Notes under the pieces: model-generated
What the model was told of the DNA's origin: nothing
What the model saw: only the letters and a program-made list of their open reading frames with translations
The model's database searches: none
Assembly (NCBI GenBank): GCA_000004985.1
Contig: GG738936.1
Length of the DNA: 64,000 nucleotides
Strand: one strand, 5' to 3'
Origin: Naegleria gruberi
Lineage: Eukaryota
Part shown: one piece after another, positions 1-64,000 of the stretch
Position numbering within the stretch: the first letter of the stretch is position 1
Layout of the letters: each line of letters starts with the position of its first letter
Made by a program: the position numbers and the translations under genes

Positions 1-145
1 ACCTTTCTCATCGAATGTGACACCAACCATTATTTCAGATCCACAAGTGATGAGAGCGATGGCTCCTCCAAGACGATTCATGAAACGAGTTGAAAAGAAA
101 AACAGCAAACCTGTACTAACGAATGGTGAAACGTTGAATCAATAA
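1..145 (+). CDS. 3'-terminal fragment of a BAR/RhoGAP-protein paralog (duplicate of 11203-11347); the gene body would lie upstream of the window
   Basis: nt 1-145 are near-identical to 11203-11347, including the same C-terminal peptide ...KPVLTNGETLNQ and the TAA at 143-145. Confidence 0.4.
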   Translation, partial: PFSSNVTPTIISDPQVMRAMAPPRRFMKRVEKKNSKPVLTNGETLNQ

Positions 146-693
146 AACACTCAACCAACTCTAAACAAGTTTATTCTTATCGCCACCAGTCAACCACCTC
201 AATATTTAATACACTTCAAAACACATCGAGTAAATCCTCGAACTATATTTTCTCAATTAATATGGCAAGTGGTCACCCCAATTCAATATTCTTAGCGTAC
301 TCATTTGAGCCTTTCCCTCTCCAAAACCCTTCGTGATAATTCTCTTGTAAACCATTCGAATAGAGTGCAATACTACAAGATACAACTTCATAGATTCAAA
401 AGCAGTGTTTTATTGTCATCCAAAATTTTCATCACAAAAAAATTTAGCGCAATCAAAATGTAAGTTGACGAGCATGTGTGCATGTGTTGATTTATTGATG
501 ATGATCGCATTATTTATTGTTGTTGTTGTTGAACATGTTATCTATATATTGTTGATGCGGATGGATGTGGTGATACGATGATGATCTTGATTTTGTATGA
601 ACCATGATGATGGAATTTATTTTGTTGATAACATGTATTGTTTAACAATGTTGATTTGATACTAAAATATAGCACAATACATATAGAGAGAAG

Positions 694-1554
694 ATGAGCG
701 AAGAGAAAAAGTTAGAGCACGTAACCTACATTGTTGCTGGTAACAAATTTGAAATTCCATCCAGATATGAAGTGAAGAAAGTCATAGGGCAAGGAGCTTA
801 CGGAGTCGTTGTGTAAGTATACTCTATGATGAAGATTATATTTAACAATTATCGTAATAATAATAATATTTAATTAATTTGATGATATTATATAGTTCTG
901 CTTATGATAGAGAGAGAAAACAAGAAGTTGCCATCAAGAAGATCTTCAACATTTTCGAACATGATAGAGAATATCAAAAGAGAATTTTGAGAGAAGTTAA
1001 AATCCTCCGTCATTTGGGAGAATGTGAAAATGTTGTTCAATTGTATGATTTGGTTCTTCCACCATCTTTTGAGGAATTTAATGACGTTTATATTGTCATG
1101 GAGTTTATGGATTCTAATTTGAGACAAATGATTAAATCTAATCAAGAATTAACAGATCAAAATATTCAATACTTTTTGTACCATTTACTTAGAGGTTTAA
1201 AGACCATTCACTCTGCTAATATTTTGGTATGTAATTGTTCTTTTGTACATAATTGTGCTGAACCTAATGCTCCGATAATTATTTAACTATTATTACTATT
1301 TAATATACTAAACAAAACGTAATATTCAACATTATATAGCACAGAGATATTAAACCATCAAATATTCTTATCAATGGAGATATGGAAATTAAATATTGTG
1401 ACTTTGGTTTGTCACGTGGTATTGAATCAGATACAAATCCTAAAATGTCAACAACTTATGTTGCCACTCGTTGGTACAGAAGTCCAGAATTGTTGCTCAT
1501 GTGGGATCAAGCAGGAAAACCATTGGATATTTGGAGTCTTGGATGTATCTTTGC
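694..1554 (+). CDS. ERK-type MAP kinase, 5'-partial duplicate copy (exons 694-812, 896-1226, 1340-1554), truncated by the N-gap
   Basis: same exon/intron structure and identical encoded peptide as the complete copy at 11896-13249 ([41 protein letters not shown]); the sequence stops at the gap and the post-gap sequence is unrelated. Confidence 0.5.
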
Positions 1555-1604
1555 NNNNNNNNNNNNNNNNNNNNNNNNNNNNNNNNNNNNNNNNNNNNNN
1601 NNNN
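1555..1604. other. assembly gap (50 N)
   Basis: run of N. Confidence 1.
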
Positions 1605-1605
1605 A

Positions 1606-1872
1606 TCACTGCTTTTCTGAAAATTCATTAATTTCCAAGCACAAATCAAGGTGTGAAATGTCGGAATGTGTTTTTAACTTTCTAAATGGCTCAATAATTA
1701 ATTGATGTTGAGTATTGGGAAGGAGGGATTTTGAAAATGCAGATTTTTCATCATTTAATTCTTTCAGCACAGTGATGAAATTATTGTTCAATTCTAACAG
1801 GGATTGATGATCATCTGCTGCCTTGTCAATAAACTTGGACATTTTTTTCAGAGAATTTTGGTGGGAATTCAT
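1606..1872 (-). CDS. unknown ORF fragment with an ATG at 1872 that runs into the gap
   Basis: open frame from ATG 1872 to the gap edge with no stop; it starts 25 nt downstream of the stop of the large minus-strand gene; possibly the first exon of a gene interrupted by the gap. Confidence 0.15.
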   Translation of the reverse strand: MNSHQNSLKKMSKFIDKAADDHQSLLELNNNFITVLKELNDEKSAFSKSLLPNTQHQLIIEPFRKLKTHSDISHLDLCLEINEFSEKQ

Positions 1873-1896
1873 AAAAGTTTGTCTTCTGTGTGTTTA

Positions 1897-4800
1897 TTAG
1901 AAGTCAACTAGGTCTTGGTCAGCTGGGACAACCTGATTGCTCTTGAGTTCAATTAAATTTGTTGTTTGTTGTGGTTTTTCTTTCTTTTCACGAGGGGTTG
2001 TAGATACTGATTCAGTGCTGTTTTCTATTGATGAGTTTGACTGATTTTCACAGAGGACAATGTGATCGTCATGGATTTTTCTTCTCTGCCTTGCTTTGTA
2101 ACAGAAGATTGCTGTTAAGCCAATGAATAATCCAATACAGCACAACCCTACAACAATTGAGAGGAAAATTGCAACTAGGAGGTAGGAAACTGAGCTTGAG
2201 ACTTTGGTTTCTATAATGAAAACATTCGTCAATTTGCTGCATCTACATCTGGCAATTTCTTCTGTAATTGAAACAAGGGTACATTCTTTTCTAATCTCTG
2301 AAGAACCATCTCTGAAATTTCCACATTCGAAAGATCTGGAAACATGAGTTACATCCAATTGATCCACTATAAATTGCTCATAATGGGTCTTGTTGATTGG
2401 AATATTATAATAAATTATATTATTTCCTCCTCCAAAATCAACAGGAACATCACTGAATGATAAAGAAACAATTGGAGAAATTAAATTAGAGCTTTCTCTA
2501 TCAGAGTCTTCATTCAAATGAGAAAGACTCAATCTAGATTGCAATGAATAAATATCTTGCGTAACAGATAGTGCATAGACAAAATACTTTTGTGAAATAT
2601 ATGACATGACATAATTCAAATCAACAAATGGTTCAATTTCAACAGAAGTTAAGGTGCTATTATCGTAAATATTATATGGGAAGTTGAAAAGTGTATGTCT
2701 ATTCAAAACAATAGAATAGAAAGGTCCATTAAAATGTGTCAAAGGACTTCCAACTGCATTAGATCTAGCAATTAATTTAGAGGATTTCATTAAGGCTGAC
2801 AATAGTTTAGCAGAGTTGGAACTTTGATCAACAACGTATTGTCTATCAATAATGTAATCTCTTGCAGATTTAATACAATTCAAAAGTAAGGTTTCAACTC
2901 CATTCGCAACCTTAAGTCCATCTATTCCTAAAGAGTATGTTAAAAATGTATTCAAAGTTGTGAGTGATTCAGAAATTGTGTCAGAGTTCAAATATGGATA
3001 ATTGACAAGGAGAGAATCAATAGCAAAAGCAAGCAATCCTACATAGTCATCATTAATGGTAACAACTGTGTTATTAGCGATAGAGATTATTCCATTCAAA
3101 ATTTGAAGTTTTCTCTTCTGAATGTTGGAGAAATCTCTAATAGAAATATCACAATTTCTTCCAATATAACCATCCTGACATTTACAGACTCCCGAAAGAT
3201 CATACCCATTTTGGCATATAATACTCAAATCACGTGATGATTTTGTAATGTGTTTAAAAGCATCAATAACAAGGACTGAGTCGGTTCTTGATGTTGAGGC
3301 AGATTGGTAAAAGCTCTTTCCAAACTCACCCTCCTGTGAGTAGTAAGTACTTAATTCAGACCAAAGCTTTACAAAATTTTGCACCTGTTCAATCTCTGAA
3401 ACAACTGGTTTTTCAATTTTAACATCCTTATAAACTGTTGTAAAAGCTCCAGTGGTTGTGTCAACCATTTCAAAGAAACAAGTAAGTTTGGAACCTTCGA
3501 AAGGAGCTGGAAGTTTTGATGAATACACTTCTCCTAAATTATAAAGAGGTACCTTCAAACCAGATCTATCATCAATGAAACCATATCTCAAATCTATGTG
3601 GTTTTCTTCGCTCTTGCAGTTGTAGCAAATAAAGTTAAAATCAGTATCCAATGCAGAACCATAGGGTGGTAAAACAGCACATTCACATGGTTTTGGAGAA
3701 ACAGCAATTTGGAAACCGTAGCTTGATTCACTTGATGTACCCTTAGATGCATCATATGTAAATAAGGAAACAAAATGTTCGGATCCTTCCACTAAATTGC
3801 TTGTATCAATATAGACAGTACTTGTTCTCTTATCATCTAAAGTTTGTTCAGATACTTGGGATTTATCCACCTTGATAGCATCCAACGTCCAAACCACTGA
3901 ATTAGAAATTGCAGAAATAGCACTAGAAGAAACTAGAACTTGAACAGTTAATAATTGTCCTCTTACAACCACTGATGACTTTGGCTCAATATTTATAACA
4001 TTAACCAAAGGGGGGATATTGTTAAAGTTGATGATTGTATCCTTTGTCAAGGATTTGCCATTAAACTTTTCTACCTTTAACCTTAAATGAATGGATGATG
4101 GAACGACATCGAAAAGTTGAGTGGTTACATTAAAAATGGTTGATTTAGATTCAGAGACAGATTGGAGAAAGGAGAGTAACTTCTGACTTGAATGATCAAT
4201 ACAAGACCAAGTCCAAACAGAGACAATATCTGAGTTGATTAAAGTTTCAGGGTCTGAATAATCAACTTTGAGAAGAGTGTGATCACCCTTTGCTTCCAAT
4301 TGAAGAACACCAAGTGTGATATTTGGAGTAAGAACATTCAGTCGAACAGTTGTGGATACTGTTAAACTTGGATCAGATGAATAGAAGGCAGACACTTTAA
4401 ATATGTAAGTGCTCTCTTCAAAATATTTCACACCTGGTATTACCAAGTTATTGTACGAATCCTCCTTAAATTCAATTGCTGATCCACTTTCTTTTTTCCA
4501 TTCAACTTCCACTTTGTCAAATTCAGATTGGCAAGATGAGGTTGTTATTGATTTCCTTATAGTTAGAGGAAACTGATAAGTAAATCTCTCAATTATTGTT
4601 TCATCCTTAAAAATGGAAAGAGATGGAAGAGGTTTAGTTGCTTTTGTAAAAGTTTTCGAATAAACAGGTGTACTAAACTTGTTGAGATAAACACTGTAGA
4701 CCTGAAGTTTGATTTTGTAACTTCCTGGAGCAAGCTCTGCCGAAACCATAAAATTTGGTTGAGCAGTCATCACAGCAAATACATCAGTCATTGAGGAGGC

Positions 4801-7800
4801 GTTAACAACAGACCAATAATACTTCAAAGGTTTTCTATCGACAGAATAGCTCAAAGATCCATCAACTGGTATAGCATCACAAGAGCTGAAGGTATCCAAA
4901 GGCGGTATTTTCAAAGCTGCCACGGGTGCAATTGTGGTCATGTTCTGAGGATAAGCAACTGTGAAAGAATTCCATGCAAAAGCTGGCACATTATCGAAAA
5001 CCAACATATTCAATTTAATGGTGGAACCTGGATAAACTGTAAAGTCAAATGAACCAAATGTTATCATAAACAAGCCACTTGTCTTGTCAACATAACTACA
5101 TGAGATATCCCGTTCCAACCCATAAAGATTATTCGCCACATCAACACTAAATAGTAACTTTGAGCATGATATTTTCACATCTGTTTTGTTTGGAGGAGAG
5201 TACATATAGAACTGCAATCCCTTAAAATCTGCAGTTATTCTCACCGTCGAACCAAAATAGGTGAGGCACTGGTCTCCATAATATCCAGGCTTGCATTGAT
5301 TACACCAATACCCAGTCCAATAACCAGCTGTGCTTGTTGAATAGCAGGAACATTTACTATTCTTACAGACACCATGACCAGAGCAATTAAGAGATGATGT
5401 ACAATTTGAGTTTACAACAATGACTGTAGTGTTAGTTGGTGAGGTGGTGTTTGTTGAGTTCGAATTGGAGGTAACATTCCAATTTGTAGTGTTAGAAACT
5501 ACAGTAGAGTTATCAATATAGGATGTGTTTCTAATAGTGCAATCCGTTCCAATTTTGCATGAACAAGTAGAGTCATAAAAACCTGTAAAGCAAGTACAGT
5601 TATTGAAACTATAACAAGTTCCATTTCCAGAACATACTGAAGATGAATTCATTGGTACAGAATAGCAAGTTGTAAACTCGCATTGGGATCCATAGTAACC
5701 ATTTGAGCAATTACAGATATTTGGTCCAATACAGGAACCTCTTGAACTACAGACGGTGTTATTCGATTGAGAAATTCCTCCACATGTGATTAGGGAGCAA
5801 TCACTTCCGATATAGCCCTGTTTACAAGCACACTTATTNNNNNNNNNNNNNNNNNNNNNNNNNNNNNNNNNNNNNNNNNNNNNNNNNNNNNNNNNNNNNN
5901 NNNAAGCTTGAGGAAATAGAGTTGTTTTCTGTACAGCTTGCTGAGATGCAAAGAGGAACATTGTTCCTGTGATTTTAGATCCTGAAACAATGTCACCATA
6001 GGGGGCCATGAGGGTTCCTTTAAAATCACCACTTATTAAAAATTGAGTAGCAATCCAAAACACTGAACTAGGAGAAGCATTACTTATCATGGTCACTTCA
6101 AAATTGTTATAATTCAAATACCCAGTCTTGAATACGACTCTCTCTGGGCCATTGATAACAACCTTACTTGGCCCTATCCAACCATTTGGAAAACAATACA
6201 CACCTCCTTGATTAATGTACAAGTTTGGAACATTTAATCCAAAGGTGTAATTGCATGGTAGTGCCGATAGCTTTTGAACCAGAGAAAGGGCTGTAGACAC
6301 AGCTTGATTTGCTTCCCAATCATTTTTGTGTAATTTGGCAGCTCCTTCCATACGATAGTAATTTGTTGGTAGAATTTCTCCCCAAATCGAAGGATGATAG
6401 TATGACGTTGGTTCAATCTTCGATCCAACGATAGCTATACTTCCACTAAGATCAATATATTTCAAGCTTTTCAAATATATTGAAGATCCACTTAATATGA
6501 TTGAATATCCAGCCAGAGGAGAAATAACTGGTCTTGTTTCAATCTCATTACAGTAAGTTCCTTTGTATCCAATCTTACAAATGCAAGTATTTGAATATTT
6601 ACAAAGTCCATTTGAGTTGCAACTTGCATTGTTTGAGTTTAGAATACCATTACATGTTGTGATAGAGCAATCCGATCCAGAGAATCCACTATCGCACGAA
6701 CAAATATTGGAGCTGCATGTACCATGACCAGAGCATACAGAACTATCTGTAGATAATACTCCATTACACATGCCCACAGAACAATCAAATCCGTAACCAT
6801 TTGGACACGAACAAGAATCGTATCCAACACAGTTTCCTATCCCTGCACAAACACTAGAGTTTCTTGATTCAATTCCATAGCAATATGTAAAGCTGCATTG
6901 AGGTTCAATAGAAAACCCTTTGTACGGATCAAAGTTATCTAATGGTGTGAACGACACATTTTTTAAAATTGGATTTACAGTTGTTGAAATGGAAAATATT
7001 GTTCCTGTAATAACAGCATTGGAAGCTGTTATTGATCTTGCTATTAAATTTCCTTTAAAATTTCCACTTATCTTGGCTGTTTTATCCACAATCCAATAGA
7101 GATTATAAGGTGATGCACATTCTGTAAATACTACTTCCACATTTTCACTCACAAAATTATCTCCAAAAATAGCAAAAATTACTCTATCTACTGTTGAAAT
7201 AACAACCTTGCTAGGTCCTTTCCAACCAGCTGTTAGCTTGTATGTTCCTCCACTTTTTACCTCCAGATAAGGTATGGAACCATCATTCAAAATAAAGTCA
7301 TAGATTGGTGTAAACCTTGATGGGTCAAATAATACCATAGCTTGTGTAACAAGGTTACTGGCAAAACTATCCTGTTCATGTATGACCAGTCCATCATTGA
7401 CATAAATACCAAATGGACTGTCTTGCCTTAATAGAGATGATGTTGTAGCAATATTTCCTGTTGTGTTAATATCCCTCTCGGTAACATAAATCCCAGCTCT
7501 AGACACTATTGAGTATCCCGCAAATAAATTCTCTATTGAGGCAGTTTCATTACAATATTGATTTACATATCCAACAAAACATGTGCACTTTTCATTCTCC
7601 GTACACATGCCTTTTGAAGAACAAACACTTGATGAATTACTATAAACTCCATCACATATTATTTCCTGAGCGAATACTCCTCCTCTAACTATTCGATATT
7701 CTTGTTCCTTACTATTATTCTGTTGTAAAATCCATATTGATGATGGCGCTGATGATTGCAGAATAATACAGCCAACTATCACATAGATCATAAAAATCCG

Positions 7801-7815
7801 TAAATCTCGCATCAT
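1897..7815 (-). CDS. very large (about 1970 aa) type-I membrane glycoprotein with tenascin/EGF-like Cys repeats, two internal homologous beta-rich modules, a C-terminal TM helix and a short basic tail
   Basis: ATG 7815 followed by a signal-peptide-like hydrophobic stretch; repeated CxxxGxCxxxxCxCxxGxxGxxC EGF/tenascin-type motifs in two blocks; the GWxGPSKVVI...ISGxFKG module occurs twice; C-terminal LLVAIFLSIVVGLCCIGLFIGLTAIFCY TM then KARQRRK; many NxS/T sites; single continuous frame across the 65-N gap. Confidence 0.75.
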   Translation of the reverse strand: MMRDLRIFMIYVIVGCIILQSSAPSSIWILQQNNSKEQEYRIVRGGVFAQEIICDGVYSNSSSVCSSKGMCTENEKCTCFVGYVNQYCNETASIENLFAGYSIVSRAGIYVTERDINTTGNIATTSSLLRQDSPFGIYVNDGLVIHEQDSFASNLVTQAMVLFDPSRFTPIYDFILNDGSIPYLEVKSGGTYKLTAGWKGPSKVVISTVDRVIFAIFGDNFVSENVEVVFTECASPYNLYWIVDKTAKISGNFKGNLIARSITASNAVITGTIFSISTTVNPILKNVSFTPLDNFDPYKGFSIEPQCSFTYCYGIESRNSSVCAGIGNCVGYDSCSCPNGYGFDCSVGMCNGVLSTDSSVCSGHGTCSSNICSCDSGFSGSDCSITTCNGILNSNNASCNSNGLCKYSNTCICKIGYKGTYCNEIETRPVISPLAGYSIILSGSSIYLKSLKYIDLSGSIAIVGSKIEPTSYYHPSIWGEILPTNYYRMEGAAKLHKNDWEANQAVSTALSLVQKLSALPCNYTFGLNVPNLYINQGGVYCFPNGWIGPSKVVINGPERVVFKTGYLNYNNFEVTMISNASPSSVFWIATQFLISGDFKGTLMAPYGDIVSGSKITGTMFLFASQQAVQKTTLFPQAXXXXXXXXXXXXXXXXXXXXXXNKCACKQGYIGSDCSLITCGGISQSNNTVCSSRGSCIGPNICNCSNGYYGSQCEFTTCYSVPMNSSSVCSGNGTCYSFNNCTCFTGFYDSTCSCKIGTDCTIRNTSYIDNSTVVSNTTNWNVTSNSNSTNTTSPTNTTVIVVNSNCTSSLNCSGHGVCKNSKCSCYSTSTAGYWTGYWCNQCKPGYYGDQCLTYFGSTVRITADFKGLQFYMYSPPNKTDVKISCSKLLFSVDVANNLYGLERDISCSYVDKTSGLFMITFGSFDFTVYPGSTIKLNMLVFDNVPAFAWNSFTVAYPQNMTTIAPVAALKIPPLDTFSSCDAIPVDGSLSYSVDRKPLKYYWSVVNASSMTDVFAVMTAQPNFMVSAELAPGSYKIKLQVYSVYLNKFSTPVYSKTFTKATKPLPSLSIFKDETIIERFTYQFPLTIRKSITTSSCQSEFDKVEVEWKKESGSAIEFKEDSYNNLVIPGVKYFEESTYIFKVSAFYSSDPSLTVSTTVRLNVLTPNITLGVLQLEAKGDHTLLKVDYSDPETLINSDIVSVWTWSCIDHSSQKLLSFLQSVSESKSTIFNVTTQLFDVVPSSIHLRLKVEKFNGKSLTKDTIINFNNIPPLVNVINIEPKSSVVVRGQLLTVQVLVSSSAISAISNSVVWTLDAIKVDKSQVSEQTLDDKRTSTVYIDTSNLVEGSEHFVSLFTYDASKGTSSESSYGFQIAVSPKPCECAVLPPYGSALDTDFNFICYNCKSEENHIDLRYGFIDDRSGLKVPLYNLGEVYSSKLPAPFEGSKLTCFFEMVDTTTGAFTTVYKDVKIEKPVVSEIEQVQNFVKLWSELSTYYSQEGEFGKSFYQSASTSRTDSVLVIDAFKHITKSSRDLSIICQNGYDLSGVCKCQDGYIGRNCDISIRDFSNIQKRKLQILNGIISIANNTVVTINDDYVGLLAFAIDSLLVNYPYLNSDTISESLTTLNTFLTYSLGIDGLKVANGVETLLLNCIKSARDYIIDRQYVVDQSSNSAKLLSALMKSSKLIARSNAVGSPLTHFNGPFYSIVLNRHTLFNFPYNIYDNSTLTSVEIEPFVDLNYVMSYISQKYFVYALSVTQDIYSLQSRLSLSHLNEDSDRESSNLISPIVSLSFSDVPVDFGGGNNIIYYNIPINKTHYEQFIVDQLDVTHVSRSFECGNFRDGSSEIRKECTLVSITEEIARCRCSKLTNVFIIETKVSSSVSYLLVAIFLSIVVGLCCIGLFIGLTAIFCYKARQRRKIHDDHIVLCENQSNSSIENSTESVSTTPREKKEKPQQTTNLIELKSNQVVPADQDLVDF
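5839..5903. other. assembly gap (65 N) inside the large CDS
   Basis: run of N; reading frame happens to be maintained across it. Confidence 1.
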
Positions 7816-8942
7816 TTTTGAGGTTCAGCTGTAAAGGTGTATTGATTCACTTTTTTAAGGTTATTTTATCACCACAAGGTATCACCACTACACGCTGTTG
7901 GTAATTGAGTTGTGGAAAGTTCTCTCTTACTGCACAGAACAATATATTTCTAACGGCAATCGCTCGAGCGTTGTTATTCAGGCACAAATATTAATAAGGT
8001 ACTATTCAAATTAACAAGGTAAAATACAATCTAATTAAGGTCTTGAAAATTTGTTTTGGTTTGTTAACCAATTATCGAAGGGCTCAAAGAGTTTCCTCCT
8101 CAACATGATGATAAGAAAATGTCCTTAATAATACTATTACTTTGTTAGTGGAGAGCTTCTGCTTGATTTTACCAGGTTTGATTTCAAATTTCTGCAAGTG
8201 CTGTAAATTCATATTGTTGTGTTTTCAGTATTAATACAATGAGTATAATGGATAATAGAAAGCCCTTTAAAATGCATTACAATAGAAAGCAAGTGAAATT
8301 TAGGATGAGCCATTCAAGAGTGATATTGATTTTGAAAGATTTCCACAACATTAATGTTTCGTATTAGTATTAATTACCCTTCTTATCATCCGAGTGAGCA
8401 CATACGGTCTGCAAAAGTCTCACAACAATAGTCCACTTTAATAGTACTTTCAACAAAATGAACTAACAACATTGCAGGAGTACATTGCCAGGGTGCAATC
8501 ACACAATATTCGAAACTGATCCCAAAAAGTTATTAAATAATTTGCACTGTTATGTTCTCACAATAATTACTGTCCATTATCCATTCCTTGATTACAATAA
8601 GCAGCAGATCTGCTGTTAGATGGTTGCACATTGACAAATTTAATAAACATTAAAGGATGCGAAAGCTTCGATTGGTTGGTTGATCCTTCATGTTTCCTTC
8701 TAATTAAGCACCTGGTTAGGGTGTGAAAATGATAATTTTAATGACGGAAAACATTTTGTTGCTTGTCATCACATAATTTTCAATTCTTTCTGCCAGACGT
8801 CACAAATCAAGATCGTCAAAACAAGCAAAAAAAAACAACCTGAGTCACCCTCTTTACAGTTCCCTTCCAATCGTGTGTTGTAGATATTCACAACAAACAT
8901 CCCAAACAAATTGTGTTCGAAACATTTCCAATAACTTTCATC

Positions 8943-11347
8943 ATGAGCAGCAATAACCTACAAGCCTTCTCAAAAATCAAAAATCTCTTCCAACGAACAC
9001 AAAGTTCTGCTGCCAACAATAATAATAACGGCGATGCAAACAATTCACTCCCTTCAACCTCAACTAACAATTCGAATAATTCCTATTCTAATCTATCCTC
9101 ATCTCATGCAGCAACAACATCAAACAACACAGCAGGTTCTTCCTCATCATCATTATCATCGAGTCAGGGAACACTACTTTCCAATTCAAATCCTAATTTA
9201 TTAGCAAATACATCAATTAAACCTCCGTTAGAAATTGAACATGAATTTTTCTCAACACTTGAGGAACACCAAGATACGATGGAATTTTATAAGAAAGCGG
9301 AGAAGAAACTGTTGGATTTGAAAAAGAGTTCAAAGAAAATGATAGAAAAAGAACATGATATTGCTACATTGTTTAATGATTTTGCTCCCAAGTTTAAAAA
9401 GAATAAGGAAATGAGTGAAACTTTACGAAAGTTTGGTGGTAATTTGAAATCAACTTCAACACTCTTGTCACAAGCAGTAAGTTTTTTAGTTTTATTTTGT
9501 ATGGGTTTTAATAATGAAACTATATTGTTTTGAAAATACTTCAACAGATGATGAAACTGGACGAATTCAAAGATAAAACACTAGAAATGAGAGATGAAGG
9601 AAAAACCATATCCAAATTTAGGAGCAAGTATGATTCTGCAAGAAGTGATTATGAATCATTCAAGTTGGAAACACCTCGTGTGAATCCAGATAAAGATGGT
9701 TTTACAAACAAGCCAAATGAGCACGGAGAATATGATCCGCAATATATTGAAAGAACAAAGAAAGTTGAGGAAGATTTCAAACTAATTGCTAAAAATCTTA
9801 ACAATGCCTACTCTGATTATCATAATGAGTTGGATTTCCAACTATTGAAAAGAGATACCGAATATTTCTCAGACCTTAAATCATTTATTTATGCATACTA
9901 TTGCTATTTTAGTACTGGTATGGCTCTTTTCCAACAATTGGATAATGTAGTAAAGAAGGCAGAAGAAGCACAAATGCAAGAAGGTCATTTGTCAAAATCT
10001 AATGGAGTTCGTAATATTGCAGTGATACCAAAGCATATTTTCCCACATATAACTGCAGATAGAAATACTGTCTTTGGTGCACCATTGGAACAAGTAATGA
10101 TTCAGGATTATGATTCTGGTATTTTACGTTTGCCTCCCTCTATCAAGCAATTGTTTGATTTGATTAGAGCATTCGGATTGGATCAAGAAGGTGTTTTCAG
10201 AGTAAACTCTGATGAACAATACATGAAAAAGCTCATTATTGATATTGAAATGGGAAAGGAAATCCAATATGTGAATAAGTCATACTTTGTTCCAAGTATT
10301 GCTGGTGTGTTGAAACTTTTTGTGAGAGAATTGCAAGAACCACTCATGACTTTTGATGCATTCCAAGAAATTATTCTCAATCCAGACATGCAAACTCTGC
10401 CATCTGAATCTTCTGTAAAAGAAGGTCAAGTTTCAAAACTCAAAGAATTTATCAACACTAAGGTACCAATCCATTATCAAGTTGTCCTGTATGAATTGTG
10501 TAAACTTTTGAATGAAGTTGCACAACATGAGGACAAGAACAAGATGCACGCCAATAATTTATCTCTCATCTTTAGTATGAACCTTTTCAGACCTAGATTG
10601 GAAAATGCAGTCCAATTAGCTCAAAATGTCAAACATATGAGTTATGTCACATGTTTACTCATTGAAAATTTTGATACCCTCTTTGAAGCATCTCTAAAGA
10701 CAGTCTGTGATACACAAAACGAAGATCCATATGAACAAATTAGAAAGAGTATTGCTGAACAAAGGGAAGAAATACTTGATGAACCTGAATCTAATCCAAA
10801 CACTGCAAGAAGTATTGAAATCAAGATTGTAAACTTTGAACAAGAAAAGAAAGAGGAAGATTCTGAGGAGTCAGATTCAGATGATGAATCCGATATTGAA
10901 TCATCAGAAGATGTTGATACCAATAGTTCAATTTCATCACCAATGTTGACTTTCTCTGATTTACCAACCCTCAATTCTAGTGAAATCATTCAACCAAAAC
11001 GCCATTTAGATAGAAATGTCAAATATGATCACAAACATGTCACTTCCAACCATAATGTGAGTTTAATTCTCGCTCCATCCAAAGATCAATCCAAAGACCA
11101 AACTAAACTTCCAACATTCTCTCCAAGAATTGTAAAAATTAGAGCAAGAAACAATTTAGAAAATACAGATTCAATGCCAACAGAAATCGTGGAAATAAGT
11201 GAACCTTTCTCATCGAATGTGACACCAACCATTATTTCAGATCCACAAGTGATGAGAGCGATGGCTCCTCCAAGACGATTCATGAAACGAGTTGAAAAGA
11301 AAAACAGCAAACCTGTACTAACGAATGGTGAAACGTTGAATCAATAA
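8943..11347 (+). CDS. BAR-like N-terminal domain + RhoGAP domain protein with acidic/Ser-rich C-terminus; exons 8943-9476, 9548-11347
   Basis: RhoGAP signatures GVFRVNSDEQYMKKL, IAGVLKLFVRELQEPLMTF and NKMHANNLSLIFSMNLF; N-terminal coiled-coil BAR-like region; intron GTAAGT(9477)...CAACAG(9547) joins two track ORFs in frame; first ATG at 8943 (the track ORF starts at an upstream GTG). Confidence 0.8.
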
Positions 11348-12775
11348 AACACTCAACCAACTCTAAACAAGTTTATTCTTATCACCACCAGTCAACCTAC
11401 TCAATATTTAATACACTCCAAAACACATCGAGTAAATCCTCGAACTATATTTTCTCAATTAATATGGCAAGTGGTCACCCCAATTCAATATTCTTCGAGT
11501 ATTTATTTGAGCCTTTCCCTATCCAAAACCCTTCGTGATAATTCTCTTGTAAACCATTCGAATAGAGTGCAATACTCAAGTTACAACTTCAAAAGCAGCG
11601 TTTTACTGTCATCCAAAATTTTCTCCACAAAAAAATTTAGCGCAATCAACATGTAAGTTTACGAGCATGTGTGCATGTGTTGATTTATTGATGATGATCG
11701 CATTATTTATTGTTGTTGTTGAACATGTTATCTATATATTGTTGATGCGGATGGATGTGGTGATACGATGATGATCTTGATTTTGTATGAACCATGATGA
11801 TGGAATTTATTTTGTTGATGATGATATTATTGAACATGTATTGTTTAACAATGTTGATTTGATATTATTAAAATATAGCACAATACATATAGAAGATGAG
11901 CGAAGAGAAAAAGTTAGAGCACGTAACCTACATTGTTGCTGGTAACAAATTTGAAATTCCATCCAGATATGAAGTGAAGAAAGTCATAGGGCAAGGAGCT
12001 TACGGAGTCGTTGTGTAAGTATACTCTATGATGAGGATTATATTTAACAATTATCGTAATAATAATAATATTTAATTTGATGATATTATATAGTTCTGCT
12101 TATGATAGAGAGAGAAAACAAGAAGTTGCCATCAAGAAGATCTTCAACATTTTCGAACATGATAGAGAATATCAAAAGAGAATTTTGAGAGAAGTTAAAA
12201 TCCTCCGTCATTTGGGAGAATGTGAAAATGTTGTTCAATTGTATGATTTGGTTCTTCCACCATCTTTTGAGGAATTTAATGACGTTTATATTGTCATGGA
12301 GTTTATGGATTCTAATTTGAGACAAATGATTAAATCTAATCAAGAATTAACAGATCAAAATATTCAATACTTTTTGTACCATTTACTTAGGGGTTTAAAG
12401 ACCATTCACTCTGCTAATATTTTGGTATGTTATTGTTCTTTTGTACATATTGTGCTGAAACTAATGCTCCGATAATTATTTTACTATTTAACTATTATTA
12501 TTACATAATAATCATCTATTTTATACACTAAACAAAACGTAATATTCAACATTACATAGCACAGAGATATTAAACCATCAAATATTCTTATCAATGGAGA
12601 TATGGAAATTAAATATTGTGACTTTGGTTTGTCACGTGGTATTGAATCAGATACAAATCCTAAAATGTCAACAACTTATGTTGCCACTCGTTGGTACAGA
12701 AGTCCAGAATTGTTGCTCATGTGGGATCAAGCAGGAAAACCATTGGATATTTGGAGTCTTGGATGTATCTTTGCT
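11203..12775 (+). repeat. segmental duplication, copy 2 (matches 1-1554)
   Basis: see the copy-1 feature. Confidence 0.8.
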
Positions 12776-13249
12776 GAAATGTTGGATAAACCACCAAAGA
12801 GGAAAGTTCTCTTCCCTGGTAAGAATTATCTTAACCAATTGGATTTGATTCTTGACGTTACAGGTACACCAACTGATGAAGAAACAAGAGGATGTGCCAA
12901 GGCAAAGAAATACATGAAAACACTTCCAAAGAAACAAAAACAAAACTTTAAAGATATTTTCCCACATGCTAATCCATTAGCAATTGATTTATTGGAAAAG
13001 ATGTTGACTTTTGATCCTCTTAAGAGAATAACAGTTGAAGAAGCTCTTGCTCATCCATATTTGGAATCAATGTTTGAAGAAGATGAAGACGAAGAAGGTG
13101 TTGAACTCTTCTCATTCAATTGTGATAATGAAATGCCAATCGAAGAAATCAAAAAGTTGCTCCACGAAGAAATTGTTGATTATAACAAAGTACAAGGTGT
13201 TACCACTAAGCCAGTCATAACAGATATTGTTTATGAAATTAAAGAATAA
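11896..13249 (+). CDS. ERK-type MAP kinase, complete; exons 11896-12014, 12094-12424, 12560-13249
   Basis: kinase subdomains [30 protein letters not shown], activation loop [15 protein letters not shown], and a MAPK C-terminal docking region; introns with GTAAGT/GTATGT donors and TATAG/CATAG acceptors that restore the frame. Confidence 0.85.
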
Positions 13250-13392
13250 AAACGTTATTGTAATTTTATCACAAGCTTCCTAAAATTCCAATTTTCTTAC
13301 AACATTCTACAATATATATCTCTTTACAAATTCCATTCAAAAAAATAGCTCTAGATTGGAAGGCTACTATTTAACGCTTGAATAATATAATA

Positions 13393-15837
13393 ATGATGAC
13401 GATCCAACAAGATGAAGAAGAACAGCTCCATGGAACACCAGTTAATTGCCTCGCAGCAACAAGATCAAGATGGAAGGAATTGATGTCTCCCGATACTTTG
13501 GAATTGATCTTTAGTTACTTAGAGGCAAAATATAGAATGGTGATGGAATTGGTTTGTCTTGATCTTAGGCTTGCCTGTCTATCAGTGGAGAGTAGAGAGT
13601 TTTTCGCAATTTTCAATCAATTAAATGATGAAACACTTGTTTGTAAACCTCTGAGAGAAGGAGCAGTAGATGACGAGGAAATTGAGGTATTCGAGAGAAG
13701 AATGCCTGGTTTTAAGGTTGACTTTTATACAAGAGAATTATTGAAAACAACAAATGGAAGAATTGATTGGAATGATTCCTTGTTTCACCCTGTAAATATG
13801 ATAGCTCCTATTCAGGAATGGACTAAAGATTTTGGATACTTGTATTATAAGGACAAGGCTCCAATATTGGAATTACTACAATTATCAGATTTTAATTTTG
13901 TTCATGATTGTTTGGTTTGTATTGGATCAACATCTCAAAAAATTTGCTGGGGAATGTCAGAGGATTTAATATATAATCCATTCCACACTCGTACAAGGAA
14001 ATTGTATGCTGACAAGAATTTCAATTTGTATGATCTGGAATATAGGGCATATGATGATTATGCATTTAAAAAGTTGGGAAAGTTAAAAAAATGGTTAAAG
14101 AGCTTTTTACCACAAAAACAGTTAAATGTTAAAATTGTGCCTAAACGAGAGCCTATCAGGTTCGCAACTGAGGAAAAGAAAAATGATCCAGAGTTCGTGA
14201 CAAAATATTTAAAAACAAATGGAAGTCAATTGAAATATGTTTCAAAAGAACTAAGGAATAATAAGGAAATTGTAATGGTAGCAGTTTCCAATTATGTAGA
14301 TGCAATTCAATTTGCCTCAGATGAAATCAAGGACGATGATATTTTCATGAAAGATATTTTACAAATTCATCCTCTAACAATTAGATTTTGTTCTGAAAGA
14401 GTGAAAGGCACTCATGTTACAAAAGAGGCACTCAAAGCCAAACCTTTCAGAATGAAAGAGTTACCTTCACTTTCTATTGAAGAGTTCATTCCAAGATCTG
14501 TTATTGACGATAAGGAATATGCCTTAAGTATGATCGATAATACATGTAGTACTTACCATTCACTGTCTGACAATTTGAAGAATGACCGAGATATTTGTTT
14601 GAGAGCTGTAAAAAACCGCCTAAGTATTTCTCAAATTCCTCCTATTTATGCAGATGACAAAGAGATTGCACTTACTGCCGTAAGACTTTCTTCCTACGAA
14701 TACCTATCAATATCTGAAAGGCTAAAGAGAGATAGAGATGTTGCCTTAATTGCGCTAAAAAATTCAACACAGAGCATTGTTCATAAAGTACCAGAGGAAA
14801 TTCGAGGCAATAGTGGTCTGATAATGGAATCCATTACTAAAACTAATGCAAGAGTTCTTTTTGAAATTGCTTCTGAAGAACTGAAAACAAACGATAGAGA
14901 ATTAATTCTCAAATTTCTGGTTAATCATTCATATATCTACCATTCCCTTAATGAAGCTTTAAAACAGGATGTTGAGATATTTTCAAGTTATCTATTGAGC
15001 ATGATTGAAGGCGGGGAGAGAAACTATTATAGATCATTAGAATTGTTACCTAATCAAGTGCTTTACTTATTTTGTAATGATTACACCAAAGCTGTATTGC
15101 TATTTAGAGCTCATCCTATTGCTTTTGAATTGATAAATCGTAACCTTAGGGCAAATAAGAATTTCATATTGGAAATATTGGAATATAGACCTATTGACAT
15201 TTCTAAAATAGATCATTCACTACTATGTGATGAGGACGTGTTAATGAAATTAGCAGACAGAGGTCTAGGAGAAGAATTGATGAATGTTCTTCCAAACCTG
15301 CAAAATGGATTCAAAATGAGTGCCAAGATGATTGAGCATCTAGTAGCTACTAATCCAATTACCATAGATTCTTTGAAACAAACTCCTGAACTAGTTAAGA
15401 TTGCCATTACTCACGGTGCCAAATGTCGTCGTCCAGTGATATCACTAATTAAGGAAGAAATGTTGACATTGGAATTGGTGGAATTTGCTTTAAAGAGCAG
15501 CTTGTGTCGTTGGCCAGATGTTCCATTATCCTTCCACACCAAAGACAATATTTTACAGATTTTGAAATCTTATCCGAAATTGTATGGTTTGGGTATGTTC
15601 GGTCTAGGCTGGCGCCAAAGACAAGATTTGGATTTTATCAACCTTTCGATTCGTGAACCCACCAATTTTAAAGAAATACCTCCAAGTTTCCTTACTTCAG
15701 AGCTTGTTATTGAGGCAATCCAGCATAATAATGCTGCCAATGTTGAACAGTACATTTATCCACATCTGCCAGTTGTCTTCTATGAAAATGAACAAGTTTA
15801 CAATTTGCTTAGAGAGAAAATTTCATATTTTAAATGA
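13393..15837 (+). CDS. DUF4116-repeat protein (about 814 aa)
   Basis: about 10 repeats of the pattern K/RxDRE/DIxLxAVKxNxxxLQYASxELKxD (e.g. NNKEIVMVAVSNYVDAIQFASDEIKDD, DRDICLRAVKNRLSISQI, DKEIALTAVRLSSYEYLSISERLKRDRDVALIALKN); first ATG at 13393 (track ORF starts at TTG 13378). Confidence 0.6.
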   Translation: MMTIQQDEEEQLHGTPVNCLAATRSRWKELMSPDTLELIFSYLEAKYRMVMELVCLDLRLACLSVESREFFAIFNQLNDETLVCKPLREGAVDDEEIEVFERRMPGFKVDFYTRELLKTTNGRIDWNDSLFHPVNMIAPIQEWTKDFGYLYYKDKAPILELLQLSDFNFVHDCLVCIGSTSQKICWGMSEDLIYNPFHTRTRKLYADKNFNLYDLEYRAYDDYAFKKLGKLKKWLKSFLPQKQLNVKIVPKREPIRFATEEKKNDPEFVTKYLKTNGSQLKYVSKELRNNKEIVMVAVSNYVDAIQFASDEIKDDDIFMKDILQIHPLTIRFCSERVKGTHVTKEALKAKPFRMKELPSLSIEEFIPRSVIDDKEYALSMIDNTCSTYHSLSDNLKNDRDICLRAVKNRLSISQIPPIYADDKEIALTAVRLSSYEYLSISERLKRDRDVALIALKNSTQSIVHKVPEEIRGNSGLIMESITKTNARVLFEIASEELKTNDRELILKFLVNHSYIYHSLNEALKQDVEIFSSYLLSMIEGGERNYYRSLELLPNQVLYLFCNDYTKAVLLFRAHPIAFELINRNLRANKNFILEILEYRPIDISKIDHSLLCDEDVLMKLADRGLGEELMNVLPNLQNGFKMSAKMIEHLVATNPITIDSLKQTPELVKIAITHGAKCRRPVISLIKEEMLTLELVEFALKSSLCRWPDVPLSFHTKDNILQILKSYPKLYGLGMFGLGWRQRQDLDFINLSIREPTNFKEIPPSFLTSELVIEAIQHNNAANVEQYIYPHLPVVFYENEQVYNLLREKISYFK

Positions 15838-16110
15838 ATTTACAATAGATCATTAGAAATTGCTATTTGAAGATTACAATCTTAATTGTCATAATGTTAT
15901 TCAACAAACCTATTATTTAATTGATATTGAATTTTACTAGTCAAACTATTAAATGTCATTCGTCTAAATTTAGAAGGTAGATAAATTGAACACTTTAGTA
16001 AAAAGAGTAACAACAAATAATCCATCATCAAACAACAACTACTGCCCCTTCACCACTTCTTTTAATTCATCATCAACAACATCTAATTCCCTTCTTCCAA
16101 CAGAAAAAAA

Positions 16111-16746
16111 ATGTTTCAAAAGCACTCACTCAAATCATTCTCAAATCTTACAACCAAGAAGAATTCCAAATCAGTCGCCACGATTCTATGTGGTACCAAT
16201 TCAGTACCAACTGCTAGCGAAGGATCCTTCCAAATGAAGTTGCATTCCAAGAGACAATCATCTCTGCCCTACTTTTGTAAATATTACAATACAAATCATA
16301 CCAATACTGCATCACCAGCAGTTGCACTCTCCACTACTCATGGAGCTGCATCTAATGCGTTCCATCATGTTGATTCATTTACTTCATACAATACTCATCA
16401 ACACAAGCAACAGCATCAACAACACGATCAGAATGTAGCTGATTATCATCAGGCAATGAATATTCTCAGAGAATTGAATCAAATCCGACATCAGAATTAT
16501 GTGCTCAATAAGCAAATAAGTCACTTGCAGGAATATGTGCATGTGAAGGAGTCCAATACAAATAATTCAGCCAATCTAAGCTCTTGGATGGATACAAATC
16601 CATTCAAATTTGGATTGTTGTGTGGAAGTGTTGTGTTTGTCTTAATTGCCTTGAGAATGGACTTGGAAAAGAATAGAAAGAAAGTGAAGGAACTCAAGGA
16701 GGAGCTTTCTAAACTCTCCATCAAGAGAAGATATGGTAACTATTGA
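16111..16746 (+). CDS. hypothetical Gln/His-rich coiled-coil protein with a single C-proximal TM segment (tail-anchored-like)
   Basis: ATG-initiated 211-aa ORF with hydrophobic FGLLCGSVVFVLIAL near the C-terminus; no recognisable family. Confidence 0.4.
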   Translation: MFQKHSLKSFSNLTTKKNSKSVATILCGTNSVPTASEGSFQMKLHSKRQSSLPYFCKYYNTNHTNTASPAVALSTTHGAASNAFHHVDSFTSYNTHQHKQQHQQHDQNVADYHQAMNILRELNQIRHQNYVLNKQISHLQEYVHVKESNTNNSANLSSWMDTNPFKFGLLCGSVVFVLIALRMDLEKNRKKVKELKEELSKLSIKRRYGNY

Positions 16747-17125
16747 GTGAAAATTTAATTTTCAATCCTTCAAAGCATTTTTGTAAATATACAGAAATAT
16801 TGTAAAGTAAAATTTCAATTATTGAAAATTAGTTCAATCTAAAAACATTTTTTAGCTATGGTTCAATGAAGGATTTCTTCTATCCAAAATCCTTGAGCTT
16901 TCTGGACTTGTTGCTTGTTATTCGAAAAACAAGTTTTTAAGTTAATAATGTGAGTGGTTGATGGAAAGTCTTGATGAATAATGTGCTAGAAAATAATGTA
17001 CTTGAATTTAGTTTGAAAACAATTCAATGAATACAGGATTTTAAAATTAAATCATTGAAAGTTGACAATCAATATGCGACCTTGTGAAGACTAGCAAAGT
17101 GGCATGATGTTGGAATTGTTGTATA

Positions 17126-17360
17126 TTATTTTTCATTTTCTTCTTTCTTTTCTTCTGTTTCTTCTGTTTCTTGGTTTGGATTTTTACCTACAGTTGCAGT
17201 TCTTTCTTTCTTTGCTTCTTCTGTTGCTCCAATACCTGCAGTATCTGTTTTGACTGGTACTTTTACATGTTCCGTAAAACCATCCTTTCCCAAACCATCA
17301 CCTTCCTTCCAACCCATCTTTTCTAAAAATTTGAATCCGAGTCTTGATTTATCTTCCATT
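17126..17360 (-). CDS. small G-patch domain protein (77 aa)
   Basis: GFKFLEKMGWKEGDGLGKDG matches the G-patch consensus; first ATG at 17360 (track starts at GTG 17368). Confidence 0.45.
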
Positions 17361-17574
17361 TTTTTCACATCAGCTAAATATGATAACTAAGAATGAGTAA
17401 ATGAACAAAGTTAAAGAATGGTAGCATTTACAAACCAAATAAATATATTGTACACAAGATTAGTTATTTCAGGAATACCCCTAAAGATGAGCCACAATTG
17501 AACAAAATCAAGTGGCTAGCATCATAACAAGTTGCCTTGTCGGTCATTAAGGGAGTTCAAGCATTTCTAATGTA

Positions 17575-17647
17575 GCCCGTCTAGCTCAGTCGGTAGAGCG
17601 CAAGGCTCTTAACCTTGTGGTCGTGGGTTCGACCCCCACGGTGGGCG
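17575..17647 (+). tRNA. tRNA-Lys (anticodon CUU)
   Basis: GCCCGTCTAGCTCAGTCGGTAGAGCGCAAGGCTCTTAACCTTGTGGTCGTGGGTTCGACCCCCACGGTGGGCG folds as a cloverleaf with A/B boxes (TAGCTCAGTCGG, GGTTCGA); anticodon loop CTCTTAA. Confidence 0.9.
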
Positions 17648-17654
17648 ATTCATG

Positions 17655-17659
17655 TTTTT
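17655..17659 (+). terminator. Pol III T-run terminator for tRNA-Lys
   Basis: TTTTT 8 nt after the tRNA 3' end. Confidence 0.5.
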
Positions 17660-18011
17660 GTTTATTCACAAAAGGACAGATTCAACATGAAAATTAGGTT
17701 TTTATTACTTGCAATGATTTATGATGGATCTTTGTGTCAAATCAACAAAATGAAAACAATTTTAATGATAGAGAATCAGTTTTTCGTGATAGATCATTAT
17801 CCAAACTCCACATTAGTTATTATTCGTGTATCTCTCAACCTTTCATCCTTTATTTCATTCAACATTATGAGAACCTACTTTTCCTTTTTGACAACACATG
17901 ATTTGTGCAATTTCTGTTAAATTGCCGGCACTTTATTGGACTAGTAAACAATATCAAAAAAAAAACAAATACTGTTGTTATTCAAATCAAACCATTGAAT
18001 ATCATTCACAA

Positions 18012-19490
18012 ATGCTCAACATGATCGTTTCCAACTCACTCAAGACAAGTATTTGTCTTGCCATTATTCTTGTACATTATATCAGAATTGTAAAAGGTGC
18101 TAATCCTGATTGTGCTCTTATTGTTCCTCCAAATCCACTCACTCCTCAAGGATTGGCAACCCCTTATATTTTGAGAGCTGTCAATCCTGCTAATGGTCCT
18201 TGTGTCATGACAGCTGCTGATCAACAATCATTTGTTGAGGGTGTTATTTTCGTTCCAGAGACAAGATCCTTCATGATTTATAATCCTTTGGTAATTACTC
18301 AAAATACTCAACCAGCAATCAAACCAACTGTTCCTACCTTTCCAAAAACAGCAATTGTTGGTTTGTGGTTTGGTACAAATGCTGGTTCTCTTACTTTAAT
18401 TGATTCCAGTAATTCACTTGTTCAAGGTAACTGTGTAAATGGTATTGATGGAGCAAATGATATCTTTGGCCAATTCGCCTCATGCAATGGAAAACAATTT
18501 TTTGAAGCTGTCCAAACGTCAATCAGTCAAATTATTAAGGAAAATGCAACCAATAATCCTGGTTCCTTCTTTAATCCACCAGTTCCAGCACTTGGCACTG
18601 CTCTTGATGGAAAATCATGTATGACTGTCAGAGATTTTGGTATTGTTGACATGGATCAATCAGATAACGTTGTTACATCCTATATCATTAGTACAAACAA
18701 GACATTGGCAGGTAGAACTTGTCAAAATACTGCAGCTAATTTGAAAGCCCTTGGAGGAACTGCTCAAACTCAAACTTTGGTAAATGGTTCTGATAATAGA
18801 TTGTTAGCTGTTGCAATGGCACGTGCTTTAAATTGCACTCCATACATGGCCCCTGATTTGGCAAATAATGGCCAATTGACTCAGTCATTGGCATTGGATG
18901 AGATTCATGCTAAATTGAAACAAAAAGCACCGATTGCTCTTCTTCCAAAAGGAAATCCAATGGTAAGAAGCAATGATCAAGCAAACCTTGAAAAACTCAA
19001 CTTGTATAGAGCTGCTGTTTTTCAACCACAAGTTTCCAGTGTTGCATTTGCTTCCACTCGTCTCTATTGTAAACATTACGCAGTTGTGGCACCTGCCAGA
19101 ATATTCCTCGACAAGTCTATCACTTTGAAATATGCAAGTCCTGATACTGGAGTTGCCAATAATTTATTCACATTCCTAGCTCAGAGATTTGTGAATAGTT
19201 GGGAAGGATTGAAATGTGGTTGTATTCTCGATATGCCTTGTCCAATTACTATTGTTGTAGATAAGAATGGAGTAACAACAGATGCTAGTTTATCCACAAT
19301 GATGGCTAGATCTGTAAATGTTGATTCTTTGATGGATCAAATGGTTTTGGAATTTGATGGCTACATGGATGAAAACAACACATTGGATGTTAGAGCTCTT
19401 GTTAGTGAGTCAAATGGTGTTTTTACAAACAATGGTCCTGTGTATATTCTTCTTACCATTGTTGTGTCTATCATGTTCAATCTGTTGTAA
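18012..19490 (+). CDS. secreted, probably GPI-anchored surface protein, unknown family
   Basis: signal-peptide-like start MLNMIVSNSLKTSICLAIILVHYI, Cys- and Asn-rich ectodomain, C-terminal hydrophobic tail NGPVYILLTIVVSIMFNLL; track ORF starts at ATG 17898 but that stretch crosses a poly-A tract and looks like UTR. Confidence 0.55.
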   Translation: MLNMIVSNSLKTSICLAIILVHYIRIVKGANPDCALIVPPNPLTPQGLATPYILRAVNPANGPCVMTAADQQSFVEGVIFVPETRSFMIYNPLVITQNTQPAIKPTVPTFPKTAIVGLWFGTNAGSLTLIDSSNSLVQGNCVNGIDGANDIFGQFASCNGKQFFEAVQTSISQIIKENATNNPGSFFNPPVPALGTALDGKSCMTVRDFGIVDMDQSDNVVTSYIISTNKTLAGRTCQNTAANLKALGGTAQTQTLVNGSDNRLLAVAMARALNCTPYMAPDLANNGQLTQSLALDEIHAKLKQKAPIALLPKGNPMVRSNDQANLEKLNLYRAAVFQPQVSSVAFASTRLYCKHYAVVAPARIFLDKSITLKYASPDTGVANNLFTFLAQRFVNSWEGLKCGCILDMPCPITIVVDKNGVTTDASLSTMMARSVNVDSLMDQMVLEFDGYMDENNTLDVRALVSESNGVFTNNGPVYILLTIVVSIMFNLL

Positions 19491-19575
19491 ATAAAATTCT
19501 TTGAATATATTAATTAGTAAGAAATGGTTGTAAGGCCGAAATAATGATTAGTGGGACAAATATTCCTTAATATCT

Positions 19576-19648
19576 GCCCGTCTAGCTCAGTCGGTAGAGC
19601 GCAAGGCTCTTAACCTTGTGGTCGTGGGTTCGACCCCCACGGTGGGCG
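19576..19648 (+). tRNA. tRNA-Lys (anticodon CUU), second identical copy
   Basis: 73/73 nt identical to the copy at 17575-17647. Confidence 0.9.
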
Positions 19649-19655
19649 ATTCATA

Positions 19656-19661
19656 TTTTTT
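19656..19661 (+). terminator. Pol III T-run terminator for the second tRNA-Lys
   Basis: TTTTTT shortly after the tRNA 3' end. Confidence 0.5.
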
Positions 19662-19691
19662 CTCTTAATCCTTGTGAATGAATACCTTTAT

Positions 19692-22256
19692 TTACAACTT
19701 TAGCTTTTCTGTAACTCTTCGCCAATGTAATGTCAACCTACATGATCTCCTTGAAAACACTTCACCATAAATGTAATCATCAATTCTACTCAACAAATCC
19801 CCATAGCTTTGTCTCATATCTAGTTTCATATGATCAATAGAATATTCCAATAATTGCAAAAAGCCAAACTCAATAATACTCGAATCAAATCTATCTGGGA
19901 CATCATCAAAGAGGAAAAAATCATCCACATGATCTACAAAAATTTGTGCAACATCATCAATGTTTAAATAGCTCAACAAAATAAGTGACCTCACTGATTC
20001 CACTCTAAGATTGATTTTTGCATCAGTAATTCTTGAAGCATCATCCAATGAGAATAGGGTAACATGGGTCAATAATTCTTTCATAGTTTGAATAGACTCC
20101 TTAGCCAAATTATCAAGCCATTGTTCATCGGTTGGTCTCACAATAACAAAATATTCCACCATTCTTCCAAAAGAGACTATACACGGTACGCATGCATCAA
20201 ACGAAGTGGTATTATTCCTATTCACAACTTGAACCTTCTCGAATAAATAATTAGATAAGAAAGGCTGTACAAAATCTTTCACAATATTTGTCTCCTCTTT
20301 CAAACAATTTAAATTCTTGAAAATATTTGCCATAAACATGCCATCAATTAATTTGAAGAAAGATTCGTGATATTCTTTCTTACTGGCAAATAGATGGAGT
20401 AAATCATTCAAATCCTTTAAAATTCCCAATTCTTCAATCACATAAATGGTACTTGGCTGAGCCGTTTTCAAGAATGATCCAAGTATTGGTAGGAAATAAT
20501 GTATCAATTTAGATCTTTTTTGTTGTAAAAATTTTCTAATATGTTCCTTAATGAAATCTAAAAAATCTTTCAGAATACTGATTGATATATTATGTCCCAA
20601 ATAGTAGACACAAGTAGTCAAAACTTTCCACTCCTTGAATTGGTCTAAATTAGCCCTCTCTAAATATTCACATAGATTCGAAAGGAAAGTGTTGGCAATT
20701 AATAAAGTGTGGGCATCTCTCAAATTATCTCTATGTAAAAATTTCAAAATTACTGTAATCAAATTAGAATAGGTTCTAAAGTTATCTAAATTATATTTAA
20801 AATACTCGACAATTTGTGAAAAAACCGATGGTCTAATTTCTCTAGAAGAAAGGAAGTTTGACAGAGAAATACACGTAGTCTTTCTCACATTCAAGTTTTC
20901 ATCCTTCAAGTTATTCACCATAATGTCAATAATTTCATCATTGAAATTTTTGAGAAATTGAATATGTTCCAAATATTCACCAAATTGATTATTTAAATTA
21001 AGAGAAACCTGGTAAAGTAGTTTACCAAAAATAGCACTATAATATCCTGCTGATTTACATGCCGTTTCTTTGATTAATACATCCTCTTCAGATTTTGCAT
21101 CTTTCTGCAGTTCAAGTAGTAATATCTTTAAATAAGGATCTACAAAACTCCTCAGTACAGTCTCTACTATCTGTCTCGTATTAAAGAATGGATCTAACAA
21201 GTTGGAGAAAAACATGGATTGGATGACTGATCCTGAAATATTGATAATTTTCTGTTTTATCATACCGACTGTCTTTCCGTGACAAAACATATCCGAATTA
21301 ATCTTATTACCAATTTTTGCAAAATCATTTCCCAAACATTGAAGAATTGTTTGAACTGACTCAAAATAGGAGGAGCATAATGTAGAAATTAATTTGGTTC
21401 CTATGTTGGACAGATATTTTGCAATATCTCCAATATTAGTTTCGAATCGGAAATCAAATACTTCTGACAATTCGTATGTTATACTAATCAGTTTTTCTAT
21501 AATCATTTTTATCATTCGGAGTTGTTCTATTTTCAATACTGATATAAACTCATCAGATTCTTCATCAATAGAATCCATCCAATATACGTATTGATTGAAA
21601 AATTCCAATGTTTGTCCCACAATTACGAATTCTTCATAGCTAATCCAATAGTGGTCAGAATATTTTGATAAATGATTAGCCTTCTTTCGTCTAAAATATT
21701 CAAGCAACACCAACTGAAATAATGGTACATTTTGAAGTACATTTCCTGATTCTGTTGAATATTCCAAAAATTCATTATAAAATCCTCGATGACAAATCCT
21801 TGAAAATAATAAAAATGTAAATAGCTTCCACTCGGGTATTTCATTTTGAAAACTCATTCTCTTAAACGCAGTATCAACAGTTTCATTTGTTGAGCGACTC
21901 GTTTCTTGATTTGGATAAACAACTTGTCTAAGTATTAACAAATTATTATACATTTCCTGATCCAATTCAATAATATATTCAAAAAATGGGAAAAACTCTA
22001 CTAATTTCGAGGAAGGATATGTTTTCACAACTTCCATTATTATGTACATTATCTTGATGGTGATTGTAGTTTCATCATCATTTTGCAAAATTTCCGATAA
22101 TTTTGAAGGCTTTAATCGTTCATCTTTTTCCAAGTGATACAAGGCTGTTGTTTGTTTGGGAGGAAAACCTGCAATTCTTTTAGGTTCGGGCAAATATTGA
22201 ATAGCTTCAAAAAATTGTTGAATTAAATAAATCTTTCCATTTCGAAATGATTGCAT
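19692..22256 (-). CDS. hypothetical large (853 aa) mostly alpha-helical protein
   Basis: single ATG-initiated ORF, Leu/Ile/Phe-rich helical-repeat-like composition; no family recognised by eye. Confidence 0.6.
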   Translation of the reverse strand: MQSFRNGKIYLIQQFFEAIQYLPEPKRIAGFPPKQTTALYHLEKDERLKPSKLSEILQNDDETTITIKIMYIIMEVVKTYPSSKLVEFFPFFEYIIELDQEMYNNLLILRQVVYPNQETSRSTNETVDTAFKRMSFQNEIPEWKLFTFLLFSRICHRGFYNEFLEYSTESGNVLQNVPLFQLVLLEYFRRKKANHLSKYSDHYWISYEEFVIVGQTLEFFNQYVYWMDSIDEESDEFISVLKIEQLRMIKMIIEKLISITYELSEVFDFRFETNIGDIAKYLSNIGTKLISTLCSSYFESVQTILQCLGNDFAKIGNKINSDMFCHGKTVGMIKQKIINISGSVIQSMFFSNLLDPFFNTRQIVETVLRSFVDPYLKILLLELQKDAKSEEDVLIKETACKSAGYYSAIFGKLLYQVSLNLNNQFGEYLEHIQFLKNFNDEIIDIMVNNLKDENLNVRKTTCISLSNFLSSREIRPSVFSQIVEYFKYNLDNFRTYSNLITVILKFLHRDNLRDAHTLLIANTFLSNLCEYLERANLDQFKEWKVLTTCVYYLGHNISISILKDFLDFIKEHIRKFLQQKRSKLIHYFLPILGSFLKTAQPSTIYVIEELGILKDLNDLLHLFASKKEYHESFFKLIDGMFMANIFKNLNCLKEETNIVKDFVQPFLSNYLFEKVQVVNRNNTTSFDACVPCIVSFGRMVEYFVIVRPTDEQWLDNLAKESIQTMKELLTHVTLFSLDDASRITDAKINLRVESVRSLILLSYLNIDDVAQIFVDHVDDFFLFDDVPDRFDSSIIEFGFLQLLEYSIDHMKLDMRQSYGDLLSRIDDYIYGEVFSRRSCRLTLHWRRVTEKLKL

Positions 22257-22363
22257 TTTTTATGACTAAATTATTAATAGAATTGAAACCTTGAATAAAA
22301 CTATTATTTTCTTAATTTAATTATAATAATTATTATTTATTTTATTAATATTTACCATTACTA

Positions 22364-22976
22364 CTAGTAATAACGCCTTACTACAACATTATTCAATACT
22401 ACAATTAAAATTACAACAGCAATGTCCAACACCACGAAACATGCAAATAATCCTCCACCAATATTTCCAAACTATTAATATTAGCAAACACAAAGCCTAA
22501 CAATTACTTACTCTTCTTCCTCTATCACTGTAATTCATACGATTTCTAGTCATTGCAAAGAGAATAAGCCAAATAATTGGAAAGCAAAATCCGATCAGGA
22601 AGATTACAAAGGCCATATCATCATTCTTTTTCTTCAAATCAAAATTATCACCCAGTACAGGGTTAGAAACAAAGGTTGTTGTTCTAATAATTGATCATCT
22701 ACATCAGAAAAAGTGTAACACTTACTGTTGAGTGGTTGTTTGTCCAGGATATTGTTGAACAACATAACCTCCATTTTGAGGTGGATAATAATTTTCACTT
22801 GATATTGGCATTGCAGTATTAGTCATTGGCATTTGAGGAGGTATTGGATATTGAGGTGTTGTTGTTGTATAATAAGGTGGAGGTTGATCATAATAATAAT
22901 TATACTTCTCCTCTCCAGCATATTTAGCTTGTTCTTGCAATGGTTGATGAAGAGGTACTTGCATTGAAGGATCCAT
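22364..22976 (-). CDS. small Pro/Tyr/Gln-rich two-TM membrane protein, paralog A; exons 22976-22726, 22683-22512, 22471-22364
   Basis: N-terminal YYYDQPPPYYTTTTPQYPIPPQ low-complexity region; TM1 MAFVIFLIGFCFPIIWLILFAM; loop TRNRMNYSDRGRR/FGNIGGG; TM2 LFACFVVLDIAVVILIVVL; GTAAGT donors; 3-exon structure conserved with paralog B. Confidence 0.6.
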
Positions 22977-23313
22977 TCTCTATATTATTCAATGTATATT
23001 CTATATTGTTACGATCGTAAGATTAAATTTAAAAAACTTTTTTTCTTCTAAGGGAGATATAATCGATCGACACACCTTTAAGCCTTAAAAGCCTCCTCCT
23101 TTACACTGCTTACTAGAGACTGCAGGCGCTTGGGAGTTGAAGCGGTCAAAAAAAAAGTAAGAGTGTTTCATGCATAAACGGCTCGTAATTTTTTCAGAGT
23201 TAGCCTGACTGCTCTTCCAATTGTATTCCATTAGGAATCGAAATAATTTCACAATTCAGCCAACAATTTTTATACAACAATGTGCAGTTCAATAATTTGA
23301 ATTTGATGCTGAT

Positions 23314-23945
23314 TTATTTGGCACGGACAGCAATATTGACAGCAACAATGATAACAATAAAGACAGCATAACAAATGATTGAAGCAACAATCAAACCACA
23401 TCCAACATTACCAAGCTATATTTTTTTTTGTAAAATATTATTGTAAGATATTAGATTGATTAATATCAATAAAAACTTACTGTTCTAGCTCTATTGCTGT
23501 ACTTGGTTTTATCTCTTGTAATAAAGAACAAAACAATCCAAACAAGAGGAATAAAAAGTCCAACAATGAATAATAATAAAGTCATGTCATCATTCTTCTT
23601 TTTGTGATATTGATCATCATAATGTCTATATTGTTATCATATATTGTTATCATTATATTATCATGATTTATCGTTAAAAATCATCACCCGAATATTAAAA
23701 AATGTTAAATATTTGTTGATTATTGGTGAATCCACTTACGGTTGAACATAACCTCCAGAATAATATTGTGAAGTTTGAGTGGTAGAAGTGGCAGCTACTG
23801 GTGGTTGATCAGCGTATGGATCATATTGTGGAGTGGCAGTAGTGGTAGTATTATATTGTGGATACTGTTGTGGAGTGTAGTATTGTTGTGGTTGAGCGTG
23901 TTGGACGTTGTCGAATTGAGCGTATGGAGTATTGTCTTGTTGCAT
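23314..23945 (-). CDS. small Pro/Tyr/Gln-rich two-TM membrane protein, paralog B; exons 23945-23740, 23625-23481, 23415-23314
   Basis: same architecture: QQYYTPQQYPQYNTTTTATPQYDPY N-term; TM1 LLLFIVGLFIPLVWIVLFFI; loop TRDKTKYSNRART/LGNVGCG; TM2 LIVASIICYAVFIVIIVAV. Confidence 0.6.
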
Positions 23946-24502
23946 GGTGATGATAATTTATTCCAATAATTATGTGTTAATTTTTTTTGATATTTTCATC
24001 ATAAATGATGTTGATGGAAAGGTTTCGAGTAGTGTTCCAAGATGAATTGCATGTGACCGTCGTTTGTTTCCTTGATGAAAGAAAGGTTGCCAACATTCAT
24101 CTTTCTAAAATATGGTATTGACCCTCCATTTATTTGGAAAATAGTAAAATCAAAGTTTCAACTCTGATTACAATTTATAGAGATTGAATCGACTGTATTT
24201 CAATAAAATAAGGCACTTCTATTAGTCCAGTTTCCAATGTCAGAAGATTGGTCAGAATTCACAATTTCTATAGCATCATCAACAGATGAAATGCGAAATG
24301 AAAGGACAAGAACACATTAAGATTCATCGAATAAATAATGTACAATTTTCAAACAGATTGAAATATTAATTGTTTTTTACTTTAACTTCCAAGTTCCAAC
24401 ATTAAAAACAACAAAAAATTATCATCACACCAATATGTTCCACTTTTCAAAAGTTCATCAGAGTAGGAAGCAACAACACAACAAGGCTTTGTAAATTTTC
24501 TA

Positions 24503-25717
24503 ATGATGATGATGACAATAACCATTGCAATGCTGATAATGATGAGTTGTAGTATATACGGAAGGGAGAATGCGATAGTAAATTTACAAGTACGGGATAC
24601 AACCTATTCACTACAAACGGATCAAATGTATACTATCAGAGAGTTGGAGATGATGTATAATTCATCATCGAATAGATATAATTTATTGTATGGAATTCCT
24701 ATTTATTATGAGAGAAGGGATGGAGGTCCTATCACTGCTCTCAAGTCAGTGATTGCCTTGTTTAATAATACTCTAGGTTTTAAAGCTTTTCTTGTTGTGG
24801 ATCCATACAATGTACCATATTCTACAGATATTCCTAATGTTGGTACTACATTACCACCTCTATTTAATGAAACAATATATGGATCTGATTTTTACATTAG
24901 AAAATTGTTGGATTGGCAAGGAACTGATCCGAATGTTACACCACAATGTTCCTACTTGGTAAATTATAATTTGGATAAGTCAAAAGCAGAATATTACAAT
25001 GATCTATTTTATTGTGATAGTAGTGCTTTGAATGGTACCAGTCACGTTTTCACACTTTCATCAAGTTCAAAGAAAATTATTTCTAAATATGATGGAAACT
25101 GTTTACAATTTGTGTACAAGACAGATTCTACCACCAAAACAACAGTAGTATTCCAATTTCAAACATGTGCCAATACCAAATTACAAGAGTTTGGATTTAA
25201 TGGACAATATTTTAGTATTTACGGAGATTCGAAAGTTATGTATGTTGCTGACAAGATAACATCCTCTTCAGGTTCAGTCTATTCGGCACCTGGAGCTATG
25301 GATATTGGAGCATTTAGTGAATTAACATTTTATGGTAGAAATCCAAATTATCCTTACAGAGCTTATCAATTCTATTTGGAACCTATTAATGGTTATCCAG
25401 AAACAATGACAATTTCTAATAAGGGTCCATATGTTTATCCTCCACTCTCATTCACTAATCAAACTTATATTGATTTACTCAATAGTGATCTGAATACTAC
25501 TTTATCAACCTATCTCAGAACCTCTGTTGTAAATAGACTCTACACTGAATATCAAAAACAAAAGAGACTTCCATTCCCAGTTCCTCCTGATGAATTACTC
25601 TATACTTATATTTTCCTTCCAATAGCAATCTTTTTTGGTGGATTCTTATTCATGTTTATTAGTGTTGCTTGTTGTTGGACCGGTGTCTACATTAAAAAGA
25701 CATACTGTAAACCTTAA
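24503..25717 (+). CDS. type-I membrane glycoprotein, unknown family
   Basis: hydrophobic N-terminus (MMMMTITIAMLIMMSCSIYG), many NxS/T sites, C-terminal TM IFLPIAIFFGGFLFMFISVACCW plus a short tail. Confidence 0.55.
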   Translation: MMMMTITIAMLIMMSCSIYGRENAIVNLQVRDTTYSLQTDQMYTIRELEMMYNSSSNRYNLLYGIPIYYERRDGGPITALKSVIALFNNTLGFKAFLVVDPYNVPYSTDIPNVGTTLPPLFNETIYGSDFYIRKLLDWQGTDPNVTPQCSYLVNYNLDKSKAEYYNDLFYCDSSALNGTSHVFTLSSSSKKIISKYDGNCLQFVYKTDSTTKTTVVFQFQTCANTKLQEFGFNGQYFSIYGDSKVMYVADKITSSSGSVYSAPGAMDIGAFSELTFYGRNPNYPYRAYQFYLEPINGYPETMTISNKGPYVYPPLSFTNQTYIDLLNSDLNTTLSTYLRTSVVNRLYTEYQKQKRLPFPVPPDELLYTYIFLPIAIFFGGFLFMFISVACCWTGVYIKKTYCKP

Positions 25718-25823
25718 TTCTCATAATTAATGATGAATGTTAATAATAATTTATTCTGGAAAGAATTCCAAATCATATAGTATATATACTATTCTCGAGT
25801 AAAGATAAATAATTTATCTAATT

Positions 25824-26183
25824 TTAATGTGTTTGTGCTCTCATAAAGATTAATAAATCCTCTACACTTTCCGTCATCCGTATCACCTTTTCCAATTGTT
25901 GTTGAATATTTACAAGTTGTGTTTTCATTGTTTTTACATTATTCGGATCAAGCTCCTTTTGAAGTTTAAATAAAGAATTATTAATTTGATTAAATAAATT
26001 GGCATTGTCTTGCAATTTTGCTTCCGTTTCCAGACTTTTAGAAACAAGAGCAGTTGTATTTGTCATGATTGTTGTCCACTGATTTTGTTGATATTCTACA
26101 TATGATGTTCCCGGAGTAAGATCAGCTGGGAGTTGTAAAGGAGTGAAAACCACTTGATGGGAAGTTGGTTCTTGTTGCTGCAT
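25824..26183 (-). CDS. small (119 aa) coiled-coil protein, unknown function
   Basis: ATG-initiated ORF with heptad-like Leu/Gln spacing; no motif recognised. Confidence 0.4.
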   Translation of the reverse strand: MQQQEPTSHQVVFTPLQLPADLTPGTSYVEYQQNQWTTIMTNTTALVSKSLETEAKLQDNANLFNQINNSLFKLQKELDPNNVKTMKTQLVNIQQQLEKVIRMTESVEDLLIFMRAQTH

Positions 26184-26311
26184 TTTTTATATTAAAAATT
26201 AATTAAAACAAAATATGAGGAAATATATTTGAATTTACTAATCATAATGCAATTATTTCTTTTACAGCGAATGATAATAAATTAATTTTAATGATACAAT
26301 TTGGTTGTTAA

Positions 26312-27271
26312 TTACAAAGTGAGACCTCCAACATGTTTAACACTCATTTCCCACAAATCGTCCTGATACTTTTCATTGAAACTGTCTGCAATACTCTTCT
26401 TCTCCTTCCATTGTTCATAATATTTGAAACCAGTAACGCCATTCTGATCAGGATGAACTGCATGGAAAACTACTGAGAGACTAGCATGTTCTGGAGTATC
26501 AAAGAATAGACCACCTATAATTGAAGAAAAACTTCCCAATAACCCTGCAAAAATTTGTGTGTTCACAACACCAGGATGCATGGCAATTACACTAACTCCT
26601 GATTGAGGTATTGAACTGCCTTCATTCAAATTTCTAACCAATTTGTAAGCAAAAAGAAGATTAGCTAATTTGCTATTTGCATAAGTTTGCTTTCCACTAT
26701 ATGATGATGGTTTTTCATAATTTGGATCGCTCAATAATTCTTTAGCATCCCCACTTGAATGAATTTTAGAGCTCAGTATAATGATTCTCGATGGAGCACT
26801 TTCTTTCAATTTATCCAACAATAAATTAACCAGTAAGAAATGGCCCAAGTGGTTAATACCATATGTATTTTCAAACTGTTGTTTAGTTTTCTTTCTTTCC
26901 ACTTCCCAAACTCCAGCATTACACACCAGAGCATGAATTGGTAAATTCTTCTCCAAAAACTTTCTTGCAAAATTACGAACTGATTCCAAATCAGACAAAT
27001 CCAACGGAATAAATTGCATCATGGCATCCTTATTGGCTGTCTTGTTTCTAATTTCTTCCATAACTTTCATGGCCTTGTCCTCCGATCTACAAGCTAAAAT
27101 AACATGAGCACCCATTTCAACAAGATGAGTAACAGCAGCCTTTCCAATACCATCACTGGCTCCTGTAATGATCACAACCTTGTCTCCTTTGAATCGGAGA
27201 GGAACTGTGAGAGGTGAATTTGCTTGTTGCGACATTTTTTTTGATTCTTTTTTTAAATTTGTAATACCCAT
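26312..27271 (-). CDS. short-chain dehydrogenase/reductase (retinol-dehydrogenase/WWOX-like)
   Basis: Rossmann motif VVIITGASDGIGKA, LVCNAGV (NAG), catalytic YANSKLANLLFAYKL (YxxxK); a second possible ATG at about 27235. Confidence 0.8.
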   Translation of the reverse strand: MGITNLKKESKKMSQQANSPLTVPLRFKGDKVVIITGASDGIGKAAVTHLVEMGAHVILACRSEDKAMKVMEEIRNKTANKDAMMQFIPLDLSDLESVRNFARKFLEKNLPIHALVCNAGVWEVERKKTKQQFENTYGINHLGHFLLVNLLLDKLKESAPSRIIILSSKIHSSGDAKELLSDPNYEKPSSYSGKQTYANSKLANLLFAYKLVRNLNEGSSIPQSGVSVIAMHPGVVNTQIFAGLLGSFSSIIGGLFFDTPEHASLSVVFHAVHPDQNGVTGFKYYEQWKEKKSIADSFNEKYQDDLWEMSVKHVGGLTL

Positions 27272-27837
27272 GCGCCTTTTTAATTGGCTGGAATATATTA
27301 TGCGTCCACTTCTAAAACGGCCTTTTTTAATTATTAATAATTATTAAGAAATTGAATTTTACCGGAATCAAAATCAAATTTTCTTAATGAATTTCTTCAT
27401 AGATCAGTGAGAGAACTCTTCTCAAATTCAATTGAACAATCACTTCCTGACAATTACATGCACTTAACCATCATTTCTAATGTTGCAATATTCAAGTATT
27501 GGAGTTAATTTGCTTCAAATTCACAACTTCTATCGGAAGAATTCCATGATGATTATTATTTAATTCTAACTTGTTGGTTTCTGTGGTAGCTTGCCAATAA
27601 ATCAAGCTTTGCCATCAATTTAATTTTAATGGTGATGTTATCTATTTGACGAATTGTCTTGTGAGTTGCTAACAAATTTAAATAAATTTTTAATTTAAAA
27701 GTGTGTTCAATAAGGTTTGCTTCGTGTTCAAGGAATTTTTTTTAAAGCCTTAAAAAATAAAATCCCACAACAATGCGCTAATCAAACAGCACACCAAGCG
27801 CAATGAATACATGACAGATTTTGCTCTTTTTCGAAAC

Positions 27838-27987
27838 ATCTTTCTCGGCCTTTTGGCTTTGATCGAGTGTAGTATCTGTTCTTTTCAGTTTAATAGCTGA
27901 AAGCGTCCTACGGGGCGCGTTTACTATTAACTCAATTTTTTGTCGGGTCCAGAGGTGTGCCTCCTTGGAAACAAGTTGAGTGCACCC
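27838..27987 (+). ncRNA. U2 spliceosomal snRNA
   Basis: 5' ATCTTTCTCGGCCTTTTGGCT, branch-point-recognition GTGTAGTATCTGTTCTT, Sm site AATTTTTTG, and a 3' stem ending GTGCACCC all align to the canonical U2 sequence. Confidence 0.8.
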
Positions 27988-28163
27988 TTTGGTAGGTTTC
28001 AAGCAGACATTGCACTATCCGTCAGTTTTGGAGCCACCCTTTCTCTCTATTATCAATTGAATTTAAAGTAATATGTTTAAAAGTTCTCAAAGAGATAAAG
28101 TATTTTCAAAATATTAAGATGAACTTTAAAAAATTAAGAATACATTGAATAGTGGAGGAATTG

Positions 28164-28397
28164 ATGCAAATATTCGTGACTACATTGAGTGGACGTTCAA
28201 CGGTTGTAGAGGTGGAACCAGATGATTTAGTGGAGGAGCTGAAGGCAAAATTATATGAGAAGGAAGCTTTGCCAGTGCATCAACAACGTCTTGTTTATGC
28301 TGGTAAACAATTGGAAGATAGTAGAACCCTTGCTTATTATAATGTGCAAAAGGACTCAACAATTACACTTCTTGCTAGATTAAGAGGAGGACAATAA
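28164..28397 (+). CDS. ubiquitin-like protein (ubiquitin/NEDD8 fold, diverged), ends LRGGQ
   Basis: [19 protein letters not shown]...[37 protein letters not shown] aligns along the full length to ubiquitin with about 50% identity; first ATG at 28164 (track starts at GTG 28152). Confidence 0.7.
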
Positions 28398-28953
28398 CTT
28401 GTTATTCCGGAGCATCAACAGAACCCAACACTGTAATTTCCAATACTAATATTAAAAATCCAGTATTGATGATTTCATCAAAAAGAGATCTTCCTCCTCA
28501 ACATGAACCTGAATAAATTCTAGTTACTAAATCAGACACCACCCAACAATTTAATCTTCATCATGCTCTTTCATTGTCCGAATGCTTGATTTCAACAAAT
28601 GGCATACAATCACGTTATGTGTTCCTTGCACCAAGTACAATATCGACAACTTGTTTCTCTTTTGTGTGGATTTGGTTCCTCACAATAAGAATCTCCTTGC
28701 AAAACATGAAAACCTGAACCTTTCAACCTCTTCCATCAACATTAGTTTCCAATAGCAAGCGCTCGCATAAAAGTGTAGACAACATTATTGTATTCCAAAC
28801 TCTGGACTATTAATAAACCATGTCCCTACACTTAATGCTCCTTATTAGTTCTTAATATTCCTTATTTTTTGCTTGCCGCTGTCAGCAATCACAACCCGCG
28901 AAAAAAATCCTCAACGTTTCGTTCGTCCACAACACAAATTTATTTTTCTTAAA

Positions 28954-30422
28954 ATGAGTGATACAAATTCCAACGCCAATGAGCCTACGCAAACAATCAT
29001 CAAGCAAGAGGAAATGCCAGATGTCAACACATTAAGTTCGGCATCAAGTCATGATTTACCAGTGATTAATAAGCAAGAAACCGAAGCATCCGATGCCTTA
29101 TCGTCCTTCAATAATATTTTACTTGATCAAGAAGCACATGATGTCTTGCTTGGCTTGACACAACGTAAGTACTAAACTATTCGAAAATTATACGAAACTA
29201 ATTTGATAATATTATTTCCGTCATCGTCACGGATATGATGATGTATTCCCACACCTTAAATGTGCAAAACCGTCATTCAATCTTTTGACGAAACTCTTTC
29301 GGAATAATAGTAACTAATCATGATGATGAGTCGAATCAAGACGAATCAAAGGAAAGTGCAACAAGAACAACTTCAACATCAACAACAAGTATTTCTAATG
29401 GAAAAAATTTAACTTACTGCTCAGTTTGTAGGAGAAGTAGCGAGCAAGTCAACTTCCACAAAAATTACACAATCAACACTAATAATTACAAAAATTATTG
29501 TGGAACTTTCCCTCACTTTGCCGATCAAATTCCAAAACCTAAAGAAGGTGAATCTCATGTTGTGTGTTCTACATGTTATAATAAGCAGTGGAGATTTGCT
29601 AATGGAAAGTACGATCCACATAAGGAGTAAGTAGTATATAGTTTTATAGTTTTTTTAAGAATCATTTTGTGTGTGAATTATTTAATTTGCTTTAATTGAA
29701 CTAATTTATTCATGTTGAAATGTAGTCGTGCTTTCAATAAGAGAGAAGGGCTTCAGAGGACACCAAAAGCACCTAAAGGATCAAAGCAAAAGGCAGCTGC
29801 TTCCACTAGTTCAGAAAATTCAGATCTCCTCAACACTAGTACTAACACCACTGATTCCAATACTGAGGGAAATAAGAGAAAGATCGATGAAGAGGAAGGA
29901 GGTGAAAATCTCTTCGTCCCAATTGAATCTCCAAATAAGAGAGTGAAGAGGGCTTCCAAAGCTAAGAAAGGTCAATCACCAACTCAACAATACGAATCTA
30001 AATTTGTCATTGAATCAACAACACCACCTGTAGTTGTTGCTTCTACATCATCAAATAATGCAGTTCCAATTAGATGTTCATTTGGAATTGCTTCAGCATC
30101 TCCAGCAGCAAGTTTTGCCAAGAAGGAGGAAATTACTTTCCTCATTAGTTATATGAAACGTTTTAATGGAATATTGGAGGATATTTACACAACTAAGATT
30201 GCTACACATCATTGTCCAGAAACTGTTGAACAACTCAGAGATTTAGTCATGGAAAGATTATCTCAAAAGAAGGGAGATGTATTCATTTTCGATCGTGCTT
30301 GTTGTAACTCTGTCGATCGTTTCAACAATCCAATCAAGATTGAAATTGATGAATTCTTCTTTAAAGATGTAAAGCTAGCTAATAATGATTCATTATGGAT
30401 CTATGTAAATGATAAGCAATAA
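28954..30422 (+). CDS. nuclear-type protein with a CxxC...CxxC zinc-ribbon-like motif and basic NLS-like stretches; tentative exons 28954-29164, 29311-29626, 29726-30422
   Basis: three coding-looking blocks joined by GTAAGT donors and TAG acceptors with frame continuity; CSVCRRS...VCSTCYNKQW motif; KRKIDEEE and KRVKRASKAKK basic clusters; alternative models exist (exon 2 could end at the in-frame TAA at 29628; exon 3 has its own ATG at 29712). Confidence 0.4.
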
Positions 30423-30593
30423 ATTATTTTAAACTAACTAATTGGGAATTTAAGGATAATATCAAAAAGGAAGGACATTGTTATCTGTCATTAATTAAAA
30501 TTTCGGTCTTGATGGCACCAAACCATGGCCTAGAACGATGACAGAACTTCTTACATTAAGGCACATTAAGGAAACATTTCATTATGAATGTAA

Positions 30594-30664
30594 TCGGGCG
30601 TGGTATAGTGGTAGCATTCCAGACTGTCACTCTGGCGACCCGGGTTCAATTCCCGGCGTTCGAG
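30594..30664 (+). tRNA. tRNA-Asp (anticodon GUC)
   Basis: TCGGGCGTGGTATAGTGGTAGCATTCCAGACTGTCACTCTGGCGACCCGGGTTCAATTCCCGGCGTTCGAG; D-arm GTATAGTGG typical of tRNA-Asp; anticodon loop CTGTCAC; T-loop GGTTCAATTCC; TTTT 7 nt downstream. Confidence 0.85.
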
Positions 30665-30908
30665 ATATAATTTTACACAATTTCTTTAATTTTATATTTT
30701 GTATGTTCAACTTTCTTATTACTATAATAGACATAGTATTGTTGGGCCAATTTATATGCAAATTATTCAAAGTGAAAGATTGTTTTAATCTAAATAAATA
30801 CCAGAGTGTAAGTGTGAGTGTAATACCGAATTAAGGTCGATCGAAACACATTATTTATTGTGCCTAATGCTGCTTCTTATTCAAAATTAAGATTTTGATA
30901 TTAAGAAT

Positions 30909-31026
30909 GGGTACGGCCATATCACGATTCATGCACCTCATCCCGTCCGATTTGAGAAGTTAAGCATCGTCGAGCCACATCAGTACTGAGGTTGGAGACA
31001 ACTTGGGAACCTGTGGTGCTGTAGTC
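30909..31026 (+). rRNA. 5S ribosomal RNA
   Basis: GGGTACGGCCATATCACG...CCGTCCGATTTGAGAAGTTAAGC...GTACTGAGGTTGGAGACAACTTGGGAACCTGTGGTGCTGTAGTC matches the universal 5S pattern (box A/C region, loop E, closing helix I). Confidence 0.85.
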
Positions 31027-31031
31027 TTTTT
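31027..31031 (+). terminator. Pol III T-run terminator of the plus-strand 5S gene
   Basis: TTTTT immediately 3' of the 5S rRNA. Confidence 0.6.
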
Positions 31032-31161
31032 CCCTTACTTGAAAATAATATTAGTGAAGTCTTGTTTTCTTCTTATTATCTCTTTTTTGAATTGTATGGT
31101 TGTGTTATAGTCAAGTGAATTAAACAAATAAGATAAACTTAAATATTGAACATCAACAACT

Positions 31162-31707
31162 TTATAAAAAAGTGGACTCATCATCAGAAAAGAGTAATAA
31201 TGCTTCAAAATTGTAACTCGATTCTTGTGATGGTTGTTGTGGATTAGTTTCATTTGCGAAACCAAATAATGATTTAAGAGTTGGCACATCCAATTGGTCA
31301 ATTGAGTTTAGTGGAAGACTGGATAGAAAACTTGCAATATTGAGAAATTCTGAACTGTTATTGGATGGAGAAATGGGTTGTTTGGTGGGAATGGAAGGAG
31401 AATGACCATGTTCATTGATTGATCTTTTGGATTCAATCTTTTCAGTAAAAATTACTGTATCTTGGTTTCTAATAGTTTCGTCATCAGTTTCTTCTTGGAT
31501 TACCTTGTAAATGAACACATCTGCATTGGGATCTTCATTATGGAATACAAAGTAATTCTTCAGCAATTTGTTATTTTGCATATCTTTTCTCAATCGTTTT
31601 AGTTTCGGTTCTTGCTTTCTGCACTTTCCTTCAAGTTTAGTTTTCACTCTCTTCGTTTCGTCAATGAAAGAAACCTTTGCACTTCTCGAATTACACCACG
31701 TATGCAT
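31162..31707 (-). CDS. hypothetical basic protein (181 aa) encoded between the two inverted 5S genes
   Basis: ATG-initiated ORF with a Lys/Arg-rich N-terminal half (KRVKTKLEGKCRKQEPKLKRLRK) and an acidic/Ser-rich C-terminal half; no family recognised. Confidence 0.4.
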   Translation of the reverse strand: MHTWCNSRSAKVSFIDETKRVKTKLEGKCRKQEPKLKRLRKDMQNNKLLKNYFVFHNEDPNADVFIYKVIQEETDDETIRNQDTVIFTEKIESKRSINEHGHSPSIPTKQPISPSNNSSEFLNIASFLSSLPLNSIDQLDVPTLKSLFGFANETNPQQPSQESSYNFEALLLFSDDESTFL

Positions 31708-32704
31708 TTCGTATTGTTTTTTAAGATTTGTATTTCTCTGTATTCAGATAATCGAAACTAAAGCTCTTTGTTTCTTGAAAGGATAAATGATGAAAATTCG
31801 CGTAATCCTAATAGAGCTCTTCCATAGATCTCAACATGCCAGAGAACTATTAGAAATACCATGAAATGCATCTCGAGTATCGAGATTAGTTCAGTTTAGT
31901 GTTTTGTGAATAAAATAGAAGCACAAGTCCAAAATAAGCATTACTATGCATTGGCAATGTTAAGAGGTGAAATACTCAAAATGGAAACATAGAAGAATAA
32001 GTACTGTGTTTCAAATAATGAAAGGATTTCCTTACTGCTGACAAGTCCTGATTCATGACAAGCACATGACTTGTTAAACTGTTGATAAATTTGGCCTTTC
32101 CTAATCCGTGTATTATTTAATTTCGAGAATGTTGTGTTGAAAATTATCGGTGCTTCTTTTTGAGATTTGAGAATGCCAACCTATTCCATTCATTCATTCA
32201 ACTCGGTATGCAAATAAATTAATTGTAGAAAACTAAAATTTTTATGAAATGTTAATGGAAAGAAAATTAATTTGGATAATCAATGTTTATATTATTGATA
32301 TAATTATACTTGGTTTCAATTATTTATTTGGACCGGAAGCCTGCCAGGAATATGGCGACGATCCCGCTACAGTCTTTGACTGTATGAACAGTGAAGGCAA
32401 CTAATCTATTGATTGTTGGTTCAGTAAGTTATTGTTTAGAAAAGCTTGCCACCTGACCATCTATTTATCACCTTTGAATTTGATCTATTTAGAAAGAGAA
32501 ACTTTTGGTTGATCAATTTTCGATAAAATTTCCCTTTCGAATTTGAGTCTTCAAATATTGAAATAGTGAAGATGCTGTGCAATTGTTCATAGAAAATGTT
32601 TCTAAACCAAGTTGACCCAGGCTATCATGTAAATTGTAAATAATCAAAATAAAGTATCCTTCTCAATAAGTTCTTACCGAGCAATATCTTATTTGCTAAA
32701 AAAA

Positions 32705-32822
32705 AGACTACAGCACCACAGGTTCCCAAGTTGTCTCCAACCTCAGTACTGATGTGGCTCGACGATGCTTAACTTCTCAAATCGGACGGGATGAGGTGCA
32801 TTCATCGTGATATGGCCGTAGC
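32705..32822 (-). rRNA. 5S ribosomal RNA, inverted copy
   Basis: reverse complement of 30909-31026 with a few substitutions; poly-A on the plus strand at 32698-32704 gives a minus-strand T-run terminator; about 35 nt of 5' flank is also conserved with the plus copy. Confidence 0.85.
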
Positions 32823-32942
32823 CATTCTCAATATTAAAATCTTAATATTAAATAAGAAAACGGACAATATTCATTAATTTTTGCAAGGAATATAAAACGA
32901 ATACATATCTTAAATATTTAATACATTTAAATTGGATATGAT

Positions 32943-34121
32943 TTACTGATTTGGTGTCGATTCACAAGTTGTAATACTTATTGTAATCTCACAACATGCA
33001 GGAGTTTTCTCAACATTATTTTTCTCATCCTCACTTTCTCTTCTGATGAAATAACTCATTAATATTCTATTTCTCAAATACGAAACTAAACACAACAAGA
33101 GAAACATAATTCCAATGACCAAATAAACAACTACAAGAAACAATAGAAATGTCCACCAAGGATTTCTATAATAATTAATAATACTATATGGAAATTTTGA
33201 TACCCATCTCGATTTCATACTAATTAAAAACCAAATATAGTATAAACTAGGAAAGCACATTAATGTGACAATGTGCCACTTTCTTATTTGAAAATTAGAC
33301 AAGAGAAAGTCAATTAAGCTTAATAATCCTGTAATACCATGATAAGAAACAGTACTTTCCCAAATTTGATGTCGAATAACTTATTAGAAACTAAATACTT
33401 ACACACAATCTAAAACATCCTCCTGAACACTTGCTCTTCCAACCCAATATCCAATCGAAACAACCAATGAAGCAACCAAATTTAATTCGCCTACAAACCA
33501 CAACAATATTGAAATTCCTCTCCAGCCAATTTTGATCCACTTGTCAAATTTAGAATAATTCTTTAAAAGGAAATTTGTTTCATACGAAAACCTAATCGAG
33601 AAATTTCTAAAGAATACTAAGTAGACGAAACCTAAAAATGTCTGCAGTGAGAAATAAGTGGTGAAAACCATAATCATGTGGTGTGTGAAAAAAGTTGAGT
33701 TTTTCAGATAGATATTTTCGAATAGATCTGGTCTAAGAGATGGATAGATGGAAAGGGTGGTAACAATCCATGTAAAAGTCATTATTCGAAAGATGTATAA
33801 AGCTATGGTTAGATACTTGTTGTATCCGAAAGATTCGAATACAAATTGCGAAGGGTTTCGTAAACTAATTAATTAGCTTACCATTGTAATATCTACGTAC
33901 CCATCAAGAATTAAATCTGCTCTTTTAATTTCCTCCGTTTCTTGTTGATATTTAGCAACTCTGTTTTGTCTTTGTGTGAAAACTATTCCTTTCACAATGA
34001 AGAAACCTAACGAAAGTATGAAAATAAAGGAGAATGTCATGATACTTTGGATCAACAGCACAGAACTAATCAGATCAGCACCTTGTGTTTCAGAAAGTGA
34101 AGGTAAACTTCTTGCATCCAT
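32943..34121 (-). CDS. multi-pass membrane protein, unknown family; exons 34121-33882, 33815-33403, 33354-32943
   Basis: three hydrophobic-segment-rich blocks joined in frame by GTAAGC/GTAAGT donors and AG acceptors; at least 7 predicted TM helices; the third acceptor is ambiguous. Confidence 0.5.
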
Positions 34122-34366
34122 TGAATGTTGTATTCGAAAGGTTTCGTTTTTTTAATGTTGAAATTATGAAAAGACATTAATTTCTTGACATGGCAACAAG
34201 ATTGGTCTTTCCACTCAATTTATTCCAAAACTCGGTTCATTCCAAACTTGGTATTTAGTTATTTTTGTAAAGAATAATTGAAAATGGAAATATAAATGGT
34301 TTTGAAGAGCTCATTCTCATTAAAATCCATTAATTATTGATTCGAATGTAACAATGTTTATTTTAA

Positions 34367-36925
34367 TTACATCCAATACATATTACCATCCTGTGCAGAA
34401 CCTGATTTCACTGACTGTTCATCATCAGTTGATGAGCTTGTTCCTGGTTGAGCAATTTCAAATCCAAGAGAAAAAGAACTGGAAGTTGAGCTCATTGTGG
34501 ATTCTCTGCTTGATGGTTTCTCTGAAAGAATAGTTTTGATATTTTCCATGAATGATGTGTAGGCCAAATTGATGAGAATTAACTTGACAATGACTTCAAT
34601 CTTTTCAAATACATCAAAGTGAGCGAGGGAGGAAATTGCCTTCTTGGCCTCAGTGTTAAATGTTTGAATGGAGGAGCGAGGGAAATCAGAAAGATTGGAA
34701 ATATTGTTTTGGTCAATTAGGTAGCTCTCTACAATCTTTTTGTGAAGTTTGGCTCTTTGTTGAGGTTTGTTTGTGAGCTTGTAAGTTTCCAATTTTTCAA
34801 TCATTGCCATGTATTTAGAGGCATTAGGAATTGGGCACAATTGTAAGAATCTTGATTTGAGATAGTCATCACTGATAATTCTATTAAAATCGAGAATTTT
34901 CTTCATTTCTTCTAATTTGGTTTCTTGATCTTGGAGTGATTGTTGAAGTTCATTTTCTTCACTCAAATTGATGGCAACAATTACAAAGGCATCACTAACT
35001 TGGCCTTCTTTAATTAGCAATCTGACATTGTAAACTTTCAATTGGACTGGTAATTGTTTGGATGTTATGGAGAAGATGTTTGTTTTCCATATACCATTAT
35101 CGCTAATTTCAGCAAATTTCTGTAGCAACTCATCGAGAGGTGTTTCCTTAAAGAATTTGTCAATGGTATCATGGAGATAGTTGACTTGTTGCTGATTTTC
35201 ATTACTGTCCACAAGCTTATTATCAAAATAACTATTAGTATTGACAATCAATCCAGTACTCTTTTCAACAATGGCAATAAACTCATTAATACTATTCATG
35301 ATGCAACGATTGGATTGTTCTTGAATTGAAGTTCTTTCAAGCATTTCTTGCATTGTATCCATGTCACTAACTAGCTTTTCTTGATTCTTTTTCAAACTGG
35401 CCAACATTTGATTAATCTTTGATGAGAGAGTACCAATTTCGTCGTGACCCAATTGAGGAATTGTCTTGTTAAAATCATTTCCACTCTCATAGAAATCTCT
35501 AACAGATTTGGATAATTTTAAAATTCTTCTCAATACTGATGATTCAATAAAGATGACAACGCCAGCTGACAATACCAATACGAAGAATGTCATGACAAAC
35601 CACACGACAAGGAAGGAAGCCATACCAACTTGGAATGAACTTCTTTGAATATCAGTTCTAAACACTACTGTCTTTCCACCTGTAATGTCATTGTACATTT
35701 GATAGGCAGCCATTCTTTCATTTTGAGAACCAGCTGAGAAGGAAGAGAACTTGTTAGTAATGGTCTTGGAGCATTGTCTTCCATGGAGAATATAATCCGA
35801 GTTACTGGAAGATTTTCCAATATCAATAACCTTCACAAGAGATGCAGCATCATTTGTCCAATCAGAGTAAACATTTGTACTCGAAATATTGGTTGGTATC
35901 CATTCACTAGTGATAGCATCAAGAGAATCTGAGATTGCATTAGATGTTGACAACTTGAAAGCACTTGTCTCATATTCACTTTTCAGGTCATAGGTCGTAA
36001 CACAAAATTGAGTCCTCTCTGAGATGTCGAGCAGATAATCATAGGTATTATACTTGGCAAAGGTGAGCATACCAAATGATTCCAGTGAGTCATATCCTTG
36101 AATTGGCATTGCATTCACAAGAAGTACGTTTGATAAAATTGAGGAATAGTTGGAAACTGCTTGTTGTGATGTTTCACTTGTTGCCAATTCTGAAAGTTTC
36201 TTACTTGGTATCATTAATCCAATGTGTCTAGTCGATGGATTTTCCAAATTATTGATAAAGAATTTCCTATATTCATTCGATTGACCATCAACAGTTTCTT
36301 GATCTAGATTAGTCAACTCAGATGGTAATCCTTCAATTGATACACCTTTAAAACAATGAATTCCTCTTAGCATTGTTCCATTTAAATAGTAAAATAAGGC
36401 CATATTTACGTTAACTCTATTCAAATAATCACAATTCATATAATCTGACATGTATTGGTCAATTGTCTCTTGTGAAGCTCCATTTACCAACTCAGTTGTC
36501 GAATCAAACGATCCATATTCAAACGTACGATCTGACAATAGCTTTAAATCATCAAACAATGCTCTTGAAACTCTCCTAGAAGATTGAGTCGATTCCACAC
36601 GTTCAACATTATGAAATATCAAAAAGAATGAGGTCAATAAAATTGCCAAACAAAAGCACACCAACAATATGAACATGACAACCAACACTGAAATTGTCTT
36701 TAAACGTAATGATGAATGTTTCTTGAATATATTCTCTTGTTGCTGCGTCGTATCTGGTGCATTGTATTTAAAAGTTAAATTTGCAATTTCTTTCAACTCT
36801 ATTTTCATTTCTTTTAATTCTTCCGAATTGCTATTATTATTATTAATGGATGGAGAATGCTGAAGAGATGTTGCGGAAGATGATGGAATTGATTCAACAA
36901 CTGAAAGGTTGAGTTGTTGCGTCAT
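34367..36925 (-). CDS. receptor-like protein: N-terminal TM, large extracellular domain, second TM, coiled-coil linker and C-terminal RGS domain
   Basis: TM1 LVVMFILLVCFCLAILLTSFFLIF; TM2 MASFLVVWFVMTFFVLVLSAGVVIFI followed by a HAMP/coiled-coil-like segment; C-terminal RGS-like block SRFLQLCPIPNASKYMAMIEKLETYK...AKLHKKIVESYLIDQ...FDVFEKIEVIVKLILINLAYTSFMEN. Confidence 0.7.
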   Translation of the reverse strand: MTQQLNLSVVESIPSSSATSLQHSPSINNNNSNSEELKEMKIELKEIANLTFKYNAPDTTQQQENIFKKHSSLRLKTISVLVVMFILLVCFCLAILLTSFFLIFHNVERVESTQSSRRVSRALFDDLKLLSDRTFEYGSFDSTTELVNGASQETIDQYMSDYMNCDYLNRVNVNMALFYYLNGTMLRGIHCFKGVSIEGLPSELTNLDQETVDGQSNEYRKFFINNLENPSTRHIGLMIPSKKLSELATSETSQQAVSNYSSILSNVLLVNAMPIQGYDSLESFGMLTFAKYNTYDYLLDISERTQFCVTTYDLKSEYETSAFKLSTSNAISDSLDAITSEWIPTNISSTNVYSDWTNDAASLVKVIDIGKSSSNSDYILHGRQCSKTITNKFSSFSAGSQNERMAAYQMYNDITGGKTVVFRTDIQRSSFQVGMASFLVVWFVMTFFVLVLSAGVVIFIESSVLRRILKLSKSVRDFYESGNDFNKTIPQLGHDEIGTLSSKINQMLASLKKNQEKLVSDMDTMQEMLERTSIQEQSNRCIMNSINEFIAIVEKSTGLIVNTNSYFDNKLVDSNENQQQVNYLHDTIDKFFKETPLDELLQKFAEISDNGIWKTNIFSITSKQLPVQLKVYNVRLLIKEGQVSDAFVIVAINLSEENELQQSLQDQETKLEEMKKILDFNRIISDDYLKSRFLQLCPIPNASKYMAMIEKLETYKLTNKPQQRAKLHKKIVESYLIDQNNISNLSDFPRSSIQTFNTEAKKAISSLAHFDVFEKIEVIVKLILINLAYTSFMENIKTILSEKPSSRESTMSSTSSSFSLGFEIAQPGTSSSTDDEQSVKSGSAQDGNMYWM

Positions 36926-37258
36926 TTTTTTAAAACTTTCTCAAAATGGATTTGGCGGGGTGAAGTTTGTTTGCAGAAATGGATGTTAAAAAAGTAACTT
37001 TGGTTTTGGTGATGTGAGAGATTGTAAATTGATATGGATGTTGTGTTGGGGATTATTTTGTGTTTTGAAAACAATAGTTTCGAATAGAGGTTCTTGTAAT
37101 CAATATCTCAATTAGATTGAACAAATATTTTTGGTATGTCTTGGTTTGTGGAGGTAACACCTCAGAAACGTTCATCATGTGATGGTTGATTAATTGTACT
37201 TTCTTAGAGTGCACTTGGTTGGTGTCACTTTACAATAAAGAACAGATTGAGTGGTTGT

Positions 37259-38683
37259 TTATTTACGTTTGAAAATGTTAAATAGAGTGTTAGGTCTTTT
37301 TCTAACTTCTTTGGATTGTGGTGGTTCAGATGATGATGGAGGGAATGATTTAGAATTATTGTTAACTGTTTGTTGTTTCTTTTGAGATCCGTTATCTAAA
37401 TCTGAATTGAGTGATGAGATTTTGTAACCAGTGTTTTGTTCATGTTGTGAGATGATTAAACCAATAGATTGAGATCTTCTCTTTTCATTAATGACTGGAG
37501 AGCTAGTGGAAATGGAATTTGATCTATTTCTTATTTTGTTTCCAATATTTTTGAAAGAGTCAACCAATCTAAGACTAGCTCTTCTATTTTCCAAATTTGG
37601 AGTACTGGATGAGGCAGAGTTATTCGTTCTTGAAGATGAAATCACCAAACTGGACCTTCTCTGTTTTGTTTCAATATTTGCTGTAACGCTCTTTGGCCTT
37701 ATTATTGATTTTGCAAGTTCTTTCACATCCTCAAAGAAGGTTAGCACATTCTCCCCAGTAACACTCGAACATTCATAAAACTTGATATCACTTCCAATAA
37801 CATTCCTATGTGAGAGAATATGTGACTCTGAAACTGTTCTATCATCCTCGAGGTCTGTCTTGACTCCTACTGCCATTATCTTTCGTTGCTGACCTCCTCT
37901 AGGAGTTCTTGGAGAGGTCATTAATAGAGCTGGACTCTGAGGGGATCCAAATTTGAAACTAGCAAGTGGATCAGCATGGGTTTCGTCTGAAGGCAGATTT
38001 GAGGTTATCTTTGATAATTGTTCATGGTAAAGGACAAGAGATTCGAATGAAGGCAGCTCTGTTACATCGTAAACCATAATCACTAAATGGGCTCTAGCCA
38101 CAGTTTTTACAAACTCCAAATCACTATCCATCATGTTTCTATTTCTTATATCTGAAAAGGAATGAGAAAGTAAGAAAAAGTTTAGTTTTACATTTCTTTC
38201 TCCATTTTCCACCTCAATCACCTTTGAATAGTCTGCTCTCAATTCATCATTCTCCTTCCTGAACGAATGTAATGATGAGAAGGATGAACTCCTCTCCGAT
38301 AGAACCGATTGATCATCATTGGCTGTCCAAGTAGAAGCCTCATCATCTAATTCTTCTTCATCTCCCACCTGACGAATTGAATTCATAAATGTAGAAGGAT
38401 TGTAGTAACCATTAATCATGTAAGAAACCAGTGATTTCTTACCAACTCCTCTTGTACCTAACACACAAATATTGTAGGCTTGAGGATTTTGATTTGATAC
38501 ATTGTTGGCTGAATTATTATTGGTTGTATTCGAAGTCGTTACGGCACTCGAAGAGAGCAGATCTGATGAAGAACCACCTCCCAATAACATTGAGGGTATA
38601 ATATTCAATAGACTACTCCTTCTCCTCCTGATGAGTGTAGCAGAAGAGGTTGTGTCATGGTTATTATTATTGTTCATCATCAT
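37259..38683 (-). CDS. divergent Ras-superfamily small GTPase with poly-Asn N-terminal and Ser-rich C-terminal extensions
   Basis: G1 LGTRGVGKKS, G4-like GVKTDLED, G5-like ECSSVTGENV; first ATG at 38683 (track ORF begins at TTG 38764). Confidence 0.65.
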   Translation of the reverse strand: MMMNNNNNHDTTSSATLIRRRRSSLLNIIPSMLLGGGSSSDLLSSSAVTTSNTTNNNSANNVSNQNPQAYNICVLGTRGVGKKSLVSYMINGYYNPSTFMNSIRQVGDEEELDDEASTWTANDDQSVLSERSSSFSSLHSFRKENDELRADYSKVIEVENGERNVKLNFFLLSHSFSDIRNRNMMDSDLEFVKTVARAHLVIMVYDVTELPSFESLVLYHEQLSKITSNLPSDETHADPLASFKFGSPQSPALLMTSPRTPRGGQQRKIMAVGVKTDLEDDRTVSESHILSHRNVIGSDIKFYECSSVTGENVLTFFEDVKELAKSIIRPKSVTANIETKQRRSSLVISSSRTNNSASSSTPNLENRRASLRLVDSFKNIGNKIRNRSNSISTSSPVINEKRRSQSIGLIISQHEQNTGYKISSLNSDLDNGSQKKQQTVNNNSKSFPPSSSEPPQSKEVRKRPNTLFNIFKRK

Positions 38684-38843
38684 TTCGTTTTTTTTAAAAT
38701 GAAATTGTGTGTGCTTGGTTGAGTAAGGAAAAAGGGCGGGCTGTAGATATGTGATGAAAGACAATGTGTGGCTATTGGAATAGAGGAAGATTAAATGACT
38801 ACAATCTACGATGACTATTGAGAATTGAGAGATTGAAATGTTT

Positions 38844-40602
38844 TTAATACTTTTTCAATTTCTTGGCGGCTGTTGTTGGAGTGTAAGTAAAATCTGACCT
38901 AATAGCAATAAATCTGTTTTGATAGGAAATTACTGGGTTGACCAAGGTAAGACCTTGAAGAGATGGAAGTGGGAATCCTCTCTTTGCAAGAGTATTACCA
39001 ATTGGAACAACTCCATATTCGAAAATTAAATCAACAATAGTAGAAACCAATTGAACGTCCAATGGGCCAATATTTGAATAAGCAAGTGTGACATTAGAAC
39101 TCTTATAAGTAAGGGTTCCAGTGATATTGGAGGCAACAATAGAAGCTTCCAAATCCATAACAGCATTGAAATTCAAAGCAAAGGCATTGACTGGTCCAGT
39201 TGGTTGAACAACTTGGAAAATGGCTTGAGCAATGAGGTTAACCTCAGCACCATTAGCTGGAGAAATGGAAATAGTTGGTGGACTAGCAGTGGTAAAGTCA
39301 ATTTGCATTTCAAGACCTGGATATTTTGCGTATAATTGAGGAAGGAAATATTGCAAATTAGTAGTGTTGAAAAGCCATTGGAAAGAAGATGGGAAAATGT
39401 GTTGAGTGAGTAAATAATTGAACAATCCAGCTTCGTTAAAAGCAAATCCAGCAGTATTGAGGGTATAATCACTGACAAAGATTTCAGCCATCTTATCAGC
39501 TCCAAGAGAGTTTGGCATTGAAGGAGTTGGTCCTGCATAACCTGGTTGATTCTTAACAAATAATCTACCAGCAGTTCCAACAATGAGAGAATTTGAAGTA
39601 TTGTAGACAACACTTTGCAAAGTACTATCAAATAAAACACCCATTGATAAGATTGGAATTTGGAGATTGAGAGTTGCCAATTCCTTACTCAAGACAGTAT
39701 TAATAGCTCCAGCAACTTGAGTATTGATGGCGTTTTGTGCACTTTGTTCAATAGAGTCTCTGAAATTGTTGAGGAAAACATTGTACAACCAACTTGCTCC
39801 ACCATGTAATTTCAAATTAAAGCTAGTGAATTTGGCATTGAAATTTCCAAGAACGACATTGAAGTGAGATTCATCAATAATCACAATTTGAGCTGTAAGA
39901 GTGATATCAACTATGTGGTGTTAGAAACTATTCTAAACTAATTACATACTTGCAACAGAAGCATCAGCACTACCTGAATCACTAATATGTGGCCATGAAT
40001 CCTCTAATATTGTTTGTAAAATTAATATTCATCCAAACTAATAATACTAACCTCTGTAATGCCAATTCTGATCAAAATATTATTAATTAATTAATGTCAA
40101 TAAAAACTTACACAATGAAGACTAGCTTGAGCATTGCTAATAGTAATTTGGAGAGCAGTTGGACCAACAACAATTGATGGAATAGAGATATCAAAATTAC
40201 TCAAAGTAATTTGAGAAATGGTGGCAGTTAAATGTCCGATTGGTGTATCTGTAATAATAAATTTCAACATTAAATAACACTTCCTCACAACATACCAACT
40301 CTAGTTGTAACATCAGGAATAGCAATAGTTGATGTGATTTGTTTTTGAATAAATGGCGTTAATTGATTAGACATGTAATTCAAAGCACGTTGTTGTGTAT
40401 TAACAGAAATTCCAGATGGCAAAACCATAGGTTGTTTAACAGAAGAATTCTTTTTTAATTTATGAATAGAGATTGGCTTTAATGATTCCGAGCCACCAAT
40501 CATCATCATCAAGACAACAATGATCAAAGTTGTTCCAACCAAGAACAAGCTAGTGTTGTTATTCATATTTCTCTTCATTTTTTTCTTCGCTGATTTTTTC
40601 AT
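38844..40602 (-). CDS. BPI/LBP/CETP-family lipid-binding protein with signal peptide; exons 40602-40296, 40248-40112, 40001-39950, 39892-38844
   Basis: N-terminal BPI-type motif LNYMSNQLTPFIQKQITSTIAIPDVTTRV then TPIGHLTATISQITLSNFDISIPSIVVGP; long two-barrel body; exon lengths sum to a multiple of 3 (1545 nt); GTATGT/GTAAGT donors. Confidence 0.7.
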
Positions 40603-40806
40603 TGTTGGAATTTTCAGTAAAGCCTTACCAGGTTTTTTGAAGATGCACACAACGCAGCCTTCACAACTTGAAAAAAAAAGCCTTTATATTGTTGCTGATA
40701 ATTTTTGTTTCCATTGGCAGTGGCACAATGTAAGGCTGAAAAATATATTGAGGGGCGATTAAGTTTCTTTTTCGGAACACTTGATTACCTAGAAATTAAC
40801 AAAAAA

Positions 40807-42999
40807 ATGAGCAAAATTAAACCTGCAGACATGTTGGAGGCATCACTACAACAAATTAAAAATGTTGTTGGTGTTGGTTCATCATCGGAGAGTGTTGGAA
40901 AGATTGTGGTGAATGTTAGCAAGATTTTGGAGGAAAATTCTGCCTATTTGGGGATTACTACATTTTACGAGAGTAACAAGTTGACATCTTCGCAGTTTGG
41001 ATCAAGTTGTAGGAATTTTCAGAAATGTTTGGATAGAGTGGAACATTTGGAATTGAGTGGAAATCAGTTGGAGTATTTTATTGTTAATGAAAAGTTGACA
41101 AGTGACTCAAAGTATTTTGTTAGCCAATTTGCAAAGAGTTTGACATTCTTGGATTTATCTAATAACATGATCAAGAATTTTCCTATTGAATGTTTGAGTA
41201 TTCCATTAAAAATATTAAATTTGGAAAATAATTTAATTACGAGTTTGGAAAATCTAGTGAAAGAGTTGAATGAGAACAAATCGGAAATGAAATTGTTGAA
41301 TTGTCTTGAGAGTTTAAATATTTCCAAAAATTTAATTCAACATTTTCCATTCTACATAATTGTTAAAAAGTTCAAAAAGGTTGATAGTATTGACCTAGGT
41401 GAAAATCCATTACAATCTCTTTCTATTAACATGTTGAAGGAACAGAAAAAGGGAATATTTGGAAGTAACGCATCATCTTCTGATAAAAACGAAGACATCA
41501 AGATATTGACTGACTATTCAGATGCTTCTATTACAAGTGTAAAGATGAACTCTATTGACCTTGAAACTATTAGAAAGAGGCTCGAGTTGAAAACTCCATT
41601 ATTATCCAACAAAACCAATTCAATTTTTAATTTATTTAAAAAGAAAATATCAGATGATATTTCATTCGATAACAGCAAGGATTTCTTCCCTGTGGAGTTA
41701 TTTGATCTTCCAAATATACAACATCTAGACCTTTCCAAAAACAAACATTTAAATTATTCCAAGATGAAACAACTTGTACTCAGTCCATCCATAACATCAC
41801 TTAATCTGTCCAATTGTCAATTAGATGAATCTGTTTCTAGAATATTCAAATCAATTTTAAACAATTCTATCAGGAAGTTGATATTACACAACAATAATAT
41901 CAAGGAAATTTTAATAGAAGATTTTCCAAATATCATTTCAATTAATTTATCCAATAATATTGAATACTACAAAAAGGATGAGAATATTTATAACATACTA
42001 TCGAATGTTAATCCAAAAATTGAAGAATTAACATTGAAACGAGTTTTTAAGAACGAAGAAGGATACAAAGACCTATTAAATCTGAGTCTTATAAGAAATA
42101 ATCTAGAAGTGCCCAAAATTGGAATTTCCTTATCCAAGTTTTCCAGTATCAGATCTTTGACACTCAGTGGATTATTTCTTTCATCAATTCCTTTAGATAT
42201 TAACCAATCAAATATGCCTAACATTGAATTTTTGGATCTTTCAGAAAATGAAATTGGAGATTTTTCTAGTAATTTGTTAATGCTCACAGAATTGAAGTCG
42301 ATAGACCTCTCATTCAATAATATTTCAACAATAGATGTAGATGATGAAATGTGCAACTTGACCAAGCTTACATCATTGGACCTTTCGCATAATAATCTCA
42401 CAGAATTTCCAATTGATCTAGTTCTATTATTACCCTCTATAGATATTCTTTCTCTTGAGTACAATACTAGTAATTTGAAAACAGCAAGAGAAGACAAGAA
42501 TGATATATTCAACCAATGGATGAAGGATCATAGTTCTGTGAAAATTAAACGAATGCTCATTGAACCAAGTTTAATTCTTGAGAGATTATATCTGGGAGGA
42601 AATGGTTCTGCCCAAAGTAAACACAATATGAAATTACTGGGCATTACTCACGTATTGAATGTTGCTGAGGGTTTAATAGCTCCATATCCTTTCGATTTCA
42701 AATATAAGAAAGTTGAACTTTCTGATACGTTAGGCGAGGATTTACTTCCGCACATAGATGCTTGTGTAAAATTTATAGAAGAGGCCATTGATTCACAAGG
42801 AACCATTCTTGTGCATTGCAAGGCAGGAGTAAGTCGTTCTGCCTCAATGGTAATTGCTTATGTAATGAAGAAATTCAAACTCTCTTTAGATGAAGCAACT
42901 CAAATGGTAAAGGAGAAGCGTTCACAGATTTGTCCTAATGGAGCATTTGTAAAACAATTGGAAGATTATGGACGTTTATTGAATCGTGAATCACATTAG
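40807..42999 (+). CDS. leucine-rich-repeat protein with C-terminal dual-specificity protein phosphatase domain
   Basis: about 15 LRRs (LxxLxLSxNxI), then DSP catalytic loop VHCKAGVSRSASMVIAYVMK and the general-acid region; first ATG at 40807 (track starts at TTG 40705). Confidence 0.8.
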   Translation: MSKIKPADMLEASLQQIKNVVGVGSSSESVGKIVVNVSKILEENSAYLGITTFYESNKLTSSQFGSSCRNFQKCLDRVEHLELSGNQLEYFIVNEKLTSDSKYFVSQFAKSLTFLDLSNNMIKNFPIECLSIPLKILNLENNLITSLENLVKELNENKSEMKLLNCLESLNISKNLIQHFPFYIIVKKFKKVDSIDLGENPLQSLSINMLKEQKKGIFGSNASSSDKNEDIKILTDYSDASITSVKMNSIDLETIRKRLELKTPLLSNKTNSIFNLFKKKISDDISFDNSKDFFPVELFDLPNIQHLDLSKNKHLNYSKMKQLVLSPSITSLNLSNCQLDESVSRIFKSILNNSIRKLILHNNNIKEILIEDFPNIISINLSNNIEYYKKDENIYNILSNVNPKIEELTLKRVFKNEEGYKDLLNLSLIRNNLEVPKIGISLSKFSSIRSLTLSGLFLSSIPLDINQSNMPNIEFLDLSENEIGDFSSNLLMLTELKSIDLSFNNISTIDVDDEMCNLTKLTSLDLSHNNLTEFPIDLVLLLPSIDILSLEYNTSNLKTAREDKNDIFNQWMKDHSSVKIKRMLIEPSLILERLYLGGNGSAQSKHNMKLLGITHVLNVAEGLIAPYPFDFKYKKVELSDTLGEDLLPHIDACVKFIEEAIDSQGTILVHCKAGVSRSASMVIAYVMKKFKLSLDEATQMVKEKRSQICPNGAFVKQLEDYGRLLNRESH

Positions 43000-44144
43000 T
43001 TGACATTTCTTTTTCTTTGAGAATAATTCCCTTTGGTGATGATAATACACAAGAGTTTTGGCAAAAACCTCGCTCAAGTCCTTTGTATTACCCTTCTCAA
43101 CATCAGCAATTACTGAGCTTTCCACATAGGTACAACAACCTGTAGAACGAGCCATCAATTCACCCTCACTGAAACTAATTGGTGCTGTAAATTGTTGAAA
43201 TTTCAATTCTTTGAGAATTTTTGTATTCTTTCTCAAATCAATCTTACATCCCATTAATATGATTGGAGTATCTGGTTTGTGAAATCTAATTTCTTTAATC
43301 CACTTGTACTGAATATTTTCAAAACTACTTGTAGAAACTATACTAAAGCAAAGACAAAATAGATCAGTTTCTGGATAGCTCAGCGGTCTTAATTTATCAT
43401 AACTTGAATTGGAATAAGATATCAGATTGTGAATTCAATAAGTACTTACTCTTCCTGACCTGCAGTATCCCATAAATCAAACTTTGAAATCTCTTCCGAA
43501 TCACCATAGTATGAAATACAAGCAACATCACATGGACCATGTAAATATTCGGGTACATATCCCCAACCCAAATAATAAATTAATGAAGTTTTTCCAACAG
43601 CTCCATCACCATTAATTATCTTACTGAAATCAGTAAATTCAATTCATCGACTTACCACTTTTTTATTAATTGACTTTCCTTTTTTTTCCACATCAAATCC
43701 TCTTAAAGGTTGCAAATGTTGCTCCTTAATAGTCAATTTAATTTCTTTGAAATTCTGATAAAGTTCTTTCTCATCTTTTCCATAAGAACGAATATTGGCT
43801 ATTTTAATTCTTTCCTTTTTACTTTGCTCAATTTCCTTCTGAAATTTTTCTTTTAATTCCAAAAATGATTTTCGATAATCCTTTTCCAGAGATAGATACG
43901 GACCATACAATTGATCCATTCTATGTCTATTATGCGGACCATATATAACATAATATCGATATCTGGAAATTTCCGATTTCATACTCTGAATTTTACTTTT
44001 AACAAATTCCTTTTGAAATTCATCATGACTAATAATTAGCGAATTAAATGATGTGGAAATTAAACGAATGGTATCTTGCAGGAAATGACAATCTAAAAAA
44101 CTGAAAACCACTCCAAGCTCATCAGTATTTAAACGTTCCAACAT
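42991..44144 (-). CDS. F-box-like N-terminal region (about 163 aa) fused to a Rac/Rho-family GTPase with polybasic-CAAX end (KKKKCQLM); exons 44144-43656, 43619-43450, 43402-42991
   Basis: N-term LNTDELGVVFSFLDCHFLQDTIRLISTSFNSLI (F-box-like) plus coiled coil; GTPase KKV/[14 protein letters not shown] (G1), [42 protein letters not shown] (G3/Rho insert), CKIDLR (G4), CAAX; GTAAGT donors; the 36-nt first intron is required because the GTPase domain has no ATG of its own. Confidence 0.7.
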
Positions 44145-44195
44145 TTTTTTCAAAGTTCACAGAGCAGATTACCTTTACAATTTAATTGTTGGTAT

Positions 44196-45044
44196 TTATT
44201 CGAAATGAATGGTGGTACGTACTCCATAATGATCTGAAACTTCAATTCCATCCTCATTCTTCCATCTGATTATGTCGAATGAATGTTTGCAATTATTCGA
44301 AATAAAAACATGATCTAAACACCAATTATTAAATGTTGGAATTGGATAGGTCACTGGGTGTCTACTTGTATCATCGCCAAAAACATTTTTCAGCCCCAAT
44401 GAACTCATACTATTTTTCAAGTAGGCATAACTATCATTCGAATGCAATGAATCAATATTGTAATCTCCACAAATTACAACTCTAACATTTTCAAAATCAA
44501 TCTGGTAATGATTTCTGAAATTGTCAATCTTGTCATTCACAAATTGAACCAATTCCTTAATTTGTTCTCTCCTTGACCTATCCTTATGAGCATCCATATG
44601 AACTGAAAATATCATCAAATAATCAGCATCACCTTCTTCATTCTTCTTCTTCTTAATAAGTGCATAGAGAATTCCCTTTGCAACAATATACTCTGTATAA
44701 CTTGCATATTGGAAAATGTAATTTTCACTCTCTAGAATTTCATGTCTCGTTAATAGAAGTAATCCAGAATCTTGCATAAATAATTTGGGAGGTTGAGATT
44801 GAATGCACTGGTAGCCTAAATTATTTGCCTCACTGATCAAGAGTGTTTTAAGTTCGGAATTGAATGAAAATCCATTGAATAAACCAAATCCACCAAATTC
44901 AAACATTTCCTGAAGTGCAATCACATCTAAATCTTTTCCTTCATTTTGTAAATTTTCAATAAAACCAACAATTCGTTCCTTCTTGTGGGGTGGAACTCGT
45001 AGGGAGAGGGAAGTGAGCCACAGATTGTAACTGAGAAGATTCAT
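44196..45044 (-). CDS. endonuclease/exonuclease/phosphatase (EEP) family phosphodiesterase, neutral-sphingomyelinase-like
   Basis: LSYNLW...DVIALQE near the N-terminus; FSVHMDAH, ICGDYN and SDHYGV motifs match EEP catalytic residues; first ATG at 45044. Confidence 0.7.
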   Translation of the reverse strand: MNLLSYNLWLTSLSLRVPPHKKERIVGFIENLQNEGKDLDVIALQEMFEFGGFGLFNGFSFNSELKTLLISEANNLGYQCIQSQPPKLFMQDSGLLLLTRHEILESENYIFQYASYTEYIVAKGILYALIKKKKNEEGDADYLMIFSVHMDAHKDRSRREQIKELVQFVNDKIDNFRNHYQIDFENVRVVICGDYNIDSLHSNDSYAYLKNSMSSLGLKNVFGDDTSRHPVTYPIPTFNNWCLDHVFISNNCKHSFDIIRWKNEDGIEVSDHYGVRTTIHFE

Positions 45045-45146
45045 ATTTTTCAATTTAATTGGATTTTTAAATTCTTGAAACTAAACTGGATTTGATATTT
45101 CAAATCTAGATTAAAATTGTAAAGTGTTGAAAATAGAAAAAAAACT

Positions 45147-46258
45147 TTAATCGAACAATGGAAGACTCCAGAAATTGATTGGATCACAAGTTCTAGTGAG
45201 ATTGTTCTTTTCCAAACCTTCAAGAGATTCCATATCTTCACTTGACAATTCAAAATCAAAGATCTTGCTATTTTCAATAATTCTTTCTTCCTTAGTTGAC
45301 TTTGGAATAACAATACATCCTCTTTGAGTAGACCACTTCAACAAGATTTGAGCAGGAGTCTTTCCTAACTTTTCAGCCAAAGACTTGACAGTTTGATTGT
45401 TAACAGGTGAACTTTCATTAAAGTGACCAAGTGGAGAATAAGCAACCAAAGCAATATCACCAAGAGCTTGCTTCAATTTACGTTGATTAAGGTATGGGTG
45501 ACATTCAACTTGATTAGCAGCTGGCTTAATTCTGGCATAAGTCAACAAATCATAAACAAGAGCAATTGGGAAATTTGAAATACCAATTGACTTGACCAAA
45601 CCATCATCAACAAGTTTTTCCATTTCTTCCCATGTTTCTCTGAGTGGAACAGCTTCCATAGCAATCTTTCCATTTTCATCCTTTGGGAAAACATTTTCAT
45701 CCTTCTTAATATCATCACCAACATATTTGAAATTGAAAGGCCAGTGAATCAAGTACATGTCCAAATAATCTAACTTTAAATCACTCAAGGTTTGAAGACA
45801 AGCCTTTCTAACATGTTCCTTCTTGTGGAAAGTATTCCAAAGCTTGGAAACAACATAAACATCGGAACGATTAAACTTCTTTTCAGTATTAAAGAGTCTA
45901 TCAAAGGTTTCACCAATTTCCTGTTCGTTTCTATAGATGGCTGCACAATCAATATGACGATAGCCTTGTTCGAGAGCAAATTCAACAGCACGTGAAACTT
46001 CTCCTGGAGCAGATAACCAAGTACCTTTTTATCAATATATTATTTATGTAAATATGTATATATGTATTGTTGAATAGAATATTATATTAATAATTGATCA
46101 TTATCATCACAATAATATTAATCATCATCACACAATATATATTCATATTAAAATAATGAATTTAATAAATTAAAATCAAGCTTACCTAAACCAAAGATTG
46201 GCATCTTGGTACCATTATTCAAAGTGATGGATTGATCGAGTGGAGTAACTTGAGACAT
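45147..46258 (-). CDS. aldo-keto reductase; exons 46258-46186, 46024-45147
   Basis: MSQVTPLDQSITLNNGTKMPIFGLG/TWLSAPGEV...GYRHIDCAAIY...LSDLKLDYLDMYLIHWP...IGISNF; the 161-nt AT-rich intron splits the GLGTW motif in phase 1. Confidence 0.8.
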
Positions 46259-46633
46259 TTTTGTTCTTTTTTCTATTTGTTTAATTCCTATATATTGTTT
46301 GCATTGCACCTTCTCAAGTTTAAGAAGAAGAAAACTTTGAATTACTCCACTCTGGTAATCCTACGTTCATATGCATTGTAAAGTTACAAATAAACTTCGA
46401 TGGTACGTCCTTTAATCGGAGTTGGGCTGTATTAGTGCATACTCGGTGAGAATAATTTTGAGTAGAAATGATTACATGAATAATTAACCTGTGCTGGTAA
46501 CGCTTACCATATTGCATTTCCTTTATAGTAACAGTTCAGTGTACAACAGAAATTTATTGGAAGGTTTGATTTTTGAAGAGCTACAAAAGGAAGCATTAAG
46601 AAGATATTGCAAAATTGAAAATCACACAAAAAA

Positions 46634-47620
46634 ATGTTAGAAAGACAACCACTTGTTTATCAAGCATCATTTGATGTTGTTACAAACCAATCAGTGTTTA
46701 CTCCTTCTCTACTGTTGAGGGAGTACAAGCATGTGAAGGGAATAAGTACATTCACATCTTCAAGAGTTGATTATCATTCTAACTCAGTTAGTTGGCAATT
46801 ACCACAACAATTCGAAACTGAAACTCTTCCATTGTTGGACAATTTATTGAACAGACACAGTGCATGGTTTCTTCCATTCTACATGTTCTCAATGTTGGCT
46901 GCATCGTTATTCAGTTTGATTGGTTCTGCATTGCCAACTTTTATTGGTTGCATTTTCATGTTGTTTTTCAATTATGAGAGAAATAGAAAATTGAAGAAGA
47001 ATATGGAAAATATTATTGAACAAGAAAATGAACTCAATTTCAAACCAAAAGGTTTATTGTTGGTTTTGAATCCAAATGGAGGAATTGGAAAGTTTGATTT
47101 GGGTGGAAGTTGGACTTTGAATATTGTGTCAAATGCTTCATTCATTGATAATGGAACTCCAAATATGAAAATTCATGAAATTGTTGCTACTAATGATACA
47201 GTCACTCGTTTATTTAATCAAGAACTTCCACAATGTATTTCAGAAAGATTTGGTCTTTCACAAATTGACTGGGGTGAAACAATTGAAGAAATGAATAGAA
47301 TTTATTTGAGTGAAATTGAAATGGAAGAAAGGTTAATTATCAAACCATTGTATTGTTATTTGTTTGCATGTTCCTTCCTTTTTAACATTCCAATTCTTGT
47401 TACATTTCCAATTCCAATCATTTATTATTTAATTGTCAAGTATTTGAAAATTAACAAATTTAAACAATCCAATCAAGTATTGATGGAATCTTTCATCAGT
47501 GAGAGAAATGAGAAAGTATTTGTACCTAAAGGATTATATTTGAATTTAATTCAAGAGAAAGCAATCGCTTCAGTTTCCACATATCAAAATATTCTTCAAC
47601 TCTGTCAATTACAACATTAA
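46634..47620 (+). CDS. hypothetical membrane protein (328 aa)
   Basis: ATG-initiated ORF with two hydrophobic regions (about aa 80-110 and 240-270); no family recognised. Confidence 0.5.
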   Translation: MLERQPLVYQASFDVVTNQSVFTPSLLLREYKHVKGISTFTSSRVDYHSNSVSWQLPQQFETETLPLLDNLLNRHSAWFLPFYMFSMLAASLFSLIGSALPTFIGCIFMLFFNYERNRKLKKNMENIIEQENELNFKPKGLLLVLNPNGGIGKFDLGGSWTLNIVSNASFIDNGTPNMKIHEIVATNDTVTRLFNQELPQCISERFGLSQIDWGETIEEMNRIYLSEIEMEERLIIKPLYCYLFACSFLFNIPILVTFPIPIIYYLIVKYLKINKFKQSNQVLMESFISERNEKVFVPKGLYLNLIQEKAIASVSTYQNILQLCQLQH

Positions 47621-47658
47621 CTTTAAATAAAATCAATAAGATATTTAGTAGTATTAAA

Positions 47659-50600
47659 TTAATTTAGAATGAGATTATCATTGGAAGGGGTTGAATTTTT
47701 ACAATTCGTTTCAATCTTGATTGGATCATCAACAGATTTGTGTGCTGATATTTTGTTCTTTGAAATGGTCAATCTATCACATTCGTCACCATAAATAGCA
47801 AAACTACCATTGGCAGATATTTCATTATCAATAATATCAGCTTCAAATTGTCTAACTTTGACTCCCATATTAGAATTGTTAATAATCTTATTTTCCTTGA
47901 TGGTTGCATATGCTTTTTGAACAATAATACCATCACTATTCTCGGTTATTTCATTCTTTTCAATGATTGGATTTGATTGTTCAACAACAATTATGCCCTG
48001 TTTAGCACATCCAAATATTCTATTGCCTACAATTGAAGGTGTTGCACCTTGTCTTATTTCAATACCAGAATAGACATTGGAAAGAATTTCATTTCCTTGG
48101 AAAATGAGAGTATTATCAATATCCTTTCCCTTAATTGAAACACCACTCTGACGATTGGAGTATATTTGATTGTTTCTAATGGTTGGATTAGAGTTTCTGA
48201 GTTCAAGACCAGCATAGGCGTTTTCATAAATTCTATTCTTTTCAACAGTTCCTCTACTCTTGGTAGCAATCAAAATACCACAAATACCTCCCTTGTAAAT
48301 TTCATTCTCAATGATATCTATATTACATTCATTTGATACTTCGATACCAGCCATGGTATTATCAAATATTTGATTATGCATGAGAGTGGCTTTACATTGG
48401 GCATTCACAACAATACCTGCTGCTTTTTGGCCCATAATAACATTCTTGGTTATTTTCACATCTTTACATTCCTTGAAGAGTTGAATACCTGAACTTTCAT
48501 TTCTGATAATTTCATTTTCTTGAACTGTTCCTGTAGATTGAATCATTAGCAGAGATTTCTTCTTTGAACCAGTGATGAGATTGTTAGTAATCTTGAGTTG
48601 AGATTTTTCAGCAACAATAGCATTTTCGTTCATAACAAATTTGCTGTTATGAATAAAAGCTTGAGAAGATCTAATTTCACAAGCAATACCTTCAGATTCT
48701 CTGAATTCAGAATTGACAATTTTGAGACTGGAATTTCTGGTTGCTATTGTGGAAAATCGGCTGAATTTACAATTCCTAATTTCACATTCAGCTCCATCAT
48801 CAAGTCTGATATGTAAGCCTTGTGATTTTGGATTTCCTCCATTTTGTTGAGGTGTAACAACAACATCAGCACTTTTTGCTTCCTTTGTTGCCTTGAAGAA
48901 AATATTCTCGAATATAATGTTAGAGCCAGCCTCTAACATGATACTACCAGCTTCTCCAAGTGTAATGATTGGATAAAGTATGTGAGCTTGTTTTTCCGAT
49001 TCTTCTCCAATGATATGTATCAGCTTATGGTTCATTTTGGTATTAATTCTAATTTTTTCATTACTATAAAGACCCATTCGCACTTGAATGGTAATCTTTT
49101 GTTTGAATGAATTGGAATTGTCAGAGTTTGATATTGGAACTGGTGTTTGTTTCATATTGACAATATGGTTGAGGGCTTCTGTAATGGAGCTGAAATCTCC
49201 CTTTCCTGTATAGTCAACTACAAATATATTGTCCATAGAGGTCTTTTGTTCAACAACAATTTCTTGTTCACTCTCATTCGATTCAATCATTGGAGTTGAT
49301 TCATCACTTGGTGGTTTTGAGGCAGTATTTGAGGCAACAGTTACATATCTTGGATGCTTACGAATAGACTTCAAAGGGCCATAAGGAGTTTCATCTCCAT
49401 TCAAGAAAACTTCAGCGAATGATTTCAAACATTTCCAATATTGGGCATGTTGAATAATTACTTGTCTGATAGCAACATTGGTGGCCTTTGATGGTGGTTT
49501 GATAGAAATTGGAGATGGAGGCAAGTTCAATAAACTTCTCAGAGAAGCAGTTGCACATGATGCTGTTACATCTGTCTTATATCCACCTTCGAGAGCTAAA
49601 ACAATTTTACCACCTGCCAATTGTTTTAACATACCAATAATATGTTCATATCCACTTGGTGTTAAGGACATTCTTCTTCCCAAAATATCACCCTTGGCAG
49701 CATCAAAACCAGCTGACACAATGACCAAGTCAGGTGCAAACTCTGTACAAACAGGAATAATCAATTGTCTGAAAATGGCAATATAATCAGAATCACCAAA
49801 GGTAGCAGTGGATGGTATCTTATAGTCTTTTGGAGGGAGAGGTATGTTCAATGTGTAACCTTCACCCTTTCCGATACCAACTTCTTCTAATGAACCAGTT
49901 CCAGGGAAATAATTTTGCTCGAATCTGTGAATGGAAACATAGAGAATAGATGGATCATCCTCAAAAATTTCCTGTGTACCATTACCGTGGTGAATGTCAA
50001 AGTCAATGATGGCTACTCTACCAACAGATTTGAATTGTTGAGCTACACGAGCTGCTACAGCAGCATTGTTAAAGAAACAGAATCCCATTGGATCTTCTGT
50101 TTGAGCATGGTGACCAGGTGGACGTACAATAGCCATTCCGTTTTCCAATTCTCCATTCAATACCTTCTCAGTTAGTTTAATTACACCACCTGCTGCTAAT
50201 CTTGCTGCTTTAAGACTGAATTGATTAATTTGGATATCATGCTCGTTATCTTGCACGATACCTCTCAATAAATTATGGTTTGAAGTTGTAGGATTGAATT
50301 GTCCTTTAAATTCAAAGAAATCATCAATATATTTTTCTGTATGGACCAGAGCAAGTTCTTGTTGTGTCACTTCTCTTGACTTCATAATTTCACATTCATC
50401 CAACAAGTTGTGTTCTTGAATCATATTCCAAATATGACTAATACGAACTGGTGTTTCTGGTATTGGACCATCATGAAGACACATTCTAGCATCATATAAT
50501 AATCCTGTTTTCTTTGGTTGATATTTTTCATTGAGGGATTGATTTTGAGTTGATAATTCAATAGGCCCCAACACTATGGAAGATTTTTCAGTGGTTAAAT

Positions 50601-51775
50601 TATTCAATTTGTCAGAGTCAATGATTGTTATCAAGTGCTTGTTCTTTTCCACAAATTCTAAAGTATTTTGTCTTCCGTTCAAGAATGAGTCCATGTCTAC
50701 AATCTTTTCATCTTCGTTTTGTGCAGTTGGATTATTTTCAACCAGTAAAACTTTTGAATTATTTTTTCCAATTACAACTCTATCACAATATGTTTTCAAT
50801 TGATCAGATGAATCCAAATTCACAAAAATATTCTTTTTGGTGTTGGATGCAATTATAGACTCTAGAGATCCATCATTATCCTCTAATTTTCTCTTTTTCG
50901 ATGAAGAATCTAATGAGTTCGAGCCTTCTGGATCTGAAGATTTCTTTGAATTATTTTCCTCAACGAATGGGTATGGAGCTAATTTCCAATCTCTGGCACA
51001 ATCATATAACCAATTCTTATCTACACGCTTAATTCCCCATTTGATCGATGTATCATATTTGGCACCAGCTGCAACTTTGTAAAGTAAATGAGTATTTTCC
51101 TGTGTCATATTACTGGAATATTTGCTTCCCATTGCTGCTATTAAATATTGCAATCTTGTTTTTTCTTTCTTTGGAAAACCAGATAAGGTAAAGTTCTGAA
51201 AAAGGAATGTAAAAAATATTAGTGCTATTGAATTATACTTACAAATCCTTCCATATCTGTAATTGGATAATCTTTCACGGGATAGTGGAGTGGATTTTGA
51301 ATTTTCCTTCCAAATTTCTCAGTAATTACTAGAGGTTGAACACCATGAACAAGCATACAATCATCGAGCCAAAAACTAGTTACAATCGTTTTCTTTTCTT
51401 CGAGTGCCTTTGAAAATAAGCCACTAAACGTGTCACAATCTCAACTACTTACTCTATAGAAATTTTCTCCTCTCTGAACACTTGCCATCAAGTGTGTAAT
51501 ATTACTCTTATACATGGTCACAACTTGTCCACCAAGTTTTTTGATAATTTCCCTGTAGAGTTCGGCCTCAGCTTCCTCATGTGTAAGTGGATCCACAAAG
51601 AATGTGCACCCTTCGAGAAATTCTGGCACATCTTCCATGTTTAGACCTGCAGCTGCGATTGGATTGGTAGTTCTGGTTTGTGGACGTTGTCTTCCTATCA
51701 TAATAATTAATGATCCAAGAAATAAGACCAACTTGCCAATGACATTAAAACAACTTACTTGACATTTTCGGGGAA
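47659..51775 (-). CDS. tandem-BRCT + class-II histone deacetylase + C-terminal PbH1/CASH parallel-beta-helix protein (about 1316 aa); exons 51775-51769, 51694-51453, 51407-51243, 51195-47659
   Basis: BRCT-like blocks (CTFFVDPLTHEEAEAELYREIIKKLGGQVV...; TSFWLDDCMLVHGVQP; IKWGIKRVDKNWLYDCARDWKLAPYPF); HDAC motifs RPPGHHAQ, GFCFFNNAAVAARVAQ, IIDFDIHHGNGTQEIF, ALEGGY; C-terminal about 450 aa of 22-23-aa PbH1-type repeats (NxIxxNxxxGIxV); exons joined by GTAAGT donors with frame continuity, first coding exon only 7 nt. Confidence 0.7.
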
Positions 51776-52151
51776 GAATAAATTAAAGTTGTTTGTTTAG
51801 GGAGATTTAAATAGATATATAAAATCTATTGAAAAGATAATTAATAGACGATATTAAATGTTTTGGTGTTCAGCAAGGCTTTTTAAAGTCTTGCACAATT
51901 TACCAACAAAATTTGATTCGGAAGATTGAACGATTTTAATATTAAAAACACACTAATAAGCGATAAGATTTAATTCTCAACAATCTGCTTCACAACGACT
52001 AATGTAAAGGCAAAATAATATTGAGAGTAAAAATCAACCAAGGGAATCGATAAATATGAACTCCTTGATGTTCGGTGTATTTTTTTTCTAACTTGCAACA
52101 CATGTCGGATTTGAACAGCAGGCATATGTTGATTTATTATGACACAATTCA

Positions 52152-53234
52152 TTACAGCTCATCACAAAACCATGAATCATCTAACATGATTGGTTCTTGT
52201 TTTCTTGGTTTTACCAGTTGTGATGCCTTGTCATCTAGAATATTTTGAAGGAATTTTTGTGAGGTTGATTTGGTTTTGGATGGTTTTTCAATTTTTGGAA
52301 TTTTAACATGTGGCCGTATCTCTAATTTTTCAATTAATTCTGGCTCATATACTTGTTTTCTCTCTAAAGTATCTAAGTGAAGCTTAATTTCATCAATTTT
52401 ATGCTCGCAATCTTGTACACATTTTGTTATGGATTGAGATGATTCAAAGCTAGCTTTCTTGACATCTGCAAAATTCGAAGAAATGTCATGAGTCATCTCC
52501 ACAACTATTGATGATAATATTGAAAATGATATTATTCTAATGTACTTACTCTTATCACTTAACATTGAATATTGTTCCTCTATCATGAATTGATGTTTTT
52601 CCAATACGGATTCTATACTGTCCATCTTTTTCATCAAATTTATCATCACACTAGAAAGCTCTTCTTGCATTTCGTTCTGCTTTTGTTGGACTGATGCCAC
52701 TTTTTCTTCTAAGTTTTGAAATTTGAGTGTAAACCATTCCTTGTCAATTGTTGACGAAAGAGAAAGGCTTGATTTGGACTTTATCAAGAAGTTATCAAGA
52801 TTATTTTGATGAGGAACACCAGTGGCATTTTGTGATGATTGTTTGTTTGAGTCAGTGGAAGGAGGTATCGGAGCGAAGGGAATGTTATTAGAAGAACCTG
52901 AAGGATTCGTCATTGAGATGAAGAATGATGATGGAGAAAGTACATCTTTTTGTGATCCGGATTGGGATGATTGCTTTTGTTTCCCTCCACTGAAAATATC
53001 CATTAATTGAGCAACATTCCTCTTACTATCAGATTAATGTATCAAATAGATGAATAATATTATTCTAATGTAAACTAACCTTCCGTTACTAGGTGATGAA
53101 GATAATAGCCTATTACTGTACAATGTATTATTACTTTGAGAGGGTCTTAATGCTAACAAATTTGTAGCCTGAGAATTGAATGATCCTTGAGTTTGAGAAG
53201 AAAAATATTGTTCTAGTGGTGATTGTTGAGACAT
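52152..53234 (-). CDS. Ser/Gln-rich coiled-coil protein, unknown function; exons 53234-53080, 53025-52550, 52504-52152
   Basis: two GT-AG introns restore a single frame; the 45-nt second intron is in frame and stop-free, so the track reads through it; central heptad-repeat region. Confidence 0.5.
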
Positions 53235-53552
53235 TTTTTAAATAACTTAGCCTTAGTTGACTTGGTAAATTTTTCCCGCCTTAATTTTACATTTTTTCTT
53301 TTTTGCTCACAAAACACGATCATTACCTCTTCATCTTTAAGATTAGTAGATTCATCATAAGAAGATAATCATCAAAATCTACAAAAGGAGTGACAAGTAA
53401 TTATAAATTAATGGAGATGACATTGTAAAGTCTTTGTGTTCATATCGAAATTGAAATGAATAAACAACTTTCCCACATAAAAATAGTCCCAACCAACATC
53501 ACAGCCTAATACACACCATATCATCGTCATTGAGAACAAGAGGAGTGTTTTT

Positions 53553-56465
53553 ATGTCATCATTACCAACATCCATTGTTGCCTCTTCTCATCATGGAATA
53601 ATTACTAATAGTAATCATTTGCAAGGCAAAAAAGCAACCACAAATTTATCTTGTTTAACTACAAGTCTATTGTTGGATAGAACCCACAATCATCACCAAC
53701 ATGAAGAACAACAAATAATAATCGGAAGTAGTAGTACAGACAATGGTAGTGATGATAGGATATTAGAGAGTAATTGTAGTAATAATTATATAGTAGGAAA
53801 AGAAGAGGATGAAATTAAAGTGGAAACATCAACTTTAGATAATCATTGTTCTACAACAAAGGGAGAAAAAACACCAGTATCTCCTGCTAATGAAACAGAA
53901 GAACAGAATGTTGACAATACTCTCGAATCACTTTGTATTGAATACTTGATGAAGAATATCGAAAACTTTTCAAAGCCTCCTTCGAGTGTGGTCGATAATA
54001 ATTATTATGAATTTCTTGAAAAGGTTGAAGCTAAACTTGGCAATCAACAAGCACCACCACAAACTAATGGTTCTTCTGCAGCTTCCTATAAGCATTTATT
54101 AAAACAAAGAGCAAGAAGTTCTTCAATTGGAAAAGTTGGTGGTGGAGGTGGAAATATTACAAATTATTTGCCAGCAACATTTGTGATGAGTCAACAAGCA
54201 TCGGAAGAGGTTTATCCATTTCCACAAGCTGTTTCTCAATTAATTGTGAATGGATTGTGTACCTCTAAACAAATTAGTCTTCCACTTTTAATCAAGTTGA
54301 GATATTCTGGGTTATCGAATTTGAATTTATCTTTGAATGGACGTGTTCATGATGATTGGATGATGTTATTGAGAGAAATACCTTTGGAAACTTTAAATTT
54401 ATCACATTGTTTAATCACTAATCAAAGTTTATATTATGTGAAAGGAAAGAAACATATTATACCATGCCCAGAAAATGAGACGAATAATGAAAGGGGTTCT
54501 CCTACACTTCCTGAAGAGTCTGAATCTGAATCTGAAAGTGATTCTGAAGAAACACAAAAGAAGAGTGTTACTTTTTCTTTTGATTCAAATCCAAACAGAA
54601 AACCTCCTAAAAAGAAAAAGAAAAAGATAGTAGGGACTAGTTCTGTCTCCACGCCTCACAAGAGAGTACCTTCTGCTGATAGTAATGGTTCAGATAAGGA
54701 TAACGATAAGAAAAAGAAGAGTGGACCAAAGAGTACAACTTCTAGTGGTTCTGGTGGAAGTGGCTCATCTTCTAAAAAGAGAAAAGATGGTTCCATTCAA
54801 GTCACCACACCTTATACTCTTTCCCGAACACTCAAGTCATTGAATATGTCAAATATTCATGAAATTACGCATGATTCATTCAAGTTGATTCCTCAACTAT
54901 TCCCAAATCTTACAGCTTTGTCATTTGAGGGATGTAGTAACTTTACTAACAAATGCTTGGAACATATTTGCGGAAAAGTTCACAAATCTGAGGGAACCGT
55001 TCAAGAAAGTTCCAGTGTCAAACAATTGAGAAGAAACCTTAAAAAACTCAATTTGAAAAAGACGAAAATATCTGATGCTGGTGTCAGAAATTTACAAAGT
55101 CTAATCAACTTGGAATATTTAAATTTATCCGAGAATAAGCAATTGACGAACCATTGCCTAAAATTCTTGAAAGATTTAAAGTTTCTTTCATTCATAGCCA
55201 TTGATGGCAATGAAAGAATGACAGAGGATGGGTTGAGCTATTATCTCGGAGATGGAATAACCGGAATTTCAATTTCTGGAACATATATGGGTGATAACCC
55301 AGAACATTTTGCAAATTTTCCAAAGCTTAACTATTGGAATGCTTCAAATACCAATATTCACTCTCTGCAGAACAATGTTAAAAATTCATTTGCCTTCAAT
55401 AATCTCAGTGTGCTTAATCTATCTCACTGCAAGCTACTGGATGATAATTCTATGAAGAAATTTTTTGAAAGTTTGAATTGCCTATGCGAGGTGAATATTT
55501 CGAGCACTTTCCTTGATGATGAAGCTGTTAGTGGTCTATTGTCTTCAAAGAGTACTCTTAAAATTTTACATATCAACAACTGTGTACATATAACTGATCT
55601 TACCTTCGAGCATATTCTTCCATCCTTCAATATCATTACCGAGCTAGGTTTAAGGCAGATGAAGCACATCACTTATGCCAATGGATGGTGTCATTTATTC
55701 TCTGCTGACTTGCCAAAGGTAGAAAAACTATATTTGACTGCTAGTTTTATTAACCAAAGGTCTGATCAAGTGGAGCAAGAAGGATTTAAGGAAGCATTTG
55801 CAAATATTTGCAAAAATTTGAAAATATTGGATTTAAGTTGTAATTTGAAAGGAATAGATGATGAAAATATTTCAGAGGCTATCTCTGCAATGACCAATTT
55901 GGAGTGGATAGATTTTTCGCATTGTGATAGAATTTCCTCAAAAACTGTTGAAAATATTGCCAAACACTGTTTTAGACACTTGACTCACTTTGCTATTAGT
56001 TATTGCAAGAAGGTAGATGGAGCAAGTATTCCACTATTAAGGTCCTGCAAAAGCCTTGAAGTATTGTACCTATCAGGTATCAATATTCTTCCACAACAGT
56101 TTGCCAAACTTGCTACTTTGGAGAATATTTCTGACTTGAGTGTGATGGATTGTAAAAAGTTGGAGCAAAGGGATGGTTGTACCGAATTCTTGTACATACT
56201 AAGCAACCAATGTAAATTCAAAAACAAATTACTCATGCTAAATTTGTATGGCCTTTACATTTATGAAGATTCTTTGGGATTTTTAGTTAGTTTGGATAAT
56301 TTAGTCACACTAAGATTGTCAACTCATGAAGAGCTTGAGGACCTGGGAGCTTTGTACGATCTACACAATCTGGTCTATTTGAAAACCAATGTTCTACAAT
56401 CCAAATCTCTTCAACAAGATTACAAAGCCTCCAAAGGATTCAACAGAGAAGTTTTCTCAATTTAA
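53553..56465 (+). CDS. LRR protein of the cysteine-containing (FBXL-like) LRR type with Ser/Glu-rich and polybasic N-terminal region
   Basis: C-terminal about 550 aa of repeated LxxLxLxxCxxITD-type LRRs; KKKKKK and SESESESDSEE low-complexity region. Confidence 0.65.
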   Translation: MSSLPTSIVASSHHGIITNSNHLQGKKATTNLSCLTTSLLLDRTHNHHQHEEQQIIIGSSSTDNGSDDRILESNCSNNYIVGKEEDEIKVETSTLDNHCSTTKGEKTPVSPANETEEQNVDNTLESLCIEYLMKNIENFSKPPSSVVDNNYYEFLEKVEAKLGNQQAPPQTNGSSAASYKHLLKQRARSSSIGKVGGGGGNITNYLPATFVMSQQASEEVYPFPQAVSQLIVNGLCTSKQISLPLLIKLRYSGLSNLNLSLNGRVHDDWMMLLREIPLETLNLSHCLITNQSLYYVKGKKHIIPCPENETNNERGSPTLPEESESESESDSEETQKKSVTFSFDSNPNRKPPKKKKKKIVGTSSVSTPHKRVPSADSNGSDKDNDKKKKSGPKSTTSSGSGGSGSSSKKRKDGSIQVTTPYTLSRTLKSLNMSNIHEITHDSFKLIPQLFPNLTALSFEGCSNFTNKCLEHICGKVHKSEGTVQESSSVKQLRRNLKKLNLKKTKISDAGVRNLQSLINLEYLNLSENKQLTNHCLKFLKDLKFLSFIAIDGNERMTEDGLSYYLGDGITGISISGTYMGDNPEHFANFPKLNYWNASNTNIHSLQNNVKNSFAFNNLSVLNLSHCKLLDDNSMKKFFESLNCLCEVNISSTFLDDEAVSGLLSSKSTLKILHINNCVHITDLTFEHILPSFNIITELGLRQMKHITYANGWCHLFSADLPKVEKLYLTASFINQRSDQVEQEGFKEAFANICKNLKILDLSCNLKGIDDENISEAISAMTNLEWIDFSHCDRISSKTVENIAKHCFRHLTHFAISYCKKVDGASIPLLRSCKSLEVLYLSGINILPQQFAKLATLENISDLSVMDCKKLEQRDGCTEFLYILSNQCKFKNKLLMLNLYGLYIYEDSLGFLVSLDNLVTLRLSTHEELEDLGALYDLHNLVYLKTNVLQSKSLQQDYKASKGFNREVFSI

Positions 56466-56529
56466 TTATTGAGAAGTTTCTACATTAATTAAAAATGTTT
56501 ATTCGGTACAGCTAATAATCTTTGTCACT

Positions 56530-57498
56530 TTAATTGATGAACATCATAAAGACAATAAGAAGCAAGCTCCAAAACACATTCTCAACCCTCCACGTGGATA
56601 CTGAACTAGATTGGAACTGATTAGTGATAAATGTTCCAAACCTCAACTCATCACCGAATAGAATTACTTTACATGTTGCACATGAAGATTTGTGATATCT
56701 AACCCAAACATAGAGGTCCAAAGCATCAGCAACAAATGCATGAGCTGTCTTATTAAGAATCATATTCCATGCGTCATCATAACCTGGAATGGATTTGATT
56801 GTTGCCTTTGGTAGTTGTTGTTGAGCATAGCTTTGAAAGACTGAACCATCCGAAACTACAACTATTATATTTTCATTATTCAGATCAGTTACACTTTTGA
56901 TTGAGACGGTATCATTTTGAAGTTCGCTTCTTAAAACTCCGGAATAACTAACACCATTAGGACCTTAGAAACATTAGAATAGTTTGCAAAATATTCTAAA
57001 CTTACATTGAAAATGAACTTGGGAAGGTCTATCTCCACTGATGGCCGTAGCACTTAAAGAAACATCACAAATTCCAGTATCAACTGCATTCTTCATAACA
57101 CTGAAATATCCTGCAGTAGTGTCAAGTGTCTTGAATACAGCAGTCAAGTTATCCAATTTATATTGCTGTTTAATTTCATTAACCAATAACTCCCCACTCT
57201 TTCGATAAATAGCTGGCCAAATATCAAATGCTTCATTATCATAACAAAGTGTTAAATAATTTCTTGACAATTCAAATTTTGATGGATACTGAGGGAGACT
57301 TGTACAACCTGGAGTTTGTAAGTAAATTCCAAAAGAATCCAAAGTTTGTCTCCATTCTTTTGAGGCAATATATCTCGATGATGCTGCATCAATAACATCA
57401 ACTAGATTTTTTGAGATTGTGAGAGAGTCCATAACTCTGACTAGAAAGATGATAATTGTTATCGTGATGATGAAGAGTGAGATTTCAAGTTGTTTCAT
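56530..57498 (-). CDS. secreted periplasmic-solute-binding-protein family-3 (PBP3/iGluR ligand-binding-like) protein with C-terminal hydrophobic anchor; exons 57498-57006, 56963-56530
   Basis: signal-anchor-like MKQLEISLFIITITIIIFLV; PBP3 hallmarks GYFSVMKNAVDTGICDVSLSATAISGDRPSQVHF; C-terminal VFWSLLLIVFMMFIN; 42-nt intron with GTAAGT donor. Confidence 0.65.
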
Positions 57499-57919
57499 TT
57501 TTTATGTGTTTGGAATGCTATCAAGAAAGGCCGAAGATTTAATAGAGATGAACGACTTTCCTTAATTGGTATTTCGTATATAATACTGGTTAATTGTGAG
57601 ACGAGTGCCGAAATGCAGAATCACTCTATAGGGAGTGAGTAGACTTTAATGTATCGTTTCATTCATTCATTAGGAGAAGAAGGAAACAACATGCCCTCTT
57701 CCCACATCTAACCAACCATATTCGTATCTTTTGGTTTCGTACTGAGCTTGAATATGTATTTAAAAGTTAACAATCAATTTTTGCAATCATAAACAATGCT
57801 ACAGTATATATTTGATTTAGAAACTTGAATTTTTGTTAACATTGTTGTAATAGCATGGTTTCTTTTGGCGCCAAAATGCCACAAAATCTTTTGCCAAATA
57901 GGCTAAATAATTCAAAAAA

Positions 57920-59623
57920 ATGTCCAACAATGTTATTAGTGATGATGAGGGCAATTTCATCAGAGAGTGTACTCAGCTTGGACTCTCATCGTCTTTGAAA
58001 TTACAACAAGAAAAATCCAAGCAAAGACAAGAGGAATTAAAGTTACAAATTGAACTTTGCAAATTAAATTCATTCATGGATGAAGCCAACATTAAGAAAC
58101 GTAAGCTAGAAGAATCTTGTCTTCAGATTGTTTCCGATAGTAAAGTGCAGAAAACAATTAGAAAGACAGAAATTTGTGATGATGTTATTGGTAAAATATT
58201 AGAATATCTTCACAGAGACCTTGAACTTTTCAAATATTTGGGTGTTTCTAAACAATTCCAAAGAATTATTCTTGAAAAATCAAAACATTTGATAATAGAG
58301 TTTGAGAGAAAGATATTCCCTCCATATCAATTGCCAAATGTTGAGTCTCTGACTTTTTTTAGTGACTTTGAGCACAAAGAACAAAATCAATTTATAACTA
58401 AATGTGTAAACATTAAGCATCTTTTTATTGAGAGAATGGATTTTAAAAATGATGGACCAGGTGATAACACTGTTGATTTCAAGTTCAAGAAACCATCTAT
58501 AGAATCAATAGTTATTAACGTGTCTCACAATCATTTTGTTTTGAGAGATCGAAATCTATTTAATTTAAAAAAACTTGAAATGTGGGAGCCATACGCAATT
58601 GATATGGATAATGTTATCAATAATTATACATACACTTTACAAATACTGTCGTTGAAAGAGTTGAGGAAAGTCGATATTACTCCAATCTTAAACTTACCAC
58701 TTCTATGCAGTCTAGAATTGGAAGGACTGAATGAAAATCAAGTAATTTCTATTTTAAACACATCGAAGAAATTGGAAATACTTAAAGTCGATATTGATGA
58801 AGCACCTTCTGTTATTGGTTTAATTGAACCTGACACTAAATCTATTTTAAATTTGAAATATCTCAACGTAAGCAATGGATATTCAAATTTTACTGGTAAA
58901 TTATGGAAATATAATTTTTCAAATTTGAAAGCTCTGAAGATTGATGTATTCAATGATGATTGGAAATTTTTCTCCACCAATAATACTTTCAGTAATTTAG
59001 AAATTTTTAAATATGAGAGTTATTCAAATGAGTCTGTAACAGCAAATCTGGGAAAATGCAAAAACTTGAAAAATTTGAAACATTTATCTCTACATTTTTT
59101 TGAAACTGCTTGTTTAGATTATGGTATTTTTCAAAAACAGAAGTTCAAGCATTTGAAATCATTATTGATTTGTGGATGTAGAAGCTCATTTATTTGTAAC
59201 TTGGCTCAAATTGAAGATTTGAATAATTTAAAGATATTACGTGTAATCATAGACAATGAAACTGATCTGATTAATTTGACCAAATCAAATGTGTTTGCAA
59301 TGTTGAAATATTTGGGAATTAGATATGATCATGCATATCCACAAGAATTTTTCGAGAATCTGAGCTCCAACTTTAAACAACTGGTTGAATTGGATTGTGG
59401 ATTCAAAAACTACGAAGAGATTGAGTTATTAAGAAAATATCATCCAATCAATTTACGTATCATTACAATTAACAAGAATGAAATGCAAAGTTTGGGTTAC
59501 AAAATATTATCAAATTGGAAAGAAATTGCATGGAAAGACAAACCGATTAAGTCATATATTGACCACAAATTAGAAAAAATTGAAAGCACAATAGCCTCAC
59601 AAATTTTGAGTAGAGATTTTTAA
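57920..59623 (+). CDS. F-box-like + LRR protein
   Basis: ICDDVIGKILEYLHRDLELFKYLGVSKQFQRII resembles an F-box; downstream irregular LRRs (LKxLxLxxL). Confidence 0.6.
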   Translation: MSNNVISDDEGNFIRECTQLGLSSSLKLQQEKSKQRQEELKLQIELCKLNSFMDEANIKKRKLEESCLQIVSDSKVQKTIRKTEICDDVIGKILEYLHRDLELFKYLGVSKQFQRIILEKSKHLIIEFERKIFPPYQLPNVESLTFFSDFEHKEQNQFITKCVNIKHLFIERMDFKNDGPGDNTVDFKFKKPSIESIVINVSHNHFVLRDRNLFNLKKLEMWEPYAIDMDNVINNYTYTLQILSLKELRKVDITPILNLPLLCSLELEGLNENQVISILNTSKKLEILKVDIDEAPSVIGLIEPDTKSILNLKYLNVSNGYSNFTGKLWKYNFSNLKALKIDVFNDDWKFFSTNNTFSNLEIFKYESYSNESVTANLGKCKNLKNLKHLSLHFFETACLDYGIFQKQKFKHLKSLLICGCRSSFICNLAQIEDLNNLKILRVIIDNETDLINLTKSNVFAMLKYLGIRYDHAYPQEFFENLSSNFKQLVELDCGFKNYEEIELLRKYHPINLRIITINKNEMQSLGYKILSNWKEIAWKDKPIKSYIDHKLEKIESTIASQILSRDF

Positions 59624-59969
59624 CATACTCATATTTATCACATATTCAGGTATCAATCCACAATGATTAAGGCTTAAAGATTGCTTCTGTTTTGATGAGA
59701 ATCCCAATTCTTTATATCTTCAAAACGACTTTATTTGACATTGTTTTGTTAGGTCCTCTTACAACAATGCTACATCAAAACCTCCATGAACTAAGCTGAG
59801 ATGTTAGAAATGTGATAAAGTTGAGAAAGTGGTACGGTATTCGTATTTATTGGTTTTTAGATTTGAAAAATCTTGAAAGTCTCTCTGTTCATGAGGAGAT
59901 TTTCAAATCTAAAAACATAGCTAAAACTAATTATGAATTTATAATTTAAAATTATAAATTTAAAAAAAA

Positions 59970-60677
59970 ATGTCTGCTATGAATGAAATTCCAATCACTC
60001 CTCTCTTCACCAAGTCATTGGCAATGATAGATGATTTGGCCAATAAATTGCAAAATAATCAACCAATTACATCATCAAAATCTTCCGAAAAGAAGGTTCA
60101 ACAAAAGAAGGAACAAAAGCCTAAACAACAACAACCACCAAAGAAGGCTGCTGCTAAACCAACTCATCCATTCCATCAAACTTTCCTTGTTGTTGCTCAA
60201 GTAGAATCCATCGAAAAACATCCAGAATCTGAAAAACTCTACAAGATTACTTTAAATATTGGAGGTGATGAAAAGAAGGGACTCGTTGCAGGTCTTCGTA
60301 AATTCTACACTGAAACGGAATTGTTAAATAGAAAATTAATTTCCATCGTTAATTTAAAGCCTAAGAAACTTGCTGGTGTTTTGAGTGAAGCAATGATTCT
60401 TGCTGGAACAGCAGTTGGTGATGAAAATAATGTTAAAATTTTGGATCCATCACCAAATGCTCAAGTTGGTGACAGAGTTGTTTTGTCAACAGATGTTAAT
60501 ATTATTGAACCATATGTACAAAGTATTGAAGATAGATGTTCTCCAAATCAATGGGAAAAGATTGTTAAGGAATTGAAAGTTATTAATGGTCAACCAAGTG
60601 TTTCAGGAACTACTCTTACTCTTTTGGATGGCTCAATAATTAAATGTGAATTACCTGATGGAAGTGAAATCCATTAA
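59970..60677 (+). CDS. tRNA-binding OB-fold protein (EMAP-II/Arc1p/AIMP1-type)
   Basis: Lys-rich N-terminal linker then FLVVAQVESIEKHPESEKLYKITLNIGGDEKKGLVAGLRKFYTETELLNRKLISIVNLKPKKLAGVLSEAMIL matching the Myf/EMAP-II tRNA-binding domain. Confidence 0.75.
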   Translation: MSAMNEIPITPLFTKSLAMIDDLANKLQNNQPITSSKSSEKKVQQKKEQKPKQQQPPKKAAAKPTHPFHQTFLVVAQVESIEKHPESEKLYKITLNIGGDEKKGLVAGLRKFYTETELLNRKLISIVNLKPKKLAGVLSEAMILAGTAVGDENNVKILDPSPNAQVGDRVVLSTDVNIIEPYVQSIEDRCSPNQWEKIVKELKVINGQPSVSGTTLTLLDGSIIKCELPDGSEIH

Positions 60678-60836
60678 ACACAATCAATTTAGACTTGTCA
60701 TTCTTTTATTTAGAGGTCATCATTTCATTACTCAATGTTGTCATAGGGTTGTTCATACTAAATACAAATGCTTTTATTGATACTACTATTTATGGTGCCT
60801 AAAAGCCTTGGACTAAAATAATTGACCATCGTACAT

Positions 60837-63020
60837 TTATAAAAATTCTTGGGCAAACTTTAAAAAAAACAATGGCAAAAGTTTTGGAGGTAATTTTAAA
60901 ATTGTCTCACAATCAGGAAAGAGTTGTCTTCTGTGCTTAATTCCAAATGTAATCAATTCATTATAAAAACCCTCAAAACATTGCAAACCAATATAATTTT
61001 CACAAGCTGAAACAATATCTATATAATTATCAATGGAAATTGATAATTCATTCTTACAATATTTAACTAAATATTCCATTTCATGTTTCATGGCCATATC
61101 AAGAAGACGAAGCAACTTTTCGTATTTAACATCTTGAACTGGAGTTTCATAACATGTCTTGATGATAATTTCCAAAAATTCAAAATCATCTGAAGAATCT
61201 GGAATAAAAATATCATTACTGAGATCGGTAAATGTTGATCCACTGTCAAACATGGCATTAAATAATGTACTTGAAGAGCTTAAAATTGTTTTGTGGCAAT
61301 ACAAGTAATTATCTTCATCAATTTGAATTTTCAAATCACTCGTTTTCTTATCGTTATATAATTTACCAATATCCATCAATTCTATTTCTACTGCTTCATC
61401 AATAATTATATAATTTGGTTGGGACAGTGAGTGTTTTGACAAGATGTTAGCAGCATTTTTCACAATGATTGGAAGATTTGGCAAACTATTGACTCCTCCT
61501 GGAGTTTTCATTTGAATGGCAGCAAATTCAACACAATAATTATTCAAATATTCAAGAATATAATTTTCTAAATGAAAATCACTACATTGAGAAAGATAAA
61601 TTTCAATTTGTTCCCATTTAAATGAAAGATTTTGAATAGTAAGTGATTGAATAAATTGAGTTGTGCATAATTTTTTCAATTGAATAAATTCATTATTCTT
61701 GAAAAATCCTAAAATGAATAAAACATCCAATATTTCATCATTGTTAAATTTCAATTGAATTTCATTATTATAAATTAAAGAGTCAATTAATTTTTGAATA
61801 ATTTCTTGTTGAATTGAATTCATTGATGAAATTAGTGATTCATTCTTTAAAATATATTTACAAAATAGTGGTGATACCATTTCAACGAGAGGAATGAATG
61901 CATAAATTGATGAATTAAACAATAAATCTCTTGAATGTTTTTTCAACTTGGCTTTGCCATACGTGGAAGAATATATAGGGCCAATGTGTGGATATTTTGA
62001 AAAATCAAATACTGAATCACCATCATATCCTAATTCTCCATTTCCAGCTATTGTTATAATATTTCCATTTTCCAATATTTTTCTAATTCTGTTATTTTGA
62101 TAATCAGCAATATAAACTTCATTATCTTGGGAAACAAAAACACCTACTGGACTATACAATTTTGCATTTACTGCAAGACCATTATCACCACCATATCCTA
62201 ATTTTCCATTTCCTGCTATCGTTATAATGTTTCCATTTTCCAATATTTTTCTAATTCTGGTATTTTGGTAATCAGCAATATAAACTTCATTCTTTGATGA
62301 AACAAAAACATCTACTGGACTAGACAACTTTGCATTTACTGCAGGACCATTATCACCACTATATCCTTGTTGTCCATTTCCAGCTATTGTTATAATATTT
62401 CCGTTTCTTAATATTTTTCTAATTCTGTGATTACCAGTATCAGCAATATAAACTTCATCATTTGGCGTAACAAAAACGCTTGATGGATCAAAGAGTGGTG
62501 CATTTACTGCAGGACCATTATCACCATTATATCCTTGTTGTCCATTTCCTGCTATTGTTACAATATTTCCATTTTCCAATATTTTTCTAATTGAGTGATT
62601 ACCAGAATCAGCAATATAAACTTCATTCTTTAGTGAAACACAAACACTCGATGGACTAGCCAGTTGTGCATTTACTGCAAGACCATTATCACCATTATAT
62701 CCTTGTTGTCCATTTCCTGCTATTGTTATAATGTTTCCATTTTCCAATATTTTTCTAATTCTGTTATTTTGATAATCAGCAATATAAACTTCATTCTTTG
62801 ATGAAACAAAAACATATGATGGACTAACAAGTTGTGCATTTACTGCAAGACCATTATCACCACTATATCCTTGTTGTCCATTTCCTGCTATTGTTACAAT
62901 ATTTCCATTTTCCAATATCTTTCTAACTGTGTGATTACCAGTATCAGCAATATAAACTTCATCATTACTTGATGAAACAAAAATACTCCTAGGATTAAAC
63001 AATTGTGCATTTGTTGCCAT
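60837..63020 (-). CDS. NHL-repeat beta-propeller protein with C-terminal BTB/BACK-like domain
   Basis: six tandem repeats of about 57 aa (EVYIADxxNxRIRKILENGNIITIAGNGQQGYxGDNGLAVNAQLxSP) = NHL; C-terminal DLKIQIDEDNYLYCHKTILSSSSTLFNAMF = BTB core followed by a BACK-like helical region. Confidence 0.7.
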   Translation of the reverse strand: MATNAQLFNPRSIFVSSSNDEVYIADTGNHTVRKILENGNIVTIAGNGQQGYSGDNGLAVNAQLVSPSYVFVSSKNEVYIADYQNNRIRKILENGNIITIAGNGQQGYNGDNGLAVNAQLASPSSVCVSLKNEVYIADSGNHSIRKILENGNIVTIAGNGQQGYNGDNGPAVNAPLFDPSSVFVTPNDEVYIADTGNHRIRKILRNGNIITIAGNGQQGYSGDNGPAVNAKLSSPVDVFVSSKNEVYIADYQNTRIRKILENGNIITIAGNGKLGYGGDNGLAVNAKLYSPVGVFVSQDNEVYIADYQNNRIRKILENGNIITIAGNGELGYDGDSVFDFSKYPHIGPIYSSTYGKAKLKKHSRDLLFNSSIYAFIPLVEMVSPLFCKYILKNESLISSMNSIQQEIIQKLIDSLIYNNEIQLKFNNDEILDVLFILGFFKNNEFIQLKKLCTTQFIQSLTIQNLSFKWEQIEIYLSQCSDFHLENYILEYLNNYCVEFAAIQMKTPGGVNSLPNLPIIVKNAANILSKHSLSQPNYIIIDEAVEIELMDIGKLYNDKKTSDLKIQIDEDNYLYCHKTILSSSSTLFNAMFDSGSTFTDLSNDIFIPDSSDDFEFLEIIIKTCYETPVQDVKYEKLLRLLDMAMKHEMEYLVKYCKNELSISIDNYIDIVSACENYIGLQCFEGFYNELITFGIKHRRQLFPDCETILKLPPKLLPLFFLKFAQEFL
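62030..63000 (-). repeat. tandem about-171-nt repeats (near-identical at DNA level) encoding the NHL blades
   Basis: strings such as ccattatcaccattatatccttgttgtccatttcctgctattgtta(c/t)aat(a/g)tttccattttccaatat recur with about 171-nt period. Confidence 0.6.
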
Positions 63021-63905
63021 TATTAATATTCACACACTACTTTTGCCAATTGAATTTTCGGATTGTAAAGCAAAACTTAGCACAAGTCAAGAATGAATTT
63101 TTCTTCTCTGAAAGATACTATTGGAAGGTAGTGAATTATCTATTTTTTTTAGTTTTGCAATTAATTACTAGAAAAGATTCGAATTTGACCAAGATGTCAT
63201 ACACAGAGAAACTCCAAGTCTATCCCACCTTATTGCAATAACAGCTATTATCTTTTAGTATATTAACTTTCTCATATTAAAATACTACTATGTCAACATT
63301 AACAAATCTTACAATAAAGAATTTAAAGATGAAAAGAGTATCATCTAATTGTAGATCATGTAATAATATATTGGGACGTCTTTGTAAATGATTTCCTTTT
63401 CTTTAGTGGAAAGGGTATCAAAGGAGTTCATTTCAGTTCAGATCTGATTCACCACCAATCATTAGGTATTATACAATTTCATAAATCATCATCATGATGA
63501 ACTCAACATTCCCAAAACGTGTATGATGATACTGAATTTTTCGATGATCATCTCCCATTATTCGTAATGGCGCCATTTACAACTGCTCTGTTGTGCAGCC
63601 TTGAAATTTCTTTGCTGTTAGAATCCAATAACCAAAATTGCCAAGTCATCATCTCTTCACTCCATGTTCAGTGGTGTTTTTTTTTACGCCCAACAATGAA
63701 CCAAGGAAGCTCCTTAGAGGAATGAATCTTGAGTATTTTCGCAAGTTATTCCCTTCCATCTGAAAAAGCATTTTGTGTGGTGTATTTTTAAATTAGACTC
63801 TAAGAAAAAAATTGCAGCTGCTTTAACTCCTCTCACCAGTTTTTTGTTAACCGCTGTTTTTTGAACACACACAACTGCTTTCCAATTCGACAACTTCCTT
63901 TCAAT

Positions 63906-64000
63906 ATGATCCGTAATTCCCAAAATAATGAAAATAATAATAACAACAACAATCAACAACATGAACAAAATTTTATATCAGATGATGATGATAATAGCAT
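63906..64000 (+). CDS. 5'-partial ORF (poly-Asn/Asp-rich start) running off the window end
   Basis: ATG 63906 then MIRNSQNNENNNNNNNQQHEQNFISDDDDNS... with no stop before the window end; a minus-strand ORF 63714-63968 overlaps it and could be the real gene instead. Confidence 0.2.
   Translation, partial: MIRNSQNNENNNNNNNQQHEQNFISDDDDNS

Follow-up and report, generated by a model that had tools for sequence, protein, structure and literature searches.

Gene content and boundaries of the two copies

The stretch of DNA analyzed here, referred to as the window, comprises 64,000 nucleotides of contig GG738936.1 of the Naegleria gruberi assembly GCA_000004985.1. Its first 1554 bases (copy 1, 1-1554) recur in direct orientation, at an offset of ~11.2 kb, at positions 11203-12774 (copy 2), both copies being read on the plus strand. 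A gapped alignment of the two spans 1594 columns with 97% column identity, far beyond what is expected by chance, and takes in all 1554 visible bases of copy 1, which BLAST matches in pieces that are 97.3% and 99.6% identical. The match reported in the original prediction is therefore real, although the partner ends at 12774 and not at 12775. Copy 1 contains a divergent core (182-1335) with flanks that are identical to copy 2 over 181 and 219 bases. Copy 2 is embedded in contiguous sequence that is colinear with an independent contig (L001, see below), and we read it as the true locus. Copy 1 appears to be a contig, or the right end of one, that duplicates 11203-12774, and is proposed below to be the corresponding region of a second haplotype. 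It begins at the first base of the window and, as predicted, its left boundary lies outside. On the right it stops, to the base, at 1554, in the middle of an exon, where the contig gives way to a scaffold gap of 50 Ns (1555-1604). Beyond this gap lies the 3′ flank of a REJ/EGF-repeat gene, and the first 600 bases are unrelated to copy 1 and match nothing else in the window, again in agreement with the original description. The only other run of Ns in the window (5839-5903, 65 Ns) is likewise located between the two copies, and a search of the window for other duplications around either gap found none. No duplication junction is present in the sequence, since the visible (right) end of copy 1 is a contig end and its left end is outside the window.

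The duplicated segment runs from the 3′ end of a RhoGAP gene into the 5′ part of a MAP kinase (MAPK) gene. Both gene labels had been assigned before from the sequence and are borne out by a RhoGAP domain match (Pfam PF00620) and by the MAPK matches given below. The complete RhoGAP-domain gene (8943-11347, plus strand) is located upstream of, and extends into, copy 2; it consists of a first-exon ORF (8943-9533) and a main ORF (9530-11347), the splice between the two being undefined, and its product is 66% identical to N. lovaniensis C9374_013408. Copy 1 holds only the end of this gene (1-146, plus strand), that is, the last 47 codons (2-142) and the stop codon (144-146), in a stretch identical to 11203-11348; the translation, PFSSNV...ETLNQ*, is the C-terminus of the 9530-11347 ORF. 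The following intergenic region and MAPK 5′ leader (147-693) carry most of the substitutions and indels that distinguish the copies, and include a putative 5′UTR intron (460-672, GTAAGT...ATAG) that is proposed from consensus splice signals only.

The MAPK gene is complete in copy 2 and the sequence that follows it (11896-13249, plus strand), where three exons (11896-12014, 12094-12424 and 12560-13249) form a spliced coding sequence for a protein of 379 amino acids. This model is backed by the N. fowleri ortholog FDP41_013572, which is also 379 amino acids long and is 87% identical over 100% of the length, and orthologs from Willaertia are 82-84% identical. In copy 1, exon 1 (694-812, with the ATG at 694) and exon 2 (896-1226) are complete, and the gap cuts exon 3 (1340-1554) after its first 215 nt, so that the spliced product corresponds to residues 1-221 and the last 158 codons are absent as assembled. 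The protein contains a protein kinase domain (Pfam PF00069, E = 1.6e-63), and among proteins of solved structure it is closest to Arabidopsis MPK6 and human ERK2 (E = 1e-103 over residues 10-359). Like these ERK-type enzymes, it aligns over its full length and has a T-x-Y motif followed by VATRWYR(S/A)PE, and judging from these matches it is an ERK-like MAP kinase of the CMGC group. It differs from them in that the activation loop reads T-T-Y (residues 188-190; codons 1451-1459 in copy 1 and 12671-12679 in copy 2) instead of the usual T-E-Y. This is a feature of the gene and is unrelated to the duplication, T-T-Y being shared by the orthologs of N. fowleri and Willaertia magna.

The region 8943-13249 is under-called in the reference annotation. 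The product of 12602-13246 is identical to N. gruberi EFC36163.1/XP_002668907.1 (NAEGRDRAFT_54529), a 215-amino-acid fragment from the last exon that is recorded on a 79,899-bp contig, and the databases list the three-exon MAPK of 379 amino acids in this form only. For the RhoGAP gene, the protein search matches include no N. gruberi model. Both genes should therefore be flagged as poorly annotated.

Differences between the copies and selective constraint

Between copy 1 and copy 2 we counted 24 substitutions and 10 indel events, the latter adding up to 60 bp. The coding sequence had been described as identical, which holds exactly for the encoded proteins and very nearly for the DNA, the single coding difference being a synonymous one in an Arg codon of MAPK exon 2 (AGA/AGG; A at 1193, G at 12391). 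The remaining 23 substitutions, like every one of the 10 indels, fall outside coding sequence, in the intergenic spacer, the putative 5′UTR intron and introns 1 and 2; the indels are thus located where they had been predicted to be, in introns and intergenic DNA. Among the variants specific to copy 1 are an 8-bp insertion (TTCATAGA) at 387-394 and a deletion in intron 2 near 1294. Divergence amounts to 1/811 bp (0.12%) in coding and 23/722 bp (3.2%) in non-coding sequence, a ~26-fold difference (Fisher p = 5e-7), and the probability that at most one of the 34 events would fall in coding sequence is 3e-10. When the coding sites compared (642 nonsynonymous and 162 synonymous) are assumed to change neutrally at the non-coding rate, 20.5 nonsynonymous and 5.2 synonymous changes are expected, against 0 and 1 observed; the probability under neutrality is 1e-9, or 4e-5 if only the copy 1 lineage is taken to be unconstrained. 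The start codon, the GT/AG splice sites and the reading frame of copy 1 are intact over 221 MAPK and 47 RhoGAP codons, and scanning copy 1 for frameshifts, stop codons and loss of splice sites revealed none.

Since coding sequence is far less diverged than non-coding sequence and the frame is intact, both copies stem from genes that have been maintained by selection. Such strong purifying selection fits the very high conservation of this MAPK across heterolobosean genera. One caveat is that a brand-new duplication of an already diverged allele would give the same pattern of differences, because the polymorphisms would have existed before the duplication.

Comparison with an independent haplotype

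A third version of the locus is provided by a 7526-bp metagenome contig in ENA (L001; ERZ929261/ERR1078381) from another N. gruberi strain. It is colinear with window positions 8815-16308 at 98.9% identity, carrying the RhoGAP gene, the complete MAPK gene and a DUF4116 gene in that order, and it is unbroken at the position equivalent to 1554. The RhoGAP protein is encoded at 100% identity both on L001 and on a Logan contig from the same run (L002), the two contigs differing at 2/2142 sites. Further exact look-ups for independent contigs with intron 2 variants of the copy 1 or copy 2 type, using the exon 1 ORF and both exon 2 read-through ORFs with L or M as start, returned only L001 or nothing, and the same was true of the 88-amino-acid ORF at 1606-1872, which was used to look for contigs carrying the sequence to the right of the 50-N gap. 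Nor did a search with the REJ/EGF gene find a near-identical metagenome contig spanning position 1605. No mention of the project, PRJEB11402, was found in the literature.

In a three-way alignment of L001 (2388-3983), copy 1 (1-1554) and copy 2 (11203-12774), private changes number 13 substitutions and 6 indels in copy 1, 13 and 6 in copy 2, and 2 and 2 in L001. If the three sequences were exchangeable, an L001 branch this short would arise with P = 0.001, and 13 versus 13 is no asymmetry between the copies. A duplication younger than the split between the strains would make the L001 branch the longest, and an older one would place L001 nearer to copy 2. Neither is seen, so that neither paralogy tree fits, and relative to the haplotype of the other strain copy 1 and copy 2 are, on this alignment, not each other's closest relatives. 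Over the 7.5 kb that it shares with the window, L001 differs by 0.2-0.4% in coding ORFs and by 1.3-2.4% in non-coding sequence. Given this similar level of variation along the whole contig and the equal distance of L001 from both copies, the divergence between copy 1 and copy 2 is that of ordinary allelic variation at a polymorphic locus, and each copy passes equally well for an allele of it. As L001 stems from a different strain, this comparison is to be read accordingly: it tells nothing directly about the structure of the region in the sequenced strain.

L001 switches between copy 1 and copy 2 states within 2-4 bp (sites 294, 296 and 300), which shows it to be a genuine third haplotype rather than a collapsed consensus. 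Together with its few private changes, this mosaic suggests either old shared polymorphisms or a recombinant ancestry from two diverged haplotype classes. Taking the mosaic as proof of recombination, or of bubble-popping by the assembler, was considered and rejected as over-interpretation, because three sequences would interleave in any case; only the branch-length asymmetry was used.

The gene order in N. lovaniensis was also considered as a test of the duplication. In this species (PYSW02000006.1, 358459-380923) the RhoGAP ortholog is followed by a gene for a leucine-rich repeat (LRR)/dual-specificity phosphatase protein, without an adjoining MAPK. The adjacency of the RhoGAP and MAPK genes is thus not conserved across Naegleria species, and the comparison is uninformative with regard to the duplication.

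Copy 1 as a probable second-haplotype contig

We consider it probable that copy 1 arose as an artefact, either a haplotig or a product of scaffolding, and represents the second allele of a single RhoGAP-MAPK locus. Naegleria is described as mainly heterozygous diploid in PMC9928731, which credits the heterozygosity of N. gruberi to the genome paper (Fritz-Laylin 2010). If the sequenced strain is heterozygous, copy 1 would be haplotype B of the locus, with alleles that are near-identical in exons and set apart, in AT-rich introns and intergenic sequence, by ~3% substitutions and ten small indels. The Sanger whole-genome assembler may have left the reads of the divergent core unmerged, so that these formed a separate contig, and the scaffolder would then have placed this contig ~11 kb upstream of its true position, beside a 50-N gap. 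The outcome would be a false 'heterotype' duplication and a seemingly truncated MAP kinase, the truncation being nothing other than the contig end. A divergent core between identical flanks is the shape expected of a small contig built from reads that are anchored in a heterozygous core. The 50-N gap, which is smaller than the 65-N gap, may represent a minimum placeholder. Since copy 1 ends on the right where its contig does, at a gap within an exon, no junction in the sequence underlies the seeming truncation of the MAPK. What had been headed a segmental duplication with a truncated MAP-kinase copy is accordingly present in the assembly, but probably not in the genome, and of the two readings offered for that MAPK copy, an assembly problem is favored over a pseudogene fragment.

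Artefacts of this kind are well documented. Kelley and Salzberg (2010) described how diverged haplotypes give rise to false duplications that mate links put at adjacent locations, the shorter contig aligning wholly to its longer neighbor (PMC2864568). A false heterotype duplication is recognized when the shorter contig aligns over about its whole length, with at least 96% identity, to a nearby contig on the same scaffold. All of the visible 1554 bases of copy 1 align above this level, and this alignment to a nearby contig, at 97% or more, is the signature of a duplicated, contained contig. Ko et al. (2022) regard gaps between the members of a duplicated pair on one scaffold as a primary hallmark of false duplication, and report that such duplications are commonest in Sanger assemblies, with examples in which a few exons are falsely duplicated nearby (PMC9516828). 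Here, one gap abuts copy 1 and a second one (5839-5903) separates it further from copy 2. The differences are those of allelic polymorphism, consisting of SNPs and small indels, shaped by selection and at a level like that between L001 and the window. Copy 1 thus resembles the known cases in being a gap-bounded neighbor of high identity on the same scaffold, in its SNP and small-indel differences, in adding an apparent, partial extra gene, and in coming from a draft made by Sanger whole-genome shotgun sequencing, here of an organism that is reported to be heterozygous. This likeness is one of sequence, the class being diagnosed also by half read depth, discordant mates and single-copy k-mers. 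Most likely, then, copy 1 belongs to an ordinary and well-known class of draft-assembly artefact, and is neither a biological feature nor a new gene copy. From these sequence comparisons we infer that, in the sequenced strain, both copies belong at one and the same chromosomal position. Two points weigh against the second-haplotype reading: copy 1 is on the same scaffold and in the same orientation as copy 2, so some link supported its placement nearby, and true recent duplicates are also expected to break contigs in near-identical sequence.

Counting copy 1 as a locus would inflate the numbers of N. gruberi kinase and RhoGAP genes as well as estimates of segmental duplication, and would add a spurious 'MAPK pseudogene' to the genome. 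Read as alleles, the pair would instead be a phased sample of the variation in the sequenced strain, amounting at this locus to ~3% in non-coding and ~0.1% in coding sequence.

Alternative explanations

The original prediction had left the choice between a real recent duplication and a second haplotype. The pattern of differences and the symmetry of the two copies with respect to L001 favor the second haplotype, and a real recent segmental duplication, located ~11 kb upstream, in which both copies are intact and selectively maintained and the gap hides the remainder of the copy 1 MAPK, appears unlikely. It would account for two copies that share 97% identity, face the same way and are separated by 11 kb on a single scaffold, whether the duplication is viewed as dispersed or tandem, and purifying selection on both could reflect two functional paralogs. 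Near-identical repeats can also cause assemblers to end contigs within them, and the Willaertia magna assembly has a near-identical pair of MAPK orthologs, each on a contig of its own, although these may themselves be haplotigs. Yet both junctions of a genuine duplication should be readable, and here the right end of the copy is a gap within an exon and the left end lies beyond the window; unlike in a recent duplication, there is no junction at the sequence level, and substitutions avoid coding sequence ~26-fold. The 50-N gap would moreover have to accommodate no less than 0.5 kb of MAPK exon 3, plus its 3′ flank, before position 1605. Two paralogs should also coalesce with each other, whereas with 13, 13 and 2 substitutions on the branches of copy 1, copy 2 and L001 neither paralog tree fits (P = 0.001 for the short L001 branch), the copies not being mutual closest relatives when the haplotype of the other strain is included. 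Their divergence equals the usual variation between haplotypes at the RhoGAP-MAPK locus, the independent strain has one uninterrupted locus, and the neighboring REJ/EGF gene has no second near-identical N. gruberi copy on record, its cluster having a single member. Even if the duplication were true, the result would be a young gene duplicate of an unremarkable kind.

A rather improbable variant is that a very young, dispersed cassette consisting of the RhoGAP tail and the MAPK was made ~11 kb upstream from the other allele, with the second MAPK being either complete, and hidden in the gap, or freshly truncated. The caveat on pre-existing polymorphisms given above applies to this case.

A further alternative, that a partial duplication ending near 1554 gave rise to copy 1 as a truncated MAPK pseudogene fragment without function, is very improbable. 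As assembled, the copy does stop 158 codons short of the end of the MAPK, with unrelated DNA beyond; the point of 'truncation' is, however, a contig end and not a junction. A pseudogene should show disabling mutations or relaxed constraint, and copy 1 has no frameshift, stop codon or splice-site loss, with divergence at 0.12% in coding against 3.2% in non-coding sequence. A neutral fragment should have accumulated ~10 or more coding changes, against 0 nonsynonymous and 1 synonymous next to 23 non-coding substitutions and 10 indels. With no nonsynonymous change and 33 of the 34 differences in non-coding sequence, copy 1 is not a pseudogene fragment that has been drifting for long, and this alternative would require an extremely young duplication that was copied from an already diverged allele.

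An origin of copy 1 outside the sequenced clone, for example in a second N. gruberi strain present as a contaminant or in a chimeric clone, with the contig joined by chance, is extremely doubtful: copy 1 is about as distant from copy 2 as an unrelated wild haplotype would be, but the reported heterozygosity of Naegleria explains a second haplotype without contamination, and the contig was scaffolded near the homologous locus, as expected if its mates share the genome region.

Other features of the window

The two W. magna copies of the MAPK ortholog (P0040 and P0041) are found on contigs of 76 kb and 1.29 Mb, and may represent the same kind of haplotype redundancy as that proposed here for N. 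gruberi. The REJ/EGF-repeat gene whose 3′ flank adjoins the 50-N gap is encoded on the minus strand by an ORF of 1972 codons (1897-7815). The 65-N gap lies inside this ORF, the frame staying open across it, and the reference model of the gene is 1832 amino acids long.

Further along the window, two tRNA-Lys(CTT) genes are separated by 2 kb, each being contained in one copy of an 85-nt repeat (17575-17659 and 19576-19660); the repeats share 99% identity and reach past the 3′ end of each gene. A tRNA-Asp(GTC) gene is present at 30594-30664, and just 3′ of it is an inverted repeat of 158 nt (30874-31031 and 32701-32858), the arms of which are 96% complementary and enclose 1669 nt. Finally, a tandem array at 62016-63012, with a period of 168 bp, 5.9 copies and 84% identity, occupies the N-terminal half of a minus-strand ORF of 727 amino acids (60837-63020). 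It encodes 56-residue repeats with the pattern NEVYIAD...IRKI...NGNI.TIAGNG, which by eye look NHL-like and appear to be ordinary coding repeats.

Follow-up and report, generated by a model that had tools for sequence, protein, structure and literature searches.

The window analysed here is a 64,000-nucleotide stretch of Naegleria gruberi DNA (contig GG738936.1 of assembly GCA_000004985.1). At positions 34367..36925 (-) it contains a single uninterrupted, single-exon open reading frame of 852 amino acids, with its stop codon at 34367-34369, which bears out the protein length given in the initial annotation. The translated product is 100% identical to an N. gruberi ‘predicted protein’ of 813 amino acids, for which the NCBI model starts at Met40. 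Base composition is uniform over the window (the genome is 34% G+C), and the flanking genes, which code for a Ras-family GTPase, an LRR dual-specificity phosphatase and a BPI-like protein, are eukaryotic. The protein comprises, in order, a transmembrane (TM) segment, a CHASE4 ectodomain, a second TM segment, a HAMP domain, a PAS domain, a helical linker and an RGS-fold domain; neither a second gene of the CHASE4-HAMP-PAS-RGS type nor a tandem duplicate was found within the window. Both ends of the chain are predicted to be disordered. The N-terminal cytoplasmic tail (residues 1–75; 36701..36925 (-)) is rich in Ser, Asn and Gln, becomes rich in Lys and Arg just before TM1 and has pLDDT values below 50 for residues 1–58, and the Ser/Thr-rich C-terminal tail (residues 798–852; 34370..34534 (-)) has pLDDT values below 50 for residues 803–852.

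A hydropathy scan identified exactly two TM segments, at residues ~77–103 and 434–460, enclosing a loop of ~330 residues, as had been proposed from the first reading of the sequence. TM1 (residues ~76–103; 36617..36700 (-)) has a hydropathy peak of 3.31 and is modelled as part of a continuous helix spanning residues 73–138. At TM2 (residues 434–461; 35543..35626 (-)), the spacing from R428 to E461 is 34 residues in 31/31 relatives. Flanking stretches rich in Lys and Arg precede TM1 and follow TM2. Because this distribution fits the positive-inside rule, because the ectodomain cysteine pair (Cys308/Cys385) is invariant in 31/31 relatives, and because the HAMP domain directly follows TM2, the available evidence places the RGS domain in the cytoplasm. 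The C-terminus is accordingly predicted to lie inside the cell, in agreement with the earlier proposal.

The region between the two TM segments (residues 104–433; 35627..36616 (-)) is a CHASE4-type extracytoplasmic sensor of the Cache superfamily, an identity that is absent from the initial annotation. The Pfam CHASE4 model (PF05228, Cache clan) matches residues 122–310 with a score of 28.3 bits against a cut-off of 26.2. The ectodomain has the CHASE4 fold, in which a long stalk helix is combined with two subdomains, one PAS-like and distal to the membrane, the other enlarged and proximal to it; the proximal subdomain contains the invariant cysteine pair together with conserved residues W356, R383, R404, R423, D425 and R428. 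The ectodomain by itself gave no match to PDB sequences, and its link to solved CHASE4 structures runs only through the family profile and fold comparison.

Immediately after TM2 lies a HAMP domain (residues 462–512; 35390..35542 (-)) that scores 30.6 bits against a cut-off of 25 for Pfam PF00672 and displays the canonical P490..G493-x-D-E496-I-G motif. Among 65 relatives, conservation of residues E496, N505 and L508 is 90% or higher, and the Af1503 HAMP domain is among the PDB profile matches. The ‘coiled-coil/HAMP-like linker’ described earlier is therefore a true HAMP domain; that description missed the cytoplasmic PAS domain that follows it (residues 527–654; 34964..35347 (-)), which consists of an N-cap helix and a five-stranded antiparallel sheet with flanking helices. 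Pfam PAS models did not match this region of the window protein at E≤10 and matched it in 24/65 relatives, while a family profile of the region matches the PAS domains of PpsR, CitA and PASK (best E=6e-5).

A continuous helical linker (residues 655–679; 34889..34963 (-)), modelled as a helix spanning residues 655–685, joins the PAS and RGS domains. The distance from N653 to F680 is 28 residues (four heptads) in 23/31 relatives, including the window protein, and 21 in two others. Similarly, the distance from HAMP residue E496 to PAS residue N544 is 49 residues in the window protein and in 21/31 relatives, and 42 in 8/31. Across the family the linkers are either fixed in length or differ by exactly seven residues, as would suit a ‘receptor GAP’ that is dimeric and regulated by ligand.

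The final folded domain (residues 680–797; 34535..34888 (-)) had been described as an RGS-like block. As to fold, that description holds. A two-sequence profile matches RGS5, RGS8 and RGS4 in the PDB, the family profile matches RGS2, RGS18 and RGS4 at ~1e-12, and RGS or RH domains account for 49 of the best 50 Foldseek matches to the isolated domain, which is modelled as an all-helical RGS fold with a pLDDT of 91. The Pfam threshold, in contrast, is not reached: the RGS model (PF00615) aligns to residues 679–795 over model positions 1–111 of 117 with E=0.0024 and a score of 18.7 bits, where 23.9 is required.

The residues of the RGS core (F680, Y715, R724, I731, L736 and F773) are retained, while those that contact Gα are largely replaced. 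The critical contacts between RGS domains and Gα subunits are Asn128–Gln204, Asn88–Thr182 and Asp163–Thr182 (PMC8252600). Two of these three are gone in the window protein (Asn88 to Tyr705 and Asp163 to Leu787), along with most of the Thr182 pocket. The complete set of replacements relative to RGS4 is S85 to A702, E87 to K704, N88 to Y705, D163 to L787, S164 to A788 and R167 to S791, such that the contact stretch SEEN reads ASKY. The equivalent of Asn128, which adjoins a six-residue insertion, was assigned as Ser751 by pairwise alignment, an assignment that we downgraded to ambiguous (N744 or S751) after the multiple alignment placed N744 under the family's LN[VIL]S motif; the Asn128 equivalent may therefore be kept.

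The family to which the protein belongs was recovered only by exhaustive HMMER search. A word-indexed homology search returned only the query's own entry when given the family alignment, and nothing when given the RGS region alone. At E<1e-30 we obtained 52 representatives, of which ~40 carry the CHASE4-HAMP-PAS-RGS architecture. These ~40 clusters come from Heterolobosea (Naegleria, Willaertia and Acrasis) and from metagenomes, with named members in N. gruberi, N. lovaniensis, Willaertia magna and Acrasis kona. Of the members named so far, seven are from N. gruberi, counting the window gene, and one of these lacks the TM and CHASE4 parts. The paralogues (among them N. gruberi XP_002669406, XP_002668985, XP_002671054 and XP_002670055; W. 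magna ABK040_009326; and A. kona KAL0487670) share the TM-CHASE4-TM-HAMP-PAS-RGS order, the linker lengths and the ectodomain cysteine pair with the window protein, which shows every defining feature of the family (collinear domains; spacings of 34, of 49 or 42, and of 28 or 21 residues; C308/C385). A comparison with dictyostelid receptors, suggested in the initial annotation, was rejected, as Naegleria is a heterolobosean.

Within this family the window protein stands apart in one module: its sensor, HAMP and PAS domains and linkers are well conserved, but its RGS domain is the most degenerate of all. Its paralogues keep a canonical RGS box (Pfam scores of 40–66 bits; S/E/N...N...D...R), which it does not, and the equivalents of RGS4 residues S85, E87, N88, N128, D163 and R167 are kept in the great majority of relatives. 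The RGS domain is otherwise the best-conserved module of the family, and yet that of the window protein scores lowest among 22 full-length members (53.7 bits; median, 118.6). In leave-one-out comparisons the window protein ranks 2/22 for CHASE4, 8/22 for HAMP, 12/22 for PAS and 22/22 for RGS. Its RGS domain is 17–32% identical to those of its paralogues, which are 39–60% identical among themselves, whereas its ectodomain is conserved at least as well as theirs. Other degenerate RGS domains occur in the family, in P0021, P0031 and P0033. Given the replaced Gα-contact residues and the worst RGS score of the 22, it is doubtful, as judged from sequence, that the window protein acts as a GAP through the canonical mechanism. 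The intact reading frame, the confident fold and the conserved linkers show that the gene is under selection, without saying for what.

The initial annotation had proposed that a receptor of this kind would act as a ligand-gated off-switch for G proteins. For the family this is probably the most natural reading, since the relatives pass the Pfam RGS threshold and keep the Gα contacts, and since the Gα subunits of N. fowleri self-activate, which makes the GAP step the controlled one (PMC9283941). In such a mechanism, ligand would bind the CHASE4 ectodomain, and the signal would pass from TM2 through the HAMP domain to the heptad-registered helices and PAS domain, altering the presentation of two RGS domains at the membrane and so tuning GAP activity on Gα·GTP. 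If the Gα subunits of N. gruberi also exchange nucleotide spontaneously, the family would join the 7TM-RGS proteins as a second type of ‘receptor GAP’.

The proposal is doubtful for the window protein itself, because two of its three critical Gα contacts and most of its Thr182 pocket have been lost. With modest confidence, we favour the explanation that it is a type-II-like, probably dimeric two-TM receptor in which a bacterial-type CHASE4-HAMP-PAS cassette is joined to an RGS-fold output, and that this member of the family is a GAP-impaired, RH-like paralogue that serves as a ligand-sensing modulator or scaffold. It might form heterodimers with competent paralogues or bind another partner, rather than act directly to switch off Gα. 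That the protein dimerizes or heterodimerizes is proposed by analogy with the HAMP/PAS receptors of bacteria, and its regulation by ligand, its loss of GAP activity and its modulator role are likewise inferred. RH domains without canonical GAP function are found in GRK2, axin and SNX13/SNX25; the RH-like domain described here differs from those in its context, since it forms the output end of a protein that senses across the membrane.

The strongest alternative is that the window protein is a working, ligand-gated receptor GAP whose RGS domain acts on some Naegleria Gα subunit via an interface that has co-evolved or is non-canonical. GRK2 and the mammalian RGS-RhoGEFs are examples of non-canonical contact between RGS domains and Gα, and Gα subunits have diversified in a lineage-specific manner in Naegleria (PMC3971589), so that re-targeting of the GAP is conceivable. 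The intact and confidently predicted RGS fold, the evident constraint on the sensor and transmission modules and on linker lengths, and the possible replacement of Asn128 by N744 would all be consistent with such a protein. Against it, tyrosine and leucine occupy the positions of Asn88 and Asp163, the equivalents of Ser85, Glu87, Ser164 and Arg167 are replaced too, the RGS-Gα pairs of N. fowleri examined to date engage through the canonical interface (PMC9283941), and the domain is an outlier precisely where the family is most conserved. We therefore regard this alternative as unlikely.

Less probable still is that the gene is a functionless duplicate in decay, its output domain already drifting and the remainder to follow. 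Such decay could account for the lowest RGS score in the family and for the lack of a full-length orthologue in N. lovaniensis, Willaertia and Acrasis, where the nearest matches are ~35–37% identical to the window protein; a metagenome scan with each of two queries, the RGS region and P0049, likewise yielded no full-length orthologue. P0049 is an N-terminal fragment, 80% identical to the window protein, that is present in the databases as a separate entry without a recorded contig, and its separate existence implies a maintained orthologue. Decay is also difficult to reconcile with 852 uninterrupted codons in an A+T-rich genome, with the second-highest rank for the CHASE4 module, with the retained RGS core, and with linkers that keep their canonical heptad lengths. 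A bacterial contaminant, or a mis-assembled chimera of a bacterial sensor gene with a eukaryotic RGS gene, is effectively refuted in spite of the typically bacterial nature of the CHASE4-HAMP-PAS cassette, since the continuous architecture recurs in ~40 clusters from heterolobosean genera with conserved junction lengths, in a window of uniform base composition with eukaryotic neighbours.

A broader form of the favoured explanation, which we put forward only tentatively, is that the family constitutes an undescribed second class of receptor GAP, in which a horizontally acquired bacterial CHASE4-HAMP-PAS cassette gates an RGS domain allosterically by way of heptad-registered helices, and in which GAP-dead pseudo-RGS paralogues, the window gene among them, arose repeatedly and serve as ligand-sensing modulators that heterodimerize with active paralogues or recruit a new partner, in the manner of pseudokinases in receptor kinase families. 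The fusion of a receptor to an RGS domain is not new as a concept. The 7TM-RGS receptor GAPs of plants (Arabidopsis AtRGS1) and of N. fowleri, which has 28 such proteins (Bosch et al. 2022, PMC9283941), are likewise membrane receptors with a cytosolic RGS domain at the C-terminus, as is the window protein by predicted topology. Their hosts have self-activating Gα subunits, so that regulation falls on the GAP step. The unusual feature here is the input and transmission module, which is of bacterial type: the seven-transmembrane N-terminal domain is absent (only two hydrophobic segments are present), and in its place a two-TM CHASE4 sensor is coupled to a HAMP-PAS helical relay, which implies piston or rotation signalling within a dimer. 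The window protein differs further from the 7TM-RGS proteins in lacking the Gα-contact residues.

We found no paper describing the CHASE4-HAMP-PAS-RGS architecture; Anantharaman et al. 2011, the likeliest place, fell outside the search, and an earlier description is therefore possible. Co-mentions of CHASE4 with RGS were limited to unrelated work on cytokinin sensing in Sinorhizobium meliloti, those of HAMP and RGS domains to an unrelated Aspergillus kinase, and none was found for Acrasis kona with RGS. Neither HAMP nor CHASE is mentioned in Bosch et al. 2022 or its supplements, and Upadhyay et al. 2016 state a Cache domain in Naegleria for a single protein, an adenylate cyclase. Databases already contain the sequences, with domain labels assigned automatically, and the novelty lies in their recognition and interpretation.

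The 7TM-RGS proteins are the accepted means of controlling self-activating G proteins in plants and, according to recent work, in Naegleria. The present family would be a second solution and, as far as we found, the first case of a HAMP/PAS relay driving a GTPase-activating domain instead of a kinase, cyclase or methyl-accepting output. It raises the question of how helical rotation or piston motion might exert allosteric control over an RGS domain, for which chimeras with well-understood bacterial receptors are feasible, and the question of which signals from outside the cell are sensed via G proteins in Heterolobosea, among them relatives of the pathogen N. fowleri. As a putative natural ‘output-dead’ variant, the window gene would provide a control and may illustrate how pseudo-enzymes evolve among receptors.

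The sensor cassette itself is found with other outputs. Among bacterial CHASE4 receptors are P. aeruginosa PA2072/IsmP (8wct), a CHASE4-HAMP-SpoIIE protein (P0063), CHASE4 histidine kinases, and a CHASE4-HAMP-PAS-cyclase (the adenylate cyclase P0064) whose gene adjoins an alanine racemase gene. In contrast to these, the output of the heterolobosean proteins is an RGS domain, a eukaryotic signalling module, and the ectodomain is ~120 residues longer, with its enlarged membrane-proximal subdomain and conserved, disulfide-like cysteine pair. Eukaryotic CHASE4-HAMP-adenylate cyclases (P0048 and P0051, locus L001) share the sensor cassette but end in a class III cyclase and have neither PAS nor RGS domain; their contig is eukaryotic and also bears ORC5 and a retroelement. 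Together with the bacterial P0064, these eukaryotic relatives show that the sensor cassette is modular.

The minus-strand gene at 34367..36925 is a single unbroken ORF of 852 codons, a length not expected by chance because stop codons are frequent at the G+C content of ~34% that is uniform across the window. Its product matches, at 100% identity, an 813-aa 'predicted protein' of Naegleria gruberi whose annotation begins at Met40, and the window is therefore heterolobosean; a dictyostelid origin, implied by a comparison proposed in the initial annotation, was rejected on that match. The 39 additional codons upstream of Met40 (36809-36925, minus strand) extend to another ATG and encode a low-complexity stretch that aligns loosely (TSL...NNNN) with the N-terminus of a Willaertia homologue; either Met40 or the upstream ATG may be the true start.

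A Kyte-Doolittle scan revealed exactly two hydrophobic segments (residues 77–103 and 434–460, approximately), and Pfam models for CHASE4 (residues 122–310; 28.3 bits, cut-off 26.2) and HAMP (residues 462–512; 30.6 bits, cut-off 25) matched above their cut-offs. The RGS model spanned 111 of its 117 positions (residues 679–795, E=0.0024), at 18.7 bits and thus under its cut-off of 23.9. All elements listed in the initial annotation were thereby located where it had placed them. Of the 50 best Foldseek matches to the isolated C-terminal model, 49 are RGS or RH domains, and a family profile matched RGS2, RGS18 and RGS4 in the PDB at about 1e-12, as well as a diguanylate-cyclase sensor domain with a solved structure (9p50_A, 3e-7) and the Af1503 HAMP (2e-4). 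The profile of the inter-domain region matched the PAS domains of PpsR, CitA and PAS-kinase (best E=6e-5). What had been described as a 'coiled-coil/HAMP-like linker' therefore reads, by profile comparison, as a true HAMP domain followed by a previously unrecognized PAS domain and a ~30-residue helix entering the RGS fold.

A word-indexed search identified a sole homologue, from Willaertia magna (35% identity), for which HAMP, RGS and CHASE4 are precomputed Pfam annotations. Exhaustive HMMER searching with a two-sequence profile returned 52 cluster representatives at E<1e-30. Among the best 65 representatives, Pfam matched CHASE4 in 47, RGS in 44 (best 5e-28), HAMP in 44 and PAS in 24, and a module-by-module scan found the collinear order TM, CHASE4, TM, HAMP, PAS, RGS in about 40. 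Seven members belong to N. gruberi: the window gene, XP_002669406, XP_002668985, XP_002671054, XP_002670055, XP_002670222 and XP_002670289, the last of which is without the TM and CHASE4 parts. Further named members come from N. lovaniensis, Willaertia magna and Acrasis kona, so that all named sources are Heterolobosea, and the remainder derive from metagenome contigs. Named members are labelled just 'predicted protein' or 'X domain-containing protein'; the exceptions are three entries from Acrasis, whose titles are generic RGS terms (regulator of G-protein signaling, RGS21 and RGS7). A protein fragment (P0049, 170 aa) with 80% identity to residues 59–147 of the window protein (the pre-TM1 stretch, TM1 itself and the first part of the ectodomain) shows that another sample contains a close orthologue. 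One family relative, P0058 (595 aa), combines HAMP and PAS domains with a tandem pair of RGS domains.

An even number of TM helices, here two, puts both termini on the same side of the membrane, and we infer that this side is the cytoplasm. The positive-inside rule fits the distribution of Lys and Arg (4 and 5 in the cytoplasm-facing flanks versus 3 and 2 in those that face the loop), HAMP directly follows TM2 as in bacterial receptors, and CHASE4 is an extracytoplasmic sensor type. In addition, all 31 aligned relatives have loop residues Cys308 and Cys385, a pattern that a structural disulfide in an oxidising compartment would produce; residues of a second loop pair, C165 and C191, are each present in 10 members. 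The RGS domain would accordingly be cytoplasmic.

Module spacing was compared across 31 aligned members. The stretch from R428 to E461, across TM2, spans 34 residues in all 31, that from HAMP E496 to PAS N544 49 residues in 21 and 42 in eight, and that from PAS N653 to RGS F680 28 residues in 23 and 21 in two; all three lengths are canonical in the window protein (34, 49 and 28). Continuous coiled-coil signalling helices of dimeric sensor proteins are expected to have lengths that are fixed or shifted by exactly one heptad, and the same pattern here argues that the modules are mechanically coupled.

We aligned the family RGS domains to RGS4, with a numbering that reproduces the published key residues. 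E83, S85, E87, N88, N128, D163 and R167 (RGS4 numbering) are kept in nearly all members; in the window protein the corresponding residues are P, A, K, Y, either S or N, L and S. SEEN is replaced by A702-S-K704-Y705 and D163-S164..R167 by L787-A788..S791, and both assignments are robust because the blocks are ungapped and anchored by invariant F693/C697 and I779-V-K..F792-M. The Asn128 equivalent is ambiguous, being S751 in the pairwise alignment and N744 in the family alignment (in 'SNLS', which aligns with the LN[VIL]S motif of the family and precedes an insertion of 6 residues). According to a review, three contacts are critical for GAP activity, Asn128-Gln204, Asn88-Thr182 and Asp163-Thr182 (PMC8252600); the window protein has lost at least two of them.

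In leave-one-out profile scoring of 22 proteins, the window protein ranked 2nd for CHASE4, 8th for TM2-HAMP, 12th for PAS and last for RGS (53.7 bits versus a median of 118.6). RGS is the best-conserved module among the other paralogues (39–60% identity), versus just 17–32% between the window RGS and theirs; the window ectodomain, at 28–42%, equals or exceeds the paralogues' own conservation. These comparisons indicate that decay is confined to the output domain. The RGS fold is still confidently predicted, with its hydrophobic core retained (F680, Y715 and R724 invariant; I731, L736 and F773 nearly so), and loss of the contacts is recurrent, as three other members (P0021, P0031 and P0033) are degenerate at the same positions. 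P0021 may share one 62,762-bp JGI metagenome contig with P0022, which has a canonical RGS box; if so, the pairing of an active with a degenerate paralogue would have a second instance.

N. fowleri encodes 28 7TM-RGS proteins and 79 other RGS proteins; its Gα subunits exchange nucleotide rapidly and hence self-activate, and 7TM-RGS domains speed their GTPase via the canonical switch-I interface (Bosch et al. 2022, PMC9283941). The text and supplements of that study do not mention HAMP or CHASE. Where Gα subunits self-activate, control falls on the GAP step, as it does in plants (PMC3386157); N. gruberi Gα subunits may, by extrapolation, behave likewise. The family is most simply read as a second class of receptor GAP, in which the CHASE4 ectodomain would bind ligand, the signal would be relayed via TM2, HAMP, helix, PAS and helix, and paired RGS domains would be altered in activity or presentation. 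The interpretation originally proposed, a ligand-gated G-protein off-switch, is partly supported: the architecture is as described and the family probably works in this way, but catalytic competence of the window gene itself is doubtful, its Gα contacts being replaced. With sensor and relay intact and the canonical Gα surface not, the window protein is, in the likeliest reading, a GAP-impaired, RH-like paralogue with a modulatory role in signalling, possibly through heterodimers with active paralogues, ligand titration or recruitment of a different partner. Less probably, the altered surface belongs to a working, re-targeted GAP, or the gene is a duplicate in slow decay.

After the family itself, the sensor and HAMP part is most closely related to bacterial proteins (CHASE4-HAMP-SpoIIE, CHASE4 histidine kinases, and P0064, a CHASE4-HAMP-PAS-adenylate cyclase with 29% identity over 135 aa spanning TM2-HAMP, whose gene adjoins an alanine racemase gene) and to the eukaryotic CHASE4-HAMP-cyclases P0051 and P0048. 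This distribution suggests that the CHASE4-HAMP-PAS cassette is a mobile bacterial input module, apparently fused in heteroloboseans to cyclase as well as RGS outputs; it was probably acquired horizontally, with domain shuffling thereafter. P0051 and P0048, the closest non-RGS relatives of the sensor cassette, are divergently transcribed adenylate cyclase genes at 3735-7974 of metagenome contig L001, which is eukaryotic in character (ORC5_C; a zf-CCHC and integrase retroelement). An unusually designed multi-sensor hybrid histidine kinase, P0061 (1893 aa, from a Logan assembly), has four tandem CHASE4 domains, each TM-bracketed (eight TMs), then HisKA, HATPase and receiver domains. Receptor-RGS fusions and HAMP-containing eukaryotic sensors are known; an RGS output placed behind a CHASE4-HAMP-PAS cassette would be a new variation on these. 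The architecture was not found in the literature searched, which did not cover the likeliest earlier mention (Anantharaman et al. 2011). For Naegleria, Upadhyay et al. (2016) listed just one protein with a Cache domain, an adenylate cyclase, and so evidently missed this family.

Just downstream of the receptor gene (32943-34121, minus strand) lie three consecutive, very hydrophobic ORFs of 119, 127 and 82 aa, probably intron-separated exons of one multi-pass membrane protein gene; the one scanned had no Pfam match. The next gene upstream (37259-38764) shares the strand of the receptor gene and lies 334 bp from it. Its ~500-aa product is an atypical small GTPase with a P-loop (GTRGVGKKS), long low-complexity tails and a Ras-family GTPase domain (Pfam Ras, E=1.5e-10, covering just the C-terminal third of the model) apparently split by long Ser/Asn-rich insertions. 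Beyond it, one ORF (38844-39884, minus strand) encodes the C-terminal lipid-binding domain of the BPI/LBP/CETP type (E=1e-33), in a free-living amoeba, and another, of 764 aa (40705-42999, plus strand), joins leucine-rich repeats to a dual-specificity phosphatase domain at the C-terminus (DSPc, E=1e-34).

Follow-up and report, generated by a model that had tools for sequence, protein, structure and literature searches.

We found that the minus-strand locus at positions 44144-42991 of the window (the whole 64,000-nt stretch of DNA that was analysed) is well supported by sequence comparison as one gene, in which an N-terminal extension and a Rho-family GTPase are encoded in a single polypeptide. 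Its three exons give a predicted protein of 356 aa, and on balance we consider it probable that this protein combines a divergent F-box, a linker, a Rac-like GTPase and a CQLM tail, and that it works as a membrane-anchored SCF component. The host of the gene is a Naegleria-like heterolobosean amoeba.

The F-box-Rho architecture is already known, and the window gene is a further member of the family. Herman et al. 2021 (BMC Biol 19:142, PMC8296547) catalogued F-box-GTPase fusions, including F-box-Rho, for Naegleria. According to their supplement, the F-box is the commonest domain that is added in the Rab, Rho and Ran as well as the G-alpha GTPases of Naegleria, and the authors read these additions as a sign of GTPase-dependent ubiquitination. 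F-box-Rho examples are given in their Supplementary Material 4 and Table S8 (XP_002671699, XP_002676320 and XP_002682912 of N. gruberi), and Table S8 lists XP_002673500 as Rac without an F-box flag. The initial annotation had presented an F-box on a prenylated Rho GTPase as an unusual link between Rho signalling and ubiquitin ligases. This was overstated, as F-box-GTPase fusions, F-box-Rho among them, are the most frequent novel type of GTPase architecture reported for Naegleria (PMC8296547), and the unusualness is further weakened by fusions of GTPases with cullin-recruiting modules elsewhere (RhoBTB/Cul3, Rab40/Cul5 and TbFRP). The architecture itself is thus no longer a surprise, and the practical gains at this locus are modest, namely a corrected gene model and a divergent F-box in an orthogroup that had not been flagged.

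Gene structure and conservation

All parts of the gene lie on the minus strand. The start codon, ATG, lies at 44144, and four codons upstream of it there is a TGA in frame. Exon 1 (44144-43656; 489 nt, 163 codons) contains this start codon, the F-box and a family-specific helical linker. It is followed by intron 1 (43655-43620; GTAAGTCGATGAATTGAATTTACTGATTTCAGTAAG), which is 36 nt long, in phase 0, and reads GTAAGT...CTGAT..CAGTAAG. Exon 2 (43619-43450) begins ATA ATT AAT GGT GAT GGA and carries the P-loop, a degenerate switch I and DTAGQE, while exon 3 (43402-42991) supplies the remainder of the Rho GTPase, a polybasic stretch, the CAAX box and the TGA stop codon (42993-42991). The two are separated by intron 2 (43449-43403; 47 nt, phase 2), located between WDTAGQE(D) and YDKL. 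All of the sequence features named in the initial annotation were present in the window; its ...QEE peptide was replaced, as the second intron makes the true peptide WDTAGQED|YDKL.

The GTPase had been described as lacking an initiator ATG of its own and as being in frame, through a 36-nt GTAAGT...AG intron, with the 163-aa upstream region, and both points held. No in-frame ATG occurs between intron 1 and the P-loop, and the first Met of the GTPase portion is that of MGCKIDLR, far downstream. The predicted 36-nt length of intron 1 is supported by orthology. In an N. gruberi-like ortholog (L004; its DNA comes from a metagenome contig), the identical codon boundary is interrupted by an intron of 45 nt, GTAAGT...GCAG, and exon 2 begins with ATATTTAATGG in this ortholog and with ATAATTAATGG in the window gene. 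In a strain sequence that is 98.7% identical (L003), TAAG at the end of the intron is changed to TTAG, and the distal AG is kept. A rival acceptor, the CAG ending at 43624, lies 4 nt from the AAG; it would define a 32-nt intron and lead to KKV followed immediately by TAA. A heuristic scan for GTAAGT introns between long ORFs returned further short candidates of 42-48 nt, which makes very short introns plausible here but is no proof of the 36-nt one. The position of intron 2 is also conserved, with lengths of 49 nt in N. lovaniensis, 46 nt in Willaertia and 46 nt in the N. gruberi-like ortholog.

The fused gene is unannotated among the public gene calls, where the sole record is a 166-aa ORF that reads through the intron (P0122). 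As the public calls split the gene or run through the intron, the corrected gene model is a gain of the present analysis.

Sequence comparison identifies the window gene as the ortholog of XP_002673500 and as a member of an F-box-Rho family expanded in both Naegleria and Willaertia. This N. gruberi ortholog (P0001) shows 62% identity over 100% of the query and matches both intron positions, and related proteins from N. lovaniensis (P0011) and Willaertia (P0068) cover 99-100% of the query. Paralogs from N. lovaniensis and Willaertia (L001 and L002) encode the extension and the P-loop in one uninterrupted exon; with no intron in these, the fused form is the rule in the family, and the fusion is not an artefact of splicing. 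More than 20 relatives, found in N. gruberi, N. lovaniensis, N. fowleri and Willaertia, show the same spacing between F-box and P-loop (∼130-160 aa). Judged from these alignments, the recurrence of the architecture and of the intron positions is more than chance. One N. gruberi paralog model (P0002) is truncated and lacks both the F-box and the P-loop. Kelch-F-box-Rho paralogs also exist among the relatives. A tblastn search detected no other Rho genes within the window.

Selective constraint was similar in the two halves of the gene. Relative to strain L003, the whole gene shows six synonymous substitutions and one conservative one; all five substitutions in exon 1 are synonymous, and exon 3 has none. 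Against the N. gruberi-like ortholog, dN/dS was 0.31 for exon 1, 0.34 for the F-box segment and 0.31 for the GTPase exons. These values of ∼0.3 indicate purifying selection acting alike on the extension and on the GTPase.

The GTPase domain and its C-terminal tail

The assignment of the C-terminal half to a Rho GTPase with a CAAX box was borne out. The Pfam Ras model matched aa 162-318 (E=9.3e-30). Of the G-domain motifs, G1 (GDGAVGKT, the P-loop, at 43610-43587 in exon 2) and G3 (DTAGQ) are present, and G4 takes the form CKID, with the K and the D kept (43248-43237, at the start of the CKIDLR motif in exon 3). The Rho insert, RKNTKILKELKFQQFTAPI (43233-43177, exon 3), can be aligned with the insert of the Rac proteins of Naegleria and Willaertia, and the best matches outside the F-box-Rho family are Rac/Rho. 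In a fold search, the structure model of the ortholog resembled Rac1 and RhoA, with target-normalised TM-scores of 0.80-0.86, which is consistent with a predicted Rho fold.

Switch I is degenerate. Its sequence, YVPEYLHGPCDVA (43559-43521), compared with EYVPTVFDNY, has Gly/Pro at the position of Rac1 Thr35 and contains no equivalent of this residue. The N. gruberi ortholog and the Willaertia protein P0068 have likewise lost this threonine, which the N. lovaniensis paralog P0011 retains. In Rac1, Thr35 of switch I serves in sensing Mg2+ and the gamma-phosphate. Its loss marks the GTPase as an atypical Rho and makes it doubtful that the predicted protein switches with GTP in the canonical way.

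The chain ends 20 aa past the G domain with a polybasic KKKK (43017-43006) and the CAAX box CQLM (43005-42994), directly before the stop codon. By the standard CAAX rule, Met at the X position leads to farnesylation, and the rule predicts this modification for the CQLM tail.

The divergent F-box and the linker

The initial annotation had taken the start of the extension to fit the F-box consensus, and the Pfam models, which it had proposed as a check, did not confirm this for the protein itself: the Ras domain was clear, while neither the F-box nor the F-box-like model matched at E<=10, whether the 356-aa protein or the 163-aa extension was used. The remaining Pfam matches were only to Ras and Roc, apart from matches to Retrotrans_gag (E 0.03-0.39) and GCS that were judged spurious. 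The relatives scored closer to the Pfam F-box cutoff of 20.5 bits. The proteins P0001 (12.7 bits, E 0.12) and P0011 (13.9 bits, E 0.052) stayed below it, and one paralog (P0127, 22.3 bits) rose above it. At E<=0.01, the F-box model matched 25 of 42 relatives and the F-box-like model 21 of the 42, at the homologous position.

Further evidence came from profiles built from the family. A profile of four extensions, searched against PDB, matched residues 9-71 of FBXO3 (E=2.6e-5) and, weakly, SKP2. With a profile of 28 N-termini, 16 of the 18 PDB matches were F-box domains, among them FBXO3 (E=2.5e-9), FBXL5, FBXW24/21/12/19, FBXO4, FBXL2, beta-TrCP1/2, FBXW7 and SKP2. A family profile that left out the window protein and its two closest relatives still recognised aa 2-60 of the window protein (29.3 bits, E=3.6e-11). 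A homolog search with a 20-sequence alignment of the extension returned two proteins only and added nothing.

The candidate F-box itself spans aa 2-47 (LERLNTDELGVVFSFLDCHFLQDTIRLISTSFNSLIISHDEFQKEF; positions 44004 to 44141). The F-box core residues L5, L10, V13, F14, F16, L17, L22, L28, I29 and S30 are present. Like FBXO3, SKP2, FBXW7 and beta-TrCP, the family N-terminus fits the pattern L-x-x-[DE]-x-[LI]-x-x-I-[LF]-S-[FY]-L ... [LV]-[SC]-[KR] ... L ... [DE]-x-x-[LF]-W, and residues S15, F16, L17 and D8 vary little or not at all across the family. There are also departures from canonical F-box proteins: the window sequence falls below the Pfam threshold and the proline of LPxE is replaced by Asn6, an Asn that is found across the whole family. 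Further substitutions in the window protein are Thr31 for K/R, Phe33 for the Trp of helix 3 and Gln44 for the trailing Trp; its orthogroup has lost the family-consensus Arg and Trp, with Phe and Gln at the conserved Trp positions. The AlphaFold2 model of the ortholog places predicted helices at 6-15, 19-28 and 30-36, at a low pLDDT of 51-57, and a model of the exon 1 product alone was of similarly low confidence (pLDDT 52.5). The F-box reading was supported at the level of family profiles, which match F-boxes in PDB, and by the 25 scoring relatives; the Pfam result for the window protein itself and the Asn in LPxE speak against it. These comparisons support a weak but real F-box, at family-profile level only, and likewise support the presence of a divergent F-box in the orthogroup that is unflagged in the published table.

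Most of the extension is a linker of ∼115 aa (aa 48-163, exon 1), which is predicted to form a long helix and for which a profile search found no known homolog. It carries the conserved motif DYRKSFLELKEK (43880-43845), corresponding to the NF[RK]xxLIE that is common to family members. The window protein shares the layout of the catalogued Naegleria F-box-Rho proteins: an N-terminal LNDDxxRxILSFL-type F-box comes first, then a helical linker of ∼100 aa with NF[RK]xxLIE, and lastly a Rac-like GTPase with its CAAX box. The window copy belongs to another Naegleria-like genome than these, and the F-box of its orthogroup is more divergent than that of the flagged paralogs.

Proposed function and alternative readings

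F-box proteins usually carry WD40, LRR or Kelch repeats as the partner-binding domain. In the window protein a small GTPase occupies this place, and it would therefore serve as the partner-binding module. A role as a membrane-anchored SCF component is likely. The predicted F-box would dock the protein onto Skp1-Cul1-Rbx1, so that ubiquitination at the membrane might depend on the nucleotide state or the conformation of the GTPase. Like most F-box proteins, it would probably also ubiquitinate itself and thereby limit its own level. If this is true, GTPase-directed ubiquitination would be one of the major themes of regulation in these amoebae, among which is the pathogen N. fowleri.

The proposed mechanism would be analogous to those of RhoBTB-Cul3 and Rab40-Cul5. 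RhoBTB is both adaptor and substrate of its Cul3 ligase, and its GTPase domain regulates ligase assembly (PMC4931677). It resembles the window protein, as a functional analogy, in joining an atypical Rho-family GTPase and a cullin-recruiting module in one chain; the module is a C-terminal tandem BTB (Cul3) in RhoBTB and an N-terminal F-box (Skp1/Cul1) here. Membership of the window protein in RhoBTB was rejected, as Pfam detected no BTB domain in the 356 aa. Rab40 is a prenylated small GTPase with a SOCS box that acts at membranes as the substrate-selecting subunit of a Cul5 ligase (PMC8129794, PMC9070665). It too combines a small GTPase with a short box that binds a cullin adaptor; in the window protein this binding is putative and prenylation is predicted. 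The two differ in the GTPase (Rab against Rho), in the route (SOCS box/Elongin BC/Cul5 against F-box/Skp1/Cul1) and in the order, the box of Rab40 being C-terminal to the GTPase; the likeness is convergent. In another discobid lineage, the Euglenozoa, the trypanosome FYVE-F-box-GTPase TbFRP also has an F-box N-terminal to a Ras-superfamily GTPase, but it bears a FYVE domain for PI3P targeting and a Ras-like GTPase, where the window protein has a CAAX box and Rho.

TbFRP is rapidly proteolysed, and its authors tie the F-box to turnover (PMC3593210). This bears on the strongest alternative, in which the F-box would act mainly in cis, bringing the SCF to the GTPase itself and giving a short-lived Rho instead of selecting other substrates. 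We regard this as a serious possibility that is nevertheless less likely than the substrate-receptor role, from which it cannot be separated by sequence alone. Auto-ubiquitination is common in F-box proteins, and RhoBTB proteins are Cul3 substrates (PMC4931677). Against it, the GTPase lies C-terminal to the F-box and linker, the usual place of a substrate-binding domain, and the Kelch-F-box-Rho paralogs suggest a multi-partner scaffold.

Somewhat less probable is that the N-terminus is of F-box descent and has lost Skp1 recruitment, leaving a helical or coiled-coil extension that would regulate, dimerise or localise an atypical Rho with no ubiquitin ligase involved. The absent Pfam match, the Asn in LPxE, the lost consensus Arg and Trp, the long predicted helix of aa 48-163 with its lack of homologs and the missing F-box flag for the N. 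gruberi ortholog in the table of Herman et al. are in line with this. It accords poorly with an F-box segment that is as constrained as the remainder (dN/dS 0.34), with the match of the family profile, along all three helices, to many F-boxes whose Skp1 binding is verified by structure, and with the near invariance of S15, F16, L17 and D8.

An elaboration of the SCF component role, which we offer as speculative, is that the orthogroup would be a farnesylated substrate receptor of the plasma membrane, whose Rho domain, having lost the switch I threonine, would no longer cycle like Rac and would have been repurposed to bind substrates, either locked in one nucleotide state or gated by conformation, and that the competing CAG/AAG acceptors would form a splice switch to a 163-aa F-box-only protein competing for Skp1.

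Finally, it is very improbable that the locus yields split products or is decaying, with use of the nearer CAG or intron retention leaving a 163-166-aa F-box-like protein and the GTPase exons as an untranslated or pseudogene remnant. In favour of this reading, the CAG at 43624 is met first and its use gives KKV and TAA, the automatic callers ended up with precisely this read-through product of 166 aa (P0122), the GTPase lacks a start ATG, the N. gruberi model P0002 is truncated, and birth-and-death evolution is described for related F-box-Rab clades (Herman et al., PMC8296547). Against it, the GTPase exons are intact in frame and under constraint (dN/dS 0.31) with exon 3 unchanged in L003, the ortholog shares the position of the intron and the opening bases of exon 2, the CAG lies merely 5-6 nt past the likely CTGAT branch site, and the intron-less paralogs show that the fusion is the norm of the family.

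Gene structure and coding constraint

The window consists of AT-rich eukaryotic sequence with a GC content of 33%, in which the F-box-Rho gene starts on the minus strand at an ATG at 44144, with an in-frame TGA four codons upstream. Exon 1 comprises 163 codons (44144-43656) and ends directly before GTAAGT; the removal of intron 1 (43655-43620, 36 nt, GTAAGTCGATGAATTGAATTTACTGATTTCAGTAAG) joins ...NKKV in frame to exon 2. A second, phase 2 intron (43449-43403, 47 nt) joins WDTAGQE(D) to exon 3, and the reading frame ends at a stop codon at 42993-42991, giving a product of 356 aa once both introns are removed. The motifs and coordinates of the initial annotation were all correct when rechecked in the sequence, apart from QEE, which the second intron changes to QED. 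It had further proposed that the GTPase lacks its own initiator and is linked in frame to the 163-aa extension by a 36-nt GTAAGT...AG intron. The observation was confirmed: no in-frame ATG was found between intron 1 and the P-loop, and with the predicted splice the reading frame runs through to 356 aa. Elsewhere in the window, a purely heuristic scan gave candidate short GTAAGT...AG introns joining long ORFs, of 42, 45 and 48 nt on the minus strand (57005-56964, 52549-52505 and 33402-33355) and of 71 nt on the plus strand (9477-9547); several end in AAG, as do introns 1 and 2.

The top database match was the N. gruberi 'rho family GTPase' XP_002673500 (P0001, 354 aa), with 62% identity over 100% of the query, and whole-length matches were also obtained in N. 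lovaniensis (P0011, 358 aa) and Willaertia magna (P0068, 321 aa). At the latter two loci, a single uninterrupted exon encodes the extension and the P-loop, and the sole intron lies at DTAGQx|DYD, the position of intron 2. The comparison also included two contigs of a single ENA metagenome sample. L003 (ERZ929261, ERR1078381, PRJEB11402; 4.2 kb) is 98.7% identical to window 46014-41777, and its gene call is exactly the exon 1 read-through (P0122, ...KKVVSR*). L004 carries an N. gruberi-like ortholog with 74% nucleotide identity, whose intron at the codon boundary of intron 1 (45 nt, GTAAGT...GCAG) gives KKI|IFNGDG, exon 2 starting with ATATTTAATGG compared to ATAATTAATGG in the window gene. Relative to L003, all five substitutions in exon 1 are synonymous, one of the two in exon 2 is synonymous and the other is Val-to-Ile, and exon 3 is unchanged; the only intron difference (A to T at 43622, in intron 1) converts TAAG to TTAG and keeps the distal AG. 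Against L004, dN/dS is 0.31 for both the extension and the GTPase. By these comparisons, the two halves are constrained coding parts of one gene. The co-occurrence of L003 and the N. gruberi-like L004 indicates two related Naegleria-like amoebae in the same sample.

An N-terminal F-box at the profile level

The F-box proposed for the N-terminus was not recovered by Pfam, the test named with it (no match at E<=10), and the orthologs reached E values of 0.05-0.12 only; at the profile level, however, F-box matches in the PDB were obtained. A profile of four extensions matched the human FBXO3 F-box (E=2.6e-5), with a weak match to SKP2. When 1.84 billion representatives were searched exhaustively with this profile by HMMER, 43 proteins were identified; among 42 relatives scanned with Pfam, F-box was found in 25, F-box-like in 21 and Ras in 23, with Kelch repeats ahead of the F-box in six. 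A larger profile, made from the N-terminal ~64 aa of 28 family sequences (consensus LNDDxxRxILSFL...LVSKSxR...L..ED..WK) gave 18 PDB matches, 16 of which were F-box domains: FBXO3 (2.5e-9), followed by FBXL5, FBXW24/21/12/19, FBXO4, FBXL2, beta-TrCP1/2, FBXW7 and SKP2. A profile from which the F-box-Rho protein and its two nearest relatives were left out still matched aa 2-60 (E=3.6e-11). Several features qualify these matches: the LPxE hallmark Pro is Asn throughout the family, the family-conserved Arg and Trp are absent from the orthogroup of the window gene, and AlphaFold2 gave no more than low-confidence helices for the extension (pLDDT about 52), with three short ones in the ortholog model (6-15, 19-28, 30-36). 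The identification is partly supported, only at the profile level, and the N-terminus is a putative Skp1 binder.

GTPase domain and possible mechanism

The GTPase part matched Pfam Ras (E=9.3e-30), has Rac proteins as its closest ordinary relatives, and retains the P-loop, CKID, Rho insert and polybasic CAAX box; the ortholog model superposes on Rac1/RhoA (TM 0.80-0.86). Switch I is degenerate, with Gly/Pro at the position equivalent to Thr35, which is likewise absent in the N. gruberi ortholog and Willaertia P0068. By its sequence this is an atypical Rho, and canonical effector use appears unlikely. By the standard CAAX rule, the terminal Met of CQLM predicts farnesylation; together with KKKK, it suggests plasma-membrane targeting.

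F-box proteins dock to Skp1-Cul1-Rbx1 and usually carry their substrate-binding domain after the F-box. Since the GTPase occupies this position, C-terminal to F-box and helical linker, a membrane-anchored SCF subunit is favoured, although only tentatively: the F-box would recruit Skp1-Cul1-Rbx1, the Rho domain would pick partners, and self-ubiquitination would limit abundance. Somewhat less probable, and overlapping with this model, is an F-box acting purely in cis as a degradation handle. A degenerate F-box that has lost Skp1 binding is rather unlikely. A product cut down to the F-box part, the GTPase part being dead, is very improbable, as the CAG acceptor at 43624 (32-nt intron) that would yield KKV-TAA is unsupported by orthology and lies only 5-6 nt past the likely CTGAT branch site; orthology favours the distal acceptor, the predicted splice.

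Published family and genomic neighbours

[quoted passage not shown] Some paralogs are already named 'F-box domain-containing protein' in UniProt. Table S8 of Herman et al. flags an F-box in the Rac entries XP_002671699, XP_002676320 and XP_002682912, and lists XP_002673500 without the flag, in a model corrected to QEDYDRLRPLSYP that also adds MVINDFMLFCKVYQKK upstream (PMC8296547); in the related strain L004, a stop codon closes this upstream extension. Compared to L004 841-930, the NCBI model of XP_002673500 lacks three residues at DTAGQE|DYD, reading QEE-LRPLSYP, because wrong splice sites were chosen for intron 2; the QEDYDRLRPLSYP correction of Herman et al. mends this. The architecture and family membership of the window gene are assigned with high confidence, and it is a new, formerly mis-called member of a published family.

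A Kelch beta-propeller precedes F-box-linker-Rho in P0127/P0163 (N. gruberi XP_002672610, 700 aa), P0131, P0132 and P0138 (N. fowleri, 731 aa), where two potential partner-binding domains flank the F-box, an unusual order among F-box proteins. The public model of P0002 (N. gruberi, 239 aa), a close paralog of the ortholog, begins within the linker and has neither F-box nor P-loop/switch I. Either the copy is decaying or the model is faulty, consistent with the birth-and-death evolution that Herman et al. describe (PMC8296547).

A convergent plus-strand ORF (40705-42999, 764 aa) encodes leucine-rich repeats and a dual-specificity phosphatase domain (Pfam DSPc 1.4e-34, LRR_4, LRR_8). Its end overlaps the 3' coding end of the F-box-Rho gene by 9 nt (42991-42999), and the 3' UTRs of the two genes must overlap. 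Upstream on the same minus strand lies an Exo_endo_phos family gene (44196-45053, E 4.9e-10), which holds 33 of the 56 differences between L003 and the window, plus an 18-nt length difference. Only 51 nt separate its stop from the F-box-Rho ATG (region 44145-44198), which requires a very compact promoter and 5' UTR unless these are located within this upstream gene; the N. gruberi-like ortholog has exactly the same CTTTGAAAAAAATG context (L004 152-165). Further upstream, a minus-strand aldo/keto reductase fragment (45147-45788, Pfam 2.1e-34) covers profile positions 97-289 only, and its 5' part is therefore probably encoded by an additional exon upstream.

Follow-up and report, generated by a model that had tools for sequence, protein, structure and literature searches.

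HDAC6 is a tubulin deacetylase with two tandem catalytic domains and a C-terminal ZnF-UBP module. Polyamine deacetylases of the HDAC10 type are marked in their structures by a Glu gatekeeper. In BRCT domains, phosphate is bound by a triad made up of a Ser/Thr where b1 ends, an Arg/Lys seven positions further on and a Lys in a2; in the phosphopeptide-binding BRCT5 of TopBP1, these residues are Ser654/Lys661/Lys704 (PMC3017600 Table 2). The CASH domains of FBXO11, a nuclear protein, are substrate-recognising right-handed beta-helices (PMC8825234). For HDA/SRT deacetylases of non-photosynthetic eukaryotes, BRCT appears in a list of accessory domains (PMC5499015). Trophozoites of N. fowleri are killed by pan-HDAC inhibitors, and the paper reporting this (2026) holds no domain catalogue (PMC13470574).

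Here, a Naegleria gruberi gene was analysed whose product joins two BRCT domains, a class II HDAC catalytic domain and a C-terminal beta-helix in one chain. All positions refer to the window, i.e. the whole stretch of 64,000 nucleotides from contig GG738936.1 that was analysed. The finding concerns the domain architecture of a gene that is already in the public annotation. Full-text literature searches found no description of this architecture, in line with the initial annotation, which knew of no such HDAC; an earlier mention is possible, most likely in Iyer et al. 2008, Int J Parasitol 38:1.

Gene model and exon structure

The locus is one real gene on the minus strand and is already publicly annotated. 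It comprises four exons (Table 1; CDS 51765..47659), and the spliced CDS of 3951 nt encodes a protein of 1316 aa. GTAAGT donors and AG acceptors were present at 3/3 introns. The model was identical to XP_002668933.1 (UniProt D2W428) over all 1316 aa, including the MSRR N-terminus that stems from the 7-nt exon; contrary to the initial prediction, the BRCT exons were thus not missed by automated annotation. The first exon and its junction had been placed 10 nt too high in the initial annotation, at 51775..51769, which translates to 'FPG...'. The ATG lies at 51765 and the donor follows 51759, so that the feature spans 47659..51765.

Table 1. Positions of exons, introns, domains and key residues in the window.
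Feature	Position	Strand	Description
Coding exon 1	51759..51765	-	ATGTCAA: Met1, Ser2, first base of Arg3; GTAAGT donor next
Intron 1	51695..51758	-	64 nt, GTAAGT..TAG
Exon 2	51453..51694	-	aa 3-83; conserved basic N-terminus RRQRPQTRTT and most of BRCT1
BRCT1	51354..51626	-	aa 26-101, spans intron 2; Pfam BRCT
Intron 2	51408..51452	-	45 nt, GTAAGT..AAG
Exon 3	51243..51407	-	aa 84-138; end of BRCT1 and inter-BRCT linker
Intron 3	51196..51242	-	47 nt, GTAAGT..CAG
Exon 4	47659..51195	-	aa 139-1316 and TAA stop; BRCT2, linker, HDAC domain and beta-helix in one open frame
BRCT2	50989..51195	-	aa 139-207; Pfam PTCB-BRCT 141-200
BRCT2 triad S143	51183..51181	-	predicted phosphate-binding (alignment)
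BRCT2 triad K150	51162..51160	-	predicted phosphate-binding (alignment)
BRCT2 triad K184	51060..51058	-	predicted phosphate-binding (alignment)
KKRKLE	50881..50898	-	aa 238-243, disordered linker; candidate monopartite NLS by motif only
Class II HDAC catalytic domain	49534..50460	-	aa 384-692; Pfam Hist_deacetyl, E 3.7e-94
Tandem His H500/H501	50112..50107	-	HDAC domain
Zn ligand D538	49998	-	HDAC domain
Zn ligand H540	49992	-	HDAC domain
Zn ligand D636	49704	-	HDAC domain
Gatekeeper L643	49683	-	HDAC domain
Catalytic Y677	49581..49579	-	HDAC domain
Right-handed parallel beta-helix	47710..49230	-	aa about 794-1300; Pfam, AF2, Foldseek

An in-frame ATG at 51701..51699 within intron 1 is a candidate alternative start (MIGRQRP..., same protein length), and the 7-nt exon is therefore unnecessary for reaching the BRCT exons. 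In N. lovaniensis, the gene likewise opens with ATGTCAA, followed by an intron that matches intron 1 of N. gruberi in position and phase. An in-frame TGA within it makes splicing obligatory in that species. The positions of intron 2 (between FK and ALE) and intron 3 (between SF and NFA) are kept as well, making three intron positions common to the two species.

The fusion could be an artefact of gene prediction, with BRCT1 or both BRCT domains coming from a separate upstream transcript, given that BRCT1 is joined only via predicted introns and that the orthologous eukaryotic models are also predictions. However, a single uninterrupted exon and frame runs through BRCT2, the HDAC domain and the beta-helix, so this part of the fusion is independent of splicing. 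The GT..AG intron between BRCT1 and BRCT2 leaves, with its 47 nt, no room for a terminator or promoter; the exon junctions are gap-free in an alignment of four species, with intron positions conserved; and for the metagenomic protein P0009, one intron-free ORF of 1297 aa covers both BRCT domains, the HDAC domain and the beta-helix. A merged model is thus exceedingly improbable.

All three domain classes of the claimed architecture (two BRCT, a complete class II HDAC and a C-terminal beta-helix of PbH1 type) were called by Pfam on the 1316-aa translation, with BRCT, Hist_deacetyl and Beta_helix far over their curated cut-offs.

Catalytic domain

Hist_deacetyl (PF00850) matched with 315.8 bits (cut-off 27.9) over profile positions 2-297 of 298. 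The motifs quoted in the initial annotation were located at aa 496-501 (RPPGHH), 510-515 (FCFFNN), 536-544 (DFDIHHGNG) and 674-677 (EGGY). H500, H501, D538, H540, D636 and Y677 were unchanged in six orthologues. L643 was invariant in the orthologues and aligned to the Leu of ...GDPLGG... in HDAC6 CD2. From these active-site residues, the protein is predicted to be a catalytically competent zinc lysine deacetylase of class II (HDAC6-CD2-like) with a single catalytic domain, which the BRCT and beta-helix regions would flank as targeting modules.

The best PDB match of the domain was zebrafish HDAC6 CD2 (278.7 bits over the whole domain); HDAC4 scored 273.9 bits, plant HDA15 257 bits and HDAC10 about 230 bits. 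HDAC6, HDAC4, HDAC7, HDA15, Clr3 and Hda1 scored 240-279 bits and the class I enzyme Clr6 117 bits; these scores place the domain nearer to the class II enzymes than to class I. It shares with HDAC6 CD2 the tandem His, the Asp/His/Asp zinc ligands, the catalytic Tyr of EGGY, the Leu gatekeeper and the substrate-contacting Ser/Thr position in ...NQFSLKAA.... HDAC6, in contrast, has two catalytic domains and a ZnF-UBP, and the BRCT and beta-helix modules were found in no HDAC6. In the Pfam search, the protein gave one Hist_deacetyl stretch and no PF02148, whereas true HDAC6 matches show two Hist_deacetyl stretches and PF02148. The margin of HDAC6 over HDAC4 and HDA15 is small, which argues for a generic class II domain and against an HDAC6 orthologue.

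These comparisons bear on a cytoplasmic or cytoskeletal role of the HDAC6 type, e.g. deacetylation of tubulin in the amoeba-to-flagellate switch, in which the beta-helix would replace the ZnF-UBP of animal HDAC6 as cargo module and the BRCT domains would serve general protein interactions. Besides the closeness to HDAC6 CD2 and the shared gatekeeper and Tyr, it is favoured by the top non-heterolobosean matches in two large searches, all of which were HDAC6 proteins. We nevertheless regard it as rather unlikely, given the small score margin, the single catalytic domain without ZnF-UBP, and a TopBP1-type BRCT pocket and KKRKLE patch that point to the nucleus.

The Glu gatekeeper of HDAC10, seven residues after the third zinc ligand, was absent, position 643 being Leu.

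BRCT domains and basic patch

Pfam scores were 76.7 bits for BRCT (cut-off 21.3) and 68.9 bits for PTCB-BRCT (cut-off 22). In the AF2 model, both domains had the fold b1-a1-b2-b3-a2-b4-a3. The model of the pair reached a pTM of 0.47, with a pLDDT below 50 in linker 105-129 and Foldseek TM-scores of only 0.3-0.4. Top Foldseek matches of the region were Rad4, TopBP1 and Rtt107. The nearest solved BRCT domains by sequence and fold were BRCT1,2 of Rad4 and BRCT0-2 and 4/5 of TopBP1 (for TopBP1 BRCT4/5 and Rad4 BRCT1,2, sequence E 5e-9 and Foldseek E 6.5e-12). Unlike these multi-BRCT scaffolds, to which identity is only 17-22%, the protein has just two BRCT domains, joined to an enzyme and separated by a linker of about 33 aa that is predicted to be disordered.

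In the alignment, S143, K150 and K184 of BRCT2 stood opposite T110, R117 and K151 of Rad4 BRCT2. The resulting Ser/Lys/Lys triad with +7 spacing is identical in composition to that of TopBP1 BRCT5, and BRCT2 may accordingly be a phosphoprotein-binding domain, as far as its pocket residues indicate. The triad was kept in Naegleria and Acrasis and lost in P0009, so phospho-binding would not be universal in the family. In BRCT1, no phosphate triad was found at the pocket positions (D37, A44, N80 region), and BRCT1 resembles in this respect TopBP1 BRCT4, an N-terminal partner without pocket. Of the 'tandem BRCT' proposed initially, two BRCT folds thus stand; with the triad confined to the second and no defined packing in the model of the pair, a tandem in the BRCA1 sense is at most possible.

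The linker between BRCT2 and the HDAC domain (aa 216-372) had no Pfam or PDB match and was conserved only within Naegleria. Its basic patch was kept in orthologues as KKRKTEEE, KRAKLD and RKRSSQEE. As a short basic motif, KKRKLE may mediate nuclear localisation.

C-terminal beta-helix

Pfam Beta_helix matched in six stretches with E 1.9e-71 and 239.2 bits (cut-off 25.9), and NosD with 101.6 bits (cut-off 23.6). By repeat analysis, the helix has roughly 17-19 coils, each 22-23 aa long, and G[IVL]E[IVL] recurs in alternate coils. The AF2 model (pLDDT 85, pTM 0.85) showed regular three-strand coils. Its strands run from about aa 794 to 1300; the helix that had been recognised initially is therefore present, with a length of about 500 aa in place of the estimated 450 aa. 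All top 50 Foldseek matches listed were beta-helix proteins.

Fold neighbours in the PDB were alginate epimerases, PL6 lyases, GH87 glucanases and phage tailspikes, with an identity of 14% or less. That these structural neighbours are polysaccharide enzymes and phage tail proteins counts against reading the helix as a receptor. The sole PDB sequence match was AlgG (E 1.2e-4). In the alignment to AlgG (identity 12-14%), the DPHD motif faces 'LEL' and an insertion, and an AlgG-like catalytic role was rejected because this motif is absent.

Single-sequence homology search with the beta-helix was uninformative (one weak match, own orthologues missed), and a profile search was used. With the beta-helix profile, hmmsearch returned the U-box proteins P0212 and P0213 at 299 and 282 bits, and the Physarum F-box/zf-UBR protein P0220 at 90 bits. 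By hhalign, the match to P0212 had a probability of 99.85% over 484 columns and that to the FBXO11-like P0220 one of 98.4%, which upheld the initial assignment to the FBXO11/CASH type. Similarity scores of beta-helices are inflated by repeat proteins, and PbH1 repeats match one another easily, so the top ranking of U-box/FBXO11-type proteins is suggestive and not proof of common function. With this reservation, the closest beta-helix relatives found appear to be linked to E3 ligases (U-box or F-box/UBR).

The FBXO11-type F-box/CASH/zf-UBR proteins and the U-box/beta-helix family (P0212, P0213) have the same 22-23-aa PbH1 coil, again with G[IVL]E[IVL] in every other one. There, the module sits on a ubiquitin ligase, whereas here it sits on a deacetylase, and identity is about 28%. 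In the domain search, no F-box, U-box or zf-UBR match was found in the protein, which is not FBXO11 proper.

The beta-helix might alternatively be a true CASH carbohydrate-binding or -processing module on a deacetylase of non-protein substrates, be it polyamines, as in HDAC10, or N-acetylated glycans. The polysaccharide-enzyme and tailspike neighbours and the AlgG match would fit, and a glycan surface had also been suggested by the initial annotation; no specific support for it was obtained. Very unlikely as a whole, this reading is opposed by the low identity to those enzymes and the unconserved DPHD motif, by the HDAC10 score, which lies below HDAC6 and HDAC4, with Leu643 in place of Glu, and by beta-helix relatives linked to E3 ligases and not to glycoside enzymes. 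Moreover, no signal peptide or secretory context was found, and the BRCT domains and NLS-like motif favour a nuclear protein.

Model of function

With slightly better than even confidence, we read the protein as a nuclear deacetylase that would be docked on phosphoproteins by BRCT2 and would use the beta-helix as a platform for substrates or partners. The KKRKLE patch would take the protein into the nucleus. A cell-cycle or checkpoint kinase would phosphorylate a partner, and the BRCT2 triad would dock the enzyme on the resulting pSer/pThr motif. The pocketless BRCT1 would be a structural partner, as are TopBP1 BRCT4 or BRCT0. At the docking site, the HDAC domain would deacetylate lysines of histones or other chromatin proteins. 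The beta-helix, homologous to the repeats that serve FBXO11-like F-box proteins and a U-box ligase family as substrate receptor, would offer an extended surface for binding proteins, either to select the substrate or to anchor a partner. One chain would combine a phospho-reader, an acetyl-eraser and a substrate receptor, and could couple phosphorylation signalling in replication or DNA damage to local deacetylation. Counting against a nuclear role, HDAC6, the closest catalytic relative, is mainly cytoplasmic.

If this mechanism holds, a single chain would link phosphorylation signalling directly to lysine deacetylation, a link for which animals and yeast need separate adaptor and enzyme proteins. 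The FBXO11-type beta-helix would then be a portable substrate receptor for enzymes beyond ubiquitin ligases.

A further reading, which we consider unlikely, takes the beta-helix as a degron-type receptor common to U-box and F-box ligases, with BRCT2-gated deacetylation of the lysines or substrates that those ligases ubiquitinate. If true, the protein would act as a hard-wired phospho-acetyl-ubiquitin switch at sites of replication or damage, and substrate-directed nuclear deacetylases would form a new class.

Phylogenetic distribution

The same fusion was found in several species. Besides N. gruberi, N. lovaniensis and a third Naegleria-like genome carry the full architecture, as does Acrasis kona, and it recurs in two proteins from metagenomes (P0009, P0076). 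In an exhaustive search of 1.84 billion representatives with the exon 4 product (aa 139-1316) as query, it was not found outside Heterolobosea and related uncultured organisms. One candidate cluster for the full architecture, P0063 (852 bits, 2025 aa), was rejected as a metazoan-type HDAC6 with four catalytic-domain copies and ZnF-UBP, and no BRCT or beta-helix.

Being confined to Heterolobosea, the protein is a lineage-specific class II HDAC, and its architecture has no counterpart in humans. Such an architecture would be relevant if N. fowleri carries the gene, because pan-HDAC inhibitors kill its trophozoites (PMC13470574).

In other protist class II HDACs, one catalytic domain is likewise fused to lineage-specific targeting modules, namely ankyrin and Myb (Triparma, Thalassiosira, Amoebophrya), SET (Chlamydomonas), IPK (Plasmodium), NACHT, a GNAT acetyltransferase or PHD, but none of them joins BRCT and beta-helix. 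The third Naegleria-like genome may represent a further species.

Gene structure

The window is AT-rich (~33% GC), with short GT..AG introns. Joining the four minus-strand exons of the HDAC gene (see table) gives a CDS of 3951 nt that encodes 1316 aa and ends in TAA. The three introns measure 64, 45 and 47 nt, with GTAAGT at the start and AG at the end of each. In the initial annotation, exon 1 and the first junction were placed 10 nt too high, so that literal translation reads 'FPG...' instead of 'MSR...'; the remaining two junctions were correct, as were the length of the protein and every quoted motif. The further expectation that automated annotation would miss the BRCT exons proved wrong. 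Along its whole length the model shows 100% identity to 'histone deacetylase [Naegleria gruberi]' (XP_002668933.1, EFC36189.1, UniProt D2W428), and since this public entry begins MSRR, the 7-nt exon was already in use.

The N. lovaniensis orthologue also starts with ATGTCAA, and its intron 1 lies at the same position and phase. That intron contains an in-frame TGA, and splicing is therefore obligatory there. Introns 2 and 3 likewise occupy the same positions in both species. An in-frame ATG inside the predicted intron 1 of N. gruberi would offer an alternative start (MIGRQRP...) and leave the length of 1316 aa unchanged; only residues 2-3 distinguish the two start models. As far as the sequence can tell, the annotated 7-nt first exon is thus not the sole viable start, and the spliced model is favoured by N. 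lovaniensis, which retains both ATGTCAA and the position of the intron.

Coordinates of the HDAC gene and of further features in the window
Feature	Position	Strand	Remark
HDAC gene, exon 1	51765..51759	minus	ATGTCAA
HDAC gene, exon 2	51694..51453	minus	
HDAC gene, exon 3	51407..51243	minus	
HDAC gene, exon 4	51195..47659	minus	
Open frame continued upstream by exon 4	47659..51153	minus	1164 codons
Alternative ATG	51699..51701	minus	
Region of linker aa 238-372	50119..50898		
Gene immediately upstream of HDAC	52152..53003	minus	283 aa, Ser/Gln-rich N-terminus, no Pfam match
Divergent LRR protein	53553..56465	plus	beyond the 283-aa gene
tRNA-Lys(CTT)	17575..17647	plus	
ORF between the tRNA-Lys genes	17898..19490		530 aa
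tRNA-Lys(CTT)	19575..19649	plus	2 kb from the other copy
tRNA-Asp(GTC)	30594..30664	plus	
LRR-DSP phosphatase ORF	40705..42999	plus	leucine-rich repeats, dual-specificity phosphatase domain DSPc at the C-terminus (E 1.4e-34)
NHL-BTB ORF	60837..63020	minus	NHL repeats (beta-propeller), then BTB/POZ
Largest ORF of the window	1897..7815	minus	1972 aa

Domain architecture and distribution

Searches of the 1316-aa protein against Pfam bore out the proposed fusion of BRCT, deacetylase and beta-helix modules. BRCT was called at aa 26-101 (family E 1.6e-21), PTCB-BRCT at aa 141-200 (E 3.8e-19), Hist_deacetyl at aa 384-692 (296/298 profile positions, E 3.7e-94) and Beta_helix in six stretches (E 1.9e-71), with NosD at E 5.3e-29. 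All scores lie far above the curated cut-offs, which excludes chance. BRCT2, the linker, the HDAC domain and the beta-helix are all encoded by exon 4, and their fusion is consequently independent of splice prediction.

Orthologues with the same fusion, for which the initial annotation had proposed a search, were found in N. lovaniensis (1327 aa, 58% identity), in a third Naegleria-like genome (last exon intact in two assemblies) and in Acrasis kona (1362 aa, 37% identity), where HDAC and beta-helix again share one exon. The three-part architecture is also present in P0009 and P0076, two divergent proteins from metagenomes. P0009 is a single uninterrupted ORF of 1297 aa on its contig, which proves independently that no gene-model chimera is involved; an artefact of gene modelling is essentially excluded. 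P0063, a match of 852 bits, was rejected as a carrier of the architecture; it is an HDAC6 in which the catalytic domain occurs four times, together with a ZnF-UBP.

The exon 4 product was also run with HMMER against 1.84 billion cluster representatives in an exhaustive search. Thousands of HDACs were retrieved (2856 with E up to 1e-30), and the BRCT and beta-helix segments were found only in the Naegleria cluster and P0076; Acrasis did not appear in the representatives listed, and the library is hence not quite complete. This narrow set of carriers suggests that the architecture is restricted to Heterolobosea and uncultured organisms close to them.

Catalytic domain

Among solved structures the HDAC domain is matched best by zebrafish HDAC6 CD2 (278.7 bits), followed by HDAC4 (274), HDAC6 CD1 and plant HDA15 (257 each), Clr3 (249), Hda1 (240), HDAC10 (about 230) and class I Clr6 (117). 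From this ranking the domain is assigned to class II, nearest to HDAC6 CD2 by a small margin. An HDAC6-like cytoplasmic or tubulin role is a less likely rival reading to which this proximity lends itself. Unlike HDAC6, however, the Naegleria protein has a single catalytic domain and lacks a ZnF-UBP, and it is therefore not an HDAC6 orthologue.

Six of six aligned sequences have the same tandem histidines (H500 and H501), zinc ligands (D538, H540 and D636) and catalytic Tyr677. By these comparisons the active site is intact, and the protein is equipped with everything an active lysine deacetylase needs. A second, improbable rival is a polyamine or glycan deacetylase. Glu at the gatekeeper position is the mark of polyamine deacetylases, as known from HDAC10 structures; residue 643 (D636 +7) is an invariant Leu and aligns with the Leu of ...GDPLGG... 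in HDAC6 CD2, not with Glu.

BRCT pair

AlphaFold2 modelling of aa 1-225 gave two BRCT folds of standard topology (pLDDT 70-90). The linker between them (aa 105-129) is disordered and the pTM is 0.47, so this model does not establish how the two domains pack. In sequence, the pair is closest to the solved BRCTs of S. pombe Rad4 (BRCT1,2; E 5e-9) and TopBP1 (BRCT0-2); by fold, Foldseek ranked Rad4 BRCT1,2 before TopBP1 BRCT0-2 and 4/5, and these before Rtt107.

The phosphate-binding triad consists of Ser/Thr at the end of beta-1, Arg/Lys seven residues on and Lys in alpha-2 (Rappas et al., PMC3017600, Table 2). In TopBP1, phosphopeptide-binding BRCT5 carries Ser654/Lys661/Lys704, and its N-terminal neighbour BRCT4 is without the triad (PMC3017600). 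S143, K150 and K184 of the Naegleria BRCT2 stand residue for residue opposite Rad4 T110, R117 and K151. This triad is kept in Naegleria and Acrasis, with Ser replaced by Thr in the latter. At the corresponding positions of BRCT1 stand Asp, Ala and Asn-region residues, and this domain has no pocket. A pocket in the C-terminal BRCT only and the Ser/Lys/Lys composition are both as in TopBP1 BRCT4/5. The two BRCT folds of the N-terminal tandem initially described thus stand, and in layout the pair resembles TopBP1 BRCT4/5 more than a BRCA1-type tandem. In P0009 the BRCT2 triad is lost, and phospho-binding is therefore not universal in the family.

Beta-helix and its relatives

AlphaFold2 modelling of aa 785-1316 gave a right-handed parallel beta-helix of regular build (mean pLDDT 85, pTM 0.85), with a coil period of 22-23 residues. 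All of the top 50 Foldseek matches listed against the PDB were beta-helix proteins. In structure, the domain is nearest to polysaccharide enzymes and phage tail proteins, with identities of <=14%, which amounts to generic fold similarity. A PDB sequence search returned only a weak match to AlgG (E 1.2e-4), whose DPHD motif is not conserved in the Naegleria protein.

Relatives were sought with a profile built from the six orthologous beta-helices. Its matches were much nearer than those above: P0212 and P0213 (299 and 282 bits), two metagenomic proteins that both carry a U-box, and a Physarum protein of FBXO11 architecture, which combines F-box-like with zf-UBR domains. With hhalign, P0212 was aligned over 484 columns at 99.85% probability and the Physarum protein at 98.4%; similarity scores of such repeat proteins are inflated. 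The motif G[IVL]E[IVL] in every second coil is common to the HDAC beta-helix and its U-box and F-box relatives. The label 'FBXO11-like CASH' is hence upheld at family level. CASH domains of FBXO11, a nuclear protein, are right-handed beta-helices for substrate recognition (PMC8825234). Because the closest relatives are of U-box/FBXO11 type, the HDAC beta-helix would recognise a protein rather than a glycan.

P0212 and P0213, the closest relatives found by profile search, seem to represent an unnamed family combining a U-box with a long FBXO11-type beta-helix; they are GC-rich, unlike Naegleria.

Linker, proposed function and novelty

The linker at aa 216-372 had no Pfam or PDB match, and its conservation is restricted to Naegleria. 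It carries KKRKLE (aa 238-243), a candidate nuclear localisation signal, and the orthologues have a similar basic patch. A segment at about aa 259-335 (NIFVNLDSSDQLKTYCDRVV...HLITIIDSD) shows good conservation across Naegleria species and can be aligned in part with Acrasis; this segment may form a small, uncharacterised folded element.

The reading with the best support is that the protein acts in the nucleus as a class II lysine deacetylase. BRCT2 would dock the enzyme onto a phosphorylated partner in the manner of TopBP1 and Rad4, the docked enzyme would deacetylate chromatin proteins locally, and the FBXO11-type beta-helix would serve as an extended receptor for substrate or partner.

The gene and its Pfam domains were already present in public databases. 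A 2017 survey named BRCT among accessory domains of deacetylases of non-photosynthetic eukaryotes, with no further detail (PMC5499015). In the literature covered, which did not include the 2008 survey of protist chromatin proteins (Iyer et al.), no description of the architecture or mention of the accessions was found. Fusions of class II HDACs to lineage-specific modules are common in protists; a homology search gave examples with ankyrin/Myb, SET, IPK, NACHT, GNAT and PHD. Judged on sequence comparison, the BRCT-HDAC-beta-helix fusion is therefore unusual, conserved and mechanistically suggestive, yet does not form a new category.

Genomic context

The neighbours of the HDAC gene are unrelated to it: a weak Erf4-like protein, a coiled-coil-like ORF, the LRR protein, the LRR-DSP phosphatase, an Exo_endo_phos protein and the NHL-BTB protein. 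Upstream, the LRR gene, the 283-aa gene and the HDAC gene have the same order and orientation as in N. lovaniensis, and synteny is thus conserved on this side. It is absent downstream, where N. gruberi has the Erf4-like ORF and N. lovaniensis a HisKA/response-regulator gene; the latter neighbour is also present in the third Naegleria-like genome. The NHL-BTB ORF looks like a putative Cullin-3 substrate adaptor.
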